Source: Minisyncoccia bacterium (GTDB taxonomy: Bacteria > Patescibacteriota > Minisyncoccia > Phycocordibacterales > Phycocordibacteraceae). Taken from it: 46,495 nt of DNA. Positions 1 to 46,495 of this stretch are shown piece by piece (positions within the stretch are counted from its first letter, which is position 1; each line of letters starts with the position of its first letter). Both the position numbers and the translations under genes were made by a program. Under the pieces are notes generated by a model. That model saw only the letters and a list, made by a program, of their open reading frames with translations. It made no database searches and was not told the DNA's origin. Location: contig JBAQWN010000002.1 in assembly GCA_049298935.1 (NCBI GenBank), positions 1 through 46,495 on the forward strand. The letters are read 5' to 3'.

Positions 1-2
1 CT

Positions 3-1232
3 TCATCAGTCGCAACCATTCCAACAGCACTCGCAACCTCAACTCTGTATGGCACAGCACCAGCAGGAGGATACGTTCTCGGATGGAACAATGCGACGAA
101 CGGCATCGGCTGGATTGCAACCTCCTCAACAGCTGGGGGAGGTATCACTACTCTTGGCGACTTCTACCACACAGGACTCACTGGTATCGCACAAACACTT
201 TCTACTTCAACAGCTGACACCAACCTCGGTATGACTATTGTCTCAAGCGGTACCGACCATCTCTTCACTCCATACTGGATCGGTCAGCTCAGTATTGCTC
301 GTGGCGGCACAGGCCTCTCCTCGGTCAGTGGTAATCAACTCCTCTATTCAAACTCAAATGGTACGGCTTTTGCCCAAGTATCTACTTCAACTCTTAGTAT
401 CGGTGGCAATGCCGCAACGGTAACCACTAACGCCAATCTTTCAGGTGTGATTACCAGCTCCGGCAACACCACATCCTATGCCGCCACCGCCGGTGCCAAC
501 ACGATTCTAGCAAATGCCACTGGTGGCCCTGCCGCACCAACCTTTGTCAGTACATCAACCCTCAACATTGGTGGCACCGCTTCTAATATCACCGGCATTG
601 TCGCGCTTCTAAACGGTGGCACAGGACTCTCTTCAATCACTGGCAATCGACTTCTCTATACCAACAGTGCTGGCACTGCCTTCGCTCAAGCAGCCACCTC
701 AACTCTCTATGGCACCGGTACTGGTGGTCAAATCCTCGCGTGGAACAACACTAACGCTGCTCCTACTTGGACCGCGACCACCACTATCCCCGTGGGCGGT
801 GGTGTCTCGGGTACTCTTTCGAACATTACAGTCGTCACTAACGCCAACCTTTCAGGTGTGGTCACCTCTTCTGGCAACACCACGTCGTTTGGTACACTCG
901 CACAAGGCATACTCGGCAATCCAGCGCTTACCGCAACTATTCCGACCGCTCTCGCTACTTCTACTCTTTACGGTCTTTCAACTGGCGGCATGGTGCTCGG
1001 GTGGAATAACGTCACTGGCGGTCTCGGCTTCGTGGCTACTTCATCTAGTAGCGGACTCTCGGCTATCGGTGCGAATATGGTTCTCGCTAACAACACCAGT
1101 GCGTCTGCCATCCCAACCGGTGTTTCCACGTCAACTATGTTTGGCCTTAGTACCGGCGGCAAAGTACTTGGTTGGGATAATACGACTGGCGGGATAGGAT
1201 GGGTCGCGACCTCGTCAGCCGCCGGTGGTGGA
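3..1232 (+). repeat. Degenerate tandem coding repeats (tail-fibre-like motifs) in the N-terminal part of the giant protein
   Basis: STLYG/STMFG-x4-GG-x-[VI]L[GA]W-[ND]N-x-[TN] motif, ending G-x-G-[WF]-[VI]-ATSS in three of the 4 copies (nt ~3-143, ~693-790 (divergent tail), ~931-1056, ~1104-1232). GGTGLSS-x-[ST]GN-x-LLY-x-NS-x-GTAFAQ occurs twice (nt ~297-400, ~613-705). TNANLSGV-x-TSSGNTTS occurs twice (nt 424-474 and 838-888) and is also similar at DNA level. Confidence 0.8.
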
Positions 1233-4200
1233 TACACCACGATTACTGATGATACAAACGGCAGTCTCACGCAAGTTTCAACGCTGGCTTTCCTCGGTAC
1301 CGGAATAAACTGTATAAACGGCACTGGGCAAACAGAATGTACAGTGAACGCTGGTGCGGCAACGGCGGCAGGAGCCACAGGCAATATTCAATTCAATACG
1401 GGGAACTCTCTTGACGCTGTTACCAACTTTACTTGGGATAAAACAAACAGTCGTCTCGGTGTTGGCAGTTCATCACCAATGGCGACGCTCACGGCATCAA
1501 GCACTTCGGCACTTATCGCCGCAGCGATCATTGATCAGCGAGGCACCGGCGCGCTCCTTTCTCTCCAGCAGGGCGGTCTCGATAAATTCACCGTGGCAAA
1601 TGGCGGAGGCCTCACTATATCCGCCGTGACTTCCGATACGGTGAAGTCGACGGCCGGGACAGGCAAGACTACTGACTTTGATTATCCAGGAGCCACGCTT
1701 GCTTCAACGACTGCAACATCCGACTATGTCACCATCAATGACGGCGCCGTTCCTGCAAATGGTGGAAGCATCGCGGCTTCTACCTCGCCGACTACAAACG
1801 TTGCTGTCGGTGCTGGCGGGCAAGTAATACTCCGTTCTGATGGGAAATACATAATTATACACGGCGGCGGATCAGCCACGGCTTCTCTCTGGAATGGTTT
1901 TGCTGGCGGTGCTATGTCGGCAACTCCTACTGCTCCAGCAACTGGTGGTACGGTGGGTGCCGGCGCAATTGCTATCAAGCGCCCTGATGGTAGATACATA
2001 GTCTTCCACGGTGGTGGCGCGAACCTCAGTACTGTCTTCGATCCGTATGGTATTACAGCAACCGTGGCAGGACCGGTACCGGGAGGTGCCTGTACAACCG
2101 GTACAAACGCATTTCTCCGTCAGAACGGTAACTATATCGTGCTCTGTGGAGGTACGACTGGATGGGGAGTGTATGACCCATCACGTCCGGCTCCGGGAGC
2201 TCTCGTCGCTGGTTCTGCGATCGGTGGTAACTGGGGCGCCGGTGCACACGCCGTGCAGAGAGACGACGGTACGTTCCTCGTCTATCAGGGCGGTGGCACG
2301 GGTACCTTCATCTATAATCCATACAACAACACGATGACTGCCGGTCCTGCGGCACCAACCGCGATTGCTGCAGGTTCGTTCTCCATCCGCCGACAAGACG
2401 GCATCTATCTAACGCTTCCTGGATCAGCCAATCAGTCTTTCCTCTATAGTCCGGTGAGTACCACGACACCAAACGGAACAGGAGGCTTTAGTGCGAACCT
2501 CGGTGTCGGTCCCTCCTCGGCTCTTGCCGATGGTGCACAATCGGTGTGGCGACAAGACGGCAAGTACATTCTCATCACTGCAAATACGACTGTGGTGAAT
2601 GTGATAGACCAAGGTGCTGGCATCCCAGGCGTCACTGCTGGCGCGCAGGCTCCGGTATTTAGCAACCCTGGCGCTCCGCTTGCACTCTCGGCCGCAGCGG
2701 GTGCCGGCATCACTGCCTTTATGCTTCCAAACGGCACCTCCGCAATTGTGCGTGGCGGCGGTACGGGCATTGATATAGTGGACACCAACTTTGTTACCGG
2801 GACAAATGGCGCGAATACACAAGACGCGTATTACGAAAGTGAGTGCATCGACAACACCAATCTCTCCCCCGACTCAACCATGAACTGGGTGAGTAATTCA
2901 GAAGGGAAGATTAGCGTGCAAGTGCGCACCGTAACGAACCCAACAGCCTGTTCGGCAGGAACATATAAAAGTATCGGTAATAGTGGAGACCTCATAGGCG
3001 CGGCGACTGCCAATAACCGCATCCAATTTAAGTTTACCTTCCAGCGCGAGTTACCGCGCTTTATGGATCAAGAATGGGGTGTCAGAAAGACAGGGCAGAC
3101 ACGCTATCGTCGTGTGAACGCCGACCCAACACTTTACAGCGTTGTCGTTGACAACGGTACCGCGCTCCATCGTACCCAGTTTGATTTCGGCAACGCTGTG
3201 TCGTCGACGACTGCCTTCGCGTCCGGTCCTGTTGCGGTCAATCTTACGAACGATACTAATCGTGCAAACGCACTCGCTCTTTCTGTAGGCCAGTCGGCAA
3301 CGATTAACCAAACGATGACTCAAGGAACAGGCCATCTCTATAACGGAACCTTCAACTCTCACAATGTACTCACCACTGGTACTGCGTCATCAACCGTGGT
3401 TATGAAGCGTCCCGATGGTAAATGGGTCGTGATTGCCGGTAATGCGACGCCGAATGCACAGGTCTATGACGAAACACTCCAGACGTTCACGGCGCTTGGT
3501 ACGACCCCAACTGCCGCACTTGGTACGGGCGGGTTCGCCTTTAAACGTCCCGACGGCAAGTACCTCATTGTCTTAGGAAATAAAACGACCACGACAAATA
3601 TCTACGACCCCGTCGCGAACACCTTCATCGCAGGACCTGTCCTCACTGCCGCTGCGTGGATTGGTGCACTCCAGATACCGCTGCCGATGGGTCGCGTGCT
3701 TATCGTCCACGGCAACCTCACGAATTCCACTTCTATATATGACCCGATACAAAATACGATGACCACAGGCCCTACCTCCGTGACGGTGGTCGGTCCCGGT
3801 TCGGTCGTCATACCGCGACCGGACGGCACCTTCCTCTTTGTCCCAGGTATGTCCGCATACCCGATATGTTCGGCCGTAGTCACCACAACGCAATTCTTCA
3901 ACCCGTATACAATGTTATTCACTGCGGCTGGCCCAACCAACACCGGCGGCACGGGCCCTGGCGCTTTCGCCTTCCAGCGCCAAGACGGTCAGTGGATTAT
4001 CGTGCGAGGCGGAGCAACAGCCAGCACCTGCGCGAGTGTCAAGGGAACCGGCGTGTATAACCCGTTTGATAACCAGATAACCACTACGGGTCCGACCATG
4101 GCGACCGCTCCCGGTCTTGGCGCACAGGTGTTGCCACGACCCGATGGCACTTGGCTCATGATTATCGGAGGTAGTGGTGGCCCTGGTGTTGCTCAAACAC

Positions 4201-6638
4201 AGACTTTCATCTATCAGGAAAAGGTCGGTGCGCTCACTGCTACTGGTCCTCAATCTACCCTCGGTCAATTTACCGTTAGTTCGACGACGATTACCGGTAT
4301 CAACAGCGGCTCAGTCTCCTTCCAGCGCTCCGACGGTAAGTTCGTCGTCATCACTGGTGCGGCCACCACCACCACTGGCACCGTGGTCCAGGTCTATGAC
4401 GCCGGTTGGGTACAGAGTGGTTCCTATAAGTCAGAACAATTTGACCTCTCCCCGGTAGGGACGAAGCTCGATGCCAACTCGACCCTTATATGGAAAGGGA
4501 ACATGTTCTCGACTGCTCTTGGTAGTATCTCAGCAGAAGTGAAGACCGCACCGACACAAGCTGCGCTCGCGACTACCTCTACTCGAACCATTCAGCTGTC
4601 AGGCTCGCTCATTAATCCCGCCGCCACCGATGCCTGGCTTCAGGTTGCATTCAACTTCCGCAGAGCATTCCCTTCATACGACGGTATCTATACCGATGTT
4701 TGGAATTCTGGTAGCGCGATGAGATTCGCGCAACGGCCAGTGTTGACACCAACTCTGTACGAATACAAGGTGACCAAGGATAAAGACCTCCTCGACCTCC
4801 AGTCGGATGGACTCTCAATACTGCGTGTTAGCACTTCAGGCGATGTCTTCACACAGGTGGGCGGGACGATTAACACAAGTGGTGCCGACTTGGCAGAGCG
4901 CTATACCTCTCAGGTCGAGTTGCAGAAGGGCTCGGTGGTCGCTATCGACCCACAGAACAATCACGGAGTGATGCCGTCGAAATACCAATACCAGTCAGAC
5001 ATTCTTGGTGTTGTTTCGACTGATCCAGGATTCGTCGCTGGTGCGTATACCGAAAACTCGTACCCAATCGCTCTCATCGGACGCGTGCCGGTGAACGTCT
5101 CGACTGAAAACGGTATGATCCGCACGGGCGACTACCTCACTGCCGCGAGTGTCCCAGGATATGCGATGAAGGCTGTGCTTTCTGGAAGGGTGATAGGTAA
5201 GGCACTTGAGTCGCTCGACGAGAGTAAGCTTATCGACTGCCCAGCAAGCGATATCTATATGCCAAACCGGAAGTGCGGCACGGTGATGGTCTTTGTTAAC
5301 CTTATCGACTACCAAGGTCAGTCGGTCGACCTCGCGATGAGCGATTGGAACGTGAAGCGGGCAAACATCGTTGCGGCTGGTCTCGCGACAGGGCTCGATA
5401 TCGCGACGTCAACTATGCCAGCAGACGCAGCAGCACAATTTACCTTCAGAGACACTCGCTCGTCCGACATCATGAACTTCCTTGAGAGCTTGAAGGCCGA
5501 GCGCGCGGTGGGAGTAACTTCGCAGTCTGAAATATTTGCCGACAAGATAAGTGCCGTGTCGCAAGTCATCAGTCCTGAGATTGTTGCTAACATTGTAAAT
5601 GCTAAAGAAGGACGTTTCGGTGCTGTTGATGGGCTAGCAATCTCTGCGGGGACGATAACGGCTGATAAGATCATCACTTCGTCGATAAGCTCTTCTGTAG
5701 GCGGATTCACGATGGATCTCTTGCCTGACGGTCGGCTCGTGATGCGCAGAGTCGCCACTGTTTCGATGGCTTCGACATCCTCGACAAGCTCGGAGCAGGC
5801 AAGCTCACCACAAGCAATCACGACAGATATCGCGACCTCGTCACTTCTCGCTTCGGTAGATAGTGCTTTCGCCACTTTGGCATCCTCGACAAGCTTGGAG
5901 CAGGCAACCACTACAGACATAGTGATCAGTTTCGACGCTACCGGCAACGCCTTCTTCGCGGGTGAAGTTGTCGCTCAGAAAGTCTCGACCGGCGCCCTCG
6001 ACGTCTCTGGTCTCGCGAAGTTTGCGGGTGGGCTCGAAGTCGCTTCGCTCGGTATCGCGAGCTCGACGATGGCAATCCTCAGCGACACTTCCTTCATCGG
6101 TCGGCCATATTTCACCTCTGACACAGGTGGCACTGCGACGATTAAAAAAGGTGCACGCTTGGTCGACGTTACATTTGCTAGAGAATATATAGAGACACCA
6201 ATCCTCACAGCATCAATGGTCTTCACTGCCTCGACGACCGATGAAAATATCGATCAGATCTTCTCAGATGATGTGCGCTATGTGGTGACCAAGAGAACAG
6301 CGACAGGATTCACCATATTCTTGAATAAGAAAGCGACGATTGACACGACCTTTAACTGGCTCGCCCTCGCGGTGAAAGATTCGAAGGAGTTTACCTCGCG
6401 CACTGTGCAAGCAGAGCCTGTTGCGCCTCCAGTGCCATTGTCTGACGTTGTTACAGTCTCGACGACAACTCCCATGACAGCATCAACGACTTTGGAAGTC
6501 CCGCTGTTGGATACTTCGACTACGACGCCAGAAGCGGCGACGACTACTCCTGTAACAATAATCTCACTGCCCGACACATCTCTTACGTCAGACGTGCTTC
6601 CTGTGGTTGACCAACTCACTCCACTTCCGCAGGTGTAA
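3..6638 (+). CDS. Giant surface/secreted protein, 5' end outside the window (>=2,211 aa visible). It has tail-fibre-like N-terminal repeats, two beta-propeller plus beta-sandwich modules, a Peptidase_G2-like autoprocessing motif and a Ser/Thr/Pro-rich tail.
   Basis: Frame 3 is open from nt 3, with no stop before the ORF-track ATG at 231. Nt 3-143 encode IPTALATSTLYG..GGYVLGWNNATNGIGWIATSS, the same motif seen at nt ~931-1056 and ~1104-1232, so 231 is an internal Met and the protein continues upstream. Stop TAA at 6636-6638. No TM segment in the visible part. Confidence 0.85.
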   Translation, partial: SSVATIPTALATSTLYGTAPAGGYVLGWNNATNGIGWIATSSTAGGGITTLGDFYHTGLTGIAQTLSTSTADTNLGMTIVSSGTDHLFTPYWIGQLSIARGGTGLSSVSGNQLLYSNSNGTAFAQVSTSTLSIGGNAATVTTNANLSGVITSSGNTTSYAATAGANTILANATGGPAAPTFVSTSTLNIGGTASNITGIVALLNGGTGLSSITGNRLLYTNSAGTAFAQAATSTLYGTGTGGQILAWNNTNAAPTWTATTTIPVGGGVSGTLSNITVVTNANLSGVVTSSGNTTSFGTLAQGILGNPALTATIPTALATSTLYGLSTGGMVLGWNNVTGGLGFVATSSSSGLSAIGANMVLANNTSASAIPTGVSTSTMFGLSTGGKVLGWDNTTGGIGWVATSSAAGGGYTTITDDTNGSLTQVSTLAFLGTGINCINGTGQTECTVNAGAATAAGATGNIQFNTGNSLDAVTNFTWDKTNSRLGVGSSSPMATLTASSTSALIAAAIIDQRGTGALLSLQQGGLDKFTVANGGGLTISAVTSDTVKSTAGTGKTTDFDYPGATLASTTATSDYVTINDGAVPANGGSIAASTSPTTNVAVGAGGQVILRSDGKYIIIHGGGSATASLWNGFAGGAMSATPTAPATGGTVGAGAIAIKRPDGRYIVFHGGGANLSTVFDPYGITATVAGPVPGGACTTGTNAFLRQNGNYIVLCGGTTGWGVYDPSRPAPGALVAGSAIGGNWGAGAHAVQRDDGTFLVYQGGGTGTFIYNPYNNTMTAGPAAPTAIAAGSFSIRRQDGIYLTLPGSANQSFLYSPVSTTTPNGTGGFSANLGVGPSSALADGAQSVWRQDGKYILITANTTVVNVIDQGAGIPGVTAGAQAPVFSNPGAPLALSAAAGAGITAFMLPNGTSAIVRGGGTGIDIVDTNFVTGTNGANTQDAYYESECIDNTNLSPDSTMNWVSNSEGKISVQVRTVTNPTACSAGTYKSIGNSGDLIGAATANNRIQFKFTFQRELPRFMDQEWGVRKTGQTRYRRVNADPTLYSVVVDNGTALHRTQFDFGNAVSSTTAFASGPVAVNLTNDTNRANALALSVGQSATINQTMTQGTGHLYNGTFNSHNVLTTGTASSTVVMKRPDGKWVVIAGNATPNAQVYDETLQTFTALGTTPTAALGTGGFAFKRPDGKYLIVLGNKTTTTNIYDPVANTFIAGPVLTAAAWIGALQIPLPMGRVLIVHGNLTNSTSIYDPIQNTMTTGPTSVTVVGPGSVVIPRPDGTFLFVPGMSAYPICSAVVTTTQFFNPYTMLFTAAGPTNTGGTGPGAFAFQRQDGQWIIVRGGATASTCASVKGTGVYNPFDNQITTTGPTMATAPGLGAQVLPRPDGTWLMIIGGSGGPGVAQTQTFIYQEKVGALTATGPQSTLGQFTVSSTTITGINSGSVSFQRSDGKFVVITGAATTTTGTVVQVYDAGWVQSGSYKSEQFDLSPVGTKLDANSTLIWKGNMFSTALGSISAEVKTAPTQAALATTSTRTIQLSGSLINPAATDAWLQVAFNFRRAFPSYDGIYTDVWNSGSAMRFAQRPVLTPTLYEYKVTKDKDLLDLQSDGLSILRVSTSGDVFTQVGGTINTSGADLAERYTSQVELQKGSVVAIDPQNNHGVMPSKYQYQSDILGVVSTDPGFVAGAYTENSYPIALIGRVPVNVSTENGMIRTGDYLTAASVPGYAMKAVLSGRVIGKALESLDESKLIDCPASDIYMPNRKCGTVMVFVNLIDYQGQSVDLAMSDWNVKRANIVAAGLATGLDIATSTMPADAAAQFTFRDTRSSDIMNFLESLKAERAVGVTSQSEIFADKISAVSQVISPEIVANIVNAKEGRFGAVDGLAISAGTITADKIITSSISSSVGGFTMDLLPDGRLVMRRVATVSMASTSSTSSEQASSPQAITTDIATSSLLASVDSAFATLASSTSLEQATTTDIVISFDATGNAFFAGEVVAQKVSTGALDVSGLAKFAGGLEVASLGIASSTMAILSDTSFIGRPYFTSDTGGTATIKKGARLVDVTFAREYIETPILTASMVFTASTTDENIDQIFSDDVRYVVTKRTATGFTIFLNKKATIDTTFNWLALAVKDSKEFTSRTVQAEPVAPPVPLSDVVTVSTTTPMTASTTLEVPLLDTSTTTPEAATTTPVTIISLPDTSLTSDVLPVVDQLTPLPQV
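1802..3360 (+). repeat. Supermodule 1: ~7 Kelch-like beta-propeller blades followed by a ~180-aa beta-sandwich-like domain
   Basis: Seven ~45-50-aa units each contain [KR]-[RQ]-x-[DN]G-x-[YFW]-[ILV]3-x-GG (RSDGKYIIIHGGG, KRPDGRYIVFHGGG, RQNGNYIVLCGG, QRDDGTFLVYQGGG, RRQDGIYLTLPG, WRQDGKYILITAN, LPNGTSAIVRGGG). They are followed by SECIDNTNLSPDSTMNWVS..NRIQFKFTFQRELP..PTLYSVVVD. Confidence 0.65.
3361..4790 (+). repeat. Supermodule 2: a second 7-blade propeller plus beta-sandwich-like domain, paralogous to supermodule 1
   Basis: Blades are KRPDGKWVVIAGN, KRPDGKYLIVLGN, PLPMGRVLIVHGN, PRPDGTFLFVPG, QRQDGQWIIVRGG, PRPDGTWLMIIGG and QRSDGKFVVITGA. They are followed by SEQFDLSPVGTKLDANSTLIWKG..AWLQVAFNFRRAFP..PTLYEYKVT, which parallels the end of supermodule 1. 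Confidence 0.65.
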
Positions 6639-6639
6639 A

Positions 6640-6648
6640 TGATATAAT
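6640..6648 (+). promoter_or_regulatory. Extended -10-like box TGATATAAT, 9 nt upstream of ATG 6658
   Basis: Perfect TGnTATAAT lies 2 nt after the giant gene's stop. No SD at a usable distance, since AGGG ends 3 nt before the ATG. Confidence 0.5.
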
Positions 6649-6657
6649 CAAGGGACT

Positions 6658-7647
6658 ATGAGGGGGAAATTTGTTGCCAGTGGCGTACTCATTACTATTT
6701 TCTTATTAGGGTTTGCTTCTGACCGTTTATTTTTTCCCACGACAAGTGGGGACAACTGTGTATCAGACTTTACATTCATCAGACAGAATCTTGACTGCAA
6801 TCTTTCTGATAAAAAGATTCAAAACCTTGGAGTGCTCGAAGGGAAGATTAAAGAAGATATTCTTGGATACCAGGAGCAAGGGAAGGTGACTCGAGTAAGC
6901 GTGTTTGCGCGCGATATCTTGTCGAGCCGTTTCGTTGGCGTCAATGAAAATGAAATGTTCTACATGGCGAGCCTCTTGAAGATTCCGGTGCTTGTCGGTG
7001 GCTATAAGCTTGCCGAAGTTGAGCCGAGGCTTCTTGACCAAGAGATACTTTATACGGGAAAGCCGAACCTCTACGATGGGCAAAACATAAAACCAATAGA
7101 AGTGCTCGAAATGGGGAAGAGTTATACAGTACGAGAGCTTATGCGGCGAGCGGTGGTCTATTCTGATAATACGGCTGCACAGCTTCTCTACGATTACTAC
7201 CCAGTTGAATTTCTTGACCGTATTATGGAAGCACTCGGCCTCAGCTTTACCATGCCACAAGGAGTGGCAGAGAACTTCGTTACTGCACGTACTTATGCAA
7301 ATGTGTTCCGCTCACTCTACAATTCCTCCTATCTCACGAGAGAGTATTCAAACGAAGCGCTCTCGTTTTTGACCAAAACAACCTATAGCGACGGTGCGAC
7401 GGCGAAGCTCCCGAAAGATGTTCTTGTCGCGCATAAGTTTGCTGAACGAAGCACAACACTCCCATCTGCCCCTCAAAGACCACTCCGCCAGCTTCATGAA
7501 TGTGGTCTGGTATATGCGAAGAATGGCGCCGAGCCGTACACTTTTTGCATCCTGACCGAAGGCTCAGACTATGAAGCGTTGCAGAATGTCCTGCAAGACT
7601 TATCGCTCGAGATCTATACTGCGATGATCGACGACACTGGTAATTAG
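6658..7647 (+). CDS. Membrane-anchored serine hydrolase, class A beta-lactamase / PBP-like fold
   Basis: N-terminal hydrophobic anchor (FVASGVLITIFLLGFA). SxxK motif in FYMASLLKIPV. SDN loop YSDNTAAQLL closely resembles the class A SDNTAANLL. No clear KTG (HKFAE in that position) and no obvious ExxLN. Confidence 0.7.
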   Translation: MRGKFVASGVLITIFLLGFASDRLFFPTTSGDNCVSDFTFIRQNLDCNLSDKKIQNLGVLEGKIKEDILGYQEQGKVTRVSVFARDILSSRFVGVNENEMFYMASLLKIPVLVGGYKLAEVEPRLLDQEILYTGKPNLYDGQNIKPIEVLEMGKSYTVRELMRRAVVYSDNTAAQLLYDYYPVEFLDRIMEALGLSFTMPQGVAENFVTARTYANVFRSLYNSSYLTREYSNEALSFLTKTTYSDGATAKLPKDVLVAHKFAERSTTLPSAPQRPLRQLHECGLVYAKNGAEPYTFCILTEGSDYEALQNVLQDLSLEIYTAMIDDTGN

Positions 7648-7691
7648 AGGATGGTATACTTTCGGTAATAGAAGACTGTAATTATATTTGT

Positions 7692-8096
7692 ATGGAACAA
7701 GACGCAACACTGAAGAAATCATTTTCAAAATACATTACCGTTACAAACGTTCTGGCGGTGCTTCTTGTAATCTCTATTGGTACAGGTGTGTACTTCTATC
7801 AGAAGGCGACTGCTGATCCACAGAAGGAGGCGCTTAAGGAGTTGCAGGCTACGATTGTGAGTGTCGGCAAGCTGATGGTCCTACCAGCCGGCGAGACGCC
7901 GACGATGGCGACCGTGAGTGACCCAGAGAAGTTAAAAGACCAACCGTTCTTTATTCATGCCCAAAAGGGAGATAAGGTTTTGATATACACAGCATCACAA
8001 AAAGCGATTCTCTACAGCCCCTCATTGAATAAAATAGTAGAAGTAGCCCCGATCAATGCCGGCGCTACCGGAGGCTCAGCCAATGTCCCACTTTAG
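7692..8096 (+). CDS. Hypothetical membrane-anchored protein (single N-terminal TM)
   Basis: 134-aa ORF with TM segment VTNVLAVLLVISIGTGVYFY. TGGTATACT -10-like box at 7652-7660. No family recognised. Confidence 0.55.
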   Translation: MEQDATLKKSFSKYITVTNVLAVLLVISIGTGVYFYQKATADPQKEALKELQATIVSVGKLMVLPAGETPTMATVSDPEKLKDQPFFIHAQKGDKVLIYTASQKAILYSPSLNKIVEVAPINAGATGGSANVPL

Positions 8097-11000
8097 AAAA
8101 GCCGTTTTACTCAGTGTCCTTGTAGCAGGTCTTTTACCACTCTTTCCATCTCGCGCAGAGGCGGTTGTTTTGGACAAAAGTTCGTATATTGTCGGAGACT
8201 CAATCATTGCTCCTGATGGTACTGGCCCGGTTGTGCTTTATAATCTCGGTACTGGAGAAACATATTTTGAAACATGGGGATTTGATCCGGGTGGAAATAT
8301 TAATTATTTCGGAATTTCATCTGGTAATTTTTCCCTTATCGAACTTACCACTTCGGGGATATGTCAGGGGCAAGCGTTGACGTATGTTGACTGCAAGTTA
8401 GCTCCGGAGTTCGTAGGTGAAGCTTTGTTTAGTGTCACCGATCCTCCTTCTAGCGGCAGGGCGGCTGAGCCAGCAGACAGAATTGTGCCGGTGCCGATCG
8501 CGGCTATTCAGTCGCCACTGAGAGGCGATGTGTTCTCACTCTTTGGGATTATTAACTACACCACGCTGAGCGCAACAAAAGTTAATCTCTATTATTCCAC
8601 CAGTACGGCTAACTGGGACGGCAGTTTCTTTATTGATCCTGCCGATAAGATGTTGATCGCGAGTGGTGTGCCAGAAAATGGTCCGTATACATGGAATACA
8701 AAAGGTCTTGCCCCAGGGAACTTCTATCGATTTATCGTTGATGCTCTGGGGACCTATGGTCGTATGGGGGAAGCGATTTCCGGCTTCTTCTCACTCGACT
8801 TCACTCCGCCGACCTTTATTGTGAAGGCGAACCCGCCCGTGACGCGCGGTAGCGACGTCACGGTGAGTGTCGATGCATCGAAGAATTTGAAAGTACCTCC
8901 GACGGTGACCGTAACTCAGGCGAGTGGTGTGGCCACGTCTCTTGAGATGAAAGGGCAGGGCAGTCATTACGAAGGAACGTATGTTATCAGCAAAGGGCAT
9001 GACGGCGTTGCGACGATCTCAGTGTCGGGTAGTGACGTGGCAGGAAATGTCGGGACGACGATACTCTCTGGCGGCACATTTGCGGTCGGTATTAACCCTC
9101 CACCTGTCCCGCATATTTCGTCGCCACAAAATAATACAGTGGTCGCGACTAGCACAATCGCAGTCACGGGTACGGTGCGTCCAGACACCATGGCGGTACT
9201 TGTGGTGAATGGTGTTGATACCTATACCGCGAGCTCGAGTTTGGACGGCACCTTTCATATTTCGGGCATCGTGTTGAGTAAAGATGCAAATAGGGGAGCG
9301 AACGTCTTTAGTATCGCGGCACGTGACCAGGCAGGGCTCATGAGCGAGGCGGTGCCGTTACAAATTAAATATAATATCGCACCGACCGTCGCCATTTCTT
9401 CTCCGGCAGACAAAGCGATCGTGGGCGCAACAACACTGCTTACGGTACAAGCAAAAGATGAAAATACCGACCCTCTCTTGTTTACCTATCAAATAATTCC
9501 AGCACAAAGTTTTGACGAGGCATCAGCCGCAACCACCTCATCAAGCACTGTCAAACACTCGGTGTTTGACAGTGCTTGGAATACTATCGGAGACGCGGTG
9601 CCGTCTGCGAATTTTTCATGGGACTCGACTGAGGTTGAGGATGGGCAATATTTCTTACGTGCCATAGCAGACGATGGTTTTGTGAAGGTGTATTCGACAC
9701 CAACTCCATTTTCAATCCACAACACCATTTCGTTCTTCCGTTTTGAAGATGGTAGAAAGACGGTGACGAATCGGTTGTCCGCGACTATCGTCGGACACGC
9801 CCTTTCACCGGTTACGATCTCACCGCGCCCGGCGATTGTCTCTGTCGAATATAGCCTCAATAATGGTGTGAAGTGGAGCCCAGTTTCAATAACGTCTGGA
9901 GAAGGCAGTGCTAACGTGACATTCTCACTCGCCCTCACGAAGCTTGCTGAAGGAACACAAAATATCGTGTGGCGGGTTAAAGATAGTCGAGGTCTCTACG
10001 GTCGCGCGAGTCATCCGGTCATTGTCGATCTGACACCACCCGCCGTGCCAATAGTGAATAGTCCTGCGAATAATGCCTTTATCACAAATGCAGATGATGA
10101 AGACGCTTCACAAAGCGGATTGCAGATAAGTGTTACGGGAACGGCAGAGCCGCAGAGTATGGTCACGTTGCAGTCAGCGAGTACGACCCTGACAGCGCGG
10201 GCATCTATAGATGGTGTGTTTACGTTCCGTGCTGTTGATATGCAGCGTGGGACAAATCAGTTCACGGTAACTGCAAAAGACGAGGCGGGGAACGCGAGTG
10301 TGTCGCGGATAGTGCGTGTCGTATATGACAATCCTCCGACGGTGACTATTCTCACGCCGAAGCCGTTCCGTGGGCTCACGGGGAAAGCGAGTGTCTCATG
10401 GAGTGTAAGTGATATCGACGGTGACAAGATACAGCAGGTTAGACTCGAATATCGTCGCGGCTCAGGAGCGTTCATCCCTCTCGACCTTGTCAAACACTCG
10501 GTGTTGGACACCCCGCACATTTTTGATGTGAGGGATTTTCCCGAAGCGGCTGATTATCAACTGCGACTCTCGGCAGGTGACGGTATAGCGACGGGCACGG
10601 ATCTGGTGAGTTTTTCGGTCGATCGAACTCCACCAACCCTTTCTTCTTTTACTCTCGACACGTCGGTGGTTGGGAAGGGTGGTACGCTCACCGGACATGG
10701 CAAAGCGTATGACGCACTCTCGGGTATTGAATATGTCGAATACGCAATTGCTGAGGGTGCGCCGTCGACATTCTCCACCGCGCTCCTCACGAATGGTTTC
10801 TTGCAGAATAACGCCACATTTTCGCTCGCTCATCCGACAACGCTCATAGACAGTACCTATACTGTGTATGCTCGCGCGGTCGATGCCGCTGGGAATGTAT
10901 CGCCCCAAGCGTCGCGCACTGTCCTCGTCGATATGGCACCACCATCAATCGGCAGTTTCGACGTGCTTGTGCAGGGTGCGCGTGTCAGTCCAGACGAACA

Positions 11001-11343
11001 GGGCGTGATCGCACTTTATACGGGCGCACAATCATTGTTTGAAGTATCGCTTGAAGGAGATACGAAAACAGCATCGCTCTTTGTTGGTAGTACAGCTATC
11101 CCATTGAAGAAAGATATCGCTTCAGGATTGTGGCAGGTAGCGATTGACGTAGGTACTGCAGGAACGACAACACTAGCTATCAGTGCCGAAGACAATGTGC
11201 ACAATGCCGTCACGGGGAAACTCATTGGAGCGTTACATATCACTGATCGCCCGAGTGATGCGCCAGCACAGCCTTCGACAGGTGGAACAAGTGGTGTGTG
11301 GAAGTTTCTACAAGGTATTATCAATTATATCCTCTCGCTATGA
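8083..11343 (+). CDS. Large secreted Ig-like-domain repeat protein (1,086 aa)
   Basis: Start chosen at ATG 8083 because GGAGG (8070-8074) lies 8 nt upstream and the product then begins with a signal peptide (MSHFRKAVLLSVLVAGLLPLFPSRAEA). Domain-boundary motifs D-x-[TA]PP recur (DFTPPTF, DLTPPAVP, DRTPPTL, DMAPPSI), as do D-x-AGN motifs (DVAGNVG, DEAGNAS, DAAGNVS), both typical of bacterial Ig-like arrays. Confidence 0.75.
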   Translation: MSHFRKAVLLSVLVAGLLPLFPSRAEAVVLDKSSYIVGDSIIAPDGTGPVVLYNLGTGETYFETWGFDPGGNINYFGISSGNFSLIELTTSGICQGQALTYVDCKLAPEFVGEALFSVTDPPSSGRAAEPADRIVPVPIAAIQSPLRGDVFSLFGIINYTTLSATKVNLYYSTSTANWDGSFFIDPADKMLIASGVPENGPYTWNTKGLAPGNFYRFIVDALGTYGRMGEAISGFFSLDFTPPTFIVKANPPVTRGSDVTVSVDASKNLKVPPTVTVTQASGVATSLEMKGQGSHYEGTYVISKGHDGVATISVSGSDVAGNVGTTILSGGTFAVGINPPPVPHISSPQNNTVVATSTIAVTGTVRPDTMAVLVVNGVDTYTASSSLDGTFHISGIVLSKDANRGANVFSIAARDQAGLMSEAVPLQIKYNIAPTVAISSPADKAIVGATTLLTVQAKDENTDPLLFTYQIIPAQSFDEASAATTSSSTVKHSVFDSAWNTIGDAVPSANFSWDSTEVEDGQYFLRAIADDGFVKVYSTPTPFSIHNTISFFRFEDGRKTVTNRLSATIVGHALSPVTISPRPAIVSVEYSLNNGVKWSPVSITSGEGSANVTFSLALTKLAEGTQNIVWRVKDSRGLYGRASHPVIVDLTPPAVPIVNSPANNAFITNADDEDASQSGLQISVTGTAEPQSMVTLQSASTTLTARASIDGVFTFRAVDMQRGTNQFTVTAKDEAGNASVSRIVRVVYDNPPTVTILTPKPFRGLTGKASVSWSVSDIDGDKIQQVRLEYRRGSGAFIPLDLVKHSVLDTPHIFDVRDFPEAADYQLRLSAGDGIATGTDLVSFSVDRTPPTLSSFTLDTSVVGKGGTLTGHGKAYDALSGIEYVEYAIAEGAPSTFSTALLTNGFLQNNATFSLAHPTTLIDSTYTVYARAVDAAGNVSPQASRTVLVDMAPPSIGSFDVLVQGARVSPDEQGVIALYTGAQSLFEVSLEGDTKTASLFVGSTAIPLKKDIASGLWQVAIDVGTAGTTTLAISAEDNVHNAVTGKLIGALHITDRPSDAPAQPSTGGTSGVWKFLQGIINYILSL

Positions 11344-11891
11344 AACGCATCCTTATCGTTTTAAGTATCGTCATCGTCGTCCTCGGTGCGATATTCTCTT
11401 TCCTGTATTTCGGCGGATCATCACTGGTGCTGAGTGTGGTGGGGCAGGGGGACAGTGCACTCGTGCCGGGCGCCGGGCTCATAGGGAAGCGTCTGCCACA
11501 ATTCAATTTGTCGAATCTTGCGGGTAAACAGGTGCGTAGTGCCGACCTTGTCGGCACACCACTCGTTATTATGTTTTGGTCGACGTGGAATACGCAATCG
11601 GCTGATGAGATTCATATTCTTGACCAATATTTATCTAGCCAGAAATCTCTCGTAAGGGTTGTTGCTATTAATAGCCAAGAAGACTCCAGTGTCGTGTCGA
11701 CATTTATGCATCGTGGCGGATATCGGGTAGAGACTCTGCTTGATACTCGCGGTCTCGCGAGCGAGAATTATGCTATTAAAGGTATGCCTGCTTTTTATTT
11801 TATTGATCGCACGGGTGTGATCCGAGAAGTGCACTCGGGAGTACTTAGTCAGGACGCACTTATGAACATGATAGAAAAAATCCTGCCCTAA
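11340..11891 (+). CDS. Membrane-anchored TlpA/ResA-like thioredoxin-fold protein lacking the CxxC active site
   Basis: ATG 11340 overlaps the upstream TGA (ATGA). N-terminal TM. It aligns by eye with TlpA-like redoxins (LPQFNLSNLAGKQV.., PLVIMFWSTW.., YAIKGMPAFYFIDRTGVI), but WCxxC is replaced by W-N-T-Q-S (nt 11589-11600). Confidence 0.7.
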   Translation: MKRILIVLSIVIVVLGAIFSFLYFGGSSLVLSVVGQGDSALVPGAGLIGKRLPQFNLSNLAGKQVRSADLVGTPLVIMFWSTWNTQSADEIHILDQYLSSQKSLVRVVAINSQEDSSVVSTFMHRGGYRVETLLDTRGLASENYAIKGMPAFYFIDRTGVIREVHSGVLSQDALMNMIEKILP

Positions 11892-11909
11892 ACCCTAGTC
11901 ACTTTGTGG

Positions 11910-11942
11910 ATGTCACTTGGCGGTGAAACCGCCAAGTGACAT
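11910..11942 (+). repeat. Palindromic element copy 1 (upstream flank)
   Basis: ATGTCACTTGGCGG-TGAAA-CCGCCAAGTGACAT: perfect 14-bp stem with a 5-nt loop. Core CTTGGCGGTGAAACCGCCAAG at 11916-11936. Confidence 0.95.
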
Positions 11943-11944
11943 TG

Positions 11945-11953
11945 TGATAGGAT
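11945..11953 (+). promoter_or_regulatory. Extended -10-like box TGATAGGAT, 7 nt upstream of ATG 11961
   Basis: It lies 2 nt after hairpin copy 1, so the hairpin covers the -35 region. No SD is present. Confidence 0.4.
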
Positions 11954-11960
11954 AGTAATA

Positions 11961-12623
11961 ATGAGTACGAGGAAAACGGTTTTTGCGAATGGAGAATTTT
12001 ATCACGTGTACAATCGTGGGGTTGATAAGAGAATTATTTTTTCCGACAATTACGACGCGCAAAGGTTCTTCAAGAGTATGGTTGAATTCAACACGGCCAA
12101 TCCGATCGGGAGCCTGTACGAGAATTCATTTCATCAATTTGGCGGTGAAACCGCCAAGTCAGAAAAGAGGTTAGTTAATATCATTGCGTACTGTCTTAAC
12201 GTAAATCATTTTCACATCATCTTGGAGCAATTGATTGATGGCGGTATTAGTGAGTTTATGAAAAGAATCGGAGGGTACACATGGTACTTCAATAATAAAT
12301 ATAAAAGGAGCGGGTCTTTGTTTCAGGGGGCATTTAGAGATGTTCATATTGATTCGAACGAGTATCTTCTTCATGTAAGTGCATATGTAAATTTAAATGA
12401 CCGTGTTCATCAACTTGGCGGTGAAACCGCCAAGTTGATCGCGAATATGTCGAGCTGGGAAGAGTATACGGACAATGGGCTTAAGGGAATTTGCAAAAAG
12501 GAAATTATTTTAGGACAATTTAAAAATATTGATGAGTACAAAGAGTATGCACTCTCGTCGCTGGAATCAATTATAAAAAGAAAAGAAGATTTGAAAGATC
12601 TCGATAAGTTTCTACTCGAGTAG
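11961..12623 (+). CDS. HUH-Y1 transposase-like protein (IS200/IS605 TnpA / REP-associated tyrosine transposase family)
   Basis: N-terminal FYHVYNRG. HUH motif NHFHIIL (H83, H85). KRSGSLFQGAFR block. Tyr region SAYVNLN (Y142), corresponding to the YIHLNP of COG1943-type proteins. Confidence 0.75.
   Translation: MSTRKTVFANGEFYHVYNRGVDKRIIFSDNYDAQRFFKSMVEFNTANPIGSLYENSFHQFGGETAKSEKRLVNIIAYCLNVNHFHIILEQLIDGGISEFMKRIGGYTWYFNNKYKRSGSLFQGAFRDVHIDSNEYLLHVSAYVNLNDRVHQLGGETAKLIANMSSWEEYTDNGLKGICKKEIILGQFKNIDEYKEYALSSLESIIKRKEDLKDLDKFLLE
12137..12159 (+). repeat. Palindromic element copy 2 (inside the transposase CDS, in frame)
   Basis: TTTGGCGGTGAAACCGCCAAG at 12138-12158. Perfect 7-bp stem, plus one G-U wobble and one A-T pair, with loop TGAAA. 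Translated as F-GGETAK-S (aa 60-67). Confidence 0.95.
12409..12439 (+). repeat. Palindromic element copy 3 (inside the transposase CDS, in frame)
   Basis: ATCAACTTGGCGG-TGAAA-CCGCCAAGTTGAT: perfect 13-bp stem. Core at 12414-12434. Translated as L-GGETAK-L (aa 152-159). Confidence 0.95.
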
Positions 12624-12651
12624 TCACTTGGCGGTGAAACCGCCAAGTGAT
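12623..12651 (+). repeat. Palindromic element copy 4 (downstream flank, starts in the stop codon)
   Basis: TCACTTGGCGG-TGAAA-CCGCCAAGTGA: perfect 11-bp stem (12624-12650) plus a G-T wobble. Core at 12627-12647. The TAG stop is at 12621-12623. Confidence 0.95.
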
Positions 12652-12701
12652 GAGGGTGGACGTGCTGTGCATAATGTCACTAACATAGCGTGGTGAGGGG
12701 C

Positions 12702-12707
12702 TATAAT
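12702..12707 (+). promoter_or_regulatory. -10-like TATAAT, 11 nt upstream of ATG 12719
   Basis: Consensus hexamer in the 95-nt intergenic region. No SD between it and the ATG. Confidence 0.4.
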
Positions 12708-12718
12708 GAACGAACAGC

Positions 12719-14212
12719 ATGTCACTCTATTTCTTTGCAAATAATATCCACTTCGCGCTCGCACTTCTTGGTGCTGTTGTGATGTTTATGGCGGCATGGC
12801 TCACCTTCGACACCTACTCAGTGAGCAAGGAGACGAGAATACTCTTCCGAACGCTTGGCTTTGCGCTCTTCGCTTTGTGGCAGATTATCATAGCGGTCGC
12901 TAGCGGGAACGACGTGCTGTCATTTGTCGGATTCTCCATTCTTATCATCGGGCTCTTGTGCCTGCTTGGGAGTTTCTTTGGTGGCGAACAGCTTGCGATG
13001 CCCGCAGTTCTTATTATTCCGTCATTCGCGACCTTCGCTCCCGCGCTCTCTGCGGTCGAGGCATTTCTCCTTATCGCCATTGCTCTTGTTGCGTATCGAC
13101 TCTCAAAAAGGGAGTTCAATAAGACGTGGAAGTCGTTCTATGTCGCCTTCGCTCTCCTCGGCATAAGCCAAATCTTTTTAATAGGCGCGCACGGAGATAG
13201 TGCAAGTCTCTTCGCTCTCGCGAGCGAGGCGCTCTCGCTCGCGGGATTCCTCTACCTCTTTGCCTGGGTGTGGCAGTTTCTTGCACTACGCATCCGTGAA
13301 AGCTTGGTAATTATTTTTATCTCGGCGGCAATCTTCCTTTCGACGGTTGTGACGCTCGCGTTTTCAACTATTCTTATCGCGCAGATAACGAGTCAGACAC
13401 AGACAAGTCTCCTGACCGACGCGCGCGTGCTTGATCTCGATATTCAGGCATTGAAGCAAGCATCACTTGTTGAAGCAACTCTCCTTGCGATGGATCCACA
13501 GCTCATGAGTGCTCTCGCCACAAATGATTTCAAAACACTCCAAGCAAAAACAGAAAGTTTTATGGAGAAATATAATCTCGGCTTCGTTACCGTTACCGAT
13601 GCGCAAGGCACCGTGCTTATCCGCGCGCATGCACTCTCACAGCGCGGCGACTCTCTTGTGGGAGAGCGAGCCTTTGAAGAGGCTCGGGCGGGTGTGGCCT
13701 TTGTCACGATAGAGGAGAGTCCGGTAGAGAAACTCTCTATCCGCGCCGGTGCGCCGGTAGAGCAGAAAGGGAAGGTTATAGGCACAGTCGTCGCTGGCTA
13801 CCCGCTCGACAACGCTCTTGTTGACGGCATCAAGCGCGTGACGGGTCTCGATATGTTTATCTACCAAGGTGCAGTGTCGGTCGCCGCAACAGCCTTTGCG
13901 CGCGACGGGAGCACTCGACTTACCGGCTTGCCACTTCAGGACTCTGCAACCGAGCAGTCGGTGTTGGTTGGTGGAGAGAGCGTTACGACTCACGTGAGCA
14001 TCAGAGAACAATCGTTCCTCTCGAGCTATCTGCCGCTCACAAATGGCGACGGTAAGATTGTCGGTATGCTGTCGGCGGCGAAGCCCGAGCAGGATATTCT
14101 CGATCTCGTAAATGCTACCAACCAGCTCACGCTCATAACGATTATTATCGTTATGCTCGTGTTGACCTTCCCGATCTATATCTTCGCGAAGCGACTGACC
14201 GATGAGGCATAA
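12719..14212 (+). CDS. Multi-TM membrane protein with an extracytoplasmic Cache/PDC-like sensor region and no output domain
   Basis: About 7 hydrophobic helices in aa 1-225. Then a ~235-aa soluble alpha/beta region, one terminal TM (LTLITIIIVMLVLTFPIYIF) and a stop 9 aa later. The Cache assignment is by architecture only. Confidence 0.55.
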   Translation: MSLYFFANNIHFALALLGAVVMFMAAWLTFDTYSVSKETRILFRTLGFALFALWQIIIAVASGNDVLSFVGFSILIIGLLCLLGSFFGGEQLAMPAVLIIPSFATFAPALSAVEAFLLIAIALVAYRLSKREFNKTWKSFYVAFALLGISQIFLIGAHGDSASLFALASEALSLAGFLYLFAWVWQFLALRIRESLVIIFISAAIFLSTVVTLAFSTILIAQITSQTQTSLLTDARVLDLDIQALKQASLVEATLLAMDPQLMSALATNDFKTLQAKTESFMEKYNLGFVTVTDAQGTVLIRAHALSQRGDSLVGERAFEEARAGVAFVTIEESPVEKLSIRAGAPVEQKGKVIGTVVAGYPLDNALVDGIKRVTGLDMFIYQGAVSVAATAFARDGSTRLTGLPLQDSATEQSVLVGGESVTTHVSIREQSFLSSYLPLTNGDGKIVGMLSAAKPEQDILDLVNATNQLTLITIIIVMLVLTFPIYIFAKRLTDEA

Positions 14213-14218
14213 AAATAT

Positions 14219-15658
14219 ATGAACATACGCACAAAACTCGCTCTCACCTTCTCCTTCGTCACCATCCTGATAGGGTCGGGAGTATTTCTATATCTCGATT
14301 CATATTTCACCACAGGACTGATCAGTAAAGTAGAAAACACTTTGCGTGTCGCGGCTGAAGGGAGCGAGGGCCTCTATTTCGGTTTTATAGAAAGTGTAAA
14401 CACGAGAACTGTTGATTGGGGCTCAGATGGTCATATTAGAAACACTACTCAAAAATTGGTTAGCCAGAAGACCTCTGCAAAAGAAAAGAGCGCTATCGCC
14501 ACTGAGCTCGGTGTGTATTTCAAAGAAAATAAAATGTTATATGATCCGACCGTTATCATAATGGACGTCTTGGATAGCAGGGGTATTGTTATCGCTTCGT
14601 CGCAAGAAAATAGAATTGGTCTCAATGATGGTGAAGAAGAAAAGGATCTCAAGATTAGATTTAGCGAGGCGATAAAGGCTTCTCTCGGTGAGTCTTTTGC
14701 TATTGACGCGAATAATGAGGGGTATGACGGTACCAATCGAACTACAAATGCTACAACACGAATTTTTTCTACTGACACTGGTGTTGACGGGGTTGTTCTA
14801 CCCCTGAATGCTGTCTTGCTACTACATTTCTCGAGGAACAATCAGATATCAGACATACTCACGGGCGCCTTTCAGATTAGTCTGGGAGCGCTCACGGGCA
14901 ATGCTCTTGCGCAGACGTATAGGAGTGAAGAGATATATTTGGTAGATAAAGAAGGCTCAATTATCACTAATCCTTCTAATACAAGAAGTGATCATCCTTC
15001 TCTTAATAAGAAAGTGAGCAAGTATTTGGTTGAGACGTGCTTTAAAGAAAACAGAGAAATAGCTGAAGAATATACAAATTATGATGGTGCTAAGGTCTTT
15101 GGCGCGACTATGTGCATCAAGAGGCATGGCGTTATGCTCGTTGCAGAAGTGCTGTCGAGCGAAGCTCTCGCCACACTTACTCAGACGAGGCGAACGATTA
15201 TTCTCGGCATCTTACTCACGGTCATGGCAACTATTGTGTGTAGCATACTATTTAGCAGTATCATTCTTAAACCCCTTGATACTATGGTGCTCGTCGCCAA
15301 AAATATTTCTCATGGGAAGTTCGACATGCGCGCACAGGTTAAGTCTAAAGATGAGTTCGGGTACCTCGCGACCGTGTTTAATGAGATGCTTGACGCTATT
15401 GAAAAATCGCGGCAGGGATTAAAAGAGGCTGAGGCACAGTTGAAGGACACTAATATTGCCCTTGAACAGCGAGTGAAAGAGCGCACGGCGGAACTAGATG
15501 AGCTGAAGTCTGGGCTAGAAGAAGAAGTTAATAAAAAGACAGGTCAATTGCAACAGAAACTGGCAGAATTGGAAAAATTCAAACAACTCACGGTCGGTCG
15601 AGAGCTGATGATGGTCGAATTAAAAAAAGAAATTTTAAAGTTAAAAGATAAATCTTAA
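14219..15658 (+). CDS. TM-sensor-TM-HAMP-coiled-coil protein without kinase/MCP/GGDEF output
   Basis: TM1 LALTFSFVTILIGSGVFLYL, then a ~290-aa extracytoplasmic region, then TM2 IILGILLTVMATIVCSILFSSIIL. HAMP-like segment KPLDTMVLVAKNISHGKFDMRAQVKSKDEFGYLATVFNEMLDAI. Signalling-helix-like coil (LEQRVKERTAELDEL...) to the C-terminus. Confidence 0.7.
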   Translation: MNIRTKLALTFSFVTILIGSGVFLYLDSYFTTGLISKVENTLRVAAEGSEGLYFGFIESVNTRTVDWGSDGHIRNTTQKLVSQKTSAKEKSAIATELGVYFKENKMLYDPTVIIMDVLDSRGIVIASSQENRIGLNDGEEEKDLKIRFSEAIKASLGESFAIDANNEGYDGTNRTTNATTRIFSTDTGVDGVVLPLNAVLLLHFSRNNQISDILTGAFQISLGALTGNALAQTYRSEEIYLVDKEGSIITNPSNTRSDHPSLNKKVSKYLVETCFKENREIAEEYTNYDGAKVFGATMCIKRHGVMLVAEVLSSEALATLTQTRRTIILGILLTVMATIVCSILFSSIILKPLDTMVLVAKNISHGKFDMRAQVKSKDEFGYLATVFNEMLDAIEKSRQGLKEAEAQLKDTNIALEQRVKERTAELDELKSGLEEEVNKKTGQLQQKLAELEKFKQLTVGRELMMVELKKEILKLKDKS

Positions 15659-15663
15659 GATCT

Positions 15664-16404
15664 ATGAATACATCTGCAAACAATTATGATGAGGCTGTTG
15701 AAATAGCTCCGGGAATTTATTGGGTTGGGTTTTATGATAAGGATGCGATTTTTTCTTGCAATCCGTATCTCATTGTCGACGGCGACGAGGCTATCTTGAT
15801 AGATGGTGGATCGCTCGGGCATTTCCCCTTTGTGGCGAGAAAAGTTTTTAGCATCATTGAGCCGTCAAAAATAAAAAATCTCATATTGCACCATATGGAC
15901 CCAGACCTCTGCGCGTCCATGCCTCTTTTCCAAAATATTATCGATAACAAAGATCTTCAGGTCATTTCTCACTATCGCGCGTCGCTCCTGATAGCGTATT
16001 ACTCTCAAGAGAAAATGAATTTCTATTATCCAGAAAAAAACGATAATATATTCAGATTTTCGTCAGGGAGAACATTACGATTTATTCCTGCTCACTATCT
16101 TCACACGCCGGGCACTATTAACACGTATGATGAGAAGACGAAGATCTTATTCTCCTCAGACATTTTTGGTGCGTTTACGCCGAAATGGGAGCTATACGCT
16201 GATAAAGAGTATCCAGAGAAGATGAGAACATTCCATGAAAATTACATGCCATCCAACAGAATCATGGAACAATATCTGGACCGAATAAAAAAGTTAGATA
16301 TCGAGATGATTTGTTCACAGCACGGATCGATTATTAAGAAGGATCTTGTTGATCAATCAATACGGGCATTGGGAAATTTTGAATATGGAAAGTATATGGA
16401 GTAA
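15664..16404 (+). CDS. Stand-alone FprA-type metallo-beta-lactamase-fold (di-iron) domain protein, ODP-like
   Basis: It aligns by eye along its whole length with the N-terminal domain of flavodiiron proteins: IAPGIYWVG, NPYLIVDGDEAILIDG, LHHMDPDL (vs NH-x-E-x-DH), LHTPG (vs LHWPD), FSSDIFG (vs NDAFG), SQHGSII (vs PSHGII). There is no flavodoxin domain. Confidence 0.75.
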   Translation: MNTSANNYDEAVEIAPGIYWVGFYDKDAIFSCNPYLIVDGDEAILIDGGSLGHFPFVARKVFSIIEPSKIKNLILHHMDPDLCASMPLFQNIIDNKDLQVISHYRASLLIAYYSQEKMNFYYPEKNDNIFRFSSGRTLRFIPAHYLHTPGTINTYDEKTKILFSSDIFGAFTPKWELYADKEYPEKMRTFHENYMPSNRIMEQYLDRIKKLDIEMICSQHGSIIKKDLVDQSIRALGNFEYGKYME

Positions 16405-16408
16405 GCGT

Positions 16409-17779
16409 ATGTTTTTTAAACATGAAAAAGATCATCAAATAAAATCTCTCACGAAAGAGCTGTCAATGGAGCGCCTCAGTGCTTTTGCTGATTCGTTCTT
16501 AAGAAAGCAAGAGCGCAGATTATTATTTGAAGTAATGAAAAATGCATCTGATTTGCGCAGATTGAAGAAATTAACCGATGGGTTTGCCACACAGAACGAG
16601 CTGTTGAACCAGACAGAGCTCGCGATGCTTAATTTGCTCGATGACGCCAAACTTCTAGAAGGGAAGCTTGAGATGGAAAAAGAAAGTGTTGAGCGCAAGG
16701 TCGTCTTGCGTACGCAAGAGCTCGAGGTCGAGCGGTCCCGTCTCTTTGCTTCTATCAACAGTCTCTCGTTTGGCTTTATCATCGTTGATATGAATCATCG
16801 CGTCCTTCTTGAGAATAATGCGATGATGCAACTCTTTGGTTTTTCTGATAAAGATGAAGTCACTATTGAAAATATTTCAAACCTCCTAGGTGAACACTTC
16901 GATGTCAAAATGGAGGCAGAGCGATGCGTGAAGGGTAAGGCGGTGTGTGAAATAAAAGAGATTATTTTTGGTACAAAATTTCTTCGCGGTATTATTGCTC
17001 CCGTTCTCTCGGGCACCGCTGATGAGAAGGTCGGTTACGTCTTCCTGCTTGAAGACATTACGGAGGCTAAGGTGATGGAGAGGAGTCGTGAAGAATTTTT
17101 TGCGGTCGCCAGTCACGAGCTCCGTACGCCACTCACGGCTATTCGTGGCAACGCGGATATGATTTTGAGCATGTTTGCAGACAAAATAGTCGATAAGGAT
17201 ATGAAAGAGATGCTTGAAGATATTGACACGTCGAGCGTGCGCCTGATTTCAATCGTGAACGACTTCTTAGAGGTGTCGCGCCTCGAACAGGGGAGGGTTG
17301 AGATCAAGAAAGAAGATTTCGATATATCGCTCATGGTGGAGAGAGTTGTGCGCGACCTAAAGACTATGGTCGAGCAAAAAGGCTTGTCTATTGTCTATAC
17401 CGCACCTACCTCTCCTATGCCAATGGTGCGTGCCGATAAAAATAAAACAGAACAGATTCTTCTGAACCTTGTTGGGAATGCGGTGAAATTTACCAAAGAG
17501 GGCGGTATTACGGTTACTACGACGGTGGCAGACGGTTTTGTTACTACCCAGATTATTGATACTGGCACAGGCATTTCAGAGCATAATCAGTCGCTTCTCT
17601 TTAGAAAGTTTCAGCAGGCAGGAGAGCAGATGCTTGCGCGGGACGTGACCCAGAGCACTGGTCTCGGTCTGTACATTTCTAAGCTCATTATCACGAACAT
17701 GGGCGGTACCATAGGGCTTTCGAAAAGCGAGTTTGGCAAAGGGAGCACGTTCTTCTTTACCTTACCAATAGTGGTATAG
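16409..17779 (+). CDS. Soluble sensor histidine kinase (coiled coil - PAS - HisKA - HATPase_c)
   Basis: Start chosen at ATG 16409 because GGAG (16398-16401) lies 7 nt upstream. H-box FFAVASHELRTPLTAIRG, N-box LLNLVGNAVKFT, G1 DTGTGI, G2 GLGLYIS. No TM segment. Confidence 0.85.
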   Translation: MFFKHEKDHQIKSLTKELSMERLSAFADSFLRKQERRLLFEVMKNASDLRRLKKLTDGFATQNELLNQTELAMLNLLDDAKLLEGKLEMEKESVERKVVLRTQELEVERSRLFASINSLSFGFIIVDMNHRVLLENNAMMQLFGFSDKDEVTIENISNLLGEHFDVKMEAERCVKGKAVCEIKEIIFGTKFLRGIIAPVLSGTADEKVGYVFLLEDITEAKVMERSREEFFAVASHELRTPLTAIRGNADMILSMFADKIVDKDMKEMLEDIDTSSVRLISIVNDFLEVSRLEQGRVEIKKEDFDISLMVERVVRDLKTMVEQKGLSIVYTAPTSPMPMVRADKNKTEQILLNLVGNAVKFTKEGGITVTTTVADGFVTTQIIDTGTGISEHNQSLLFRKFQQAGEQMLARDVTQSTGLGLYISKLIITNMGGTIGLSKSEFGKGSTFFFTLPIVV

Positions 17780-17785
17780 TATACT
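17772..17785 (+). promoter_or_regulatory. Overlapping -10-like boxes TGGTATAGT / TATACT upstream of ATG 17792
   Basis: TGGTATAGTATACT. TATACT (17780-17785) is 6 nt from the ATG. The box overlaps the kinase stop codon, so this may be an internal promoter or a coincidence. Confidence 0.3.
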
Positions 17786-17791
17786 CAATCT

Positions 17792-18217
17792 ATGGCTAAA
17801 CTATTTATGGCAGAAGACGATCCGCTCATGAGCCGTATGTATGAGCGGGCATTTCGCCTTGGGGGGCACGAGCTCACGATGGCGCACGACGGTGAAGAAG
17901 CCGTCACACTTTTGCTGAAGGCAGATCCAAAGCCGGAGGTCATTATGCTCGATATCATGATGCCGAAGCTAAATGGCTTTGACGTTTTGCGCAAGGTCAA
18001 AGAAGACGAGAAGCTTAAACGCGTTCCTGTCATCATGCTCACCAACCTTGCGGGTGAAGCGGATGCTGAAAAGGCTCTCGGTCTCGGCGCCGTGCTCTAT
18101 CTCGTGAAGAGTCAGTATGATCCGAAAGAGATCGTCAGTAAAGTGCAGGAGATCATTGCGGCTTCGTCGCGCGGAGACAATGTGCCCGCAGTCACCGTCG
18201 AGGTGAAGAAGAGTTAA
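17792..18217 (+). CDS. Single-domain response regulator (REC only, CheY-like)
   Basis: Acidic pocket EDD (aa 8-10), phospho-acceptor D in VIMLDIMMP, T in IMLTN, K in YLVKS. At 141 aa there is no output domain. Confidence 0.85.
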   Translation: MAKLFMAEDDPLMSRMYERAFRLGGHELTMAHDGEEAVTLLLKADPKPEVIMLDIMMPKLNGFDVLRKVKEDEKLKRVPVIMLTNLAGEADAEKALGLGAVLYLVKSQYDPKEIVSKVQEIIAASSRGDNVPAVTVEVKKS

Positions 18218-18221
18218 TCCA

Positions 18222-19904
18222 ATGGTTCGACAGCTTCTCGAGCGTATCGCGGCACCCGTACGCGGCCTGCATCAGGCCGCGTACTTACTCGCGGGCCTCA
18301 CACTCGCGTCGCAGGCGCTCGCTCTCTTGCGGGACCGTACCTTCGCTCACACCTTTGGTGCTGGGCAGACGCTTGATATTTATTATGCTGCGTTTCGCGT
18401 GCCTGATCTCGTTTTCGCTCTCGTCTCATCACTCGTGAGTGCCTATGTTATTATCCCGCGCATTGCCGGGATGAGCAGAGAAGAGACCCAGAGACTGCTT
18501 TCTGAGTCAGCGACATTCCTCTTCGGTGTTGGCGGGTTTATTTGCATTATTCTCGGCATTTTCATGCCGCAGTTCTTGACGTTTTTGTATCCGAGCCTCA
18601 TGGCGTCGTCGCAACAGTCTGCCTTTGTTTTTCTTGCGCGCATCTTGCTTGTCCAACCAATCTTGCTCGGACTCTCGGGTGTTATCGGGAGTGTTGCACA
18701 GGTGCATCGGCGATTTACCCTCTTCGCGCTCTCTCCGGTGCTCTACAATCTCGGTATCATTATTGGTGCCATCGTTCTCTATCCTCTTTGGGGTTTGCCG
18801 GGAATCGGTGTCGGCGTTGTTATCGGTGCCGTCGCCTACCTCTCAGTGCATATTCCCGTCGTGATGCAGGCGGGAGTTATGCCACACGTGCGCTTCCCGA
18901 CATTTTCGCTCATGTACTCGGTCATGCGTGATTCAGTGCCACGCTCGCTTGCGCTCAGTGTCAATTCGATCATGTTGCTTGTCTTGACTGCGATGGCGGC
19001 GCGCATAGGTACCGGAGGCGTTTCTGTTTTTAGTTTTGCGAGTAATCTCGAGGCAGTGCCACTCGCTCTTATTGGCTCGTCCTATGCTATTGCGGCATTC
19101 CCCGCACTTTCTGAAGCGTTTGCGAAAAAAGATAAAGAAGAATTCATGAAGATTCTTTCAGCAAGCGCGCGACATATTATCCTTTGGTCGATCGTTGCTT
19201 TCGGTCTTATTGTGGTCTTGCGTGCACATATTGTGCGCGTCATCCTCGGGTCCGGCGCTTTTGATTGGAATGCGACGCGCCTTACGGCGGCCCTTCTTGC
19301 CGTCCTTGCGCTCGGTCTTGTTGTCGATTCTCTCAAACTACTCTTCTCACGAGCGCTCTATGCCGCACAACAATCGTGGCGACCGCTTTTATATCAATTG
19401 GCTGGGGCTGCTCTTACGATTGCTCTCGCGCTCGCTTTCCTCGCTTTGCCAGGTGCGGGTATTCCCTCGTCGCTCGCTTCTCTTTTAAGAGTCACCGATG
19501 TTGTGGGGGCAGACGTACTTCTTCTCGCGCTTGCGTATGTCATAGGTCAATTTTTTCTCGTCTTCCTTTCTCTAATCGCACTTCGCACTATTGTACCTGG
19601 GCTCAGTCGCACGCTCGTGCGACCAGTCTTCGATGGTGGTTTTGCCGCGTTCGCTGGTGGTGTGGCGGCGTACGGTATTCTCGTTATTGCGGGTGGCATC
19701 GCTTCTCTCACGACGCTCGCCGCCGTCTTCACGCAAGGGTTCGTCGCTGGCGTGGTAGGTCTTGCTGTTTCGGGTCTGGTACTTTTCTTTGTTGAAAATG
19801 AAGAGTTCCTTATTGTCGCACAAGCACTTTCGAGATTGATGCATCTCCCGATGCATCGAGCATCGGAACTCGTCTCGCCGATAGAAGACCCAACACGCTC
19901 ATGA
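18222..19904 (+). CDS. murJ: Lipid II flippase MurJ (MviN family)
   Basis: 560 aa, polytopic throughout. N-terminal LALLRDRTFAHTFGAGQTLDIYYAAFRVPD matches the MurJ signature region. Confidence 0.8.
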   Translation: MVRQLLERIAAPVRGLHQAAYLLAGLTLASQALALLRDRTFAHTFGAGQTLDIYYAAFRVPDLVFALVSSLVSAYVIIPRIAGMSREETQRLLSESATFLFGVGGFICIILGIFMPQFLTFLYPSLMASSQQSAFVFLARILLVQPILLGLSGVIGSVAQVHRRFTLFALSPVLYNLGIIIGAIVLYPLWGLPGIGVGVVIGAVAYLSVHIPVVMQAGVMPHVRFPTFSLMYSVMRDSVPRSLALSVNSIMLLVLTAMAARIGTGGVSVFSFASNLEAVPLALIGSSYAIAAFPALSEAFAKKDKEEFMKILSASARHIILWSIVAFGLIVVLRAHIVRVILGSGAFDWNATRLTAALLAVLALGLVVDSLKLLFSRALYAAQQSWRPLLYQLAGAALTIALALAFLALPGAGIPSSLASLLRVTDVVGADVLLLALAYVIGQFFLVFLSLIALRTIVPGLSRTLVRPVFDGGFAAFAGGVAAYGILVIAGGIASLTTLAAVFTQGFVAGVVGLAVSGLVLFFVENEEFLIVAQALSRLMHLPMHRASELVSPIEDPTRS

Positions 19905-21697
19905 ACCAAAAACTTATTCGTAATTTTTCGATTATTGCCCATGTCGACCACGGCAAGTCGACCTTGGCCGACCGCTTGCTCGAGCGCACGGGGGCTATCC
20001 CTGAGCGCAAGATGCGCGACCAGGTGCTTGATCGTATGGACCTTGAGCGCGAACGGGGCATCACGATAAAGATGCAGCCGGTCAGGATGCAGTACGGCGA
20101 GTATGTATTTAATTTGATCGATACTCCCGGGCATATCGATTTCTCTTACGAAGTATCACGGGCGCTCAAGGCAGTCGAGGGAGTGCTTCTCTTGGTTGAC
20201 TCGACGCAGGGCATACAGGCGCAGACTCTGACGACACTTGCGATGGCTCAGGCACAAGGGTGTGTGATTATCCCGGTCGTGTCAAAAATCGATGCTCCTG
20301 CCGCTCGTGTTGACGAGGTCGCTAGTGAGCTCGCGCGACTTATCAATGTTGATCGTTCTGAGGTTATTGCCGTGTCTGGGAAAACGGGTGCGGGTGTCGA
20401 AGAATTGCTGGAGGCTATTGCTGAGCGTATTCCACCGCCGCATGCTACGGACATTTCTCAGGGGAGTGAACCGCGCGGTCTTATTTTTGACTTTTCGTTT
20501 TCAAAGCATCGCGGGGTTGCGGTGTATGTGCGTGTCTTCGATGGCGTTTTTGCCAAAGGACAGTCGCTTACTTTTGCCGCCGCAGAAAAAGAGTTTGTGG
20601 CGCTTGAGACGGGTATTTTTACTCCAGAAGAAACTCCTGCAGACTTGCTTGGTGCTGGCGAGATTGGCTATATCGTGACGGGTATCAAGGAGCCGGGTGT
20701 CGTTGCGGTGGGCGACACTATCGGTCTGGTAAAGGGATCTTTGGCGGCACTTCCCGGATATGGTAAACCACGACCCGTTGTCTGGGCGTCTTTGTATCCA
20801 GAAAATCATGATGACCTCCCGCTCTTGCGGCAGTCACTTGGGCGTTTGCGACTTTCAGATTCGTCACTTTCATTTGAAGAAGAATCCTCTGGTGTGCTCG
20901 GGAGGGGGTTCCGTTGTGGATTTCTCGGACTTTTACATCTTGAGATTATTACCGAGCGTTTGCGAAGAGAGTTTGGTCTCAGACTCATCGTGACTATCCC
21001 GACGATCTCTTATGTGGTCACTCGTACAAACGGTTCTCGTGAGACGATCTATACACCAGCGAAGTTCCCTGAACACGGCGATATTGAGCGTATTGAAGAG
21101 CCGTGGGCGAAGGTTATTATCATCACGCCACCCGACACGCTCTCGGCACTTGTTCAGCTACTCTATGAGCATGAAGCGTTGACGCTTGGTACAGAGACAT
21201 ATCAAGATTTGCGGGTAGAAATGACTGTCGAGATGCCACTTCGTGAACTTATGCGTGGCTTCTTCGATGCTCTCAAAAATATTTCTTCGGGATACGCCTC
21301 GCTTTCCTATGAGATCCTGCCTGAGCGGCCTGCAGACGTTGTGCGACTCGATATTCTCGTCGCTGAAGAACCGGTGCCGGCTTTTGCGCGTGTTATTGCC
21401 TCGAGGCGTGTTCAAGAAGAGGCAGAAAAGATGGTGGAGAAATTGCACGAAGCTCTCCCGAAACAGCTCTTTAATACAAAAATTCAGGCACGCGTTGGTG
21501 GGCGCATTATCGCTTCTCGAACGCTCTCGGCAATGCGTAAGGACGTCACGGGGTATCTCTATGGTGGCGACGTATCGCGCAAGAATAAGCTTCTCGACAA
21601 GCAGAAGAAAGGTAAGAAGAAAATGCTTGAGCGTGGCACGGGCAAAGTGAATATCCCTGAAGAGGTCTTTATGAAAATGGTACAGTCTGATTCTTAA
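19901..21697 (+). CDS. lepA: Translation elongation factor 4 (LepA)
   Basis: IRNFSIIAHVDHGKSTLADRLLE, DTPGHIDF, and a LepA-specific C-terminal region ending in a basic tail (KQKKGKKKM). ATGA overlap with murJ. Confidence 0.95.
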   Translation: MNQKLIRNFSIIAHVDHGKSTLADRLLERTGAIPERKMRDQVLDRMDLERERGITIKMQPVRMQYGEYVFNLIDTPGHIDFSYEVSRALKAVEGVLLLVDSTQGIQAQTLTTLAMAQAQGCVIIPVVSKIDAPAARVDEVASELARLINVDRSEVIAVSGKTGAGVEELLEAIAERIPPPHATDISQGSEPRGLIFDFSFSKHRGVAVYVRVFDGVFAKGQSLTFAAAEKEFVALETGIFTPEETPADLLGAGEIGYIVTGIKEPGVVAVGDTIGLVKGSLAALPGYGKPRPVVWASLYPENHDDLPLLRQSLGRLRLSDSSLSFEEESSGVLGRGFRCGFLGLLHLEIITERLRREFGLRLIVTIPTISYVVTRTNGSRETIYTPAKFPEHGDIERIEEPWAKVIIITPPDTLSALVQLLYEHEALTLGTETYQDLRVEMTVEMPLRELMRGFFDALKNISSGYASLSYEILPERPADVVRLDILVAEEPVPAFARVIASRRVQEEAEKMVEKLHEALPKQLFNTKIQARVGGRIIASRTLSAMRKDVTGYLYGGDVSRKNKLLDKQKKGKKKMLERGTGKVNIPEEVFMKMVQSDS

Positions 21698-21756
21698 CGC
21701 AAAACAAGGTTCGACCTTAGATCCGAATCCTCAAGGTCGAACCTTGTTTTGCGTTA
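21695..21756 (+). other. Perfect 24-bp inverted repeat (stem-loop) between lepA and the ftsB-like gene
   Basis: TAACGCAAAACAAGGTTCGACCTT (21695-21718), 14-nt loop AGATCCGAATCCTC, then AAGGTCGAACCTTGTTTTGCGTTA (21733-21756). The 5' arm starts at the lepA stop codon. No T-run follows. Confidence 0.9.
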
Positions 21757-21766
21757 TACTGACATC

Positions 21767-22102
21767 ATGCGCACGCATCAGTGGAAACGGGGAATTCTTA
21801 TCGGTGTTCTTTTGCTCGTGATATTCTGGCTTATGTCGCTTATCTGGGGTCTTTCGGGAAAGGCTCAGATAGCGGTGTCTCAAGCAAACGAGGCCGAGCG
21901 GCAATATCAATCGCTTGAAGGCCGAAGGGAGTCGCTTGCGGCGAGTCTTGCCGCTCTTGCTACCGAGCGTGGGCGCGACGCGGCCATACGAACGGCCTTT
22001 GGGGTTGCGCGACCAGGAGAAGAAGTCATCGTGGTGGTGCCACCCGCTACGACGACTGAGGTCGCACCGTCGTGGTGGCAGAAGATATTAAATTGGTTCT
22101 AA
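21767..22102 (+). CDS. Septum formation initiator-like protein (FtsB/DivIC family), bitopic
   Basis: ATG 21767 is preferred over the TTG at 21749, which lies inside the hairpin. N-terminal TM (GILIGVLLLVIFWLMSLIW), then a coiled coil, then ..AIRTAFGVARPGEEVIVV, resembling the FtsB/DivIC C-terminal motif. Confidence 0.55.
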   Translation: MRTHQWKRGILIGVLLLVIFWLMSLIWGLSGKAQIAVSQANEAERQYQSLEGRRESLAASLAALATERGRDAAIRTAFGVARPGEEVIVVVPPATTTEVAPSWWQKILNWF

Positions 22103-22164
22103 TTTCGCCTACGCTCAATTTCTGCGGGCTTGCCCCGCCGAAGTCGAGCTCCGGCGAGACGAAG

Positions 22165-22235
22165 GCGGGTATGGTTTAGTGGTAGAACGCGACCTTCCCA
22201 AGGTTGAGTCCCGGGTTCGATTCCCGGTACCCGCA
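22165..22235 (+). tRNA. tRNA-Gly (anticodon CCC), CCA not encoded
   Basis: Manual cloverleaf. Perfect 7-bp acceptor stem (GCGGGTA/TACCCGC), 4-bp D stem, and a 5-bp anticodon stem with loop TTCCCAA. The variable loop is 4 nt. The T stem CCGGG/CCCGG is perfect, with T loop TTCGATT; the discriminator is A. Confidence 0.9.
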
Positions 22236-22241
22236 CAGACA

Positions 22242-22250
22242 TGGTATCGT
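22242..22250 (+). promoter_or_regulatory. Extended -10-like box TGGTATCGT, 7 nt upstream of trpS ATG 22258
   Basis: It begins 6 nt after the tRNA 3' end. No SD. Confidence 0.4.
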
Positions 22251-22257
22251 ATCTCAT

Positions 22258-23220
22258 ATGAGCAATCAGAAGCCTATCCTTGTCTCTGGCGTGAAGCCGA
22301 CGGGTGATTTGCACATCGGCAACTACTTTGGCGCGATGCGCCAGTTTGTCGAACTTACGAAAGAAGGGAAGTACAGCCCCTACATTTTCGTCGCTGACTA
22401 TCACGCGCTGAATACGATGCAGGACGCTGAAGAAATGCGTCGTCGCACGCGCGAAGTCGTGATGGCGTATATCGCCATCGGCCTTGATCCAAAAGAGGTT
22501 GTCTTCTTTAAGCAGTCAGACGTTCCGGCACACACCGAGCTCTGTTGGATCTTCGACACGCTCACGACGATGCCCTACTTGATGCGTGCGCACGCTTTTA
22601 AAGATTCTGAGGCAAAGAACAAAGAGATCAATGTTGGCACGTTTAACTATCCGATGCTTATGGCGGCCGACATCTTGCTCTATGACGCCGCCGTTGTTCC
22701 AGTTGGTGCAGATCAGAAACAGCATATCGAGATCGCGCGCGATATGGCAGAGAAATTTAATCGCGTGTATAAGACGGATGTTTTCAAACTCCCCGAGCCA
22801 TATATCATGCCTGAGGTAGCAATCGTTCCAGGGACAGATGGGAAGAAGATGAGTAAGAGTTACGGCAACGTCATTCCTCTTTTCTCCACACGCGAAGAGC
22901 TCGTGAAGGCGGTGATGGGTATCGTCACTGACTCTTCAGGCGATCGGCCCGAGAATGTATTTCAAATCCATAAGCTGGTGCGTGCCGAGTCTGAACTGGT
23001 GAATGTATATGACCAACACAAAGGCAATTACAAAGCACTTAAAGAAACGCTCATCGAAGACCTTGATCGTTACCTAGCGCCGATGCGTGCGAAATATGAG
23101 TCGCTTCAAAATGACTCTTCTATCGTCGACGACGTGCTCGCGCGTGGCAAGATAGAGGCTCGCGCTGTCTCCGATGCAAAAATGGAACATGTCCGCCGCG
23201 CCCTCGGTGTGGCATACTAA
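22258..23220 (+). CDS. trpS: Tryptophan--tRNA ligase
   Basis: The ORF-track start at 22204 (TTG) lies inside the tRNA, so ATG 22258 is used. Class I motifs: GDLHIGNYFGA (HIGH) and KKMSKS. ~320 aa. Confidence 0.9.
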   Translation: MSNQKPILVSGVKPTGDLHIGNYFGAMRQFVELTKEGKYSPYIFVADYHALNTMQDAEEMRRRTREVVMAYIAIGLDPKEVVFFKQSDVPAHTELCWIFDTLTTMPYLMRAHAFKDSEAKNKEINVGTFNYPMLMAADILLYDAAVVPVGADQKQHIEIARDMAEKFNRVYKTDVFKLPEPYIMPEVAIVPGTDGKKMSKSYGNVIPLFSTREELVKAVMGIVTDSSGDRPENVFQIHKLVRAESELVNVYDQHKGNYKALKETLIEDLDRYLAPMRAKYESLQNDSSIVDDVLARGKIEARAVSDAKMEHVRRALGVAY

Positions 23221-23224
23221 TTAT

Positions 23225-24586
23225 ATGGAACGGACACTTATAGGAGAGATGGGGAAGCATGTCGGTGAGACAGTTTCTATTTCTGGCTCGGTGGATGTGC
23301 GGCGCGATCAGGGAAAAATGGTTTTTTTCGACTTCCACGATCGCTCGGGGAAGGTGCAGGGAGTCACGTTACCTGGGTCGCCAGCACTTGAGACCGCAAA
23401 AGAGATTCGACCAGGATGTGTTGTGACGGTAGAAGGTGTAGTCAACAAGCGTCCTGACAAAAATGTACTTGCCGAGGCGCAAAATGGTGATATTGAATTA
23501 GAAGTCACTTCGATTACTGTTCTTTCGCGAGCGCGCGAGCTTCCATTTGAGCTTGGTACTGATCTTAATCTCGATACCTATCTTGACCATTTGCCCTACA
23601 CGCTTCGGAGCGAACGCTCGCGTGCAACTTTTAAAGTGCAAACAGAAATCATACGAACTTTTCGTGCGTTTCTAAGTGACAACGGATTTACTGAATTTCA
23701 AGCGCCAAAACTTATCGGTGATGACGCTGAAGGGAGTGGGGAAGTGTTTGAGGTTAAGTATCTCTACGACAAGATCGCGCATCTCGCGACTAGTCCACAA
23801 CTCTACAAGCAGATTATGGTCGGCGTCTTTGAGCGCGTGTTCACGACCGGCAACGTCTACCGCGCCGAGAAGCACAGCACGAGTCGCCATATCAATGAAT
23901 ATACTTCTATCGATGCCGAGATGGGATTCATCAAGGATCATCATGACATCATGGCGATAGAGACCGAGCTCCTGCGTGCGATAAGTGCACACTTGACGCG
24001 CACATGCACAAAAGAATTCGAGCTACTTGGCTCAACCATTCCTGCTGTCCCAGCGACTATCCCGTATATGAAATTGCGCGAGGCACAGGAATTGATTTTC
24101 AAAGAGACTGGTAAGGATATGCGCACAGAGCCCGATCTTGAGCCTGAAGATGAGCGGTGGATGTGTGAGTGGTCCGCGCGCGAAAAGGGAAGCGACTTCA
24201 TCTTCATCACGCACTACCCCGTGTCCAAGCGTCCGTTCTATACCTACGAGGACGAAAATGATCTGGGCTTCACTAAGAGTTTCGACCTCCTCTTCCGTGG
24301 AGTTGAAATAACAACGGGGGGACAACGCAGACATGACTACGACAACCTCATTGCTGGTGCAAAGGCTAAGGGATTAAATCCCGATAATTTCTCGTTCTAT
24401 TTGCAAGCTTTCAAATATGGCATGCCGCCACACGGTGGGTGGGGGATGGGTCTCGAGCGTCTGACGCAGAAGATGCTCGGACTCTCTAATGTTAAAGAAG
24501 CCGCACTCTTCCCACGCGACATCAATCGTATCGACACACTACTCTCGACTGACGCATCACCGGCGGGTGACACTCAAAAGGATTAA
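23225..24586 (+). CDS. aspS: Aspartate--tRNA ligase, archaeal/eukaryal-type (class IIb, ~450 aa)
   Basis: N-terminal OB fold. YRAEKHSTSRHINEYTSIDAEM (motif 2 region). GGWGMGLERL (motif 3 region). The short length lacks the bacterial insertion domain. Asp versus Asn specificity was not verified. Confidence 0.75.
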   Translation: MERTLIGEMGKHVGETVSISGSVDVRRDQGKMVFFDFHDRSGKVQGVTLPGSPALETAKEIRPGCVVTVEGVVNKRPDKNVLAEAQNGDIELEVTSITVLSRARELPFELGTDLNLDTYLDHLPYTLRSERSRATFKVQTEIIRTFRAFLSDNGFTEFQAPKLIGDDAEGSGEVFEVKYLYDKIAHLATSPQLYKQIMVGVFERVFTTGNVYRAEKHSTSRHINEYTSIDAEMGFIKDHHDIMAIETELLRAISAHLTRTCTKEFELLGSTIPAVPATIPYMKLREAQELIFKETGKDMRTEPDLEPEDERWMCEWSAREKGSDFIFITHYPVSKRPFYTYEDENDLGFTKSFDLLFRGVEITTGGQRRHDYDNLIAGAKAKGLNPDNFSFYLQAFKYGMPPHGGWGMGLERLTQKMLGLSNVKEAALFPRDINRIDTLLSTDASPAGDTQKD

Positions 24587-24591
24587 TCTCA

Positions 24592-25995
24592 ATGAAGATC
24601 ATTCTCAAAAAAGGAAAGATTACAGATACTCCTAAAACGCATGTGCGTATCGTGATTACTGAAGAGGTGAAGGGCACAAAGCGTTTTGTAAAAGAAAGTG
24701 GTTTTGAGACGCTCGAGCTTGGGGTCGGGAAATATGCAGACATGAATCAGCGCAAGTTCATTATTTTTTGTCGTACAATCGTGAATACGGCAAAAACGAA
24801 TAAAGCTAAGAAAATCGCTCTCTCGTTCGATGATCTGTTGAAGCTTGTCAAACACGGTCAGCCATCAACACTTGCTCAGCTTGTCGCTGAGAATTTTGAG
24901 ATGGCAGATTTCGAGTTTAATCTTTTCAAGACGAAACCAAAAGAGGGTTGGAATGTGGTTGAAGAAATAATTTTGTACGGAGACTTCTCATCGGAGATCG
25001 TAACAGCAGTAGAAAAGGGTCAGGAGATCGGGAAGGCGGTAAATGCTTGTCGCTCGCTCATCAATACTCCTGGGGGCGATATAACACCCACGACGCTTGC
25101 TAAAGCTGCAAAAGACGCGGTAAAAGGCCTGCCGGTTAAGGTGACGGTCTTGGGTAAGAAGGAGATGCAGAAGATTGGTATGGGGGCTCTGCTTGGTGTC
25201 GCGAAGGGTTCAACTGAAGAGCCAACATTTACGATTCTTGAATATAAGGGAGGGAAAGAGAAACCAATTGTTCTCGCGGGCAAGGGAGTTACTTTTGATA
25301 GTGGCGGTCTCAACTTGAAGCCTTCAAACGGTATTTATGAAATGCACATGGATATGTCGGGAGCTGCTGCTGTTATCTATGCCGTAGCGCTTGCCGCACG
25401 TTTGAAATTGAAGGTGTCGGTTATTGGTGTGATACCAGCGGTCGAGAATATGCCCGGCAACAATGCCTATCGCCCTGGCGACGTACTGAAGTCGCTCTCA
25501 GGGAAGACTATTGAGGTGCTGAACACTGATGCAGAAGGCAGACTTATCCTTGCCGATGCTTTGACCTATGTGAAGCGTTTTAATCCATCGGTCGTTATTG
25601 ATGTTGCGACGCTCACCGGTGCGTCGATTGCTGCTCTCGGCTCGCATGCTAGTGCGTTGATGTCCCAAGATGATACGCTTGCAGAAAAAATATCTACTCT
25701 GGGTGAGGATTCGGGTGAGTATGTATGGCGATTTCCGTTATGGGATGAATATGAAAACGAGATACAAGGTACATTTGCCGATCTTTCGAATATATCGGGT
25801 GGGCATGTTCGTCACGGCGGTACGATTGTGGGAGGTATGTTTCTTTGGCAATTTGCAAAAGAGCTTAATTGTCCGTGGGCGCATATTGATATTGCACCGC
25901 GCATGACGACCGTGTCGAGTGATGAGCTTGCCAAAGGTGCGCTCGGGTCACCGGTGCGACTACTCATACGCTTTATCGAACAATGGAAACCGTAG
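24592..25995 (+). CDS. pepA: Leucyl aminopeptidase (M17 family)
   Basis: GKGVTFDSGGLNLKP and the M17 signature NTDAEGRLILAD. Confidence 0.9.
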   Translation: MKIILKKGKITDTPKTHVRIVITEEVKGTKRFVKESGFETLELGVGKYADMNQRKFIIFCRTIVNTAKTNKAKKIALSFDDLLKLVKHGQPSTLAQLVAENFEMADFEFNLFKTKPKEGWNVVEEIILYGDFSSEIVTAVEKGQEIGKAVNACRSLINTPGGDITPTTLAKAAKDAVKGLPVKVTVLGKKEMQKIGMGALLGVAKGSTEEPTFTILEYKGGKEKPIVLAGKGVTFDSGGLNLKPSNGIYEMHMDMSGAAAVIYAVALAARLKLKVSVIGVIPAVENMPGNNAYRPGDVLKSLSGKTIEVLNTDAEGRLILADALTYVKRFNPSVVIDVATLTGASIAALGSHASALMSQDDTLAEKISTLGEDSGEYVWRFPLWDEYENEIQGTFADLSNISGGHVRHGGTIVGGMFLWQFAKELNCPWAHIDIAPRMTTVSSDELAKGALGSPVRLLIRFIEQWKP

Positions 25996-26726
25996 CTCAA
26001 AAGACAGGGTTTTCGATCACCACCGAGGCCTATCAAGGTCCGTTTGAGTTGGTGCTCGATCTTATTGAAGCGCGCAAACTCTTGGTCAACGATCTTGCTC
26101 TTGCGAGTATCACGGAAGATTTTATTGCTCATGTGCGCGCTCAGGTGGTATTTCCGGTTGAAGAAACGGCGAACTTTATCCAGATTGCCGCGATGCTTCT
26201 CCTTATCAAGTCGAAGTCGCTGATCCCCGACCTCTCGCTTACTGAAGAAGAGAATGCCGATATTGACGATCTGAAGCGTCGTCTTGAGGCATATGAAAAA
26301 GTACGTGAGGCATCGCGCGAACTTGCTCGCATCTTCGGTCGATCAATCCTGTTTCCGGCGGGAGAACGTCCACTCGAGCCCTTCTTCTCTCCTTCTCGTG
26401 ATCTCTCAGCGAACGCGCTTGCTGAGGCTCTTGCGCGTGTTCTCGCAGCGCGTGAAGCTGTCGAGGAACTTCCTGAAGCACGAGTGAAGTCTCTTATTTC
26501 GATTGAAGAGGTTATGGACCAGCTTGCGAAGCGAGTGCAGAGCGCCATGCATCTCTCTTTTAAAGACTTTGCGGGCGATAAAAAAGAAAAAGTTGAAGTC
26601 ATTGTCTCATTTCTTGCCTTGCTCGAGCTTATGAAGCAGGGTGCAGTTGCCGCCGAGCAATATGAGCGCCACGGCGATATTCGTATTTCTCACACGGCTT
26701 CTGATGCCATTCCGCATTACGGATAA
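25983..26726 (+). CDS. scpA: Segregation and condensation protein A
   Basis: N-terminal YQGPFELVLDLIEARKLLVNDLALASITEDF, typical of ScpA. 13-nt overlap with pepA. Confidence 0.8.
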   Translation: METVAQKTGFSITTEAYQGPFELVLDLIEARKLLVNDLALASITEDFIAHVRAQVVFPVEETANFIQIAAMLLLIKSKSLIPDLSLTEEENADIDDLKRRLEAYEKVREASRELARIFGRSILFPAGERPLEPFFSPSRDLSANALAEALARVLAAREAVEELPEARVKSLISIEEVMDQLAKRVQSAMHLSFKDFAGDKKEKVEVIVSFLALLELMKQGAVAAEQYERHGDIRISHTASDAIPHYG

Positions 26727-26784
26727 AAGAACGTCACAAAGGGGCGTTGCTCGAGAGGGGAAGTGCGGGTTATGATAGGGAGTA

Positions 26785-27345
26785 ATGCTTACGCCTCATG
26801 CCGCACTCCACGCACTCCTCTTTGCCTCCGATGGTCCGATGGAGAAGAAGCGCATTGCCACCCTACTCGATATTAAAGATACCGAAGTGGCACTCGCTCT
26901 CGAAGCTCTTACTGCCGCCCTGAAAGAGAGTGGTGTTGTGGTGGTTGAGACTGATACAGAAGTGGAGCTTCGGACAGCACCTCTTGCGACCGATGTAGTG
27001 AAGAGGTTTCGCGAGAGTGAGCTCTCTCGCGATCTGGGGAAGGGGAGTCTTGAGACTCTTGCGGTTATTGCTTATCAGGCAGGTGCCACGCGTGGCGAGG
27101 TTGACTGGGTACGCGGTGTTAATTCTTCAGCGGCTCTCCGCACACTTCTCGTTCGTGGTTTGATAGTGGGGAAAGAGGACGAACGTGATAAGCGTCGTGT
27201 CCGCTATAGCTTGACTATAGAAGCGCTCGCACATTTAGGTATTACTCAGGCATCTGGTCTGCCACGTGCGGCAGAGCTGCAGTCTGCTACTCGCGCGATT
27301 ATTGCGGAGAGTGAAGCGCGAAGTGTAGATGCTTCCGCCACATAA
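26785..27345 (+). CDS. scpB: Segregation and condensation protein B
   Basis: LHALLFASDGPMEKKRIA.. and winged-helix repeats (ETLAVIAYQAGATRGEVDWVRGVNSS..LRTLLVRGLI). Follows scpA. Confidence 0.8.
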   Translation: MLTPHAALHALLFASDGPMEKKRIATLLDIKDTEVALALEALTAALKESGVVVVETDTEVELRTAPLATDVVKRFRESELSRDLGKGSLETLAVIAYQAGATRGEVDWVRGVNSSAALRTLLVRGLIVGKEDERDKRRVRYSLTIEALAHLGITQASGLPRAAELQSATRAIIAESEARSVDASAT

Positions 27346-27350
27346 CATAT

Positions 27351-28298
27351 ATGGACTCCATTGAACTCCAAAAACTTGCCGAACATACGCGCTCTATGCG
27401 TGAAGCGGGCTTCGCTCTTATCTTTGCGTCGTGTTTGCTTGCGATTTTTCTTTTCGTACCCACTACGCCTGCAAAGAAGAATCCTCCGGCCGTCGCTGTG
27501 GCACTTCCGGTCGCTCCGGATGCTTTCGCTCATGTTCCTATTGAGGCGACGGCTGCGGTTGTATATGATCTCGCAACGGGGCAAGTGTTGTATGCGAAAA
27601 ATGCCGATGCACAACTTCCTCTTGCATCACTAACAAAGCTTCTTACGGTGTATGCGGCTCTCGTTGAGTTGTCGCCAAATACGCCCATCACTATTCCTGT
27701 CACGGTCACTCAGCTAGATGCTCCGCGTGCTTTTTCTGCAGGGCAAATATTCTCACTTTCAGACTTGGCGCGATTGACGCTAACTGCATCACTCAATGAC
27801 GGTGCCGCGGCAATTGCCATGGCGACAGCTGAACGTGGAAATCGCTCTCAAAGCGACATGCTCGCGGGAGCCGCGGGGGCGCTTGGTCTCTCTCAAACCT
27901 ATGCTCTTAATGGGAGCGGTCTTGATGTGAGCACTGCTATCTCAGGAGGATATGGTTCTGCGCGCGATCTGGCACTCCTCGCGGGCGCACTCGTGAAGAA
28001 AAATCCATCAATAGCTGCTGCGACAACACAGAGCGCAACGCATGGGACTTCTCTTGGAGGTACTTCTTTTTCGGTGAAGAATACCGACCCGATTATCGGT
28101 ACGATCCCGCGACTTCTTCTTTCAAAAACTGGCTATACCGATCTCGCCGGTGGCAATCTCGCTCTTGTTTTTGACGCGAGCATCGGGCATCCGATCGCCG
28201 TGATCGTTCTCGGTTCTTCTAAAAAGGAGCGCTTCACTGACGGCACGATGCTTGTGGCCGCGACACTTGCCCATTTTGCTGGCGTCGCTTCTCTTTGA
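27351..28298 (+). CDS. D-alanyl-D-alanine carboxypeptidase (S11, PBP5-like), membrane-anchored
   Basis: SxxK in LASLTKLLT, SxN in ASLNDGA, KTG in SKTGYTDLAGGN. N-terminal TM. Confidence 0.85.
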   Translation: MDSIELQKLAEHTRSMREAGFALIFASCLLAIFLFVPTTPAKKNPPAVAVALPVAPDAFAHVPIEATAAVVYDLATGQVLYAKNADAQLPLASLTKLLTVYAALVELSPNTPITIPVTVTQLDAPRAFSAGQIFSLSDLARLTLTASLNDGAAAIAMATAERGNRSQSDMLAGAAGALGLSQTYALNGSGLDVSTAISGGYGSARDLALLAGALVKKNPSIAAATTQSATHGTSLGGTSFSVKNTDPIIGTIPRLLLSKTGYTDLAGGNLALVFDASIGHPIAVIVLGSSKKERFTDGTMLVAATLAHFAGVASL

Positions 28299-28302
28299 CG
28301 AT

Positions 28303-29370
28303 ATGATTAGTACAGCCGCACGCGTGCTTATCCCCTCAGCAACAAGCTTCGCTCTTGGTATTGTCTTCGCACCATTTCTCTCTGGCGTGCTATATCGTGC
28401 TAAGGCGTGGAAGAAAAAATCAGGAAAGGGTAATGGTATTGGTGGGGGAGGTACACCAATCTTCGATGAACTCCATAAAGAGCGTGAGGTATCAACACCA
28501 CGCATGGGAGGTGTCCTTATTTGGGTGTCCGTGTTGGCGACCACATTTTTCTTCTGGTTCGCCGCACGTTTTTTGGATACTTTTTGGCCCTTTCTCGATT
28601 TCGTTAATCGCCATGAGACGTGGTTGCCACTCTTCGCTCTCACTATCGGAGCTCTTGTCGGCCTCGTCGATGATATTCTCGAAATAACTCGTGGGGATGG
28701 TGGCCTCTCTCTTATTCGTCGCCTCAGTGCTGTCGGCACTATTGGGCTCATGGGTGGGTGGTGGTTTTATGCGAAGCTTGGTGTCACGACTGTCAGCATT
28801 CCTTTCTCTGAGCCACTTATTCTCGGGTGGCTCATTATTCCTTTCTTTGCTCTCGTTACGTTGTTTATTTATGCAGGAGGTACGATCGACGGTCTCGACG
28901 GTCTCGCTGGAGGAGTGTTTGCGATTATATTTATGGCGTATGCCGGTATTGCCTTTGGAGAAGGGCAGGCCTCTCTCGCTGCTCTGGCGGCGTCGATCGC
29001 TGGAGCAACGCTCGCTTTTCTCTGGTTCAATGTCCCGCCAGCGCGATTTTATATGTCAGAGACTGGAAGTATGGCGCTCACCCTTGCTCTCGCGATGATC
29101 GCTTTTGCGTCTGACGCAATCGCTGGTGGTGTCGGCGTGTCAGTGCTCCCTCTTGTCGCCTTTCCACTCACTGCAACGGTTGTGACGACCCTATTGCAAG
29201 TAACTTGGAAAAAAGTCTTTCATAAAAAATTATTTCTTGTTGCTCCTATCCATCATCATTTTGAAGCGCTCGGTTGGCCCGCCACAAAGGTGACGATGCG
29301 TTATTGGATTATTACTATCATAGTAGGGGTGCTTGGTCTTGCGATTGCGCTTCTTGCGCGGGTACCATGA
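28303..29370 (+). CDS. mraY: Phospho-N-acetylmuramoyl-pentapeptide transferase
   Basis: ATG 28303 follows the dac stop (28296-28298). Polytopic. GLVDDILE and NVPPARFYMSETGS correspond to MraY conserved blocks. Confidence 0.85.
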   Translation: MISTAARVLIPSATSFALGIVFAPFLSGVLYRAKAWKKKSGKGNGIGGGGTPIFDELHKEREVSTPRMGGVLIWVSVLATTFFFWFAARFLDTFWPFLDFVNRHETWLPLFALTIGALVGLVDDILEITRGDGGLSLIRRLSAVGTIGLMGGWWFYAKLGVTTVSIPFSEPLILGWLIIPFFALVTLFIYAGGTIDGLDGLAGGVFAIIFMAYAGIAFGEGQASLAALAASIAGATLAFLWFNVPPARFYMSETGSMALTLALAMIAFASDAIAGGVGVSVLPLVAFPLTATVVTTLLQVTWKKVFHKKLFLVAPIHHHFEALGWPATKVTMRYWIITIIVGVLGLAIALLARVP

Positions 29371-30464
29371 AATCTTTTTCTGGCGATCGTATTTTCTTGC
29401 TCTTGGTTATTGTTCTAGCTCTTGCTGGCCTCGCGATATTTTCTTCAGCATCGCTCGGACATCTTGCTCGTGAGAGCAGCTCAGTGTCGCGAAACATCTT
29501 GCTTCAGACCGGTCTTGGTCTCGGCTTCGGCTGTCTTGCATTCTTACTTGCGCGCTCGGTTCCGCTCGCACGATTGAAACAGTTCGCTCCCTATCTCTAC
29601 GTTGCAACACTTCTATTCACACTGCTCGTTTTTGTCCCGGGTATCGGATTTCATTCTGGTGGCGCTACGCGTTGGATCAATCTCCGCTTTACGACCGTGC
29701 AGCCAGCAGAATTTCTGAAGATTGGCTTCGTGCTCGCTCTTGCATGGTGGCTCGCTCCTCGCTCAAAGGATCTTGCGAATCTCAAGAAGGGTTTACTCCC
29801 TCTCGTTGCTTTCATCGGTCTTCCTTCGGCGATATTGCTCGCGCAACCGAACACTTCGACGACATTACTTATTCTCATGACCGGTGCGGTGATGTACTTT
29901 GTTGCAGGGGCACCATGGCGCGACTTCGGCATCCTCGCTATTGGCGTTATTTTTGCACTCGGTGTCATTATTTTCTTACGACCATATGTGCTCGAGCGTA
30001 TCAAGACGTTTATCGATCCATCGGCAAATTCTTTAGGGAGTGGCTATCAGATCCAGCAAGCGCTTATTGCGATTGGTTCGGGCGGTCTTCTTGGGAGAGG
30101 GTTTGGTCAGAGTGTCGAGAAGTTTAATTATTTACCCGAGTCAGACGGCGACTCGGTCTTTGCCGTCTTCGCTGAGGAGACAGGTTTCGTTGGCGCATCA
30201 ATACTACTCATGCTCATGGTGGCGCTCTCTGCTCGTGGCTTGGTGATTGCGGGGAACTCCGCAGATCTTTTTGGTGGTCTCGTTGCGCTCGGGTTCTCAT
30301 TCTTGATTATATTCCAAGCGAGTGTCAACATTGGTGCTATGCTTGGTATCGTCCCGCTCACCGGCCTCCCGTTACCATTTATCTCTCATGGCGGGACCGC
30401 TCTCGCGGCCACGCTCCTTATGTGTGGCATTATTCTCAATATTGCAGCTCATCGAAAAGCTTGA
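29367..30464 (+). CDS. ftsW: SEDS-family peptidoglycan polymerase (FtsW/RodA)
   Basis: ATGA overlap with mraY. QPAEFLKI, LLAQPNTSTT, PESDGDSVFAVFAEETGFVG, PLPFISHGGT are SEDS blocks. Confidence 0.85.
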   Translation: MKSFSGDRIFLLLVIVLALAGLAIFSSASLGHLARESSSVSRNILLQTGLGLGFGCLAFLLARSVPLARLKQFAPYLYVATLLFTLLVFVPGIGFHSGGATRWINLRFTTVQPAEFLKIGFVLALAWWLAPRSKDLANLKKGLLPLVAFIGLPSAILLAQPNTSTTLLILMTGAVMYFVAGAPWRDFGILAIGVIFALGVIIFLRPYVLERIKTFIDPSANSLGSGYQIQQALIAIGSGGLLGRGFGQSVEKFNYLPESDGDSVFAVFAEETGFVGASILLMLMVALSARGLVIAGNSADLFGGLVALGFSFLIIFQASVNIGAMLGIVPLTGLPLPFISHGGTALAATLLMCGIILNIAAHRKA

Positions 30465-30466
30465 AA

Positions 30467-30475
30467 TGGTATACT
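30467..30475 (+). promoter_or_regulatory. Extended -10-like box TGGTATACT, 7 nt upstream of murG ATG 30483
   Basis: It lies 3 nt after the ftsW stop. No SD. Confidence 0.45.
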
Positions 30476-30482
30476 ATAAGCC

Positions 30483-31622
30483 ATGAAGATTGTATTTACG
30501 GGTGGCGGTACTGGCGGACATTTTTATCCTATTATTGCCATTGCTGAGGCTCTGCACGATCTGGTGCGTGAGGAACGTCTTATCGCTCCGACCCTTTTCT
30601 ATTTCGCACCGAGCAAGTTCGACGAGAAAGCTCTTTTTGAAAATGAAATCGTCTTTGTGTCTGTTCCAGCAGGGAAGACTCGTCGCTATGCCTCAGTACG
30701 TAATGTTATTGATCCATTTATCACCCTCTCGGGGATACTGGTAGCGCTGGTTGCTCTTTTCCGTATCTACCCTGATGTCGTTATGAGTAAGGGTGGATAT
30801 GCTAGTGTGCCGACGGTCATCGCCGCATGGCTTTTGCGTATCCCTATTATTATCCATGAGTCTGACGCTAAGCCTGGTCGCGCAAATCTTCTCGCGGCGC
30901 GGTTCGCTACGAAAATAGCAATCTCTTTTGACGACACTGCTAAATATTTTAAAAAGAATGATCAGAAAAAAATCGCTCGCACAGGTATTCCGATTAGAAA
31001 AGCGCTTATGCACTCTGAGAGTGAGGGTGCACGGCAGTATCTTGGTCTTGAGGACAATCTTCCGACCATATTTGTCATCGGGGGGTCCCAGGGTGCAGTG
31101 AAGATTAATGAGCTTATTCTCTCTTCACTTCCTGAATTAGTTTTGATTGCGAACATTATTCACCAAACGGGCCCAGCAAATTTTAAAGAAGTCGAAGCAG
31201 TGAGTCGAGTTGTTCTTGAGAACAACTCTCACACAGCTCGGTACCACCCAATCAATTATCTTGATCAGGTGTCTATGCAGCGATCGGCGGGTGTTGCCGA
31301 CCTTATCGTCTCACGCGCAGGTGCCAACTCTATTGCTGAGATCGGTCTCTGGCATAAACCCTCTATACTTATCCCGATTCCTGAATCGGTTAGTCACGAT
31401 CAGCGTACTAATGCGTATGCCTATGCTCGGACAGGAGCGGCAGTTGTGCTAGAAGAAGAGAATCTCGCTCCTCATCTTTTCCTTGCTGAGGTGCGTCGGA
31501 TTATTGGAGACCCTGCACTCGCGAAGCGTATGGGCGCGGCGTCTGAAGGGTTTACCGACAAGGACGCGGCACGCGTTCTCGCGCACGAGGCGCTCGCGAT
31601 CGCCCTCACTCACGAAGCATGA
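30483..31622 (+). CDS. murG: UDP-N-acetylglucosamine--N-acetylmuramyl-(pentapeptide) pyrophosphoryl-undecaprenol GlcNAc transferase
   Basis: MKIVFTGGGTGGHFYPIIAIAEAL (G-loop 1) and a C-terminal ..VSRAGANSIAEI.. block. Confidence 0.9.
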   Translation: MKIVFTGGGTGGHFYPIIAIAEALHDLVREERLIAPTLFYFAPSKFDEKALFENEIVFVSVPAGKTRRYASVRNVIDPFITLSGILVALVALFRIYPDVVMSKGGYASVPTVIAAWLLRIPIIIHESDAKPGRANLLAARFATKIAISFDDTAKYFKKNDQKKIARTGIPIRKALMHSESEGARQYLGLEDNLPTIFVIGGSQGAVKINELILSSLPELVLIANIIHQTGPANFKEVEAVSRVVLENNSHTARYHPINYLDQVSMQRSAGVADLIVSRAGANSIAEIGLWHKPSILIPIPESVSHDQRTNAYAYARTGAAVVLEEENLAPHLFLAEVRRIIGDPALAKRMGAASEGFTDKDAARVLAHEALAIALTHEA

Positions 31623-32950
31623 GCTCTGTTGTCACTCGCTTTGCTCCGTCGCCGACTGGCCTTTTGCACGCTGGGAATTATCGTACGGCGGTGTTCGCTT
31701 ATCTTTTTGCAAAGCATTCAGGAGGTAGGTTTATTGTGCGTATCGAAGATACTGACTCAGCACGCTCGAAGCCTGAGTATACAGAGAACATTCTTGACGC
31801 TCTCGCGTGGCTCAATCTACCGATTGACGAAATGTATACACAAAGTTCTCATCGACTGAGACACCGTACCCTTCTTGAAAAGCTTATTGCAGACGGCACA
31901 GCGTATGTTTCTAAAGAAAAGCCTGAAAAACCTGGAGATCGAGAGGAGGTTATTCGTTTTAAGAATCCGGGCGGTACGGTAACCTTTACTGACGTTATTC
32001 TTGGTGAAATAACAACCGCGGTTGCTGATCTTGGTGACTTTATTATCGCACGATCTCTTGATGAGCCAATTTTCCATTTTGCTGTTGTTGTCGATGATGC
32101 TGATGAAAATGTCACTCATGTGATTCGTGGTGGTGACCATATTTCAAACACTGCGCGCCAGATACTTATTCAACGAGCTCTCGGCTTACCTGTGCCACTC
32201 TATGCGCATTTGCCTCTCATTATGGACAGTAATCATAAGAAGCTCTCGAAGCGTGCTGGTGCAAAAGCATTAACCGAGTATCGTACTCTCGGCATCTTGC
32301 CTGAGGCATTGCTTAATTATCTCTCTTTCCTTGGCTGGAACCCTGGTGATGGGCGCGAATATCTTTCACGAGAAGATCTTGTTACTGCGTTTGATCTTTC
32401 TCGTGTACAGAAGGGGAGCGCTGTCTTTGACGAAGTAAAGCTTCGTTCGGTGAACCAGTATTGGATGCGCAAACTTTCCACTGATGATTTTATTACGCGC
32501 GGAAATCTTGTTGCCGCAGATACGAATATGCTCAAGAAAATAGTTCCCATTTTAAAAGAGCGTGCGCAGACATTTGGCGAAGCTCGCGATATGCTCGTGG
32601 GCGAATTAGCCTGTTTCTTTGAAGAACCAAGCCTAGATCGCGAACAGCTTGTTGCGAAGGAGCTTTTAGGCCGCTCTGGCATGACTGCATCTGCGCTCAC
32701 AAACACCATTGTCTTAATCCAGGGCCTACCAGAAGGAGTCGTTGCTGAAGATGTAAAGAAAGTGATTATGCCATTTGCCGATGCCGAAGAAGCAAAAGGG
32801 AAGGGAGGTCGTGGGGCAGTGCTCTGGCCACTTCGCTATACGCTTTCAGGGAGAGAGCGATCCCCCGACCCCTTCACTCTCATTTCAGTTCTTGGGAAAG
32901 CGGAATCTATTTCGCGTATACAAAAAGCGGTTGCTATACTTGAGGGATGA
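31619..32950 (+). CDS. gltX: Glutamate--tRNA ligase (short form, 443 aa)
   Basis: RFAPSPTGLLHAGNYRTA (HIGH-type) and KLSKR (KMSKS-type). ATGA overlap with murG. Confidence 0.85.
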   Translation: MSSVVTRFAPSPTGLLHAGNYRTAVFAYLFAKHSGGRFIVRIEDTDSARSKPEYTENILDALAWLNLPIDEMYTQSSHRLRHRTLLEKLIADGTAYVSKEKPEKPGDREEVIRFKNPGGTVTFTDVILGEITTAVADLGDFIIARSLDEPIFHFAVVVDDADENVTHVIRGGDHISNTARQILIQRALGLPVPLYAHLPLIMDSNHKKLSKRAGAKALTEYRTLGILPEALLNYLSFLGWNPGDGREYLSREDLVTAFDLSRVQKGSAVFDEVKLRSVNQYWMRKLSTDDFITRGNLVAADTNMLKKIVPILKERAQTFGEARDMLVGELACFFEEPSLDREQLVAKELLGRSGMTASALTNTIVLIQGLPEGVVAEDVKKVIMPFADAEEAKGKGGRGAVLWPLRYTLSGRERSPDPFTLISVLGKAESISRIQKAVAILEG

Positions 32951-34287
32951 GGCGTTTTGGGTCAATCACACTTCTTCTCTTACTCTCAGCAGGAGCTGTT
33001 CTCGGCTATCCGAGATTTGTGAGAGCTGACGCCGCATCAGATATACAGACAAAAATAGATACAAACAAACTGCAGGTCAGCGCACTCGAAGCGGACATTG
33101 CCGCATTTCAAAAGCAACTCAATGAGCTTGGGACAAAAAAGAATACTCTGCAGTCGACGATCAGCACGCTCGCCCTCTCGCAGCAACAGCTCGCTGCACG
33201 GATTAAGATAACGCAGAACAAGATCGCTTCAGCCAATCTTCAGATACAAGAACTCTCTCTTTCGATCGGTGATAAAGAAGCCGTTATTGTCATCGATCAA
33301 AATGCCATCGCGAAAGCACTTCGCCGTGTCGCTGAAGACGAGCAAAATTCACTCGTCGCTCATCTCATCTCATCTCATTCTCTACAAGATGCTTGGCAAG
33401 TAGCTGATGAGGCCCTGCAGTTTAATCGTGCGCTCTCAGACGATATTAATAATCTGCGTGTTGTGCGCACTGAGCTCACGACGAATCGCGATCAAGTGAG
33501 TGCAGTGAAGACAGATCTGTTGGCGCTTCAGAAGGATCTCACACTCCAAAAGCGTTCTATTGACGCAAGTAAGGTGGCACAACAGCAGATTCTGGCGCAA
33601 ACGAAAAATCAAGAGTCAAATTATCAAAAGCTCATCGCGCAGAAGCAGGCGGCTGAGAAAGCGTTCGAACAGGAACTTGCTGATCTACAGGGACAGCTGA
33701 ACCTTATTGTGCACCCCGATCTCTTGCCGAAGATTGGTTCAGGAGTCATTTCGTGGCCGTTCAGTATCTCCTTCATGTCTAATTGTACTCAGCGCAAGAG
33801 TGTGTTCGGTAATCTCTTCTGTATTACTCAATATTTCGGCAATACGGCATTCTCGACAGCGAACGCGCAAATCTATAATGGTCACGGACATAATGCTATC
33901 GACATCGCTTCGCCGATTGGTACGCCAATCTATGCGGCGCTTGGTGGCACGGTGCTCGCTACGGGCAACACTGATCTGGTGCGCGGATGCTACTCCTTTG
34001 GGAAATGGGCCATGATTGTTCATGGAAATGGGCTGAGTACTCTCTATTCGCACCTCTCTTCGATAGATGTGACAAAAGGGCAGCAGGTGGAGACTAGACA
34101 GCTTGTAGGGCTCTCTGGTATGACGGGTTATGCGACTGGTCCACATCTTCACTTTGGCGTTTATGCGACTGAAGGAACGCAGATTATGACCCTGCGCCAG
34201 TTCCGTGGTTCGACGATCGGTTGTGCCGATGCGACCATGCCAATAGCGACTCTCACCGCGTATCTGAATCCATTGTCGTATCTATAG
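32947..34287 (+). CDS. Coiled-coil M23 (LytM-type) peptidase, EnvC-like
   Basis: Signal/anchor sequence, a ~230-aa coiled coil, then HNAIDIASPIGTPIYAA and GPHLHFGVY (HxxxD and HxH M23 motifs). ATGA overlap with gltX. Confidence 0.85.
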   Translation: MRRFGSITLLLLLSAGAVLGYPRFVRADAASDIQTKIDTNKLQVSALEADIAAFQKQLNELGTKKNTLQSTISTLALSQQQLAARIKITQNKIASANLQIQELSLSIGDKEAVIVIDQNAIAKALRRVAEDEQNSLVAHLISSHSLQDAWQVADEALQFNRALSDDINNLRVVRTELTTNRDQVSAVKTDLLALQKDLTLQKRSIDASKVAQQQILAQTKNQESNYQKLIAQKQAAEKAFEQELADLQGQLNLIVHPDLLPKIGSGVISWPFSISFMSNCTQRKSVFGNLFCITQYFGNTAFSTANAQIYNGHGHNAIDIASPIGTPIYAALGGTVLATGNTDLVRGCYSFGKWAMIVHGNGLSTLYSHLSSIDVTKGQQVETRQLVGLSGMTGYATGPHLHFGVYATEGTQIMTLRQFRGSTIGCADATMPIATLTAYLNPLSYL

Positions 34288-34418
34288 TTGTTCTAATCTT
34301 TTGCTCAGAAGCCCTTGGCTGATATGCGCAAAAGATATATTGTGCGCACACTAAGTAATTCTCTACGTGCACAAGAGACTGGAATCAAACACTCTATCCC
34401 CTACTCAGACTGAGCCAG

Positions 34419-35138
34419 TTAGCACGAAACATTTGCGATGATGTAGTCGTATGCTTCGTCAACCGTATCAACAAGTGTGTAAATTTTTAAATCATCTTCG
34501 CTAATGTAGGAAAATTCTTGGTACAGCGTTTTCTCAATAACAGAGACAATCGGTTCCCAATAGGATTTGCCAAAAAGGATGATCGGTACGCGTCGAATCT
34601 TCTTTGTCTGTACAAGGGTGGCGATTTCAAAAAATTCATCAAGTGTACCGAAGCCTCCAGGGAAATAGACATAGACTTCAGAGGCGAAGGTGAGCATCAC
34701 CTTTCGCACGAAGAAATGGTCGAAGACAAATCGATCGGTCAGAAACTTATTATAGTCTTGGGCGGTTGATAAATGTATATTGAGCCCGACCGAAGCGCCG
34801 CCAGCTTCATAGGCACCTTTATTTGCCGCTTGCATGATACCGGAGCTACCACCGGTGATGATAGCGAAACCTTTCTTTGCGAGGCGACCAGACAGCTCGG
34901 TTGCGTGCATATAGATCTCACTGTCAGGAGAAGTGCGTGCACTACCGAAGAAGGTTGCGGCAAGGCTATACCGGCGAATAACATCAAAGCCTTCGACGAA
35001 CTCGGACATGATCTTGAAGATCCTCCATGACTCAACCTTGTTTGGTTTGCAGACCATGAGAGGACGGTCTTCGGGCATAGTGCGCTGCCCTTCGTGTATC
35101 GCCTGCGCGAGACGTTCATGCATCGGTCCATCAGTCAT
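34419..35138 (-). CDS. LOG family (TIGR00730-type) Rossmann-fold nucleotide-binding protein
   Basis: ATG 35138 is chosen because the longer ORF overlaps the upstream gene. FFGSAR, GGSSGIMQAANKGA and PGGFGTLDEFFE motifs. Confidence 0.8.
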   Translation of the reverse strand: MTDGPMHERLAQAIHEGQRTMPEDRPLMVCKPNKVESWRIFKIMSEFVEGFDVIRRYSLAATFFGSARTSPDSEIYMHATELSGRLAKKGFAIITGGSSGIMQAANKGAYEAGGASVGLNIHLSTAQDYNKFLTDRFVFDHFFVRKVMLTFASEVYVYFPGGFGTLDEFFEIATLVQTKKIRRVPIILFGKSYWEPIVSVIEKTLYQEFSYISEDDLKIYTLVDTVDEAYDYIIANVSC

Positions 35139-35144
35139 TTGTAT

Positions 35145-35150
35145 ATTGTA
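35145..35150 (-). promoter_or_regulatory. -10-like TACAAT (minus strand), 6 nt upstream of ATG 35138
   Basis: The plus-strand ATTGTA at 35145-35150 reads TACAAT-ATACAA-ATG on the minus strand. Confidence 0.35.
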
Positions 35151-35155
35151 CTTGA

Positions 35156-35494
35156 TTAAAGTCCTTTGCAATTTGTTGCGGGAGAATAACCTGCCGCTTG
35201 TGCCGCTAGAGCTGAGACAAACCATATTTTATTTGCGTCTGAAATAGCATTTGCACATTCGGGGAGGTAATACTTCGTGCCATTTTTTGAGGCCACTATT
35301 TTTCCTTCTGCCTCGGGCACCGTAAGAGGTGAGAGGTCACTTCCCTGCCCTGCTTGACCCGCATCGATACCCGCTAAATACCCGAGCCCGAAGCTCGCTG
35401 AAGAGGCTAAAATGAGTATAGAAATGATAAGAATGTCTCTTGGGACCTTGCCGACGAAGCTTTTGCATTTCTCCCGCACCTCTGCTATAGTCAT
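35156..35494 (-). CDS. Small membrane-anchored protein with a C-terminal Cys-containing motif (Ada/sunset-domain-like)
   Basis: TM ILIISILILASSASFGLGYL. C-terminal YYLPECANAISDANKIWFVSALAAQAAGYSPATNCKG resembles the Y-x-P-x-C...N..F.S...A...GY.P...C motif. Family assignment is tentative. Confidence 0.5.
   Translation of the reverse strand: MTIAEVREKCKSFVGKVPRDILIISILILASSASFGLGYLAGIDAGQAGQGSDLSPLTVPEAEGKIVASKNGTKYYLPECANAISDANKIWFVSALAAQAAGYSPATNCKGL
35483..35491 (+). promoter_or_regulatory. Extended -10-like box TGCTATAGT upstream of rpmA (22 nt to ATG 35514)
   Basis: It overlaps the first codons of the divergent gene (35494). Confidence 0.4.
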
Positions 35495-35502
35495 TAGGTA
35501 AA

Positions 35503-35511
35503 ACTATAACA
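35503..35511 (-). promoter_or_regulatory. Extended -10-like box TGTTATAGT (minus strand), 8 nt upstream of ATG 35494
   Basis: The plus-strand ACTATAACA at 35503-35511 reverse-complements to TGTTATAGT. Confidence 0.4.
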
Positions 35512-35513
35512 CT

Positions 35514-35786
35514 ATGGCATCAACAAAAGCTGGAGGTTCAGCCAAAAACCTAAATGATTCAAATCCAAAATATCTTGGCGTAAAGCTTGGTGACGGCGCA
35601 TCGGCAAAGCCGGGTGCTATTATCGTCCGTCAGCGCGGTACGAGGATTGAGGCTGGGAAAAATGTACGCGTTGGTCGCGATCACACACTCTTTGCAGTTG
35701 CTTCAGGGAAAGTCGCTTTCCGTACACGACGCAAGACCAGCTTCACGGGTCACACGATGATGAAGAAAGTCGTCGACGTCATTTAA
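35514..35786 (+). CDS. rpmA: 50S ribosomal protein L27
   Basis: [36 protein letters not shown]...[14 protein letters not shown], the canonical L27 sequence pattern. Confidence 0.95.
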
Positions 35787-35802
35787 ATCTAGTTCATAGA
35801 AA

Positions 35803-35838
35803 GAAAAAACCCGCGGCACAAGTGCCGCGGGTTTTTTC
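35803..35838. terminator. Bidirectional intrinsic terminator between rpmA and the convergent rplI operon
   Basis: GAAAAAA-CCCGCGGCAC-AA-GTGCCGCGGG-TTTTTT: a 10-bp GC-rich stem flanked by an A-run and a T-run. Confidence 0.85.
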
Positions 35839-35851
35839 TTTCTCGTGTGGA

Positions 35852-36481
35852 TTAAATCTGATAGCTTATTGTTTTTAAGATGCCATCCATCACCGTTGTA
35901 TCCACGTGTCCCGCTTGTTTGTCTGGGTTAGTAGTTCCCTTATCCTCTCCTGATTCGTACATAAGTCGTCTTTTCCCAGTAGGGTCTGACCAAAAGTAGT
36001 AAGTCGTTAACCAATGATTACCTCCCAATGTCATTCCAGAGTCTTGTTCACATGTTTTAACTTCAGTATTACTATCACTGATAATCCTGACTGAAGTCTC
36101 ACAATTGGTGCCAGCACGGCCCATGGCTTCTTCCGTCTTTAAACTGCTCGATGAATCATAAACCATCGCAATAACTTCAGTTGGTTGAGAAGGTATGTAG
36201 TTGCGTGATATGACAAGGGTTAAATTACTTTTAATATTTTCAACTTTAAAATTCGATGGGTATTTGAAGGTTATCTTTACTGAATCATCTTTATAACTAA
36301 GCCAGTTTGAAGTTTCGGTTTCATCGAAATGGCTATTTTTTGAAGTTGGTGAAGTTATTGTCGAGGGCGACTGCACCAGTATCGGCTGTTCGATATTGGC
36401 GTGCTGGCGTTGATAAAAATAAAAACCACCACCAATCGTTAGTGTTATTAAAATTGCAGTTATTGTATAGCGTGATAGCAT
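35852..36481 (-). CDS. Hypothetical membrane-anchored protein
   Basis: ATG 36481 lies 1 nt after the rplI stop. TM ITAILITLTIGGGFYFY, then a ~170-aa soluble domain. No family recognised. Confidence 0.55.
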   Translation of the reverse strand: MLSRYTITAILITLTIGGGFYFYQRQHANIEQPILVQSPSTITSPTSKNSHFDETETSNWLSYKDDSVKITFKYPSNFKVENIKSNLTLVISRNYIPSQPTEVIAMVYDSSSSLKTEEAMGRAGTNCETSVRIISDSNTEVKTCEQDSGMTLGGNHWLTTYYFWSDPTGKRRLMYESGEDKGTTNPDKQAGHVDTTVMDGILKTISYQI

Positions 36482-36482
36482 T

Positions 36483-36926
36483 TTATTCAGCCTCGATAGT
36501 GATTGAGAACTTGCCGAAGGTGTCGGCTGAAGAAACGGGGATATCAAATGTACCTATCTTTTTGATGGGCTTCTCGAGCTTGATGACCTCTTCAGGCAGG
36601 TCGATACGCGCCTGCTCTTTTACCGCCTGTGCAATATCTGCCTCGCTTACGGCGTCATACAGGTTTCCCTTCTCATTTGCCTTCATTTTGATAACGATAT
36701 GTGCGTCTACGAGCGAAGCGATGTTCTGGGTTAGAAGTGCGGCGTCGAGTGCTGAGCGATCGGCCGTTTGCTTTATGCGTGTCGCAGCCTCTTTCTTAGC
36801 GACGACGGTTGCGGCGATAGCAAACTTCTTAGGTATCAAATAATTAAGAGCGTACCCGTCTGAGGTTGTTATTTCCTCATGCGCACGCCCCATCCCCTTT
36901 ACGTCTTTAATCAATATTACTTTCAT
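36483..36926 (-). CDS. rplI: 50S ribosomal protein L9
   Basis: MKVILIKDVKGMGRAHEEITTSDGYALNYLIPKKFA. The ORF-track start at 36935 is a TTG; ATG 36926 gives the canonical N-terminus. Confidence 0.9.
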   Translation of the reverse strand: MKVILIKDVKGMGRAHEEITTSDGYALNYLIPKKFAIAATVVAKKEAATRIKQTADRSALDAALLTQNIASLVDAHIVIKMKANEKGNLYDAVSEADIAQAVKEQARIDLPEEVIKLEKPIKKIGTFDIPVSSADTFGKFSITIEAE

Positions 36927-36945
36927 ATCTCTCAAACTTACAGCA

Positions 36946-38205
36946 TTATTTCCCTGTCGTCAAAAAGCGAACGGCACGGGCCATTTGAGGGTCTACTTTT
37001 GGCGTTGTGGTGGCGCCAGGTGCCAGATAAGGGACAATAATGTCTGGTGTCACGCCATTACCCATAATCCAGTGCCCAGCTGGGGTGATCCATCGTGCGA
37101 CGGTGACTTTGAGCGAGCCACCATCGAGACCCATCAGTGTTTGTACTGAGCCCTTGCCGAAAGATTTGGTACCAATAATTGTCGCCGCATGATTGTCTTG
37201 TAGTGCGCCCGCGAGGATCTCAGAGGCTGAGGCAGAACCAGTATCGATAAGCACAACAACCTTTGTTCCTGCAGGCAGATCATTATATCCGAGACTGACG
37301 TGAGCATCGCCTTTTTTATTGTCACCAAAGTCCTCAGTCACAATAGTCGTGCCGCTCGCGAGGAAGTGACTCGCGATATCGACCGACGCATCGAGATATC
37401 CGCCGGGGTTGCCACGCAAATCGACTACAAGCTTCTTTGATCCTGATGCTTTGAAGCGATCGAGAGCACGCGCAAAAAGGTCTGCGGAGTTCGAGGTGAA
37501 TTCAAAGAGTGCGATATGGTAGACACCGCTTGTCGTGTCGAGGCCGTCATCAGTCTCGGGTATCTGGATCGTATCGCGAACGACTTTGATATCGAGTGGT
37601 TTACCGTTACGGACAATGGTGAATGCGACGGTCGTGCCAATCGGTCCGCGAATCAGTAGGACTGCCGCTTCGACAGCGAGACCGTTGGTTGTCTTGCCGT
37701 CAATTGCAGCGATTTGATCCCCTGCTTTGATTCCTGCCGCCTGTGCCGGCGTATCTTTTAGAGGTGCGATGACGGTCAAAACACCATTTTTATTACCGAT
37801 TTCCATACCGACACCTGCGAAGCTTCCCGAAATACTCTCGGCAAATGCTTTCGATTCTTTTGGCGGGAAGAAGACAGTATACGGGTCGCCATATGAGTTT
37901 GCGAGACCACTAATGGCACCATATAGACGCTCCTTTGTAGATGGGAGTGTCGAGGATGCGTGGGTGATCACGTAGTTCGCTTCAAGAGCATTCCATGCTT
38001 TCCAAAAGGCGGTAAGGTCGGCTCTTTGGTCGGGTGTAGCGTCAAGACCGTCACCGAGGAGAGGAATGTGAGTGATGATGGTAGATGTAGGCCCGCCGGC
38101 ACCCATCGAGAAGCCGGCGAGGAACGCGACTGCGGCAACGAGTGCAAAAGAAACACCGCGCGCGGCAACACTACTGCCGCGAGAATGTACATCTTTAGAT
38201 TCCAT
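36946..38205 (-). CDS. ctpA: C-terminal processing peptidase (S41) with PDZ domain
   Basis: PDZ motif GIKAGDQIAAIDG. S41 blocks DLRGNPGGYLD and SASASEILAGAL. N-terminal TM. Confidence 0.85.
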   Translation of the reverse strand: MESKDVHSRGSSVAARGVSFALVAAVAFLAGFSMGAGGPTSTIITHIPLLGDGLDATPDQRADLTAFWKAWNALEANYVITHASSTLPSTKERLYGAISGLANSYGDPYTVFFPPKESKAFAESISGSFAGVGMEIGNKNGVLTVIAPLKDTPAQAAGIKAGDQIAAIDGKTTNGLAVEAAVLLIRGPIGTTVAFTIVRNGKPLDIKVVRDTIQIPETDDGLDTTSGVYHIALFEFTSNSADLFARALDRFKASGSKKLVVDLRGNPGGYLDASVDIASHFLASGTTIVTEDFGDNKKGDAHVSLGYNDLPAGTKVVVLIDTGSASASEILAGALQDNHAATIIGTKSFGKGSVQTLMGLDGGSLKVTVARWITPAGHWIMGNGVTPDIIVPYLAPGATTTPKVDPQMARAVRFLTTGK

Positions 38206-38212
38206 TCTACAA

Positions 38213-38221
38213 AGTATATCA
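38213..38221 (-). promoter_or_regulatory. Extended -10-like box TGATATACT (minus strand), 7 nt upstream of ctpA ATG 38205
   Basis: The plus-strand AGTATATCA at 38213-38221 reverse-complements to TGATATACT. Confidence 0.45.
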
Positions 38222-38268
38222 CGGACATTTCACTCACCACCTCTGTGGAAAGTGTTTTAAGGCAATCG

Positions 38269-38277
38269 TGGTAATAT
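38269..38277 (+). promoter_or_regulatory. Extended -10-like box TGGTAATAT, 6 nt upstream of corA ATG 38284
   Basis: It sits in the 78-nt divergent intergenic region. No SD. Confidence 0.45.
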
Positions 38278-38283
38278 AGGCTC

Positions 38284-39201
38284 ATGATATTTCGACATAA
38301 ATATCGCGGCGGCGTATGGGTTGACCTTGAGCATCCGACTGAAGAGGATGTGCGCAGTGTGACAAAAGAGTTTTCGATTGGTGAACGTCTTGAGGCTGAA
38401 TTGTTCTCGCCTACACTAGAGCCTCTCGTCGCGAGCGACGCTGGGGTGATATTTCTGGTCATTCACTTCCCAGCTAATGGCACGACGGATGGTGAGATGC
38501 GAGATCAAGAAATCGATTTGCTTGTCGGCGAGGGCTTTATCATCACAGTGCGTTATGAAGTCGTCGCGCCTTTGCACCGCTTGCAGAAACTTCTTGCGGC
38601 GCATCAGCTTATCTCGCCGCACGATGGTATTACGACCGACGCTCTTCTTGAGATACTTTTTGCTCACCTCTACACGTCTGTACGTGACCACATACACACG
38701 ATTGCAGATCGGCTCACCAGCGTCGAGCGAGACATGTTCAATGGTCTCGAGCACACCACCGTGCGTGCAATCTCGAATATCAGCCGAGAGTTCTTGCATA
38801 TCGAGGCGTCTCTCGCGAATCAGGGTGGGCCGCTCGAACATTTTATGAAAGCGCTCTCGTCAAAAGATTTTCTTGAAAAATCTTTTGACGATCGTTCTGT
38901 TCGTATTCTCGCAGAGCGTACCCAGGCAGTCAGGCTCGCGACGACCTATCGAGCCGTCGCGACAGAATTGCGCGAGACAAACGCGTCATTGCTCGAGGCG
39001 CGTCAAAATGAGATTATGAAGACACTTACGGTCGTTACGTTCATCTTCCTTCCGCTCGAGCTCATCACGTTTGTGTTTGGTATGCATGCACTCGGGACCC
39101 CCCTTGAGCAGAATCCGAATGCGTTTTGGATTATTGCAGCACTCATGTTTATTGTAGGTATTGGCATGACGCTTTACTTGAATCTTCGCCGCTGGCTCTA
39201 G
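38284..39201 (+). CDS. corA: CorA-family divalent cation transporter with GMH in place of the GMN motif
   Basis: A ~250-aa cytoplasmic domain, then two C-terminal TMs. LTVVTFIFLPLELITFVFGMHALGTP aligns with the CorA ..FLPLTFIAGIYGMNF.. block. Confidence 0.75.
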   Translation: MIFRHKYRGGVWVDLEHPTEEDVRSVTKEFSIGERLEAELFSPTLEPLVASDAGVIFLVIHFPANGTTDGEMRDQEIDLLVGEGFIITVRYEVVAPLHRLQKLLAAHQLISPHDGITTDALLEILFAHLYTSVRDHIHTIADRLTSVERDMFNGLEHTTVRAISNISREFLHIEASLANQGGPLEHFMKALSSKDFLEKSFDDRSVRILAERTQAVRLATTYRAVATELRETNASLLEARQNEIMKTLTVVTFIFLPLELITFVFGMHALGTPLEQNPNAFWIIAALMFIVGIGMTLYLNLRRWL

Positions 39202-39204
39202 TCT

Positions 39205-40668
39205 ATGAAAGCATTAATCTCGCGCTTATTCGGAGGGAAGAAAGAAGATGGTCACTCTCCTCTTTCTCAAGTTTTTTTCACCAACACACTGTCGTGTACG
39301 AAAGAGCTTTTTGTATCACAGAAACTTGGTGTTGTACTCCTATATTCCTGCGGTCCAACAGTCTACGGGCAACAGCACATAGGCAATATGCGTGCCGTCG
39401 TCTTTTCTGACACACTCGCAAGAACACTTAAATCGGCGCGGTACCGAGTGAAACGTGTGATAAATATCACCGACGTCGGTCACATGGTCGGTGACGGTGA
39501 TGGTGGCGAGGACAAAATGGCCGTTGGTGCGAAGCGCGAACATCTTACCCCTGAGGAAGTCGCTACACGCTATACGAAAATGTATCTCGACGACATTGAA
39601 GATTTGAATGTTGATGTCGCTGATATCTCTTTCCCGCACGCCTCGGATTATATTAAGGAGCAGATCGCGCTCGCAAAAACGCTTGAAGAAAAAGGGTTCG
39701 CCTATCGTCTTGCGGACGGTTTGTACTTTGACACTCAAAAATTTACAGACTACGGGAGGCTTGGTGGTGTTGCGAATGCTCGCCTTGAGGCTGGTGCGCG
39801 TGTTGAGGTCGTTGTGGGAAAGCATCATCCTGCTGACTTTGTCCTCTGGAGGGTTGCAAAGCCAAATGATCTACAGCAATGGAGTTCCCCGTGGGGTTCC
39901 GGGAATCCGGGCTGGCATATTGAGTGTTCAGCGATGATCCGATCACTCCTCGGACAGGAAATCGACATCCACACGGGTGGCGAAGAGCACGTCTCGGTAC
40001 ATCACAATAACGAAATTGCACAGTCCGAGGCGGCGAGTGGACGAACGTTCGTTCACTATTGGATGCATAACGCACACCTCACTATGGGGACGGAGAAGAT
40101 GTCGAAGTCACTTGGCAATGTTGTGTGTCTTTCGGATATCACGGGAAAAGGTTTTCATCCCTTGGCACTGCGTTACTTCTTCCTCCAAGCGCATTATCGC
40201 ACTCACCTCTCCTTCTCGTGGGATGCTCTTGCGGGCGCGGCGGGTGCACTTGATCGACTCTGGAAGATGTCTCGCGAGATAGCTGAAGAGTCGAAGTGTG
40301 TTAGCGAGTCATCTGAAGTGCTTGCGCATTTTATCGCGACTATGCGCGACGATCTCGCGACACCACAAGCGCTCGGTATTCTTTGGGATGCTTTGAAAAA
40401 TGAAGAACTCTCTTCGGGAGAGAAGTGGGGTTTGATTAAAGTTGCAGATGAGCATCTTGGCCTCTCACTTATTACTCCTCCACCAACAAAGTCTCTCTCC
40501 GAAGAAGATATTCCAGAAGACATGCGCGAATTGATCGCGCGCCGCAAGGTGGCGCGCGACGCAAATGATTTTGCCGAGTCAGATCGTATCCGTGCTGAAA
40601 TCGAGAAGTGTGGATATCGTGTGGATGATGGCCCGAAGGGCGTAGTGTTGACTCGGACGACTTTTTGA
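39205..40668 (+). CDS. cysS: Cysteine--tRNA ligase
   Basis: CGPTVYGQQHIGNM (HIGH), KMSKSLGN, WHIECSAM. There is a ~20-aa N-terminal extension relative to typical CysRS. Confidence 0.9.
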   Translation: MKALISRLFGGKKEDGHSPLSQVFFTNTLSCTKELFVSQKLGVVLLYSCGPTVYGQQHIGNMRAVVFSDTLARTLKSARYRVKRVINITDVGHMVGDGDGGEDKMAVGAKREHLTPEEVATRYTKMYLDDIEDLNVDVADISFPHASDYIKEQIALAKTLEEKGFAYRLADGLYFDTQKFTDYGRLGGVANARLEAGARVEVVVGKHHPADFVLWRVAKPNDLQQWSSPWGSGNPGWHIECSAMIRSLLGQEIDIHTGGEEHVSVHHNNEIAQSEAASGRTFVHYWMHNAHLTMGTEKMSKSLGNVVCLSDITGKGFHPLALRYFFLQAHYRTHLSFSWDALAGAAGALDRLWKMSREIAEESKCVSESSEVLAHFIATMRDDLATPQALGILWDALKNEELSSGEKWGLIKVADEHLGLSLITPPPTKSLSEEDIPEDMRELIARRKVARDANDFAESDRIRAEIEKCGYRVDDGPKGVVLTRTTF

Positions 40669-40674
40669 TACAAT
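40666..40674 (+). promoter_or_regulatory. Extended -10-like box TGATACAAT, 6 nt upstream of dnaB ATG 40681
   Basis: It overlaps the cysS TGA stop. No SD. Confidence 0.45.
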
Positions 40675-40680
40675 CGAGAG

Positions 40681-42036
40681 ATGGCCGCTGACCGCATCCC
40701 TCCCCAATCCCTTGAGTCGGAACGCGCCCTCCTCGGAGCCCTCCTCTTAAAGCCAGACGCCATTCACGACGTCTCAGACCTCATTCACTCTGATTCCTTC
40801 TACGCCGAGAGGCACCGTACGATATTTGGCGTGATGCGCGAGCTCTCTGAGCGTGGCGAACCTATCGATCTACTCTCCCTCTCACAAAGGCTGCAAGATC
40901 AGGGTCTTCTTGAACGTGCGGGGAGTCGTAGCTATCTCGCTGAGCTTGCTGGGTCAGCACCAGCACCAGGGAACTTCACGCACTACGCTGAGCTTGTCTC
41001 GCGCAAGTTCTTGATGCGTTCGCTAATCGATGCGGCATATACGATTAGTGAATCAGCATATGATGAGTCGCGAGAGACGATGGAAGTTCTGGACGAAGCG
41101 GAGAAGAGTGTCTATGCCATCGGCAATGCCTCTGCGGCACACAAGTTCACAGCGATTGGTGACAAGGTCCATGAGGCGTGGGAGCGCATCGAGGCACTCT
41201 CTCATAAAGAAGATGGTATTCGCGGAGTACCTTCTGGCTTCCCCGCTCTCGACAATCTCCTCTCGGGATTCCATCCGTCTGATCTTGTTATTCTCGCCGC
41301 ACGACCATCGATGGGTAAGACCTCTCTCGCGCTCGACATCGCGCGCAACGCCGCAGTGCGTCACAACGTCCCTGTCGGCATCTTCTCTCTCGAAATGAGC
41401 TCTGAACAGCTTATCGACCGCATGCTCGCGGCAGAATCGTTTGTTAACTCGTGGAAGTTGCGCACAGGACAAGTGCGCGCCGAAGAAGATTTCAGTCGTA
41501 TTCGCGATGCTCTTGAAACGCTCTCAAAGGCTCCTATCTTTATCGATGACAAGCCAGGAAACAATATTCTCGCTATGCGTGCGGTCGCGCGACGCTTGAA
41601 GCGTGAGCGAGGCATTGGACTCATTGTTGTCGACTACCTCCAGCTTATGTCGCCGACATCGTCCAAATCTTCCGATTCTCTCGTTCAACAAGTGACCGAG
41701 ATCTCGCGCTCGTTAAAGTCGCTTGCGCGCGAGCTCGAGGTGCCGGTCATCGCACTCTCACAGCTCTCGCGCGCTGTTGAACAGCGCGGTGGCAAGCCTC
41801 GTCTGAGCGACTTGCGCGACTCAGGCTCTATTGAGCAGGACGCTGATGTCGTGATGTTCATTCACCGCGAAGATAAGCGAAACTCAGAAGGAGCTCGCCC
41901 GAACATTGCAGAGATCATGATTGAGAAGCATCGTAACGGGCCGACCGGCTCGACCGAGCTCTATTTCGACGAGAAACGCGCAAGCTTCCAGTCAGTCGAC
42001 ACGGCTGGGTACGGAGATTTGGCAAAGGAGTTTTAA
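40681..42036 (+). CDS. dnaB: Replicative DNA helicase
   Basis: PPQSLESERALLGALLL N-terminus. Walker A ARPSMGKTS. VDYLQLM. LSQLSRAVEQR. No intein-sized insertion. Confidence 0.95.
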   Translation: MAADRIPPQSLESERALLGALLLKPDAIHDVSDLIHSDSFYAERHRTIFGVMRELSERGEPIDLLSLSQRLQDQGLLERAGSRSYLAELAGSAPAPGNFTHYAELVSRKFLMRSLIDAAYTISESAYDESRETMEVLDEAEKSVYAIGNASAAHKFTAIGDKVHEAWERIEALSHKEDGIRGVPSGFPALDNLLSGFHPSDLVILAARPSMGKTSLALDIARNAAVRHNVPVGIFSLEMSSEQLIDRMLAAESFVNSWKLRTGQVRAEEDFSRIRDALETLSKAPIFIDDKPGNNILAMRAVARRLKRERGIGLIVVDYLQLMSPTSSKSSDSLVQQVTEISRSLKSLARELEVPVIALSQLSRAVEQRGGKPRLSDLRDSGSIEQDADVVMFIHREDKRNSEGARPNIAEIMIEKHRNGPTGSTELYFDEKRASFQSVDTAGYGDLAKEF

Positions 42037-42052
42037 TATCGCAACCATCACT

Positions 42053-42655
42053 ATGAGTCATATTGATGAACTCGCACGCGCACTCGCTCGCCTTCCAGGT
42101 ATTGGGCCGCGACAAGGCAAGCGTTTCGTTTATTATCTACTCTCGGCGCCAGCAGAGGAACGCGCAAGACTTGCCGAGCTTATCACGTCGCTAGGCGCGC
42201 AAGTCCGCCAGTGTCCAGAATGTTTGCATTTTTATACGGGCGGAACGACAATCATTTGTAATTATTGTTCTGATATAAAGCGTGATGATGCGCAACTTAT
42301 GCTTGTTGAAAAAGATCAGGACCTTGCCGCTGTCGAACGCGCGGGCACCTATAAGGGTCGTTACTTCGTTCTCGGTGGCGTGCTCACTCTCTCAGGCAAA
42401 GGTGCGGTTCGTGAGAAAGAATTGTTAAGGGTAGTCGAGAAGAGATTGAAGAGTGGCTTAAAAGAAGTTGTCCTCGCACTCTCGGCGACCAGCGAGGGCG
42501 AACACACAGCTGACCATGTGCGCCAGCTTCTCGTGCCGTATCGCGATCATCTCAAGATATCGACACTTGGTCGCGGCCTTGCGACCGGCAGTGAGCTTGA
42601 ATATTCTGACGCTGAAACTCTTCGCGCCGCGCTCACGAATCGCAAAGAGACATAA
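42053..42655 (+). CDS. recR: Recombination protein RecR
   Basis: ATG 42053 gives the canonical LARLPGIGPRQGKRF HhH motif. C4 zinc finger CPEC..CNYC. Toprim region. Confidence 0.9.
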   Translation: MSHIDELARALARLPGIGPRQGKRFVYYLLSAPAEERARLAELITSLGAQVRQCPECLHFYTGGTTIICNYCSDIKRDDAQLMLVEKDQDLAAVERAGTYKGRYFVLGGVLTLSGKGAVREKELLRVVEKRLKSGLKEVVLALSATSEGEHTADHVRQLLVPYRDHLKISTLGRGLATGSELEYSDAETLRAALTNRKET

Positions 42656-42686
42656 ATAAAAAGCGCCCTCAACGGGCGCTTTTTAA
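42656..42686. terminator. Bidirectional intrinsic terminator between recR and the convergent helicase gene
   Basis: AAAAAGCGCCC-TCAAC-GGGCGCTTTTT, with the stem flanked by A-run and T-run. Confidence 0.85.
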
Positions 42687-42703
42687 ATTGTAAAACCTGG
42701 TGA

Positions 42704-44104
42704 TTAGCGTCCTTGAACGAACGTAAGGGCGATTCCCTTGTTTGCGGCACGACCGGTACGGCCGATGCGGTGAACGTAATCTTCATAGGTCGACGGCAAG
42801 TCAAAGTTAATGACGTGTGAGACTGCGGGGATATCGAGGCCACGAGCGGCGACGTCGGTCGCTACGAGCACACTCACCTTCCCTGCCTTAAAGGCGTCGA
42901 GGGCGCGCTGACGTGCACCCTGGGTCTTATTGCCATGAATGCTCTCGGCGTGGATATGGAGCTGTGAGAGTGACTTTGCGAGCTTTTCGACACCAAACTT
43001 GGTGCGACCGAAAACGAGTACGCGACTGAAGTCACGATCTTTAAGAAGCTCGGCAAGCACTTCGAATTTGTCCTTACCGCGTGGGATACGAACAACGTCT
43101 TGTGCGACGTTCTTTGAAGTGTCTTGTGTCTTTACTGAGATCACAACTGGGCTCTCGAGGAAGTCGCCAATGAGACGCTCAACCTCTCTCCCCATCGTTG
43201 CTGAGAAGAAAAGTGTGTGACGCTCTTTACGCATTTTCGAGAGGATAAGGCGCATGTCTTCGATGAATCCCATGTCGAGCATACGGTCAGCCTCATCGAG
43301 AACGACCGTGCCAAACTCAGTGAGCACAAGTGCTCTGCGTTCCATCAAGTCCTTCAAGCGTCCTGGTGTGCCGATAACAAAGGCTGGGTTATGGCGAAGT
43401 TGAGACATCTGCGGAGAGATGTTTGCACCGCCGACGGCGACCATCCCACGGAAGCCGAGACCTTTAGCGAAGCTTGCGAGCTCCTTTTCGATTTGTACGG
43501 CGAGCTCGCGCGTTGGTGCCATAATAAGAATGCGTTCACCCTTCTGCTTCATCACTTTGTCGATGAGTGGAATAAGAAATGCCGCTGTCTTACCAGTACC
43601 CGTCTCGGCGAGACCGACGACGTCTTGACCAAGCAAGGCATGAGGAATAGCCTTGTCTTGGATTGGTGTTGGGTTCTCATAGCCACGAGCGAGAATGTTC
43701 GCTTTGAGGTGAGCATTGATATCGAAGTCTGAGAATTTGTGTTCAGGGACGAAGACGGGCTCCTCGGTCGTAACAACCGTTTTGTTTGTAAACTTTGCTA
43801 TTTCTGACTCTGTTTCTCCGAATGAGCCGAATCCGCGACCTCCACCACGTGAAGGTGCTCGTCCGCGACCGCCGCCGAAGCTACTGCCGCCACTGCGACC
43901 GCTATAGCTACTACCTCCCCCACTACGACTGCCTGAAGGGCGATACGGACCGCTCGATGAACCTCCGCGTGCTGGTGGACGTGCTGAATATGAGCCTTGC
44001 CTACCGGCAGGCAGGCGTTCGCCGCCCTGCGGGCTTCTCGATGGTCCCGAAGGTCCTTTCGATTGCCCGTCTCCTGATTGATGATTCCATCTTCCTATTT
44101 GCAT
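42704..44104 (-). CDS. DEAD-box ATP-dependent RNA helicase with an N-terminal Arg/Gly/Ser-rich low-complexity region
   Basis: Q motif (FSDF..PTPIQ), AETGTGKT, DEAD, SAT, HRIGRTGRA. The first ~95 aa are RGG/GS-rich. Confidence 0.9.
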   Translation of the reverse strand: MQIGRWNHQSGDGQSKGPSGPSRSPQGGERLPAGRQGSYSARPPARGGSSSGPYRPSGSRSGGGSSYSGRSGGSSFGGGRGRAPSRGGGRGFGSFGETESEIAKFTNKTVVTTEEPVFVPEHKFSDFDINAHLKANILARGYENPTPIQDKAIPHALLGQDVVGLAETGTGKTAAFLIPLIDKVMKQKGERILIMAPTRELAVQIEKELASFAKGLGFRGMVAVGGANISPQMSQLRHNPAFVIGTPGRLKDLMERRALVLTEFGTVVLDEADRMLDMGFIEDMRLILSKMRKERHTLFFSATMGREVERLIGDFLESPVVISVKTQDTSKNVAQDVVRIPRGKDKFEVLAELLKDRDFSRVLVFGRTKFGVEKLAKSLSQLHIHAESIHGNKTQGARQRALDAFKAGKVSVLVATDVAARGLDIPAVSHVINFDLPSTYEDYVHRIGRTGRAANKGIALTFVQGR

Positions 44105-44208
44105 AACGAATATAACTAGTTAAATAATTTGAAATAAAAAAGCACAAGCACCCTTTCGAGTACTTTTGAGGTATCGTATTCTCGTGTGTAAGAAATGTGA
44201 GGATTCGA

Positions 44209-44526
44209 TTATGAAATCGAATCGATCTTGACCTTGATGACCGGTTGGCGGTGGCCGTTGCGCTTATAGTAGCGACTCTTCGGCTTGTATTTCACCACCT
44301 CGACCTTCGGAGATTTCCCGACGAGAACAACAGTGCCCTTGACCTCTGCACCCTTAATGATAGGTGCACCGATGGTCGTGTCCGAGCCGTTGTCTACGAG
44401 GAGCACCTCGCTGAAGACAACTGAGTCACCTTTTTTCAAATCACCCGGGAGCTTCTCTATCGCAATAACGTCGTCTTTAGAGACGACATACTGCTTCCCG
44501 CCAGTCTTGATTACGGCCACTTCCAT
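44209..44526 (-). CDS. rplU: 50S ribosomal protein L21
   Basis: MEVAVIKTGGKQYVVSKDDVIAIEKL... and ..KYKPKSRYYKRNGHRQP, the canonical L21 pattern. Confidence 0.9.
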   Translation of the reverse strand: MEVAVIKTGGKQYVVSKDDVIAIEKLPGDLKKGDSVVFSEVLLVDNGSDTTIGAPIIKGAEVKGTVVLVGKSPKVEVVKYKPKSRYYKRNGHRQPVIKVKIDSIS

Positions 44527-44535
44527 AGTCCCCTT

Positions 44536-44544
44536 AATCTAGCA
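44536..44544 (-). promoter_or_regulatory. Extended -10-like box TGCTAGATT (minus strand), 9 nt upstream of rplU ATG 44526
   Basis: The plus-strand AATCTAGCA at 44536-44544. A GGGG run 3 nt before the ATG is too close to act as an SD. Confidence 0.35.
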
Positions 44545-44568
44545 CGCTTGCTTATAAAACACAAGCTC

Positions 44569-44787
44569 TTACTTTCTGTTCAATCCAGCTACTCCGATAC
44601 TAAAAAGTGTTAGAGACATGATAAGGACAAAAAAACCTATAAGCAATTTCCCCTGCCCGTTATTGGTGAACGGATCAATCGAATACTCGGGAACGGTTAA
44701 GATAGTTAAAACGGAATAAATAAAAAGAAACATTACAATAATGCCTGAAATCAAAAACAACCAAGCAATTATTTTAGGCATTTGCAT
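44569..44787 (-). CDS. Small two-TM membrane protein (hypothetical)
   Basis: Start uncertain: ATG at 44808, 44787 or 44781. 44787 avoids overlap with the rmuC stop at 44795-44797. Two hydrophobic helices (IIAWLFLISGIIVMFLFIYSVL and LLIGFFVLIMSLTLFSIGVAG). Confidence 0.45.
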   Translation of the reverse strand: MQMPKIIAWLFLISGIIVMFLFIYSVLTILTVPEYSIDPFTNNGQGKLLIGFFVLIMSLTLFSIGVAGLNRK

Positions 44788-44794
44788 ATTCGGT

Positions 44795-45856
44795 TCAGTG
44801 TACCACATACTCGTCAGACTCTAGTGGCTTATCGAGGAGTTCGGGTGCGATACCTATTTTTGATTCACTGATGCGGTAGACGTCTTTGTCTATCTTGCCA
44901 AGCTCTTTATAGCCCGCATTGTAGTGGCTAATCGAGGTCCCGAGCGAGACGCCGAGTTTTTTATAAAATGATTCGTAGGCGGCGACGTGCTTACCCAGCT
45001 CCCCTACTCTTTGCTGGATCTCGACGGCCTTTTCCTCTATTTTGAGCGCCTTGAGGCCTTGCATAACGGTCTGGAGGTAGGCGAGAAATGATGTCGGAGA
45101 GACGATGATGACTTTATGCTTCCCTGCCGCTCTCTGGATAAGGTTTTCATCTTCGCCGCCACCGACTTGATTGGTCAGTAGGTCATAATAGATGCCTTCA
45201 GAGGGAATAAACATAAAAGCGAAGTCCATTGTATTTTCTTCGGGGCGGATATATTTCGCCGTCTCCGTGATGCGCATCTTGAGATCATTTACGAATGCTT
45301 TTTCGAATGCTGGGCGCTCAGCATCGCTCGCATGTACGAGGCGGTTGTAATTGTCGAGTGAAAACTTTGAATCGATAGGGACGATCTTATCGCTGACGAA
45401 CACTGCCGCGTCGACTATCTCGCCGTTTTTAAATGGATACTGCATCTGATACATGCCTGGTGGGAGCACGTTCTTTAAAACCGTTTCCAAATAATATTCA
45501 CCAAGAATACCGCGCTGTTTCGGATTTTTGAGAATGTCTTGCAGGTTTTGTAGTTGTTCGGCAAAGCCTTGGGTCTGACGACCGATCTCTTTCACCGAGG
45601 TAACCTCCTGAGTAATCTCTTTAATAAGTCGTGCACTTTCTGAGAACTGCCGATGAGAATTCTCTTGCATCGTGCGAGACGACTCGGCGACGCGCGCATC
45701 GAGCGTCTTCTCGAGATTTTGCAACTGCTGCTGCAACATGACCATTCCACCCGAATCTTCAGTAGGTTTTTCTTGCCGCTTAAATATAAAATACAGGCCG
45801 ACACCTTGCAAAAAGATGAGAGCAAGTATGATAAGGGCGACAGTGAAGATACTCAT
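44795..45856 (-). CDS. rmuC: DNA recombination protein RmuC
   Basis: N-terminal TM, a long coiled coil, and a C-terminal nuclease-like region with DFAFMFIPSEGIYY and VIIVSPTSFLAYL blocks typical of RmuC. Confidence 0.8.
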   Translation of the reverse strand: MSIFTVALIILALIFLQGVGLYFIFKRQEKPTEDSGGMVMLQQQLQNLEKTLDARVAESSRTMQENSHRQFSESARLIKEITQEVTSVKEIGRQTQGFAEQLQNLQDILKNPKQRGILGEYYLETVLKNVLPPGMYQMQYPFKNGEIVDAAVFVSDKIVPIDSKFSLDNYNRLVHASDAERPAFEKAFVNDLKMRITETAKYIRPEENTMDFAFMFIPSEGIYYDLLTNQVGGGEDENLIQRAAGKHKVIIVSPTSFLAYLQTVMQGLKALKIEEKAVEIQQRVGELGKHVAAYESFYKKLGVSLGTSISHYNAGYKELGKIDKDVYRISESKIGIAPELLDKPLESDEYVVH

Positions 45857-45862
45857 TCGTAT

Positions 45863-45870
45863 AGTATACT
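45863..45870. promoter_or_regulatory. Back-to-back -10-like TATACT boxes in the 20-nt rmuC/yqeY divergent spacer
   Basis: AGTATACT. Plus-strand TATACT at 45865-45870 is 6 nt from ATG 45877. Minus-strand TATACT (plus coordinates 45863-45868) is 6 nt from ATG 45856. Confidence 0.45.
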
Positions 45871-45876
45871 TCCCCC

Positions 45877-46332
45877 ATGACTATCCACGAAACATTAAAG
45901 AAATCGATTCCTGATGCAATGCGCGCTCATGATGAAGTGAAGCTCCGAACGCTTCGTTCGCTTATTACGATGATGACCAATGAAGTCGTCGCGAAGAAGT
46001 GTAAACCAAACGAATTTCTCGCCGACGAAGACGCTATCGCAGTGGTGAAGCGCGCCGCTAATCAGCGTAAAGATTCTATCGAACAGTTTGAGAAGGCTTC
46101 GCGCCACGATCTCGTCGGACCAGAAAAGGAAGAGCTTGCTCTTATCGAGTCTTACCTCCCTGTCGTGATGAGTCGTAGCGAGATTGAGGTGATAGTAAAA
46201 GCTAAAATGGCAGAGCTCGGTGTCTCGAATAAGTCTGACGCGGGCAAACTCACAGGATCTCTTATGAAGGAGCTTAAAGGCAAAGCTGATGGTGGAGATG
46301 TTAAGGCAGTTGTGGATAGTCTGCTTTCTTAG
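45877..46332 (+). CDS. yqeY: GatB/YqeY domain-containing protein
   Basis: 151 aa. AMRAHDEVKLRTLRSL.., ..ELALIESYLP.., ..GKADGGDVKAVV match the YqeY pattern. Confidence 0.8.
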   Translation: MTIHETLKKSIPDAMRAHDEVKLRTLRSLITMMTNEVVAKKCKPNEFLADEDAIAVVKRAANQRKDSIEQFEKASRHDLVGPEKEELALIESYLPVVMSRSEIEVIVKAKMAELGVSNKSDAGKLTGSLMKELKGKADGGDVKAVVDSLLS

Positions 46333-46383
46333 CAGAAATGGTGTTTAATAAAGATTAGATCGACAATTGAAAGGCACCTTATT

Positions 46384-46495
46384 ATGGGACAACACGAAAG
46401 ACCAAAAGAAGTGATGCGGGCGATATATGGTAGCAACATAAGCGTTCTTAGTGCTATGGGTCGAGAAGGTGGGAAAAAGGCGGCGCTCGCGAATG
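46384..46495 (+). CDS. Partial CDS (5' end only), function unknown
   Basis: ATG 46384 with AAGG about 10 nt upstream. The frame (MGQHERPKEVMRAIYGSNISVLSAMGREGGKKAALAN) is open to the window end. It is not in the ORF track because it is truncated. Confidence 0.35.
   Translation, partial: MGQHERPKEVMRAIYGSNISVLSAMGREGGKKAALAN

Follow-up and report, generated by a model that had tools for sequence, protein, structure and literature searches.

A giant, 5'-truncated Patescibacteria protein as a candidate surface fibre with Kelch-like propeller heads and a distant gp12-D4-like domain

Surface fibres made of phage parts are not confined to phages. The mosaic adhesive trimer (MAT) fibres of Bdellovibrio bacteriovorus let a bacterium living on other bacteria recognise its partner, and the MAT superfamily has a ~130-aa domain, conserved and rich in beta structure, directly after the signal peptide (Caulton et al. 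2024, PMC10769870). In the reduced CPR genome of Vampirococcus lugosii, giant membrane or surface proteins have been proposed to act in host recognition and attachment (Moreira et al. 2021, PMC8080830). Among the phage parts themselves, domain D4 of gp12 shares a beta-tulip fold with decoration proteins, and Stone et al. recall its resemblance to a PBCV-1 protein and to some bacterial adhesins (bioRxiv 10.1101/216911, preprint). Cell-encoded fibres of phage parts, as in MAT, and giant CPR surface proteins in general are already known; a search of the literature found no paper on the fibre architecture described below or on its partner genes.

Little is understood of the way in which ultrasmall CPR bacteria, mostly uncultured, recognise their hosts and keep hold of them. 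The giant gene product analysed here (P0001) is, on balance, best read as most of a secreted or membrane-anchored CPR cell-surface fibre, probably a homotrimeric mosaic adhesin. Its locus offers a testable attachment candidate, with defined candidate heads and a phage-derived assembly module that carries a predicted A1628|D1629 cleavage site; the two conserved partner genes might account for the mounting of fibres of this kind in the wall. The wider interest lies in the family of the assembly module, called G2-like below, which numbers ~30,000 representative clusters and is mostly missed by current Pfam models; with a description of the domain, thousands of giant "hypothetical" proteins would be better annotated.

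An open frame at a contig edge and its neighbours

The window, 46,495 nt in length, is the whole of contig C2 from base 1, in a genome of 634 kb assembled in 65 contigs and 97.6% complete, as is usual in size and state for metagenome bins of CPR/Patescibacteria. From its 5' end runs a single stop-free frame of 2,211 codons (Table 1), and the truncation is an assembly break, since the window begins at the first base of the contig. The initial annotation had called this a 5'-truncated giant protein, and the uninterrupted frame agrees. It was also right to count in nt 3-230, ahead of the first ATG: this stretch is coding, residues 6-40 (unit IPTALATSTLYG..GG.VLGWNN..GW.ATSS) recur at aa 313 and aa 370, and part of another CPR fibre (P0045) is 78% identical to the segment that it encodes. 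Thr, Gly, Ala and Ser together make up 47% of the protein, which has 10 Cys.

Where does the protein begin? Its true N-terminus lies on another contig. Three contigs (C7, C22 and C58) finish in open frames whose repeats are of the same style, and those that begin with open C-terminal pieces are the window itself and C24, whose piece carries two Peptidase_S74 and two Ig-like domains. No exact overlap joining contig ends to the start of C2 was found; repeat matches of 25-40 nt are the only links between it and the ends of C7, C22 and C58. Five of six complete relatives (L031, P0014, L029, L032, L034) open with a signal peptide and an FQGRL-type domain, and the sixth (P0016) with an HTH and a membrane segment. 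Because complete relatives mostly begin in the former way, the signal-peptide fragment of C58, which is 73% identical to the start of L031 and 53% to that of P0014, is favoured as the missing start, at roughly even odds. Export of the fibre is supported by the openings of the complete relatives, whether signal peptide or HTH with membrane segment.

Table 1. Features of the locus, and open frames at the ends of other contigs that are candidates for the upstream end. Nucleotide positions are those of the window.
Feature	Residues (aa)	Nucleotides	Strand	Basis or content
Putative giant surface fibre ORF P0001, 5'-open	2,211 in length	3..6638	+	stop codon 6636-6638
Variable mosaic fibre repeats	1-400	3..1202	+	repeat units
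Conserved core start	401-594	1203..1784	+	GNIQFNTG at aa 460, GVGSSSP at aa 486
Beta-propeller 1, seven-bladed Kelch-like	~595-935	1785..2807	+	fold model, Foldseek, blade motifs
Beta-sandwich 1	~940-1065	2820..3197	+	fold model
Beta-propeller 2, seven-bladed Kelch-like	~1120-1465	3360..4397	+	fold model, Foldseek, blade motifs
Beta-sandwich 2	~1472-1595	4416..4787	+	fold model
Putative gp12-D4 / Peptidase_G2-like beta-tulip domain	1616-1784	4848..5354	+	profile, fold comparison
D1629-L-A1631-E1632 motif		4887..4898	+	aligns on phi29 gp12 S691-D692-F-A-E695
Linker	1785-2026	5355..6080	+	two predicted helices, short beta segments, Ser/Thr-rich stretches; low model confidence
C-terminal beta-sandwich	2027-2133	6081..6401	+	model pLDDT 85-92
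Thr/Pro-rich tail	2134-2211	6402..6635	+	sequence
P0199, membrane-anchored class-A beta-lactamase / PBP-A-like		6658..7647	+	S-L-L-K, S-D-N motifs
P0200, small membrane-anchored protein, no known family	134 in length	7692..8096	+	conserved downstream partner
Contig C7 open frame	880 in length			HTH + membrane segment
Contig C22 open frame	658 in length			HTH_17 + membrane segment
Contig C58 open frame	443 in length			signal peptide + "FQGRL" domain

The next gene, P0199, begins 19 nt past the fibre stop and is followed by P0200. Of 26 related loci with downstream sequence, 25 have a P0200-type gene on the same strand downstream, and 17 have a P0199-type gene downstream of the fibre; judged by gene order, the fibre and the next two genes are a conserved three-gene unit, a putative operon. 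P0200 has no PDB or Pfam relative, and its family of at least 713 clusters is without annotation. P0200-type proteins occur in 15 of 150 genomes of the class, and the G2-like domain in 10 of those 15 as against 52 of the 150 sampled overall, a co-occurrence that is only moderate. In six of the ten double-positive genomes the two genes stand near each other on one strand, at distances of 0.7-6.5 kb.

A Pfam scan of 20 downstream ORFs found no phage families, and the genes identified there have envelope, signalling, tRNA-synthetase and cell-division roles; genes for cohesins or dockerins were not found among them. The fibre gene is chromosomal and outside any prophage, in keeping with the earlier remark that no phage genes lie nearby. 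The same annotation had described the neighbours as envelope, non-phage genes; non-phage they are, but it overlooked that the next two are conserved partners of the fibre.

Modules of the predicted fibre

Compared with 47 database relatives, P0001 divides into a variable N-terminal region and a shared core. Its close homologues all come from CPR/Patescibacteria. Just 1-4 relatives cover aa 1-400; where the core begins (~aa 400), the 4 covering sequences become 31, and from there to aa ~2150 it is collinear in 31 CPR proteins of 1,500-3,650 aa, all of them "hypothetical". Searches of Pfam, NCBIfam and PHROGs with the whole protein and eight segments yielded a single significant match, PHROG 22593, whose function is not known. 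The propeller core was not found in any of the 30 related genomes searched, 18 of them of the same genus, so that the fibre is accessory and patchily distributed, not essential to the lineage. Alignment of the relatives shows a C-terminal cassette that is constant and middle "head" modules that are, by the same comparison, swappable. A genome of the same order (G029) likewise has both partner genes; its fibre of 2,388 aa keeps the C-terminal cassette, but its middle differs, with collagen runs and another globular region. P0016 joins its HTH and membrane-segment start to the same core and ends in an SH3_3 domain; like the G029 giant, it contains collagen G-x-y runs.

The N-terminal repeats comprise four units of the type IPTALATSTLYG..GG.VLGWNN, two of GGTGLSS..LLY and two of NANLSGV.TSSGNTTS. 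They recur in only seven relatives, two of which carry Peptidase_S74, the classical chaperone of fibres, and one an N-terminal HTH_17; by association only, the Peptidase_S74 fibres support a fibre nature for the repeats. Over most of aa 401-594, the start of the conserved core, the fold model has a pLDDT below 50. The initial annotation had seen the style of phage tail fibres in the repeats and the GNIQFNTG block, and here it finds no backing, as no phage, PHROG or PDB relative was detected: the N-terminal 466 aa had no match in 50,697 phage records (tblastn), aa 1-600 had no significant PHROG match, and the N-terminal part retrieved nothing from PDB sequences at E<=10.

The centre of the protein is better defined. 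In a fold model for which 31 sequences were used (aa 401-1600, mean pLDDT 75.8), the two propeller plus sandwich modules that had been proposed are present, with seven blade motifs in each propeller (aa 610, 659, 705, 752, 796, 849 and 907 in the first; aa 1134, 1181, 1226, 1271, 1325, 1378 and 1441 in the second) and a sandwich after each. The two heads align at 27-32% identity (E 2e-17) and are, on this alignment, paralogous to each other. Weak Pfam matches to DUF642 and Glyco_hydro_30C fall on propeller-2 blades and are regarded as spurious. The proposal had counted the heads among phage-like parts. By Foldseek, they resemble instead BT4663, a Bacteroides double-propeller glycan sensor (E 2e-14), and galactose oxidase and GlxA (E ~1e-12), with Kelch domains also matching; identity to galactose oxidase, GlxA and the sensor is 9-12%. 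The columns conserved in the heads of the 31 homologues are blade-scaffold Gly, Pro, Asp, Arg, Trp and Tyr, and the copper set of His/Cys/Tyr (a Tyr-Cys cross-link, two His and a Tyr) is absent among their invariant columns. Since the copper ligands are not conserved, the heads are read as binding modules rather than enzymes.

After the heads comes the G2-like domain. It is the sole copy in the genome by profile search and carries GADLAERY at aa 1627. Aligned by hhalign as a domain profile against a single sequence, SGADLAERY..LGVVSTDPGFVAG of P0001 falls onto gp12 689-740 (TWSDFAEYFE..IGVISETAGFVLG), spanning the S691|D692 cleavage site (P 7e-4, hhalign probability 26%, 50 columns). D1629, A1631 and E1632 are invariant across 22 diverse sequences. 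In relatives the domain is usually tandem: D-x-A-E is kept in 285 of 300 domain copies from the 150 best family representatives, and by both copies in 147 of these 150. The model of aa 1560-2150 has an overall pLDDT of 60.8, with aa ~1630-1770 at 77-90 and aa ~2040-2130 at 85-92. Among predicted viral structures (BFVD), the domain is matched best by models named "pre-neck appendage protein" (E 3.5e-10); next come Agrobacterium phage Atu_ph07, an Mtd-N-domain protein and proteins of giant algal viruses. Against the PDB, Foldseek finds phage decoration or cement proteins (Sf11 9ocb_K, E 6e-4, target TM 0.59; Borrelia BB1; TW1); the gp12 precursor structure is not among the best 50 fold matches.

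The family around this domain is large. A profile search of 1.84 billion representatives gathered 29,911 proteins at E<=1e-3. Ten short members were scanned, and one (P0088) scores 37 bits with Pfam Peptidase_G2, above its cut-off of 25; a second (P0114) matches it weakly at 19 bits, and others have weak matches to Phage_cement_2 and K1-lyase_C. Similar in sequence, too, are the C-terminal ~140 aa of a PA5oct-like Pseudomonas jumbo-phage protein (E 4e-9 to 2e-8), a "baseplate wedge subunit and tail pin" whose gene lies beside a T4 gp10-like gene. These comparisons suggest that aa 1616-1784 form a remote branch of the gp12-D4 family and fall outside it as Pfam defines it. The Peptidase_G2-like motif of the initial annotation is present and related to gp12 only by profile and fold: the Pfam Peptidase_G2 model (PF11962) has no match at E<=10 in the whole of P0001, its segments or the whole genome. 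Construction from phage-appendage-like parts, which had been claimed for the protein at large, stands for its C-terminal third, through the gp12 cleavage-site alignment, the pre-neck appendage folds and the similarity to the jumbo-phage tail pin.

Beyond the linker, the small C-terminal beta domain and the Thr/Pro-rich tail noticed at the outset are both recovered, and the tail has no LPXTG sortase motif and no membrane segment. Shorter Foldseek matches of the C-terminal model (~85-105 columns) include the H-type lectins SLL-2, Helix pomatia agglutinin and discoidin II, and the C-terminal domains of the Pam1 and Sf6 tailspikes, the R2 pyocin fibre and K1 lyase; these matches range from E 7e-3 to 0.1 overall, with the H-type lectin structures 3wmp at 7e-3 and 2ccv at 1.4e-2. 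The shorter BFVD matches are "H-type lectin domain" models (~1e-3) and "tail fiber" proteins. Assigned by their length, the lectin and tailspike matches would belong to aa 2027-2133, and the modelled sandwich accordingly appears to resemble H-type lectins and tailspike C-terminal domains. Pfam H_lectin (PF09458) has no match to P0001, and the C-terminal part retrieved nothing from PDB sequences. A profile of the C-terminal beta domain against the similar-looking domain of the C24 Peptidase_S74 fibre was not significant (E 2-7).

Assembly, attachment and alternative readings

In the favoured reading of P0001 as a trimeric surface adhesin, the C-terminal cassette would act as in gp12, nucleating and checking trimer assembly, and after assembly it may cut itself off at A1628|D1629. 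The propeller-sandwich heads would then bind a ligand, glycan or protein, on the host cell or another surface, and the two partner proteins would help to mount the fibre in the cell wall or carry it through. The cassette is read as an assembly device because it stays constant while heads and shaft vary. The homotrimer is deduced from the collagen runs of the homologues and from the beta-tulip, S74, H-lectin and tailspike-end modules, which are trimeric in known cases, as well as from the occurrence of the same N-terminal repeats in Peptidase_S74 fibres. Trimer state, cleavage and ligand are predictions, and host attachment the presumed outcome. Against the trimeric fibre, in-line monomeric propellers would be unusual in such fibres.

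Could the cassette really be released? The invariant D-x-A-E argues for cleavage, whereas the internal position of the domain and the tandem copies that keep the motif argue against it, and self-cleavage at A1628|D1629 is best regarded as possible though somewhat doubtful. For an internal and often tandem domain, retention as a structural clamp would be no worse an explanation than one-time use as a chaperone that is then cleaved. If the cassette were retained, the G2-like domain would be a trimer clamp only, and the lectin-like domain and tail would be the working end, binding a host glycan or tying the fibre to its own wall with the PBP-like and small membrane proteins. Besides the internal, often tandem domain, this would account for the H-type lectin matches of the last domain, the envelope proteins encoded by the partner genes and the SH3_3 end of P0016, as SH3_3-type domains often bind peptidoglycan. 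However, the C-terminal end is constant in the family, whereas receptor-binding tips are usually variable, and an invariant D-x-A-E sits precisely where gp12 is cleaved, which leaves retention rather unlikely. A more radical departure would make the protein a one-piece transmembrane contact sensor, in which a cytoplasmic HTH of the C7 or C22 type is joined through one membrane segment to an outer fibre of >2,000 aa, so that transcription responds when this fibre binds or is pulled at the host surface. Eukaryotic MYRF, a membrane-bound transcription factor paired with a chaperone domain of phage type, is a loose parallel. Two of the three candidate N-terminal fragments do begin with an HTH and a membrane segment, and P0016 has such a start on the same core; but the signal-peptide openings of five of the six complete relatives, the lack of an evident mechanism for signal passage and the position of the cleavage-type domain outside the cell make a sensor improbable.

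An extracellular enzyme with catalytic propellers, galactose-oxidase-like or glycan-degrading, is suggested by the strength of the fold matches to galactose oxidase and GlxA. Their low identity, the conservation of the blade scaffold without a conserved copper set, and the lack of any match to Pfam enzyme families render this very improbable. The phage-like C-terminal parts, in turn, could belong to a tail fibre encoded within the chromosome by a prophage, a tailocin or a contractile injection system, a reading that is scarcely credible given 46 kb without phage genes, cellular flanking genes whose association with the fibre is conserved in 25 of 26 loci, and complete relatives that carry a Sec signal peptide or membrane anchor. 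Typical tail fibres are also 5-10 times shorter than P0001.

Comparison with known systems

Domain D4 of phi29 gp12 has in common with the G2-like domain the D-x-A-E at the domain start, lying on S691|D692..E695, and a location downstream of the fibre's or spike's working parts; the fold matches of beta-tulip type point to a further, possible likeness. It differs in matching the Pfam model, in the residue before the Asp (Ser in gp12, Ala here) and in its tandem tulips, where P0001 has one copy. Moreover, gp12 is viral, whereas P0001 is cellular and continues for 583 aa, including another folded domain, after the motif.

Like the heads, galactose oxidase, GlxA and the ectodomains of Bacteroides hybrid two-component sensors of the BT4663 type have a beta-sandwich behind a seven-bladed Kelch-like propeller, and a double-propeller arrangement is shared too. 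The heads of P0001 differ in that they are embedded in a fibre, without the copper ligand set and without a kinase or enzyme context. With H-type lectins and the ends of tailspikes and fibres the likeness lies in a small beta-sandwich, ~90-105 residues long, that forms the far end of a protein which is trimeric or, for P0001, predicted to be so; this agreement is at the level of fold only.

The giant proteins of Vampirococcus lugosii are likewise very long membrane or surface proteins of a reduced CPR genome. The paper describing them lists WD40, PKD, integrin and fibronectin domains, and it has no G2-like cassette, double propeller-sandwich core or partner genes (PMC8080830). The MAT fibres are cell-encoded surface fibres of phage-tail-fibre-like parts with a chaperone-type module (PMC10769870), and in this they resemble P0001. 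They are found in a different phylum, have no propellers, and use Peptidase_S74 or no chaperone where P0001 has a G2-like module. Their N-terminal domain is constant and their C-terminal tips are variable; in the family of P0001 the order is reversed, with a variable N-terminal region and middle, and instead of a variable C-terminal tip on a constant fibre there is a constant C-terminal cassette, the most widely shared part. A role in host-cell attachment would fit what has been proposed both for giant CPR surface proteins and for the MAT fibres.

The syntenic relative and the partner genes

The window is syntenic with a contig from a groundwater MAG (table), to which identity is 60% for the giant surface fibre, 58% for the PBP-like protein, 62% for the small membrane-anchored protein, 46% for the Big-domain protein and 45% for the AhpC-like protein. 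There the fibre gene is likewise open at the contig end, which makes its repeats a recurrent assembly break point. Among the related loci, a counterpart of the 1,095-aa Ig-like protein was found in this one only, so the latter probably lies outside the conserved unit. In several of the relatives' genomes (G017, G023, G029) the small-protein and PBP-like genes are present in duplicate or triplicate despite the absence of the propeller core, which suggests that the copies work with different giant fibres, one each. In the window, G+C reaches 0.54-0.55 in the fibre gene (window 1-6000) versus 0.43-0.52 for most of the remainder, and GC skew in this gene is negative; this may reflect its Gly/Ala/Thr-rich composition or foreign origin.

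Features in the window, on other contigs of the same genome and in the syntenic relative
Feature	Location	Strand	Basis or context
1,095-aa protein, Big_13, Big_6 and Glucodextran_B-type Ig-like domains	window 8056-11343	+	next after the fibre/PBP-like/small-protein trio
3'-open gene, HTH start	C7:5691-8332 = L006:692-3331	+	Pfam, weak scores
3'-open gene, HTH start	C22:3-1976 = L007	-	Pfam, weak scores
5'-open fibre fragment, 885 aa	C24:10095-12752 = L009:596-3253	-	domain content
L010, syntenic relative	JAHFMR010000005.1 (46,350 bp)		groundwater MAG nzgw461

Fibre genes with a helix-turn-helix start

The C7 and C22 genes run from a helix-turn-helix (HTH_17/AbiEi-like, assigned at low Pfam scores) through one membrane segment into fibre repeats. 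In effect, each joins a cytoplasmic DNA-binding domain to a giant extracellular fibre by a membrane tether. The homologues P0016 and P0047 begin in this way too.

The G2-like family and internal chaperone domains

With 29,911 representative clusters matching at E<=1e-3, the G2-like domain (window 4848-5354) belongs to a very large family, most members of which are without annotation. The best 150 of these 29,911 matches usually carry two or three tandem copies. Members outside the CPR come from MAGs labelled Solirubrobacterales, Planctomycetota, Chloroflexia, Nitrospirae and an archaeon.

In the C24 fragment, two Peptidase_S74 domains precede a small beta domain and a pair of Bact_surface_Ig-like domains. 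Since further domains come after them, the S74 chaperone is internal as well in this genome, whereas in phage fibres and the mosaic adhesive trimers of Bdellovibrio it is terminal.

Follow-up and report, generated by a model that had tools for sequence, protein, structure and literature searches.

A probable RAYT/REP-type system of Patescibacteria with perfect symmetric hairpins around and within the enzyme gene

Our data point to a probable RAYT/REP-type system in Patescibacteria, in which a resident gene for a single-stranded DNA (ssDNA) nuclease is accompanied by a perfect symmetric hairpin that lacks a GTAG guide and also has copies inside genes. The gene was found in a 46,495-nucleotide stretch of DNA from a Minisyncoccia bacterium (the whole of the sequence analysed here, referred to as the window). 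A preliminary description had seen in it a minimal transposase unit bracketed by two hairpins. The flanking copies are indeed there, but this picture was incomplete, because two more copies lie inside the gene, which is thus interrupted by the hairpin as well as bracketed by it. The textbook example of a transposase that has been domesticated and co-evolves with a population of repeats is the RAYT/REP system. Work on such systems has been almost confined to Proteobacteria, in which the repeats lie outside genes and have a GTAG guide.

The locus and its hairpins

Four copies of the 20-nt core TTGGCGGTGAAACCGCCAAG are present in the window, all on the + strand, with 0.00 matches expected from shuffled sequences; in the remaining 45.7 kb of the window, i.e. 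outside the gene, no core copy was found. The complete window hairpin of 23 nt, A-CTTGGCGGT-GAA-ACCGCCAAG-T, is perfect and symmetric. Two of the four core copies lie in frame within the 220-aa ORF, as exact 20-mers at 12139-12158 and 12415-12434, and both encode GGETAK, preceded by either F or L, i.e. (F/L)GGETAK. At the upstream hairpin, the 21-nt core corresponds to positions 11916-11936. The features of the locus are compiled in table 1.

Table 1. Features of the enzyme locus, in window coordinates.
Feature	Position	Strand	Characteristics
Arm-only partial duplicate of hairpin 5' arm, TAGTCACTTTGTGG	11896-11909	+	12/14 positions match 12621-12634
Upstream hairpin	11910-11942	+	15-bp perfect stem, loop GAA; at the −35 position of the gene's promoter
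Extended −10 box, TGATAGGAT	11945-11953	+	2 nt past upstream hairpin, 7 nt before ATG
RAYT-like HUH-Y1 ORF, 220 aa	11961-12623	+	motifs YHVYNRG, NHFHIIL, SAYVNLN
Internal hairpin i1	12138-12158	+	8-bp perfect stem, loop GAA; in frame, FGGETAK, aa 60-66
Internal hairpin i2	12409-12439	+	14-bp perfect stem, loop GAA; in frame, HQLGGETAKLI, aa 150-160
Downstream hairpin	12624-12650	+	12-bp perfect stem, 3-nt loop GAA; directly 3' of TAG stop (12621-12623)

Most of what had been described for this locus before is borne out by table 1, including the ORF with its three motifs and the arm-only remnant with its 12 of 14 matches to the right end. The flanking hairpins had been given 5-nt loops on stems of 14 bp (left) and 11 bp (right), which are the same structures as those with 3-nt loops on stems of 15 and 12 bp, respectively. 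The right hairpin, however, does not start inside the TAG stop codon, as had been assumed, but directly after it, with G12623 and T12651 facing each other unpaired at its foot. The TAGTCACTTTGTGG arm itself has five matches in the window at up to two mismatches (0.15 expected), and comparable arm-only duplications adjoin hairpins at loci L078, L076, L067, L141, L152 and L198. Besides these elements, the window contains a second, unrelated palindrome family as well as many further in-frame perfect hairpins, both without a visible partner gene.

A −10-like box located 2 nt 3' of the left hairpin, with the hairpin itself covering the −35 region, was also part of the preliminary description, and this arrangement turned out to be conserved in its spacing, with an extended −10 box (TGnTAnnnT) between hairpin and ATG in 61 of 73 loci. 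In 41 loci this box abuts the hairpin core, and in the subclade of the window it is 7-9 nt away. A generic σ70 scan for −35/−10 pairs did not flag the hairpin-adjacent promoter because a −35 element is absent, so that the promoter was called from the conserved extended −10 box. The spacing between this box and the ATG suggests that the mRNA may be leaderless.

Hairpin sites and covariation across the family

The same hairpin sites recur across 86 distinct genes of the family, i.e. the −35 position beside the extended −10 box, one or two variable surface loops of the protein and the position after the stop codon, with a background hairpin rate of 1.8% per 50-nt window. All four sites are filled in 26 of these 86 genes, and most of the others have three. 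An upstream hairpin accompanies the gene at 47 of the 49 family loci that have a palindromic i2, and the downstream site is filled at 39 of 48 family loci; the i1 site is filled in a subset of the family only. Across the family, the downstream core begins 2-4 nt past the stop codon, most commonly 3. Orientation varies. Of 47 upstream copies, 20 are flipped, as are 15 of 39 downstream ones, which amounts to about 40% of the loci, and intragenic copies were found both ways round.

The hairpin core, which comprises the inner 4 bp and the 3-nt loop, is genome-specific. Pairs of copies from one locus share the same central 15 nt in 75% of cases, and pairs from different loci in 1.9%. Covariation was assessed with 55 loci picked for at least 8 of 9 paired positions, a choice that inflates the percentage paired but not the double changes: 12 of 15 pairs change on both sides, and double-change cells numbered 104, compared to 37 ± 5 in shuffles, none of which (0/500) reached 104. 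In this set, pairing is strictly Watson-Crick and G-U pairs are rare. Such compensatory changes override the encoded peptide, which varies between LGGETAK, LGHSMSK, LGDQVAK and LGCGAPK, while the palindrome stays perfect.

Among 137 oriented copies, conservation is confined to positions −1 (A) and +1 (T), and these copies feature neither a conserved GTAG 5' of the hairpin foot nor any other asymmetric guide or target motif. In the window, a GTAG is present at the end of the gene (GAG-TAG-TCAC), but it was rejected as a REP head, since it is lost across the family, where the stop codon varies between TAA, TAG and TGA. Inverted hairpin doublets occur occasionally (L037, L043, L065 and L079). One metagenome-assembled genome (MAG), which could be a mixed bin, has two divergent paralogs of the enzyme gene, each with a core of its own.

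In related genomes, the hairpin is also dispersed on its own, without the enzyme gene. Locus-specific 21-mers have 11 perfect copies in 418 kb of flanking DNA, i.e. approximately one per 38 kb, and hairpin density at the enzyme gene is more than 60-fold above this genomic density; in related genomes, copies per MAG can reach at least ten. The dispersed copies are often in frame in housekeeping genes, such as those for TsaD, ArgRS, LeuRS, MurC and an Aminotran_5 protein, with the Pfam domain matches spanning them. Among the matches listed, 114 of 117 hairpin-bearing genome stretches belong to Patescibacteria.

The enzyme and the nature of the locus

Judged by its sequence and a structure model, the ORF product is a divergent HUH-Y1 protein, which agrees with its earlier assignment. 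H83 and H85 of the HUH motif (H83-F-H85, nt 12207-12215) as well as the catalytic tyrosine Y142 (nt 12384-12386) are invariant in family alignments of 34 and of 66 members. In the AF2 model, which was built with 66 diverse sequences and has a pLDDT of 77.3, H83 and H85, within NHFHIIL, sit on strand 84-90 and Y142, within SAYVNLN, on helix 133-145. The i1 peptide falls into the sole internal low-confidence loop of this model (residues 54-66) and the i2 peptide forms the tip of a predicted β-hairpin (residues 148-161). The top Foldseek match in the PDB was 4ER8_A (E 1.1e-5, probability 1.0), the REP-associated tyrosine transposase (RAYT) of E. coli bound to a REP hairpin, followed by 2A6M, 2VJV and 2XM3, with Y1 HUH folds of the IS200/IS605 type filling ranks 2-30. 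Sequence identity in the structural alignment with the RAYT is 14%, and a profile search of PDB sequences gave no match at E ≤ 1.

A failure to match the Pfam profile Y1_Tnp (PF01797) had been named beforehand as evidence that would speak against such an enzyme. The window protein turned out to be borderline (22.9 bits with a gathering cutoff of 23), whereas all 66 members of the family gave matches at E ≤ 0.01 (best E 3.7e-9). Similarly, REP_Tyr_transpos is the best NCBIfam family for all 66 members, yet all stay under its cutoff, with the window protein at 20.6 bits against 80. The family consists of at least 6,420 protein clusters, of which those with a name are all from Patescibacteria. 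Strong purifying selection on the catalytic residues across these clusters implies that the enzyme is active and has a substrate. Searches with PADLOC and PHROGs gave no match for the protein, and a defence or phage gene was dismissed on these grounds.

An important question, which the preliminary description had left open, is whether the gene belongs to a mobile IS or represents a domesticated RAYT. An active minimal IS of the IS200/IS605 type, i.e. a 0.75-kb unit with the flanking hairpins as its ends and merely incidental internal copies, would be in line with the Y1_Tnp superfamily membership of the protein, with flanking hairpins that in the window are identical and similarly oriented on the coding strand, as they are at IS200/IS605 ends, and with a gene GC content 11 points under that of the surroundings. 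This GC offset, however, recurs at all 55 loci, with gene GC following that of the host (rho 0.82), which rules out recent horizontal transfer as its source. Moreover, the gene is single-copy in the window, and different samples show this protein in a single genomic context. The gene retains its synteny with GAPDH-RpiB-Rpe, its divergence is correlated with that of the neighbours (rho 0.68 for GAPDH and 0.80 for RpiB), and mean identity is 64.6% for the enzyme gene and 66.5% for GAPDH; this GAPDH-level conservation, together with a divergence in step with GAPDH, argues for a resident gene and not for a 0.75-kb IS. Flipping of the flanking hairpins in about 40% of the loci is incompatible with same-strand processing of IS ends, and a conserved flanking guide or target motif is absent. 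The NCBIfam IS200 model matches neither the window protein nor the family, and tblastn against plasmids and phages retrieved distant Y1 transposases only (at most 32% identity), i.e. no close relatives. An active IS is therefore very improbable, and this reading is already largely refuted. A RAYT-like gene that is resident in Patescibacteria and inherited vertically fits the evidence better, albeit one without the canonical REP traits of a GTAG head and extragenic copies.

Another question is at which level the hairpins operate and whether the enzyme has any part in this. All copies but the upstream one, namely i1, i2 and the post-stop copy, would be transcribed, the post-stop hairpin is positioned like a 3' stabiliser, and the predicted folds are highly stable (−17 to −34 kcal/mol), all of which would suit RNA stem-loops that affect mRNA stability or translation by 3'-end protection, as RNase III sites or by ribosome pausing, with the protein being irrelevant or an RNA binder. 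We consider this quite unlikely, as the upstream copy is located 5' of the −10 box and thus outside of the gene's own mRNA, and as both orientations occur, with a flip altering the RNA loop but yielding the same hairpin on the other DNA strand. In addition, pairing is strictly Watson-Crick with few G-U pairs, no T-run was seen 3' of the downstream hairpin, where a terminator scan found no terminator-like site either, and Rfam at gathering thresholds had no match at the hairpins, a tRNA at 22165-22235 being its sole match in the window. Also, the protein family is one that acts on ssDNA hairpins (PMC3479197, PMC8266576). From the upstream position, the flips and the rarity of G-U pairs, we infer that the hairpins work at the DNA level. 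Concerted evolution and loop flipping could, however, arise without the enzyme, by quasipalindrome template switching or gene conversion; alternatively, the hairpins could be sites for another host factor, and in either case their link to the gene would go back to an ancestral IS of which the ends have persisted. The extension of the palindromes into copy-specific flanks (59% have at least two extra pairs, with 6% expected) is consistent with this, as are the arm-only duplications and loop flips, which are typical products of template switching, and the palindromes of the window that have no visible partner gene, i.e. the unrelated family and the other in-frame perfect hairpins. Yet, the genome-specific cores change together with the enzyme locus, different cores accompany the two paralogs of one MAG, hairpins are enriched more than 60-fold at the enzyme gene, and purifying selection on the catalytic residues is strong in at least 6,420 clusters, so that hairpins independent of the enzyme seem unlikely to us.

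Thus, we regard a RAYT/REP-type system, with the hairpins likely being the cognate sites of the enzyme, as the probable explanation. The ORF is predicted to encode a catalytically intact HUH-Y1 ssDNA nuclease/transferase of the RAYT (TnpA_REP) type, for which the perfect symmetric 23-nt hairpin would be the cognate substrate. The hairpins would function at the DNA level, where they would extrude as single-stranded hairpins or cruciforms to which the enzyme binds, and binding to the promoter copy, going by its position only, may result in negative autoregulation. By cleavage and rejoining at the hairpins, the enzyme may keep the copies of a genome identical, flip them and occasionally seed more, possibly aided in homogenisation by template switching within the palindromes.

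A bolder variant, which is conceivable but which we view as rather doubtful, is a self-referential hairpin cassette, with the HUH nuclease repeatedly cutting out, flipping and replacing 23-nt hairpins at fixed in-frame sites genome-wide, among them two in the coding sequence of the enzyme, and also at the copy that overlies its promoter. If so, both the expression and the amino acid sequence of the enzyme would be tied to the state of its repeats, and a change of the core would rewrite surface loops of TsaD, aminoacyl-tRNA synthetases, MurC and DnaE in step. This would amount to DNA-level, enzyme-driven concerted replacement of in-frame sequences in essential genes of bacteria with reduced genomes.

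Relation to known systems and implications

The closest counterparts of the RAYT/REP-type system proposed here are the TnpA_REP enzymes of E. coli, Stenotrophomonas and Marinomonas with their REP/BIME repeats ('REPtrons'; PMC3333891, PMC3479197, PMC8266576), which have in common with it the HUH-Y1 enzyme, a single-copy gene flanked by cognate hairpin repeats, the additional dispersal of the hairpin, as seen in relatives of the window's genome, and a separate repeat for each enzyme. In contrast to these, the window protein is very distant (14% identity), scores below the NCBIfam RAYT cutoff and has an extra C-terminal region of about 60 aa. The GTAG tetranucleotide that is conserved 5' of the hairpin foot in REPtrons (PMC8266576) is absent in the window family, and the stem is perfect over 9-15 bp, whereas E. 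coli TnpA_REP needs bulges or mismatches. Copy number is low (about one per 38 kb), and coding sequences harbour copies as well, with two conserved in-frame sites in the enzyme gene itself. A further hallmark of RAYTs is that they bind single-stranded REP DNA specifically and cleave it at a CT dinucleotide. With the REPIN-RAYT systems of Pseudomonas (PMC3116915; PMC5581495; bioRxiv 10.1101/2021.07.10.451892) the present system shares a vertically inherited, single-copy domesticated transposase with co-evolving short palindromic repeats, occasional inverted doublets and a separate repeat family for each paralog. Here, however, the unit is a single symmetric 23-mer rather than a two-REP doublet of about 100 bp, and populations are tiny, with many intragenic copies whose positions are conserved between genomes.

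IS200/IS605 elements (TnpA of IS608 and ISDra2) are similar in their Y1 HUH fold and in having hairpins at both gene ends, which in the window are also in the same-strand orientation. Unlike these elements, the window gene is neither multicopy nor mobile, its end orientation is not conserved across the family, and distinct left and right ends, guide sequences and target sequences are all missing. In addition, the protein has 220 aa and extra domains, as compared to about 130-155 aa. Finally, the palindromic elements of Rickettsia (RPEs; PMC10969869) provide a precedent for in-frame palindromes in unrelated housekeeping genes, tolerated in protein loops, in a host-dependent bacterium with a reduced genome. 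RPEs, however, are about 100-150 bp long and encode a conserved peptide module (PMC10969869), whereas the hairpins described here comprise 23 nt (7-8 codons) and encode a peptide that is not conserved. Moreover, these hairpins are perfect, come with a candidate cognate enzyme and occupy fixed sites at which the cores are exchanged in concert. A literature search for RAYT/REP systems or in-frame palindromes in the CPR found no description, with subscription papers being thinly covered.

Overall, a RAYT/REP-type system of this kind would have practical consequences for annotation: 'transposase' calls in this family may refer to resident genes, and perfect palindromes in CPR coding sequences should not be taken for assembly artefacts. 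With a 220-aa protein and a 23-nt substrate, the system could also serve as a compact model for how HUH enzymes read hairpins. At the larger scale, the RAYT/REP principle would be extended to a very large clade of Patescibacteria with at least 6,420 protein clusters, and with a different recognition logic, i.e. a guide-free, perfect symmetric hairpin whose inner core is specific to the genome. Its repeats reside within coding sequences, including conserved positions in the enzyme's own gene, and would thereby account for a class of variable insertions in the housekeeping proteins of CPR bacteria.

Hairpins at four fixed positions of a RAYT-like gene

The HUH-Y1 ORF and its motifs, the two flanking hairpins, the 5'-arm-only remnant and the -10-like box are all present as the preliminary description had them, except that the right-hand hairpin lies wholly outside the stop codon in which it was thought to begin. 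The picture of a unit bracketed by two hairpins, however, overlooked two further copies inside the gene (sites i1 and i2). Four copies of the 20-nt core TTGGCGGTGAAACCGCCAAG are present in the window, a stretch of 46,495 bp from a Minisyncoccia (Patescibacteria/CPR) MAG, and all are on the plus strand (0.00 expected by chance); two are in frame within the ORF, and the other 45.7 kb has no fifth. The deposited NCBI annotation (P0002) is a 181-aa product, 100% identical and covering 82% of the ORF, which apparently has an internal Met as its start and therefore lacks the conserved N-terminal strand (YHVYNRG); it is the 220-aa reading that agrees with the whole family.

Features of the window discussed in the text
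Feature	Position	Strand	Remarks
RAYT-like ORF	11961-12623	+	220 aa; motifs YHVYNRG, NHFHIIL, SAYVNLN
Upstream hairpin	11910-11942	+	15-bp perfect stem, GAA loop
Downstream hairpin	12624-12650	+	12-bp stem, begins directly past TAG stop
Arm-only remnant	11896-11909	+	confirmed by sequence comparison
-10-like box TGATAGGAT	11945-11953	+	presence confirmed
Internal core copies	12139-12158, 12415-12434	+	in frame, encode (F/L)GGETAK
Second, unrelated palindrome family GTCAAACAC-TCG-GTGTTTGAC	9542-9578, 10489-10509		two in-frame copies, peptide VKHSV; 17-bp perfect stem at 9542-9578
Ig-like (Big_13) gene	8056-11343		upstream of RAYT-like gene
Promoter-like CTAACA-16-TATAAT	12680-12707		ends 11 nt upstream of dCache sensor gene ATG (12719)
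Other perfect hairpins	13219-13243, 18258-18284, 38857-38891, 35798-35843, 42657-42685		

A profile check had been proposed for the protein, and here the window's own copy is borderline for Pfam Y1_Tnp (22.9 bits against a cutoff of 23) and reaches 20.6 of the 80 bits required by the NCBIfam RAYT model. Each of 66 diverse members of the family matches the two, with no competing Pfam or NCBIfam family. The HUH residues H83 and H85 as well as Y142 are invariant in the aligned members. An AF2 model built from the 66 sequences (pLDDT 77.3, pTM 0.78) has as its top PDB match 4ER8 (E 1.1e-5), the structure of the E. coli REP-associated tyrosine transposase in complex with a REP hairpin; the TnpA proteins of IS608 and ISDra2 rank after it. 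The protein is highly conserved apart from just two variable segments rich in indels, and it is there that the peptides encoded by i1 and i2 fall: the single internal low-confidence loop of the model (i1, residues 54-66) and the tip of a predicted beta-hairpin (i2, residues 148-161).

The family comprises more than 2,690 hits at 70-80% identity and, by profile search, at least 6,420 clusters, and every named source belongs to the Patescibacteria. Among 86 distinct genes, gathered by exact-protein look-ups, one genome hairpin scan and one metagenome protein scan, hairpins, defined as a 9+3+9 frame in which no fewer than 8 of the 9 pairs are Watson-Crick, recur at four fixed positions; the background is one in 1.8% of random 50-nt windows. 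Of the 86 genes, 26 carry a hairpin at every site, 12 carry them upstream, at i2 and downstream, and nine upstream, at i1 and downstream, with partial combinations in most of the remainder.

Genomes differ in the innermost 4 bp and in the 3-nt loop of the hairpin, whereas its outer CTTGG/CCAAG is near-constant. The 40 distinct palindromic i2 21-mers show this variation with the palindrome perfect throughout (encoded peptides LGGETAK, LGSSTSK, LGDQVAK, LGHSMSK, LGCGAPK, LGNRVSK and CGGSTAT). This is compensatory evolution: among 55 i2 hairpins, whose selection for being palindromic inflates the percentage paired, both sides change in 12 of 15 pairs, double-change cells number 104 versus 37 +/- 5 in shuffles (a value reached by 0 of 500), and the covariation score is 0.355 compared with 0.155 when shuffled and no more than 0.112 after sliding of the pairing partner. 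Hairpins are also paired with their own enzyme. The central 15 nt, orientation ignored, are identical in 75% of within-locus pairs but in only 1.9% between loci, and one MAG (GCA_009694825.1) carries two paralogs with different cores, CTTAGCGGY-GAG-ACCGCTAAG at four sites of P0019 and CTTGGAAGC-GAA-GCTTCCAAG at three sites of P0169.

A resident gene, with repeats dispersed in related genomes

Whether the unit is a mobile IS of ~0.75 kb or a domesticated RAYT had been left undecided. We reject the mobile IS in favour of a vertically inherited, resident RAYT-like gene, because several lines of evidence converge. Gene order is conserved, with the RAYT-like gene, GAPDH, RpiB, Rpe and transketolase common to 8-9 loci and a RecR-DnaB-CysS-CorA neighbourhood common to others. 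Pairwise identity of the protein rises and falls with that of its neighbours (rho 0.68 for GAPDH, 0.80 for RpiB), at similar mean identities (64.6% versus 66.5% for GAPDH). There is one copy in the window, different samples that share the protein show it in one genomic context, and no close relatives were found on plasmids or phages. The flanking hairpins are flipped in 20 of 47 loci upstream and 15 of 39 downstream, which IS200/IS605-type end processing would not tolerate. Finally, the low GC of the gene (38.2% in the window versus 49.9% around it) is a persistent offset rather than a sign of recent transfer, since the gene falls below its flanks at 55 of 55 loci, by 10.8 points on average, and its GC tracks host GC (rho 0.82). 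One speculative consequence is that hairpins rich in GC might extrude more readily from such AT-rich surroundings. Directly upstream of the RAYT-like gene there is often a giant gene for a surface protein (Peptidase_S74, Bact_surface_Ig-like, Laminin_G_3; loci L001-L004, L205, L207), which may reflect functional linkage or lineage synteny; in the window, an AhpC/TSA-type redoxin gene stands between the Big_13 and RAYT-like genes.

In related genomes the hairpin repeat is dispersed and enzyme-specific, which it shares with RAYT/REP systems, although its density is low. A degenerate-core genome scan found at least 117 stretches, and 114 of the 117 matches listed lie in Patescibacteria MAGs, some of which carry at least 10-11 copies over many contigs; one 102-kb contig has five dispersed hairpins besides the four at its RAYT-like gene. 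Perfect locus-specific 21-mers number 11 in 418 kb of flanks, i.e. ~1 per 38 kb, consistent with no extra copy in the window. The other three matches (L036, Mesobacterium; L108, a Defluviitaleaceae MAG; L124, a proteobacterial MAG) are probably chance or unrelated palindromes, as their core adjoins G/C, not A/T.

In-frame copies also lie within TsaD, class-V aminotransferase, ArgRS, MurC, LeuRS (an inverted doublet), DnaE and P-type ATPase genes, and Pfam domain matches run across these inserts. In TsaD, three MAGs share the position in either orientation, and 120 close homologs carry LGGETAK, LGGETPK, LGGLTSK, LGGFTAK, LGSSTSK, LGHRMSK and more, or else arm duplications, other palindrome families or no insert. 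These changing cores indicate that fixed hotspots with core turnover are genome-wide. The TsaD site is a loop of the CPR protein between RLAE..R and (Y/F)xLPRPM in which close homologs differ in their hairpin-encoded heptapeptides (P0176-P0295; L016, L111, L009); it also holds nested or tandem elements (TSDVQVSELGHRMSKF) and other palindrome families (GFVNPSSDEGFTKP, SNLNASSQGSTLEFKL).

The window is itself rich in palindromes, with 14 perfect hairpins of at least 9-bp stem versus 0.65 expected from shuffles. Long ORFs contain in-frame perfect stems of 10 bp (dCache sensor gene), 12 bp (565-aa ORF) and 15 bp (308-aa ORF), and two hairpins with T/A-rich flanks resemble bidirectional terminators. 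The second family has both of its copies within the gene for the 1095-aa Ig-like surface protein; it recurs exactly in four further CPR loci (L023, L049 with three clustered, L101, L121), and no partner enzyme was identified.

Promoter context, mechanism and relation to known systems

Of 73 loci, 61 have an extended -10 box (TGnTAnnnT) after the upstream hairpin, adjoining the 21-mer in 41 and lying 7-9 nt off in the window's subclade, and the hairpin occupies the place expected for a -35 element. Only 0-10 nt separate the end of the box from the ATG, so a leaderless mRNA is probable; the promoter-like sequence before the dCache sensor gene likewise points to a leader that is very short or absent. 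The downstream core begins 2-4 nt (most frequently 3) past a stop codon that can be TAA, TAG or TGA, and the hairpin has no T-run 3' of it.

With an upstream copy outside the transcript, function in either orientation, strictly Watson-Crick pairing and a protein family that acts on single-stranded DNA hairpins, we infer that the hairpins act as DNA. Protein binding at the promoter hairpin would autoregulate the gene, and cleavage and rejoining by the enzyme could homogenize and flip the copies, perhaps joined by template switching within palindromes. That template switching alone, independently of the enzyme, drives hairpin evolution seems to us rather improbable; we retain this alternative because it could yield arm-only duplications, loop flips and outward palindrome extension (at least two extra pairs in 59% versus 6% expected).

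Dispersal, seen in related genomes, and specificity for the enzyme of the locus are traits shared with canonical RAYT/REP systems. Unlike canonical REPs, where GTAG has a role (PMC8266576), the unit is a symmetric 23-mer without a GTAG-like guide, as conservation in the flanks of 137 oriented copies is confined to an A at -1 and a T at +1, and many copies are intragenic and in frame. Rickettsia palindromic elements (PMC10969869) are likewise in-frame palindromes in unrelated genes, but the unit here has a sixth of their length and comes with a candidate enzyme. In the literature we searched, neither this clade nor REPs within a RAYT gene nor in-frame palindromes of CPR bacteria turned out to be described, and a 2018 survey of the Y1 superfamily makes no mention of CPR. 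We place the system under the RAYT/REP principle, though its recognition features differ and its repeats are intragenic and self-contained.

Follow-up and report, generated by a model that had tools for sequence, protein, structure and literature searches.

A palindromic hairpin at both ends of, and in frame within, a RAYT-like Y1/HUH gene of Patescibacteria

The window, that is, the whole 46.5-kb stretch of DNA that was analysed, comes from an ultra-small bacterium (Patescibacteria) and carries at positions 11961–12623 (+ strand) a gene for a 220-aa protein, which its open reading frame, motifs and fold match mark as a RAYT-like Y1/HUH enzyme. The HUH motif, NHFH (residues 82–85; 12204–12215, + strand), is followed by a catalytic-type tyrosine, Tyr142 (12384–12386, + strand), within YVNLN; further downstream the protein has an SSW tail motif and a C-terminal part made of helices. 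H83, H85 and Y142 are invariant among 120 homologue sequences. The family consensus at the tyrosine is YVNLND, with Asp at the place where class 2 Y---NP proteins have Pro. Against Pfam Y1_Tnp (PF01797), the window protein scored 22.9 bits with a gathering cut-off of 23.0; a precomputed match to PF01797 is present in most of its close homologues. The curated RAYT model NF047646 (NCBIfam) gave 20.6 bits, below its cut-off of 80, and ten relatives scored 19.9–27.2 bits against the same model. A PDB sequence search using a family-alignment profile produced no match at E ≤ 1. When an AF2 model of moderate quality (pLDDT 67) was submitted to Foldseek, the best PDB fold match was 4ER8 (E 5.5e-4, probability 1.0, TM 0.39/0.50), a REP-associated tyrosine transposase with a REP hairpin bound, and the next matches were 2A6M, 2VJV and 2XM3, representing IS608 and ISDra2 TnpA. 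The model places Tyr142 on a predicted helix (residues 133–145). An earlier AF2 model, based on 22 sequences, reached only pLDDT 44.5 and was not usable.

Exactly four matches to the palindromic 19-mer TTGGCGGTGAAACCGCCAA are present in the window (11917, 12139, 12415 and 12628). All lie at this one gene, two flanking it and two inside it in frame, and their loop orientation is identical. Shuffled sequence would be expected to hold 0.01 matches to the 19-mer, and a count of four was reached in 0 of 100 shuffles. The 5' flank hairpin, F5 (11910–11942; an unstranded feature, like F3), reads ATGTCACTTGGCGGT-gaa-ACCGCCAAGTGACAT, a 15-bp perfect stem with a GAA triloop. The 3' flank hairpin, F3 (12624–12650), reads TCACTTGGCGGT-gaa-ACCGCCAAGTGA, has a 12-bp stem, begins immediately past the stop codon and is not followed by a T-run. 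On the + strand, internal hairpin I1 has a 21-nt core at 12138–12158 with an 8-bp perfect stem (12139–12157) and a GAA loop, and internal hairpin I2 (12409–12439, core 12414–12434) reads ATCAACTTGGCGGT-gaa-ACCGCCAAGTTGAT, with a 14-bp perfect stem. I1 is translated as F60-GGETAK66 (residues 58–67, HQFGGETAKS) and I2 as (H)QLGGETAKLI (residues 150–159, HQLGGETAKL, with LGGETAK at 152–158). On recheck, the coordinates and residues that the first-pass annotation had given for the reading frame, the cores and the two GGETAK segments were all correct.

The internal copies share TCATCAAYTTGGCGGTGAAACCGCCAAGT, whereas the flank copies read GTCACTTGG...CCAAGTGA; expressed as feet, the flank type is CACTTGG...CCAAGTG and the internal type CAACTTGG...CCAAGTTG. 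Predicted folding energies as single-stranded DNA are −17.8 (F5), −9.0 (I1), −16.1 (I2) and −14.5 kcal/mol (F3), with Z-scores for the four copies from −5.5 to −9.8. In the AF2 model, the I1 peptide falls in a low-confidence linker between helix 1 and strand 2, ahead of the HUH motif (residues 50–66 have pLDDT below 50). The I2 peptide forms the turn of a predicted beta-hairpin (strands 148–151 and 158–161) right after the tyrosine helix, which agrees with the earlier placement of the second copy just past the catalytic tyrosine. A search of the hairpins against Rfam matched no family and returned only sub-threshold chance matches. A consensus promoter and terminator scan at the hairpins detected no attenuator, terminator or promoter features, and the proposal that the hairpins are attenuator structures found no support there.

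An extended −10-like motif, TGATAGGAT (11945–11953, + strand), ends 7 nt before the ATG. Of 156 family loci, 100 have a match to TGNTANN[AC]T in the 40 nt preceding the ATG, mostly ending 6–9 nt before it, as against 6/156 in a control window. This recurrence suggests that TGATAGGAT is a putative promoter, one that would yield a leaderless mRNA. F5 lies where the −35 element of this putative promoter would be, and the overlap may make it the copy likeliest to have a regulatory effect. The consensus promoter scan missed TGATAGGAT.

The four hairpin positions are the same in 160 related Patescibacteria loci, 80 from genomes and 80 from metagenomes. Because the arrangement recurs in independent assemblies, an assembly artefact, which had been raised as a doubt, is excluded. 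The homologous site is occupied at F5 in 118, at I1 in 70 and at I2 in 79 of 156 relatives. Among relatives at least 50% identical, most have the I1 and I2 codon positions filled; in many family members one internal copy or both are missing from a gene that is intact. Retention of the I1 and I2 sites has phylogenetic signal (36 parsimony steps versus ~52 when shuffled). In the close relatives P0064, P0069 and P0040 the internal copies are mutationally decayed. Sequence similarity to relatives stops just beyond F3. The first-pass annotation had also considered recent, clean insertions into the gene. We rejected this, as the two codon positions are filled in most relatives at least 50% identical and linkers with and without the motif do not differ by ~7 aa: they measure 17 versus 16 aa at one site and 13 versus 12 aa at the other. 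The NCBIfam match ends at profile position 130–136 in members with and without I2 alike and does not bear on whether I2 interrupts a conserved segment, as the first-pass annotation had proposed. Since the linker lengths are so nearly equal, insertion at the two sites in the Y1 gene is not demonstrated.

Across the family, the outer stem of the hairpin is conserved (ACTTGG/CCAAGT), the inner stem is free to vary, and a triloop caps it. I2 stems often reach 13–18 bp and extend into conserved codons, with modest covariation of the outer pairs (P 0.003–0.03). In flank and solo copies, CCAAGT is followed by a purine, giving GTGG, GTGA or GTAG at the 3' side. The 5' GT[AG]G foot that is canonical for REPs is absent. 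Internal copies lack the purine foot of the flank and solo copies and avoid it even where no stop codon would arise. Loops reading TAA or TGA are found in flank copies only, and no internal loop makes a stop codon. Together with the invariance of the HUH motif and the tyrosine, this exclusion shows that purifying selection acts on the reading frame. As the stems change, so do the peptides they encode (GGETAK, GGPTPK, SGSTPK, GSLASK, GHSVSK), and loop flips alter the encoded residues, E to F or P to R. Family loci also show flipped loops, nested hairpins and tandem duplications of half a hairpin. Paralogues within one genome are divergent and each has its own hairpin type. Near-identical multi-copy elements were not seen, identical copies occurring only in the same context (L084–L087).

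In a set of 80 internal hairpins, selected because their perfect stems measured 7 bp or more, the covariation score was 0.42 compared with 0.175 after shuffling that ignores phylogeny, and 0/500 shuffles reached 0.42. Each inner stem pair had 14–38 double changes. This pattern shows that stem pairing is kept by compensatory change and that the internal palindromes act at the nucleic-acid level. It also bears out the earlier view that they are the same element as the flank hairpins, read through in frame, with stems that co-vary and peptides that follow.

The copies at one locus also resemble each other. An 11-nt core was identical in 161 of 198 within-locus pairs versus 61 of 4613 between-locus pairs, and in 69 of 120 close homologues the same heptapeptide is encoded at both internal sites, compared with 10.4% identity of heptapeptides between proteins. 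A single imperfect hairpin is common to three or four copies in each of L083/L092, L093 and L096/97. The loops of F5 and F3 are oriented alike in 19 loci and are flipped relative to each other in 15. At 11 loci gap (GAPDH) lies directly downstream, and there Y1 identity (52–85%) tracks GAPDH identity (48–87%); the hairpin cores differ among these loci despite their vertical inheritance. We found no general synteny across the whole family, neighbours being common only within sub-groups. Because concerted change holds in the gap-linked orthologues and for imperfect hairpins, the comparisons show that the copies of one locus are homogenised by copying and not only by selection for pairing. Locus L004 had looked chimeric, as if cassettes were exchanged at hairpins; the divergence of its C-terminal segment does not exceed that of ordinary pairs, leaving such exchange unsupported.

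Solo hairpins of a locus's own type are sparse near the relatives, at 24 in ~697 kb of flanking DNA, or about one per 29 kb. In another count, 192 hairpins were at the gene versus 22 in 423 kb of flank. Most solo copies lie between genes, and either loop orientation occurs among them. One of them, in the ychF gene of L018, is in frame and corresponds to a 7-residue excess relative to PDB entries 1jal and 8kie; the tgt gene of L129 differs in length by just 1 residue. The ychF copy shows that the family hairpin can settle in frame in other genes. It also makes the earlier comparison with Rickettsia palindromic elements apt, the relative's own hairpin being the one found in ychF. Short palindromic repeats in frame within genes that stay functional have been described (Di Nocera et al. 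2013, PMC3733652). The present locus resembles these elements and intragenic REPs in having an in-frame short palindrome, as in ychF of L018, but differs in that the host gene is the putative mobilising enzyme and that two sites are fixed family-wide and co-evolve with the flank copies.

The first-pass annotation knew of no Y1 transposase gene carrying its own hairpins in frame. Such a case has in fact been reported: Quentin, Siguier, Chandler and Fichant (2018, PMC6006769) described REPs in frame inside subclass 2.4 TnpA-REP (RAYT group 4) genes, and the in-frame hairpins found here are a variant of it. Both systems have a Y1/HUH gene flanked by its cognate palindromic repeat, internal copies that keep the frame, and an encoded segment that is peripheral and variable. 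In subclass 2.4, however, the inserts lie between the HUH and tyrosine motifs, whereas I1 (60–66) precedes the HUH motif and I2 (152–158) follows Y142. The repeats of subclass 2.4 are long and have either GT[AG]G feet or a 'double foot', their proteins have WQ and YIxNNP motifs, and their hosts are Cyanobacteria and Bacteroidetes; here short perfect palindromes with an ACTTGG/CCAAGT outer stem accompany FQ and YVNLND motifs in Patescibacteria. In PMC6006769 we found no mention of the locus-wide concerted change with flank copies that is seen here. By eye, the key motifs match best those of subclass 2.1 TnpA-Y1 (RAYT group 1/TIRYT), namely NH[YF]H, FQ, a Y[IV]HLNP-like motif, an SS tail motif and a length of 220–240 aa; no associated REPs have been reported for that subclass (Quentin et al. 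2018, PMC6006769).

The E. coli TnpA-REP (RAYT) REPtron provides the best structural match (4ER8) and likewise has a gene bracketed by cognate hairpins, low copy number, vertical inheritance and a hairpin family specific to the gene copy. The present locus differs from it in its NF047646 score, in having no 5' GTAG guide and a barely dispersed hairpin, and in its 60-aa helical C-terminal tail and two intragenic copies. IS200/IS605 elements (IS608 and ISDra2 TnpA) share the Y1/HUH fold, a small unit (~740 bp) and a hairpin at each end. Unlike these elements, which have a Y---Q motif, a core-only protein of ~150 aa and distinct, imperfect left and right hairpins, the locus has Y---N (YVNLN), 220 aa with a C-terminal tail and the same perfect palindrome at both ends in either loop orientation. 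Nor were near-identical multi-copy elements seen, and inheritance is vertical and syntenic in some lineages; a search of viral contigs for family relatives found none. Literature searches for a hairpin-bearing Y1 family in Patescibacteria/CPR retrieved nothing relevant.

Taken together, the locus is probably a REPtron-like unit belonging to a RAYT-like Y1/HUH family that is specific to Patescibacteria, with a cognate hairpin that also fills two tolerant segments of the protein. Such a unit would comprise a vertically inherited nuclease gene and a cognate REP-like DNA hairpin, placed once at each gene end and twice in frame inside, with rare solo copies elsewhere in the genome. The disordered linker before the HUH motif and the beta-hairpin turn after the tyrosine helix would tolerate any heptapeptide. 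By analogy with E. coli TnpA-REP, the encoded enzyme may bind and process the hairpins in single-stranded DNA. As to the role of the internal copies and how they are copied, we infer that the enzyme's activity, or hairpin-driven template switching, may copy a core of ~19–23 nt between sites and that the internal copies would be tolerated passengers with no part in protein function. Because internal copies lack the purine foot, excision and insertion of the whole unit by the enzyme is not an obvious homogenising route. Several observations speak against a REP/RAYT reading: the curated RAYT models score 20–27 bits where 80 is the cut-off, the canonical 5' GT[AG]G foot is missing, and, unlike in classical REP families, the hairpin is very scarce away from the locus, with no copy in the other ~46 kb of the window and about one per 29 kb near relatives.

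Homogenisation may instead have nothing to do with the enzyme, the hairpins being neutral self-perpetuating DNA that is equalised by replication-associated template switching or short-patch conversion between palindromes. We regard this as possible, if on the unlikely side. Imperfect hairpins are copied as such, hairpin-mediated template switching typically leaves flipped loops, nested hairpins and half-hairpin duplications like those seen here, and the differing feet of internal and flank copies imply that only the core is exchanged; but the tie of the hairpin to the gene family in many lineages (192 copies at the gene against 22 in flanks) and the separate hairpin type of each paralogue in a genome would go unexplained, and the homologous arms are merely ~6–10 bp. 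It is rather unlikely that the internal hairpins are functional cis-sites, at which the enzyme or another factor would bind its own DNA or mRNA at I1 and I2, along with F5 and F3, giving feedback on expression or on locus stability. Many members lack one or both copies and have an intact gene, the copies have decayed in P0064, P0069 and P0040, terminator and attenuator features are absent, and flipped loops make a loop-specific RNA signal unlikely. The same reading would account for the retention of the I1 and I2 positions across a large clade with phylogenetic signal, for the long I2 stems reaching into conserved codons with modest outer-pair covariation, for the overlap of F5 with the putative promoter and for the avoidance of the flank-type foot by internal copies. 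A more elaborate form, which we consider improbable, makes the internal copies part of a self-referential, self-maintaining repeat population, in which the enzyme would re-copy the core among the four fixed sites and read them as cis-regulatory or self-nicking signals. Hairpin copies would then lie inside indispensable parts of their own reading frame, and gene and repeat could not be lost separately.

A transcript would include I1, I2 and F3, F3 directly adjoins the stop codon as many REPs do, and many REPs have been argued to act as RNA (Di Nocera et al. 2013, PMC3733652), all of which would suit stem-loops that work as attenuators or stabilise the mRNA from inside the coding region and behind it. 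Such an RNA role nevertheless seems quite doubtful to us: F5 precedes the likely transcription start, most solo copies fall between genes with the loop in either orientation, no T-run, terminator-like site or Rfam family match accompanies the hairpins, and the element is linked to the fold of a nuclease acting on single-stranded DNA hairpins. The first-pass annotation had further listed progressive inactivation of the gene, which would mean that mobile hairpins arrived in frame recently and are gradually disabling it. The hairpin is able to insert into other genes, but the same positions are filled across the family, the catalytic residues are invariant, protein identity tracks GAPDH in syntenic orthologues, and loop versions that form stops are excluded from internal copies; we hold this extremely unlikely. 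The palindrome might finally be a by-product of a conserved peptide motif under protein-level constraint only, as GG-x-T-x-K-like peptides recur at both positions in homologues. To this we give next to no credence: identical palindromes occur in the non-coding flanks and in solo intergenic copies, and the peptides vary freely as the stems co-vary, loop flips included. Homologues with GGETAK-like segments have the palindrome too, and the peptide variants track the non-coding flank copies, against an origin from conserved coding sequence.

Classical REP families consist of many dispersed intergenic copies. To our knowledge, the case that RAYT-type enzymes move or maintain REP hairpins in living cells has been argued mostly from correlation, and Patescibacteria, with their reduced genomes, are not known for REP-type repeats. 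For annotation, the reading of the locus as a probable REPtron-like unit means that peptide 'motifs' such as LGGETAK may be dictated by DNA structure and not by protein function. REP/RAYT-type systems would be extended to Patescibacteria, and the family would be a stripped-down case in which almost all hairpin copies are confined to four fixed positions, which can be aligned, of a vertically inherited locus. Because the positions are fixed and the locus is inherited vertically, core replacements, loop flips and the spread of imperfect variants can be counted across hundreds of orthologues.

The window, 46,495 bases and an entire contig of a Minisyncoccia MAG, contains exactly four copies of the 19-mer TTGGCGGTGAAACCGCCAA, starting at 11917, 12139, 12415 and 12628. 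Loop orientation is identical in all four copies, and a shuffled window is expected to contain 0.01 matches. One flank hairpin lies 5' of a 220-aa ORF (F5, 11910-11942, 15-bp stem) and the other begins directly after its stop codon (F3, 12624-12650, 12-bp stem). The two internal hairpins are in the frame of the ORF: I1 (core 12138-12158) encodes FGGETAK, residues 60-66, and I2 (12409-12439, 14-bp stem) encodes LGGETAK, residues 152-158. Single-stranded DNA folding predicts a GAA-triloop hairpin at each site, with a stability far above that of shuffled sequence. The four-hairpin arrangement is real and far beyond chance, and the first-pass annotation had the coordinates, the encoded residues and the shared context of the internal copies right throughout. 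The spacings of the four copies (222, 276 and 213 nt) are multiples of three, so that all lie in the frame of the ORF; if translated in that frame, F5 and F3 would each give LGGETAK and then a stop codon. The common frame is not kept in relatives, among which the frame of F3 differs.

The ORF (11961-12623, + strand) encodes a divergent Y1/HUH enzyme. Its product scores 22.9 bits with Pfam Y1_Tnp (cut-off 23) and only 20.6 bits with the curated RAYT model NF047646 (cut-off 80), which gives 20-27 bits with ten relatives, and a profile search of PDB sequences with the family returned no match. Across 120 aligned close homologues, neither the HUH histidines (NHFH, residues 82-85) nor Tyr142 (YVNLN) vary. 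An AlphaFold2 model built from this alignment (pLDDT 67, pTM 0.65) has the expected order of strands and helices, and its top PDB match is 4ER8 (E 5.5e-4), the E. coli REP-associated tyrosine transposase with a REP hairpin bound, followed by the TnpA proteins of IS608 and ISDra2. The protein's NHFH, LFQG and YVNLND motifs and its SSW tail, compared by eye, are closest to the subclass 2.1 described by Quentin et al. (2018). The NCBI gene call (P0002) is N-terminally short, with 181 aa starting at Met40, and leaves out a conserved N-terminal strand (FYHVYNRGVDKR) found in the 220-aa family ORF.

The Y1 family has many members and is restricted to Patescibacteria. Of 2,690 homologues found by a word-indexed search, the best 120 all have about 220 aa and 70-80% identity. 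When 50%-identity representatives were searched exhaustively, 196 clusters matched at E <= 1e-30 and 2,782 at E <= 1e-10. Source names include Minisyncoccia, Kaiserbacteria and Parcubacteria, to which the genome records of the loci add Giovannonibacteria and others, some labelled Saccharibacteria. No relative was found in the viral contigs searched. In eleven loci (L001, L005, L007, L081, L083, L084, L086, L087, L092, L094, L143), gap (GAPDH) lies directly downstream of the Y1 gene, and pairwise Y1 identity (52-85%) tracks GAPDH identity (48-87%). This points to long-term vertical inheritance, with the Y1 gene a syntenic resident of the gap-linked lineage. Some genomes carry two or three divergent Y1 paralogues, each with its own hairpin core type: MFHJ01 (L025, L029, L058), MFIM01 (L026, L028, 6 kb apart) and JAUYMO01 (L019, L059). 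In L084, L088, L094, L098 and L003, the upstream gene stops immediately before F5 and the C-termini are alike (roughly ...E[VI][KR]QLY...R*), which suggests a shared neighbour or a preferred location.

When 80 genome and 80 metagenome loci were scanned for perfect stems, hairpins were found at the same four positions, with centres at about -26 to -37 from the ATG, about +181 to +217, about +448 to +511 and just beyond the stop codon. At least two concordant copies are present in 129 of 161 loci, and all four in 26. Similarity among relatives ends immediately outside F5 and F3, which therefore delimit the conserved unit. The ACTTGG/CCAAGT outer stem is nearly invariant, and it is the triloop and 3-4 base pairs of the inner stem that vary from locus to locus; 5' inner arms include GCGGT, GGGGT, GAAGT, GAGGC, GGTGT, GACAC and GAAAC, with a complementary 3' arm each time.

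Could the palindrome be a by-product of a conserved peptide? The encoded peptides shift with the stems (GGETAK, GGETPK, GGPTAK, SGSTPK, GSLASK, GHSVSK), an observation free of the ascertainment for perfect stems, and the flank copies, which are non-coding, match the internal copies in sequence; these findings jointly exclude the idea. In 80 internal hairpins, chosen for perfect stems of 7 bp or more, each of the four inner pairs has 14-38 double changes. The covariation score of this set is 0.42 compared to 0.175 in shuffles that take no account of relatedness, none of 500 reaching 0.42. The hairpin structure is maintained at the nucleic-acid level. Independent selection for pairing at each site is not sufficient. 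With either loop orientation counted, two copies of one locus share the 11-nt core in 161 of 198 pairs, compared to 61 of 4,613 pairs of copies at the same position in different loci. The two internal heptapeptides are likewise identical in 69 of 120 close homologues, a set not selected on DNA, compared to 10.4% between proteins. In gap-linked orthologues, cores differ between loci, yet are common to the copies within each, and an identical imperfect hairpin recurs in three or four copies of one locus (L083/L092, L093, L096/97). It follows that homogenisation proceeds by copying. L003 contains both possible half-compensated intermediates. The copied tract is about 19-23 nt, beyond which bases are position-specific; the copying may be done by the enzyme itself or by template switching during replication.

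Triloops are frequently reverse-complemented between copies of one locus, and some of these flips (gaa/ttc, tcg/cga, aag/ctt) need three base changes, which identifies them as true inversions. In about half of cases the loop of F5 has the opposite orientation to that of the other copies; I1, I2 and F3 mostly match one another. Where the loop pair is tta/taa or tca/tga, internal copies always have the sense version and flanks may have the stop version; the Y1 reading frame is protected. In flank and solo copies (solo copies being those away from the Y1 gene), CCAAGT is followed by a purine 79-90% of the time, giving a GTGG, GTGA or GTAG foot, versus a pyrimidine 97-98% of the time in internal copies. 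Stop avoidance accounts for only part of this contrast: at this point inside the gene, TGG, TGY and TAY codons hardly occur either. Either the protein needs Leu159 or flank-type feet are selected against there.

In the structural model, the I1 peptide lies ahead of the HUH motif, in a low-confidence loop (residues 50-66, pLDDT below 50) that joins helix 1 to strand 2. The I2 peptide follows directly on the Tyr helix as the turn of a beta-hairpin (strands 148-151 and 158-161). The first-pass placement of I2 after the catalytic Tyr thus agrees with the model. The Y---N motif itself is intact. I2 may replace the VRAGLV-like stretch of canonical RAYTs, a reading that depends on alignment by eye, for example with a hairpin-less relative that reads NKVHKNNGLY; the extents of HMM alignments favor neither outcome. 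In a comparison of 282 family members, the strict motif was frequent in proteins more than 60% identical to that of the window and rare in those less than 50% identical (6-7 of 93). Its presence requires 36 parsimony steps compared to about 52 when shuffled, indicating phylogenetic signal, yet many changes. Clean recent insertions at I1 and I2 are contradicted by linkers of near-equal length with and without the motif (17 versus 16 aa, and 13 versus 12 aa) and by close relatives having lost the palindromes through point mutation, not excision. Together with the family-wide occurrence, these data indicate that hairpins have long occupied the two sites, which are variable segments, and have been renewed there again and again.

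That the hairpin itself is mobile is supported by 24 own-type solo copies, mostly intergenic, in about 697 kb of flanking DNA. One (CAACTTGGAGGTttcACCTCCAAGTTG) lies in frame in ychF of L018 (1157-2260), its centre about 1177 nt upstream of the Y1 ATG; it encodes QLGGFTSKL, and YchF has a 7-residue excess there in alignments to two solved YchF proteins. Another, with a 13-bp stem, lies inside tgt of L129 (tRNA-guanine transglycosylase, 5738-6940) and is read in a different frame (AHLDVRRPSGY), with a one-residue length difference from solved Tgt proteins. Hairpins are also rearranged: there are tandem duplications of a single arm (half-hairpin), a hairpin whose loop contains a second one, and inverted dimers, and one gene has an array of at least five upstream. 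Rearrangements occur at gene ends (L048, L040, L069, L024, L058), in the L043 flanks, in the L159 upstream region, and about 194 nt (L089) and 74 nt (L052) upstream of the ATG.

The hairpins probably act as DNA rather than RNA. A scan of the hairpins found no terminator-like site, and no Rfam family fits them. Of 156 family loci, 100 have an extended -10-like motif, TGNTANN[AC]T, in the 40 nt that precede the ATG (6 of 156 in a control window), mostly ending 6-9 nt before the ATG; the window copy is at 11945-11953. This position suggests a leaderless mRNA that would not include F5, with F5 over the putative -35 region.

In-frame repeat hairpins inside genes have already been described. Di Nocera et al. 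(2013, PMC3733652) catalogued REPs that lie within genes and refer to the Rickettsia palindromic elements, which are in frame, and Quentin et al. (2018, PMC6006769) reported in-frame REPs inside subclass 2.4 tnpA-REP genes. We found no literature on this Y1 family or on REPs in Patescibacteria. Compared to the subclass 2.4 case, the window system differs in protein family, hairpin type and insert positions, its hairpin has a very low genomic copy number, and concerted change in situ is demonstrable in its family. Any function ascribed to the internal copies is putative. The best explanation, which we consider somewhat better than evenly likely, is that these Patescibacteria have a REP/RAYT-like system in which the cognate hairpin is also present at two tolerant in-frame sites of the enzyme's own gene; all hairpin copies are kept alike by short-tract copying.

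Follow-up and report, generated by a model that had tools for sequence, protein, structure and literature searches.

A split sensor kinase whose parts appear to be joined by a helical plug and socket, in the only two-component system of an ultra-small bacterium

Introduction

How does a membrane sensor reach a histidine kinase when the two are separate proteins, with a gene for a third protein between them? Signals in sensor kinases are thought to run along one continuous coiled coil, and in the cluster considered here, from a Minisyncoccia bacterium, sensor and kinase are two polypeptides. The cluster lies in a window of 46,495 nucleotides (the whole stretch of DNA that was analysed). An initial annotation, made from the sequence alone, proposed that the C-terminal helix of the sensor and the N-terminal coil of the kinase pair non-covalently, with a putative O2/iron sensor encoded exactly between them and a CheY-like output. 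We have followed up these proposals using domain and profile searches, gene neighborhoods, genome inventories and structure prediction.

Results

The five genes, designated g1 to g5 (Table 1), are separated by 6, 5, 4 and 12 nt, and a MurJ gene begins 4 nt after g5; downstream of the cluster in this genome are murJ and lepA, not pilin genes. Both the coordinates of the open reading frames and domain searches agree with the initial annotation, which had described five co-directional genes 4-12 nt apart. For g4, a mechanical list of open reading frames puts the start at a TTG at 16346, within g3. We prefer the ATG at 16409, which gives MFFKHEKDHQIK and agrees with the start of the orthologue at locus L003, MFFQQTKENQIK. 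A sigma-70-like promoter match just upstream of g1 agrees with the consensus at 10 of 12 positions and is the top site within 11800-22000; on this consensus match alone, the operon probably starts here. In the region scanned, terminator-like sites were not more common than in shuffled sequences. The proposal would have been refuted had related genomes carried these genes scattered, but the same order of genes is repeated in dozens of unrelated contigs.

Table 1. Genes of the cluster and features assigned or proposed within it
Feature	Position	Strand	Length	Remarks
Promoter match, sigma-70-like, CTAACA-16-TATAAT	12680..12707	+		Ends 12 nt before the g1 ATG
g1	12719-14212	+	497 aa	
g2	14219-15658	+	479 aa	
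S-helix of g2 (..ALEQRVKERTAELDEL..)	15431..15538	+		Residues ~405-440; read from sequence
ELK tail of g2 (..KLAELEKFKQLTVGRELMMVELKKEILKLKDKS), proposed plug	15524..15655	+		Profile and motif matches
g3	15664-16404	+	246 aa	
g4	16409-17779	+	456 aa	
N-terminal extension of g4 (..LSMERLSAFADSFLRKQERRLLFEVMKNASDL..), candidate ODP-docking segment	16424..16582	+		Residues 6-58
LNILED motif of g4 (AMLNLLDD), proposed socket	16622..16645	+		Residues 72-79
g5	17792-18217	+	141 aa	
Cassette-like segment: g2 tail, ODP, first 80 residues of g4	15419..16648	+		Identity breakpoints, tree

Neither membrane protein possesses an output domain. In g1, about eight N-terminal TM segments are followed by an extracytoplasmic dCache_3 domain (E 5.8e-20) and a last TM at about residues 460-478; the protein ends at residue 497, shortly past the membrane, and lacks the ELK tail described below. 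Orthologues of g1 (E down to 3e-153) are found upstream of g4-type kinases at loci L021, L077, L125, L127, L131, L132, L135-L137, L139, L140 and L141. In g2, two TM segments (residues 7-25 and 327-345) flank an extracytoplasmic sensor of about 300 aa, and a HAMP domain (345-395, E 4.8e-10) leads into an S-helix and the ELK tail, with no domain match in the final 84 aa. The S-helix, a coiled coil after HAMP, carries the ERT signature at residues 421-423 (KERTAEL). Anantharaman, Balaji and Aravind (2006, PMC1592074) described S-helices as coiled-coil segments of about 40 residues, with an ERT signature, that connect two domains within the same protein. Both g2, with an ERT-type coil after HAMP, and g4, with the same kind of element as a stalk before PAS, resemble this description, but here one coil ends g2 and the other begins g4, each adjoining its own conserved motif. 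The S-helix of g2 thus fails the criterion of lying between two domains, as only the ELK tail and the stop codon come after it.

The kinase g4 has no TM segment and no HAMP domain, and consists of a 114-residue N-terminal helix, PAS, DHp and catalytic domain in that order. With HisKA (67.6 bits, E 1e-18), HATPase_c (79.2 bits, E 4e-22) and an H-box, SHELRTPL, with its phospho-accepting His, it meets the criterion for a histidine kinase, but not that of a membrane sensor and transmitter on the kinase polypeptide; those parts are on g2. AlphaFold2, run with an alignment, predicts a single helix from residue 4 to residue 117 (mean pLDDT 81.9), and a free stalk is therefore predicted for g4. Homologues of g2 are either HAMP-only proteins of 454-486 aa or fused HAMP-PAS-HisKA-HATPase proteins of 773-816 aa. 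The fused homologues, which are 46-53% identical to g2, have AMLNILED directly after HAMP and no ELK tail. That the parts found here in g2 and g4 form one polypeptide elsewhere, as the initial annotation had stated, is therefore correct. The split between sensor and kinase is real, since sensor-kinases fused into one chain occur among the close homologues of g2.

The end of g2 singled out in the initial annotation (..LTVGRELKMIELKKEI..) proved to be a conserved motif, here called the ELK tail; in the loci fetched it closes about 100 sensors that differ widely in kind and lack an output domain. Its matches lie 8-30 aa from the C-terminus in 97 of 99 cases, and R461, E462, M465 and K469 (g2 numbering) are invariant in 95 tails. 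The 95 carriers contain HAMP (49), PAS (about 18) and dCache_1 (18) domains as well as HisKA_7TM, PocR, flavodoxin, NAD-binding, CHASE4 and GAF; their 25 commonest families include no kinase, cyclase or MCP output. The ELK profile matches 15,736 protein cluster representatives at E<=1e-3, and in nearly all of the best 150 of these the match ends near the C-terminus. No match to the tail was found in Pfam, NCBIfam or PDB, and the literature searched, which did not cover most subscription journals, yielded nothing on the ELK tail or the LNILED motif. The possibility that the tail duplicates the H-box helix of the kinase (GRELKMIEL vs SHELRTPL) was rejected, with a profile-profile probability of 8.7%; the alignment of the tail with a whole-kinase profile fell before LNILED, not on DHp.

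The proposed counterpart of the tail is the AMLNILED helix, which marks kinases encoded just downstream of ELK-tailed sensors. Its residues A72, N75 and D79 (g4 numbering) do not vary among 45 kinases, and the helix is kept while the kinase cores diverge, g4 being 60% identical to the L125 kinase and only 29% to that of P0002. A kinase is found 0-3 genes downstream of 65 of 97 ELK genes, with the ALMNILED motif, judged by eye, in about 40 of 55 such kinases; the other 32 ELK genes have no g4-like kinase within four genes, some being at contig ends and some beside other proteins. Among 401 Patescibacteria genomes, of which 333 have HisKA, ELK and LNILED each occur in 43 and together in 39, and an ELK tail is encoded upstream on the same strand for 37 of the 47 LNILED matches, at a distance of 49-4972 nt. 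In an archaeal phylum each motif is present in 11 of 151 genomes, the identical 11, with the tail upstream on the same strand in 10 of them. Matches to ELK and LNILED number 81 and 47 in the Patescibacteria and 22 and 11 in the archaeal phylum, or about two ELK sensors per kinase. The two helices named in the initial annotation are thus conserved, co-occurring and adjoining motifs. The LNILED profile was built from kinases that adjoin ELK genes and related genomes are not independent, so the co-occurrence may partly reflect inheritance of one operon family; the pairs in hand are too invariant for covariation. At locus L115 the two helices are naturally fused: an ELK-like helix leads through a linker of 21 residues, three of them prolines, to AMLNILED, PAS and kinase on one chain. 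Folded without an alignment, this protein gave a poor model beyond residue 103 (pLDDT 44.8), and only the helix-linker-helix pattern of its confident N-terminal part is usable. On this sequence evidence, a helical plug and socket common to thousands of uncultured bacteria and archaea, and not described in any database searched, appear to join the split proteins.

The product of g3 matches ODP (PF19583) over profile positions 1-194 (210.6 bits vs a cut-off of 27.2, E 2.5e-62), has no second domain and lacks the flavodoxin domain of flavodiiron proteins. It aligns end to end with the solved ODPs 6qrq/6qwo and 6qnm/6r9n (253-255 aa), HHMDPDL pairing with THQDPDV and SHQDPDV, AHYLHTPG with AHFLHSTG and SHFMHSPG, FSSDIF with FSGDIG and SQHGS with PQHGA; these pairings cover the HxDxD, H, D and H metal-ligand motifs. 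An altered di-iron ligand set in g3 was considered and rejected, as its motif is the usual one for ODP. Identity to the ODP domains of L003, L010 and L012 is 85%, 76% and 66%. By these matches g3 is a genuine stand-alone ODP di-iron protein, with O2/Fe(II) binding and signaling being inferred. In Treponema denticola, ODP has a cognate soluble chemoreceptor, TDE2496 (PMC7666581). The criterion for a system of that type, an MCP-domain partner with CheA and CheW, is not met here: no match to MCPsignal or CheW was found in this 97.6%-complete genome.

The gene at the break varies among loci, encoding ODP, hemerythrin or a V4R-like protein, and a soluble sensor at the place where the initial annotation had put one is found in many of them. 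A family of about 200 aa encoded at the break is left unassigned, with weak V4R matches in 4 of 12 members and a profile probability of 1.5% against the clear V4R protein of L004. The ODP gene immediately precedes the kinase gene in seven of eight ODP-bearing loci examined, and in the eighth a small helical protein comes next. Among 7,108 ORFs, an HMM of the N-terminal extension of g4, tested via ODP homologues, matches no kinase other than those whose gene directly follows an ODP gene: its six seeds and, from outside the seed set, the kinase of L144 (E 2.9e-10). One 108-aa protein encoded after the ODP gene of L012, which would combine an extension-like segment with an ELK tail, is a further, weak match (14.8 bits). 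A word-based search for relatives of the g4 N-terminus recovered only g4 itself, and a metagenome scan with a three-sequence alignment returned LNILED segments for the most part, without any further ODP locus. Plain physical linkage in a recombining cassette could account for the association of ODP with the extension.

The regulator g5 is a REC domain only (72 bits, E 5.6e-20, residues 5-118). Its motifs EDD, IMLDIMMP, MLTNL and YLVKS retain the acidic pocket, acceptor Asp, Thr and Lys, and it meets the criterion for a CheY-like single-domain regulator, a REC with acceptor Asp and no output domain. Orthologues of g5 follow g4-type kinases (E to 2e-67) and REC-only genes follow 44 of 55 ELK-linked kinases, bearing out the suggestion of a CheY-like output. 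The genome, 97.6% complete, contains one HisKA kinase, g4, and two REC domains, both in REC-only proteins; the cluster is the only two-component system of this ultra-small bacterium. The second regulator is encoded in a type IV pilus operon, between PilB and PilT. A general link of the system to type IV pili was rejected: of 55 loci, only 7 have pilin-like genes after the kinase, and a pilus link therefore holds for a subset.

Discussion

We consider it rather probable that the five gene products form one non-covalently assembled sensor-kinase complex, although docking of helix to helix and of ODP to stalk is inferred, without contact data. In this complex g4 would be a soluble, presumably dimeric kinase with its first 114 residues as a free signaling stalk, and g2 the membrane sensor, with a Cache-like outside domain, HAMP, S-helix and a conserved helical tag at its end. 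The ELK tail of g2 would pack against the LNILED segment of the stalk, and conformational changes would pass between two proteins instead of along one continuous coiled coil. ODP, as a di-iron O2/Fe(II) sensor, may bind the extra segment at the stalk tip, which is seen only in ODP-linked kinases. As a second membrane sensor without a cytoplasmic part, g1 would probably act on g2 within the membrane. The inferred target of g4 is g5. With no other HisKA kinase in this genome, g4 would probably phosphorylate the second REC-only regulator too, whose gene lies between those of PilB and PilT; the output would be protein-protein control, plausibly of type IV pili.

It is also possible, if unlikely, that the genes form one operon and pathway in which the ELK tail does not dock on the stalk, but is a homodimerising coiled-coil cap or binds REC proteins, the DHp bundle or the pilus motor, with the sensor affecting the kinase indirectly or not at all. 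No contact has been shown, a third of ELK genes have no g4-like kinase nearby, co-occurrence can come from common descent of an operon, and profile comparison finds no homology of the tail to any kinase part. A dimerisation coil, however, would not be expected to keep four invariant residues across bacteria and archaea as the sensor domains change, nor to be restricted to the extreme C-terminus of output-less sensors. The LNILED helix is conserved although kinase cores differ, the L115 fusion sets both helices 21 residues apart, and upstream of the fused kinases of L001 and L141, which retain LNILED, ELK-tailed sensor genes are still present.

A variant of the docking model, which shares its evidence, is that ELK proteins are anti-kinases whose tail inserts into or competes with the kinase coiled coil and switches the kinase off, much as small inhibitor proteins act elsewhere, instead of transmitting a positive signal; ODP would be independent. 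The excess of ELK sensors over kinases would suit competing regulators, and some ELK carriers are very small (108-160 aa). Most carriers, however, are full sensor-HAMP-S-helix transmitters, which are made for relaying conformational signals and not for mere blocking, and we regard this variant as improbable, while the sign of the effect cannot be read from sequence alone. There is very little to recommend the idea that the split is a recent accident, in which insertion of ODP broke a fused kinase and left g2 as a decaying, non-functional remnant. The sensor part of g2 does nest within a clade of fused kinases in a tree, and the middle of the cluster looks imported, but g2 is intact with a complete tail (62% identical to that of L003; E 3e-17 against a profile of 96 tails), and many lineages whose proteins are 40-45% identical to g2 retain the split arrangement. 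Mere insertion of a gene would account neither for the conserved tail nor for the N-terminal stalk that matches it, and no relaxed selection or frameshifts of g2 were seen in close relatives.

The docked complex that we favor resembles several known systems in part. Together, g2 and g4 reproduce the WalK order of TM, extracytoplasmic PAS/Cache, TM, HAMP, PAS, HisKA and HATPase, and the fused relatives have exactly this architecture. WalK-type kinases have accessory membrane proteins, YycH and YycI, encoded alongside, as is g1 here. Unlike WalK, the present kinase is divided over two proteins, with another gene lying between theirs, and its regulator lacks a DNA-binding domain. HK_WalK (NCBIfam NF033092) is the best match for g2 (65.1 bits) and the third for g4 (172.8 bits), both far under the curated cut-off of 725 bits, and the equivalog test is not met. 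Kinases are regulated through helical-bundle contacts with other proteins in the pairs GacS-RetS, KinA-Sda/KipI and FixL-FixT. There too the kinase is controlled at its helical core by another protein, but these are individual cases, whereas ELK is one short tag on sensors with many input domains, and the proposed ELK/LNILED contact lies upstream of DHp. The T. denticola ODP and its chemoreceptor, reportedly the subject of work by Muok et al. in 2019, share with g3 a stand-alone ODP of the same fold and metal-ligand motifs and a genetic coupling to a soluble, sensor-less signaling protein that is largely a long helical stalk. They differ in that the partner of g3 is a HisKA kinase, not an MCP feeding CheA; this genome is without a detected MCP or CheW, and g4 would also receive a membrane sensor via a separate tag. 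This would extend ODP from a chemotaxis O2 sensor to histidine-kinase signaling and indicates a possible binding segment.

We hold it to be an evenly balanced question whether ELK and LNILED form a general plug and socket, by which bacteria and archaea with small genomes (CPR, DPANN and others) attach several interchangeable, stand-alone sensors non-covalently to one kinase, with soluble gas or redox sensors such as ODP, hemerythrin or V4R-like proteins binding further up the stalk and sensors being swapped by recombination of short cassettes. If so, a separate sensor takes over the role of the coiled coil, and signal transmission could be studied in trans with mixable parts. This would also explain thousands of "HAMP/PAS domain-containing proteins" without an output domain, show how organisms with one kinase integrate several inputs, and provide synthetic biology with a natural connector for rewiring sensors to kinases.

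The cassette-like segment in the middle of the cluster has its closest relative in the L003 locus, unlike its flanks, and includes the lowest G+C of the cluster (0.35-0.41; L003 has 0.336). GC3 is 0.44 in g2 and g3, 0.59 in g1 and 0.62 in g5. G+C was rejected as proof of transfer, since the GC3 values of g2 and g3 do not fall outside the range of the window's other genes, and the low values are suggestive only. On the plug-and-socket reading, cassette recombination that swaps sensors would appear to have happened in this window.

Organization of the signalling cluster

The signalling cluster comprises five genes, g1 to g5, at 12719-18217. The spacers between them, read from the junction sequences, are 6, 5, 4, and 12 nt, in agreement with the initial annotation of five co-directional genes 4-12 nt apart, and the domain make-up it proposed for all five proteins is backed in each case by Pfam and NCBIfam searches, with membrane topology taken from a hydropathy scan. 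A mechanical ORF list places the start of g4 at a TTG at 16346, within g3. Translation from the ATG at 16409 yields MFFKHEKDHQIK, which fits the start of the orthologue in the homologous locus L003 (MFFQQTKENQIK), and g4 was therefore taken to begin at this ATG.

Coordinates and domain content of the signalling genes
Gene	Position	Strand	Features
g1	12719-14212	+	dCache_3 flanked by ~8 N-terminal TM segments and a last TM (hydropathy scan)
g2	14219-15658	+	TM 7-25, TM 327-345, HAMP 345-395, then 84 residues without domain
g3	15664-16404	+	ODP, E 2.5e-62
g4	16409-17779	+	456 aa; PAS, HisKA, HATPase_c; without TM or HAMP
g5	17792-18217	+	REC only

The best promoter-like site of the neighbourhood has its 3' end 12 nt before g1, and terminator-like sites in the scanned region were no commoner than in shuffles. 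Directly 5' of this putative promoter lie a RAYT-like Y1 transposase gene (11961-12623) and its hairpin (12624-12660, ggcggtgaaaccgcc). At the other end of the cluster (18222-21697), murJ begins 4 nt past g5 and has a 4-nt overlap with lepA. Given this spacing, a transcript shared by the signalling genes and these cell-envelope and translation genes is possible. In relatives, the place of murJ and lepA after the cluster is taken by pilin genes.

Split and fused forms of the sensor

A homologue search with the membrane sensor g2 returned two classes of close relative. Members of the fused class (773-816 aa, 46-53% identical to g2) contain HAMP, PAS, HisKA, and HATPase_c domains, bearing out the premise that the parts divided here between g2 and g4 form one polypeptide elsewhere; in these proteins about 35 residues follow the HAMP domain, then ..KKAMLNILEDARALE.., then PAS. 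Wolfebacteria, Azambacteria, and others supply the split class, HAMP-only proteins of 454-486 aa in which an S-helix (LEQRVKERTAEL) follows the HAMP domain and the protein ends in ..ELEKFKKLTVGRELKMIELKKEIE... This S-helix carries the ERT signature described for signalling helices (PMC1592074). On this sequence evidence, the split of sensor and kinase halves is real.

A conserved sensor tail and its linkage to a kinase helix

The conserved C-terminal helix of g2-like sensors, termed here the ELK tail, was followed with a g2-family scan of genomes in which each species was represented once. CPR bacteria, DPANN and other archaea, together with a small number of further phyla, contributed 80 loci, many of them matching the family in the HAMP-tail part only. 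In the ORFs of these loci and L001-L004 (84 loci), the motif [GNDSA]RE.[KR]M..LK occurred 99 times, 97 of them at 8-30 residues from the C-terminus. The motif residues R, E, M, and K are invariant. The N-terminal parts of 95 tail carriers are very diverse (HAMP 49, PAS ~18, dCache_1 18; also HisKA_7TM, PocR, flavodoxin, NAD-binding, CHASE4, GAF, 4HB_MCP, and one REC), and no kinase, cyclase, or MCP output domain was present among their 25 commonest families. A profile of 96 tails, searched against 1.84 billion cluster representatives, matched 15,736 proteins at E<=1e-3, of which 1,751 reach E<=1e-10; for the 150 best of the 15,736, the matching stretch almost always finishes close to the C-terminus. 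The ELK tail is thus a widespread C-terminal tag. It had no match among Pfam-A models, NCBIfam models, or PDB chains, and no published description of the tail or of the kinase helix described below was found in the literature, where our coverage was incomplete and an earlier description is not excluded.

Two kinds of variant tail were seen. In L076:6323-7174 and L079:6006-7172 the motif is not terminal, being followed by 87-89 more residues (..KTWAARFKEAINLEEDV..). In L032, L050, L062, and L074 (Aminicenantes, Methanophagales, Deltaproteobacteria, and Methanosarcinales) a longer tail ends ..ELKKEIN.LLE..GKEP.YKI.., which suggests a subfamily outside CPR and DPANN.

A g4-like kinase lies 0-3 genes downstream on the same strand for 65 of 97 ELK-tail genes, and about 40 of 55 of those downstream kinases carry, as judged by eye, ..ALMNILEDVEEAR.., the LNILED helix, which leads into the last PAS domain or straight into the DHp domain. 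To guard against ascertainment through the tail, a fixed sample of 401 Patescibacteria genomes was searched with each motif separately. The tail was found in 43 genomes and the LNILED helix in 43, with both in 39, while HisKA was present in 333 (odds ratio for co-occurrence 863, Fisher p 6e-45; these statistics are inflated by uncorrected relatedness of the sampled genomes). A same-strand tail lies 49-4972 nt upstream of the LNILED match in 37 of 47 cases, several of the exceptions being contig ends, and two of the four genomes with a tail only have an adjoining kinase with a diverged helix (IAAQNVFEDL). In a 151-genome sample of the archaeal phylum of L041, each motif occurred in the identical 11 genomes, with a same-strand tail upstream in 10, at a distance of 36-2,948 nt. 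Tails outnumber kinase helices about 2:1 in both samples (81 to 47 and 22 to 11, respectively). The LNILED profile was itself derived from kinases beside ELK genes, and part of the co-occurrence signal is therefore co-inheritance of an operon family.

The sole fusion of the two elements among all collected loci is a 487-aa kinase (L115:1655-3118, - strand, equivalent to G101:C1), in which a TM segment and coil are followed by the ELK-like helix LTVERELRLAELKKQIKNK, a linker of 21 residues with three prolines, the AMLNILED helix AMLNILEDAREIQ, PAS, and the kinase domains. Its single-sequence model gives helix at 2-101, non-helical structure at 102-119, and helix at 120-140, and is unreliable past residue 103. 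The AlphaFold2 model of g4 itself (18-row alignment) shows residues 4-117 as one continuous helix (mean pLDDT 81.9), followed by PAS, DHp, and catalytic domain; g4 is thus predicted to have a long free stalk, within which LNLLDD lies at residues 72-79.

The gene at the break

In many loci the position separating tail and kinase genes is filled, by soluble proteins that differ across loci. The initial annotation placed a di-iron protein gene exactly at this break; that arrangement stands, with ODP, for this cluster, L010, and L003; other loci have hemerythrin (5 cases), V4R-like proteins, or no gene in this position. Clear V4R/DUF2507 proteins account for 2 cases and a ~200-aa family with weak V4R similarity, ending ..EETKC.FRGD.YHEYLI.W, for 12 (L024, L025, L027, L029, L056, L072, L073, L078, L081, and L084; e.g., L073:1087-1695). 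In L004, the tail gene and the V4R gene are separated by a PDDEXK_3 nuclease-like gene (8460-8861), which looks like a mobile insertion because the otherwise matching locus L014 is without it.

Aligned over its full length with the ODP structures 6qrq and 6qnm, g3 has HHMDPDL where they have THQDPDV and SHQDPDV, and its subsequent His, Asp, and His motifs match as well. The protein is a genuine ODP, with the ligand set normal for the family. ODP is rare in the phylum: among the 401 Patescibacteria genomes, only this one gave a strong full-length match. In L003 the ODP forms the C-terminal part of a membrane transducer, a 656-aa NIT sensor-HAMP-ODP fusion (L003:8383-10353) whose ODP domain is 85% identical to g3. 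Four further ODP homologues, the closest for which enough context was available (L143-L146), are each encoded immediately before a soluble PAS kinase of 452-477 aa, and genes for sensors (HAMP-tail, GAF-tail, hemerythrin) come before them; three of the four have a REC-only gene within two genes after the kinase, with a pilin-like gene next in each.

The kinases of this cluster, L003, L010, and L143-L146 share an N-terminal segment (..CL..FA..FL..QER.L..) before the LNILED helix. An HMM of this extension, built from six seed kinases and searched against the 7,108 stop-to-stop ORFs of all collected loci, matched only the seeds and the non-seed L144 kinase (E 2.9e-10), plus one weak match in L012; the segment was absent by this search from kinases beside V4R genes or with nothing at the break. 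The L012 match (14.8 bits) is a 108-aa protein (L012:3995-4318, - strand), 24 nt after an ODP gene (4342-5094), in which an extension-like segment runs directly into an ELK tail. This protein is a possible ODP-to-kinase adaptor.

Apparent mosaic origin

Identity shifts abruptly along the cluster. Residues 1-80 of g4 share 58-59% identity with the L003 kinase, a figure that falls to 20-31% for residues 81-456; against the fused kinase of L125, residues 81-456 reach 56-72% and residues 1-49 only 20%. For g2, residues 1-400 match the fused sensor-kinase P0002 at 51-57% identity; the tail shows no relation to P0002 and is 62% identical to the L003 tail. On these identities, the segment 15419-16648 (tail, ODP, and stalk tip) behaves as a cassette; it contains the lowest G+C of the cluster (0.35-0.41; L003, 0.336). 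In a maximum-likelihood tree built on residues 1-400, g2 falls within a 100/100-supported clade whose other six members are all fused kinases, with P0002 as its sister (98/91), and on the well-supported branches the split and fused states must have interchanged at least twice. The conservation of gene neighbourhood, left to be checked by the initial annotation, was found for g1, the g4 core, and g5, which occur together in L077, L125, L141, and nine further loci; g1 is therefore a conserved member of the cluster in this lineage.

Proposed mechanism and output

In the mechanism we propose, all contacts are inferred. The tail of the membrane sensor g2 would plug onto the g4 stalk at its LNILED part, the ODP would sit on the stalk tip, g1 would act on g2 within the membrane, and g4 would phosphorylate two CheY-like proteins, g5 and a second REC-only protein encoded on contig C63. 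The g2 and g4 system would work like a WalK-type kinase cut in two, but it fails the test for membership of that family. Likewise, g3 and g4 resemble the T. denticola pair of an ODP and a sensor-less soluble receptor, but membership of this type also failed, as no MCP or CheW was found in this 97.6%-complete genome.

The assembly (634 kb, 65 contigs) holds one ELK tail, one LNILED helix, one HisKA kinase, and two REC domains, both REC-only. The C63 gene (4811-5236), the only receiver besides g5, overlaps the pilB (3039-4814) stop by 4 nt and precedes pilT (5240-6301), within a full type IV pilus cluster of pilB, REC, pilT, pilC, pilins, and prepilin peptidase. The CheY-like output that had been suggested for the cluster is supported by related loci, in which at least one REC-only gene follows the kinase in 44 of 55 and two do so in 26 of 55; pilin and PilB genes follow in a subset of these loci.

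Follow-up and report, generated by a model that had tools for sequence, protein, structure and literature searches.

In a 46,495-nt stretch of DNA from a Minisyncoccia bacterium (contig JBAQWN010000002.1, analysed as a whole and hereafter called the window), a stand-alone di-iron MBL-fold protein is encoded directly upstream of a histidine kinase. This locus raises the question of what such a protein does beside a kinase, and whether its metal site is as unusual as a sequence-only reading had proposed in describing a stand-alone FprA-type domain with an altered di-iron ligand set. The coordinates, the length of 246 aa and the residues quoted in that reading were all exact. The gene lies in a run of five co-directional genes that are separated by gaps of 4–12 nt and encode a dCache_3 protein, a HAMP protein, the ODP, a soluble kinase and a receiver, with the following features:

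12719–14212, + strand: multi-TM protein with a dCache_3 outside domain and without output domain (Pfam dCache_3, TM profile)
14219–15658, + strand: membrane sensor without output, 479 aa (Pfam HAMP; TM segments 5–27 and 323–354)
15664–16404, + strand: ODP gene, 246 aa, stand-alone di-iron MBL-fold sensor protein (Pfam PF19583)
16409–17779, + strand: soluble histidine kinase, 456 aa (Pfam PAS, HisKA, HATPase_c)
16409–16588, + strand: kinase head, residues 1–60, a putative docking region
17792–18217, + strand: stand-alone receiver, 141 aa (Pfam Response_reg), the presumed phosphoacceptor of the kinase

By both sequence and fold, the 246-aa protein is a regular member of the ODP family. It matched the Pfam ODP model (PF19583) with 210.6 bits (E = 2.5e-62, cut-off 27.2) over model positions 1–194 of 194, i.e. 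as a full-length family member, while the generic Lactamase_B model gave 48 bits only. The 464 database proteins matching at E ≤ 1e-10, together with a confident alignment-based AlphaFold2 model (mean pLDDT 94.6, pTM 0.92), mark the gene as real. The best hits of a PDB sequence search were 6qrq/6qwo (E = 5.6e-32) and 6qnm/6r9n (E = 5.1e-25), titled ‘oxygen-binding diiron protein’. The proposed alignment with the N-terminal domain of flavodiiron proteins (FDPs) was also recovered, but it was weak by comparison, the best FDP reaching E = 1e-11 and others being weaker, and the NCBIfam FDP models, whose cut-offs are 635 and 711 bits, scored only 51 and 36. Querying the PDB with the model through Foldseek placed ODP chains in the top seven positions (TM 0.77–0.84) and FDP cores after them; the leading ODP entries 6qrq, 6qwo, 6r9n and 6qnm (TM 0.74–0.84 overall) comprise a T. 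maritima Zn form, a T. denticola apo form, and apo and peroxy di-iron entries titled without a species. A flavodoxin domain is absent, as the sequence-only reading had it, with Pfam detecting only ODP and Lactamase_B and the chain ending at residue 246, and no TM segment was found in the protein. Pfam, the PDB sequence matches, the predicted model and Foldseek thus agreed on the stand-alone ODP-type di-iron MBL domain that had been read from the letters.

The metal site was examined at the following positions:

15892–15906, + strand: motif H77-M78-D79-P80-D81, with three ligand positions (His, Asp, Asp)
16102–16104, + strand: His147 (LHTPG), ligand position, in 115 of 115 homologues
16159–16161, + strand: Asp166 (SSDIFG), bridging-ligand position, in 115 of 115 homologues
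16318–16323, + strand: Gln219-His220 (SQHGS), the ODP-specific Gln replacing the FDP motif-2 His, then the last His ligand

The codons at 15889–15909 encode H76-H77-M78-D79-P80-D81-L82. In the alignment of 115 homologues, H77, D79, D81, H147, D166, Q219 and H220 were each invariant (115/115), and position 82 was Leu in 92, Val in 15 and Ile in 7. HMMER alignments gave H-Q-D-P-D-V, LHS(T/P)G, SGDIGA and PQHGA for both solved ODPs, and H-M-D-P-D-L, LHTPG, SSDIFG and SQHGS for the window protein. A joint alignment of ODPs with the Moorella FDP, by which the site differences between the two families were defined, showed that in every ODP the FDP Glu is replaced by Asp, the motif-2 His by Leu, Val or Ile, and the Ser preceding the last His by Gln. 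In the T. maritima ODP, the Gln at the last-His motif stands in for the missing motif-2 His (PMC7785958), and the alignment matches this ligand to Gln219 of the window protein. Because all seven positions are present and family-invariant, the site is predicted to be the canonical two-metal, seven-residue ODP site, whose ligand set, so aligned, differs relative to FDPs only and is the ODP family's own.

The claim of an altered ligand set therefore falls, the same set being found in both solved ODPs and throughout the 115 homologues. Its components fared differently: the replacements of Glu by Asp and of the second His by Leu are true against FDPs but standard across the ODP family, and the later His, Asp and His (H147, D166 and H220) are retained as described. 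Gln219 is a ligand position that the sequence-only reading overlooked; once it is counted, the seven ligands are in effect intact in a different register, the outcome which that reading had itself named as speaking against it. The suggestion of a modified site, with one metal or a tuned O2 affinity, finds no support in seven invariant ODP ligand positions, and a single-metal site was ruled out with every ligand position present. His76, noted as an extra His before the motif, does exist, but it occurs in 63 of the 115 homologues and is missing from both solved ODPs, so an extra ligand there was ruled out as a family feature. The only clade-specific residue of the site is Met78, at a non-ligand position that is Gln in 89 of 115 homologues; Met is confined there to the window protein and the eight sequences nearest to it (P0001–P0009). 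The metal site is thus an ordinary one and no starting point for a one-metal or re-tuned di-iron centre.

The 634,188-bp assembly (97.6% complete) carries one ODP gene and one HisKA domain, the latter in the ODP-neighbouring kinase, and its two HATPase_c matches are that kinase and GyrB; the ODP adjoins the organism's only recognisable histidine kinase. The sole HAMP domain of the genome lies in the ODP cluster as well. Two receivers were found, the second being 32% identical to the first and located on another contig (C63) between PilB-like and PilT-like ATPases. All recognisable two-component parts (HAMP, kinase, ODP, receiver) are consequently gathered in one cluster, with one more receiver elsewhere. 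Searches of the genome found neither hemerythrin nor rubrerythrin. An MCPsignal domain was likewise not found at its 97.6% completeness, which excludes the known chemotaxis route for the ODP here. Characterised ODPs act via chemoreceptors and CheA, and the window genome is without these. As a minimal 634-kb genome with its parts in a single cluster, it offers a very simple natural system for testing the control of a kinase by an ODP; our literature search found no biochemical demonstration of such control for any ODP–kinase pair.

The kinase consists of an N-terminal helical head, a coiled-coil linker, PAS, HisKA and HATPase_c, and has no TM segment. Its ATG at 16409 lies 5 nt past the ODP stop (a 4-nt spacer), just as had been read, and is preceded by GGAG at 7 nt. 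The 479-aa membrane sensor is built of a TM segment, an outside domain of about 295 aa, a second TM segment, HAMP and a coiled coil ending in ...QLTVGRELMMVELKKE.... The dCache_3 gene heads the co-directional cluster, with the best promoter-like site just upstream at 12680–12707, and whether it belongs to the ODP–kinase system is uncertain.

Since almost every gene of the window points the same way and lies close to the next, adjacency by itself says little about a functional link, and conservation of the arrangement elsewhere was examined for this reason. In a Ca. Wolfebacteria MAG (L001), whose ODP is 80% identical to that of the window, the order is ODP, PAS kinase, HAMP protein (42% identical to the window's) and receiver, within unrelated flanking genes. 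In a second Patescibacteria MAG (L002; ODP 76–77% identical), it is HAMP protein (32% identical), hemerythrin, ODP and PAS kinase, and at a third locus a receiver comes next after the ODP. The adjacent histidine kinase, which the sequence-only reading had named as partner, is hence borne out as the likely one, in that the ODP–PAS kinase order is kept in the closest relatives amid unrelated surroundings and in a genome without MCP.

A census of 80 ODP loci from species-representative genomes, comprising 74 ODP-bearing ORFs and 56 same-strand downstream neighbours, extended the signalling linkage. Fusions to HisKA plus HATPase_c were present in 33 of the 74 ORFs, to REC in 7 and to GGDEF in 6, and the 56 downstream neighbours included 28 with REC (22 of OmpR type), 13 with HisKA, 3 with GGDEF and 2 with EAL, which upholds the expectation that homologues are linked to signalling genes. 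These counts are not independent, as Sulfurimonas-titled loci supply 31 of the 80, i.e. more than one-third; the pattern also held in phyla other than that of Sulfurimonas. At 11 loci of proteobacterial, Nitrospinota and anammox type, the downstream partner begins with a segment of the form ‘...MRC.SYL..VK..LLTETI...’, which was also found, weakly, in L008 (Saganbacteria). It was not detected in the kinases of the window, L001 or L002, and a profile–profile comparison of this segment with the window-type kinase head gave a probability of 5% (E = 0.007). ODPs have been described as auxiliary sensory subunits that bind iron and oxygen and contact a receptor in a conformation-dependent manner (PMC6978683), and, in the summary of Muok et al. 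2019 given by PMC7319448, as encoded in operons with chemoreceptor and other signal-transduction genes and also fused to signalling domains. ODP-plus-kinase pairing is thus already described in the literature, and the window pair is a further case.

The phylogenetic distribution of the ODP is patchy. None was found in 36 congeners, in 24 other families of the order, or, at E ≤ 1e-30, in 400 further same-order genomes (223 genera); altogether the ODP was not found in about 440 other genomes of the order. HisKA kinases, in contrast, occur in 52 of 60 relatives. LepA identities to the window genome ran opposite to ODP possession: 80% in a congener and 65% in a same-order genome, both without ODP, versus 44–58% and 46% in the first and second ODP-bearing MAGs, whose ODPs are 80% and 76–77% identical. 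The G+C content is 39.3% in the ODP gene, 42.6% in the HAMP gene and 45.1% in the kinase gene, compared with 52–54% in the receiver, MurJ and Cache genes and about 50% in the window, and it forms a trough of 36–41% at about 15450–16650. Lys-/Glu-rich coiled coils contribute to this trough. The simplest reading of these comparisons is that the ODP was laterally acquired among distant Patescibacteria.

The kinase itself looks to have been assembled from resident and foreign parts. Its residues 111–456 are 65.5% identical to the congener's kinase and 46% to that of a same-order genome, but only 27–30% to the L001 and L002 kinases; the receiver shares 82% identity with that beside the congener's orthologous kinase and 60% with that of the same-order genome, but 36% with those of the ODP clusters. 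By these identities to the congener (64–66% and 82%), the kinase core and the receiver are assigned to the resident, vertically inherited genes. Residues 1–60 had no match in the resident orthologues and were 39–43% identical to the L001 and L002 kinases (BLAST), and a head HMM found positions 1–45 only in the window, L001 and L002 kinases. Residues 61–110 matched a same-order kinase with 38% identity over 45 residues (E = 0.001) and one ODP-cluster kinase with 70% over 23 residues. When residues 1–100 were searched against a large protein database, only the query itself was returned. The tail of the HAMP protein (residues 400–479) is 58% and 47% identical to its counterparts in the L001 and L002 clusters. 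In the tentative module reading given below, the ODP is foreign, and so, it seems, are the initial ~100 kinase residues and the HAMP-protein tail: these three elements are common only to ODP clusters of very distant Patescibacteria and coincide with the G+C trough.

In a same-order relative that lacks an ODP, a single 792-aa chain runs from the sensor through HAMP, linker and PAS to the kinase. This chain aligns with both the HAMP protein and the kinase of the window, the HAMP protein being 38–40% identical to its N-terminal half. The idea that insertion of the ODP split a kinase gene is weakened by an ODP-less congener in which the membrane sensor (227 aa) and the soluble kinase (576 aa) are already two proteins; as such a split occurs in the lineage without ODP, we do not claim insertion as its cause. 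A single contiguous cassette of tail, ODP and head is likewise unsupported, for the three ODP clusters do not share one gene order.

With no chemoreceptor in the genome, the ODP is most likely the input subunit of the adjacent soluble kinase. For the window protein, a canonical ODP, we consider it probable, by analogy with characterised ODPs, that it takes up two Fe(II) ions along with O2 and serves the PAS kinase as a separate input subunit, signalling to the receiver. Its conformation or oligomeric state would shift with metal and O2 occupancy, this state would be passed to the kinase by protein–protein contact, and the kinase would phosphorylate the adjoining stand-alone receiver; the orphan receiver in the pilus-ATPase cluster may be another target. 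Several observations count against this explanation: the characterised ODPs use a chemoreceptor–CheA route that is missing here, adjacency counts for little in so tightly packed a window, the identity to the solved ODPs is only 26–29%, the kinases beside the closest ODPs are only 29–31% identical to the window kinase, the partner segment of the 11 other loci was undetected in the latter, and the membrane HAMP protein could be its real input. The same protein and kinase partner might instead serve a cellular signal other than O2, namely Fe(II) availability (metal occupancy then being the switch), NO, H2O2 or redox state, which we hold to be unlikely though worth keeping in mind. The title of Muok et al. 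2019 has the ODP sensing Fe(II) as well as O2, apo and Zn forms were crystallised (PDB entries), the FDP relatives react with NO in addition to O2 (PMC6033852), and the clade-specific Met78 beside the site could shift ligand preference; against this, the full O2-binding ODP ligand set is kept, and the sequence does not by itself separate O2, Fe(II), NO, H2O2 and redox signals.

That the protein is instead a small stand-alone enzyme placed inside a signalling operon, be it an O2/NO-scavenging di-iron oxidoreductase or an MBL-type hydrolase, seems to us quite improbable. The fold and bimetal site are common to catalytic FDPs and MBL hydrolases, and O2 detoxification would help an organism whose genome is without rubrerythrin and hemerythrin, yet no domain through which electrons could enter, flavodoxin or other, is present, the FDP Glu and His are replaced by the ODP Asp and Gln throughout the family, and fusion to kinases, receivers and GGDEF domains, or a position just ahead of them, is systematic among its members. 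Least credible of all is that the ODP is a recent lateral passenger with no working kinase link, the membrane HAMP and Cache proteins alone governing the kinase. Such a passenger would fit the absence of ODP from about 440 same-order genomes, the apparent vertical inheritance of the kinase core and receiver, and a gene G+C of 39% against about 50% for the window; but the ORF is intact with all ligands, only 4 nt separate it from the kinase gene with its GGAG before the ATG, and the N-terminal head of the kinase occurs only in kinases of other ODP clusters, which argues that the system was remodelled around the ODP.

Going one step beyond the input-subunit reading, we tentatively raise the possibility, which we rate as somewhat doubtful, that an ultra-small lineage rewired its single two-component system through a laterally acquired ODP module, in which the kinase head and HAMP-protein tail would be the contact surfaces among sensor, ODP and kinase, and O2 or iron would control the sole phosphorelay. 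If this is true, such control may possibly reach the orphan receiver encoded among the type IV pilus ATPase genes. The patchy ODP and the seemingly chimeric kinase would then show how a sensor module plugs into an existing phosphorelay. Patescibacteria are usually regarded as anaerobic fermenters, and the locus suggests that some of them monitor O2 or iron.

Compared with known systems, the window protein shares its fold with the N-terminal di-iron MBL core of the FDPs (FprA/ROO/NorV; TM 0.8), and its His, Asp, His, Asp and His positions match theirs. It differs in carrying Asp79 where FDPs have Glu, Leu82 in place of the motif-2 His and the ligand Gln219 instead of Ser, and the FDP hallmarks, i.e. 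the H-x-E-x-D-H motif and a C-terminal flavodoxin domain, are absent from the window protein, which reads H-M-D-P-D-L. Its best match by both sequence and structure are the ODPs of T. denticola (TDE2498; PDB 6qnm, 6r9n) and T. maritima (6qrq, 6qwo), with which it is 26–29% identical and shares the stand-alone MBL fold of ~250 aa without flavodoxin, the ligand pattern H-x-D-x-D ... H ... D ... Q-H and the location beside a soluble, sensor-less signalling partner. In contrast to these systems, the window ODP has as its partner a PAS histidine kinase, accompanied by a stand-alone receiver, rather than a soluble chemoreceptor with CheA, no MCPsignal domain being found in the genome and its HATPase_c matches being the kinase and GyrB only; Met78 takes the place of the usual Gln, and the host is a 634-kb Patescibacteria genome. 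ODP–kinase fusions and operons, for instance those of Sulfurimonas, have the same ligand set and, as output, a two-component kinase plus receiver, with an ODP domain 43–47% identical over the full length in most Sulfurimonas loci. Unlike in that group, the ODP and kinase of the window are separate proteins, the kinase retains PAS and carries an N-terminal head of its own, and the receiver is without a DNA-binding domain. ODP–histidine-kinase fusions and operons were already reported, as PMC7319448 summarises from Muok et al. 2019; what the window adds is the context of a single kinase in a minimal genome, the apparent lateral origin of the ODP and the chimeric head of its kinase.

Two relatives of the window's organism that lack an ODP (oxygen-binding di-iron protein) gene carry the signalling system in the following builds, with the orthologous receiver coming next in both:

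L099:1495-3873, (-), single 792-aa chain, TM-sensor-TM-HAMP-PAS-kinase, locus of a same-order genome
L097:1492-3925, (-), 227-aa membrane sensor and soluble double-PAS kinase of 576 aa, locus of a congener

The input end of the kinase is very plastic in evolution. The HAMP protein without output domain encoded in the window ends at its C-terminus with 'QLTVGREL(K/M)MVELKKE' (window 15590-15640), and the same motif was found again in two other proteins:

L007:5777-6100, 108-aa protein 3' of an ODP gene
L099:3893-4318, (-), 141-aa TM protein 5' of the one-piece kinase in the same-order genome

The motif appears to be a portable tail at the C-terminus of sensor proteins that lack a kinase. In the second closest ODP cluster (L002, from a Patescibacteria MAG), a 139-aa hemerythrin gene (L002:5356-5775) separates the genes for the HAMP protein and the ODP, so that one signalling cluster holds two different di-iron O2-binding folds; no hemerythrin was found in the window's genome.

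Among Proteobacteria, Nitrospinota and anammox bacteria, the kinases and other partners encoded 3' of stand-alone ODPs have an N-terminal segment of ~60 residues in common, with the pattern '...INREL.EKAL.MRC.SYL.QVK..LLTETI.E...SKK', which lies at the start of the gene just 3' of ODP in loci L024, L027, L032, L033, L034, L035, L037, L041, L043, L072 and L077; this segment was not detectable in the window kinase. Separately, in Nitrospirota, Bacillota, Spirochaetes and Asgard archaea, stand-alone ODP genes were observed to be directly followed, frequently with an overlap, by a gene for a conserved ~100-aa protein. An alignment yielded its approximate consensus, 'MA..D.Y..LI..V.RELG.LG.EK ... 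ARR.NLPLP..L', and the protein is encoded at:

L011:1523-1816
L012:5683-6000
L013:5164-5451
L014:1270-1557
L016:5702-6004
L054:5705-6037
L055:5702-6022
L064:743-1060
L079:5692-5991

No small-protein family was prominent in a Pfam scan of the ODP downstream neighbours, the results of which were pooled and not resolved per protein. The conserved ~100-aa protein may represent a further type of ODP partner.

A RAYT/IS200-like (Y1 transposase) gene adjoins the signalling cluster of the window (at 11961-12623) as well as that of the congener (L097:175-900), on opposite sides of the cluster in the two, and may mark a rearrangement-prone spot. Across window 14100-17700, which carries the HAMP, ODP and kinase genes, G+C falls to 36-47% versus 50-59% in the flanks, with the minimum at ~15450-16650, a stretch that takes in the tail of the HAMP-protein gene, the ODP gene and the head of the kinase gene.

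Elsewhere in the window's genome, a receiver domain was found only in a stand-alone protein of 141 aa, encoded on another contig at C63:4811-5236 (= L088:1459-1884) and flanked by genes for two ATPases, one PilB/GspE-like and the other PilT-like. Because the genome has a single kinase, this receiver is a candidate second phosphoacceptor, a role that would tie the signalling cluster to type IV pili.
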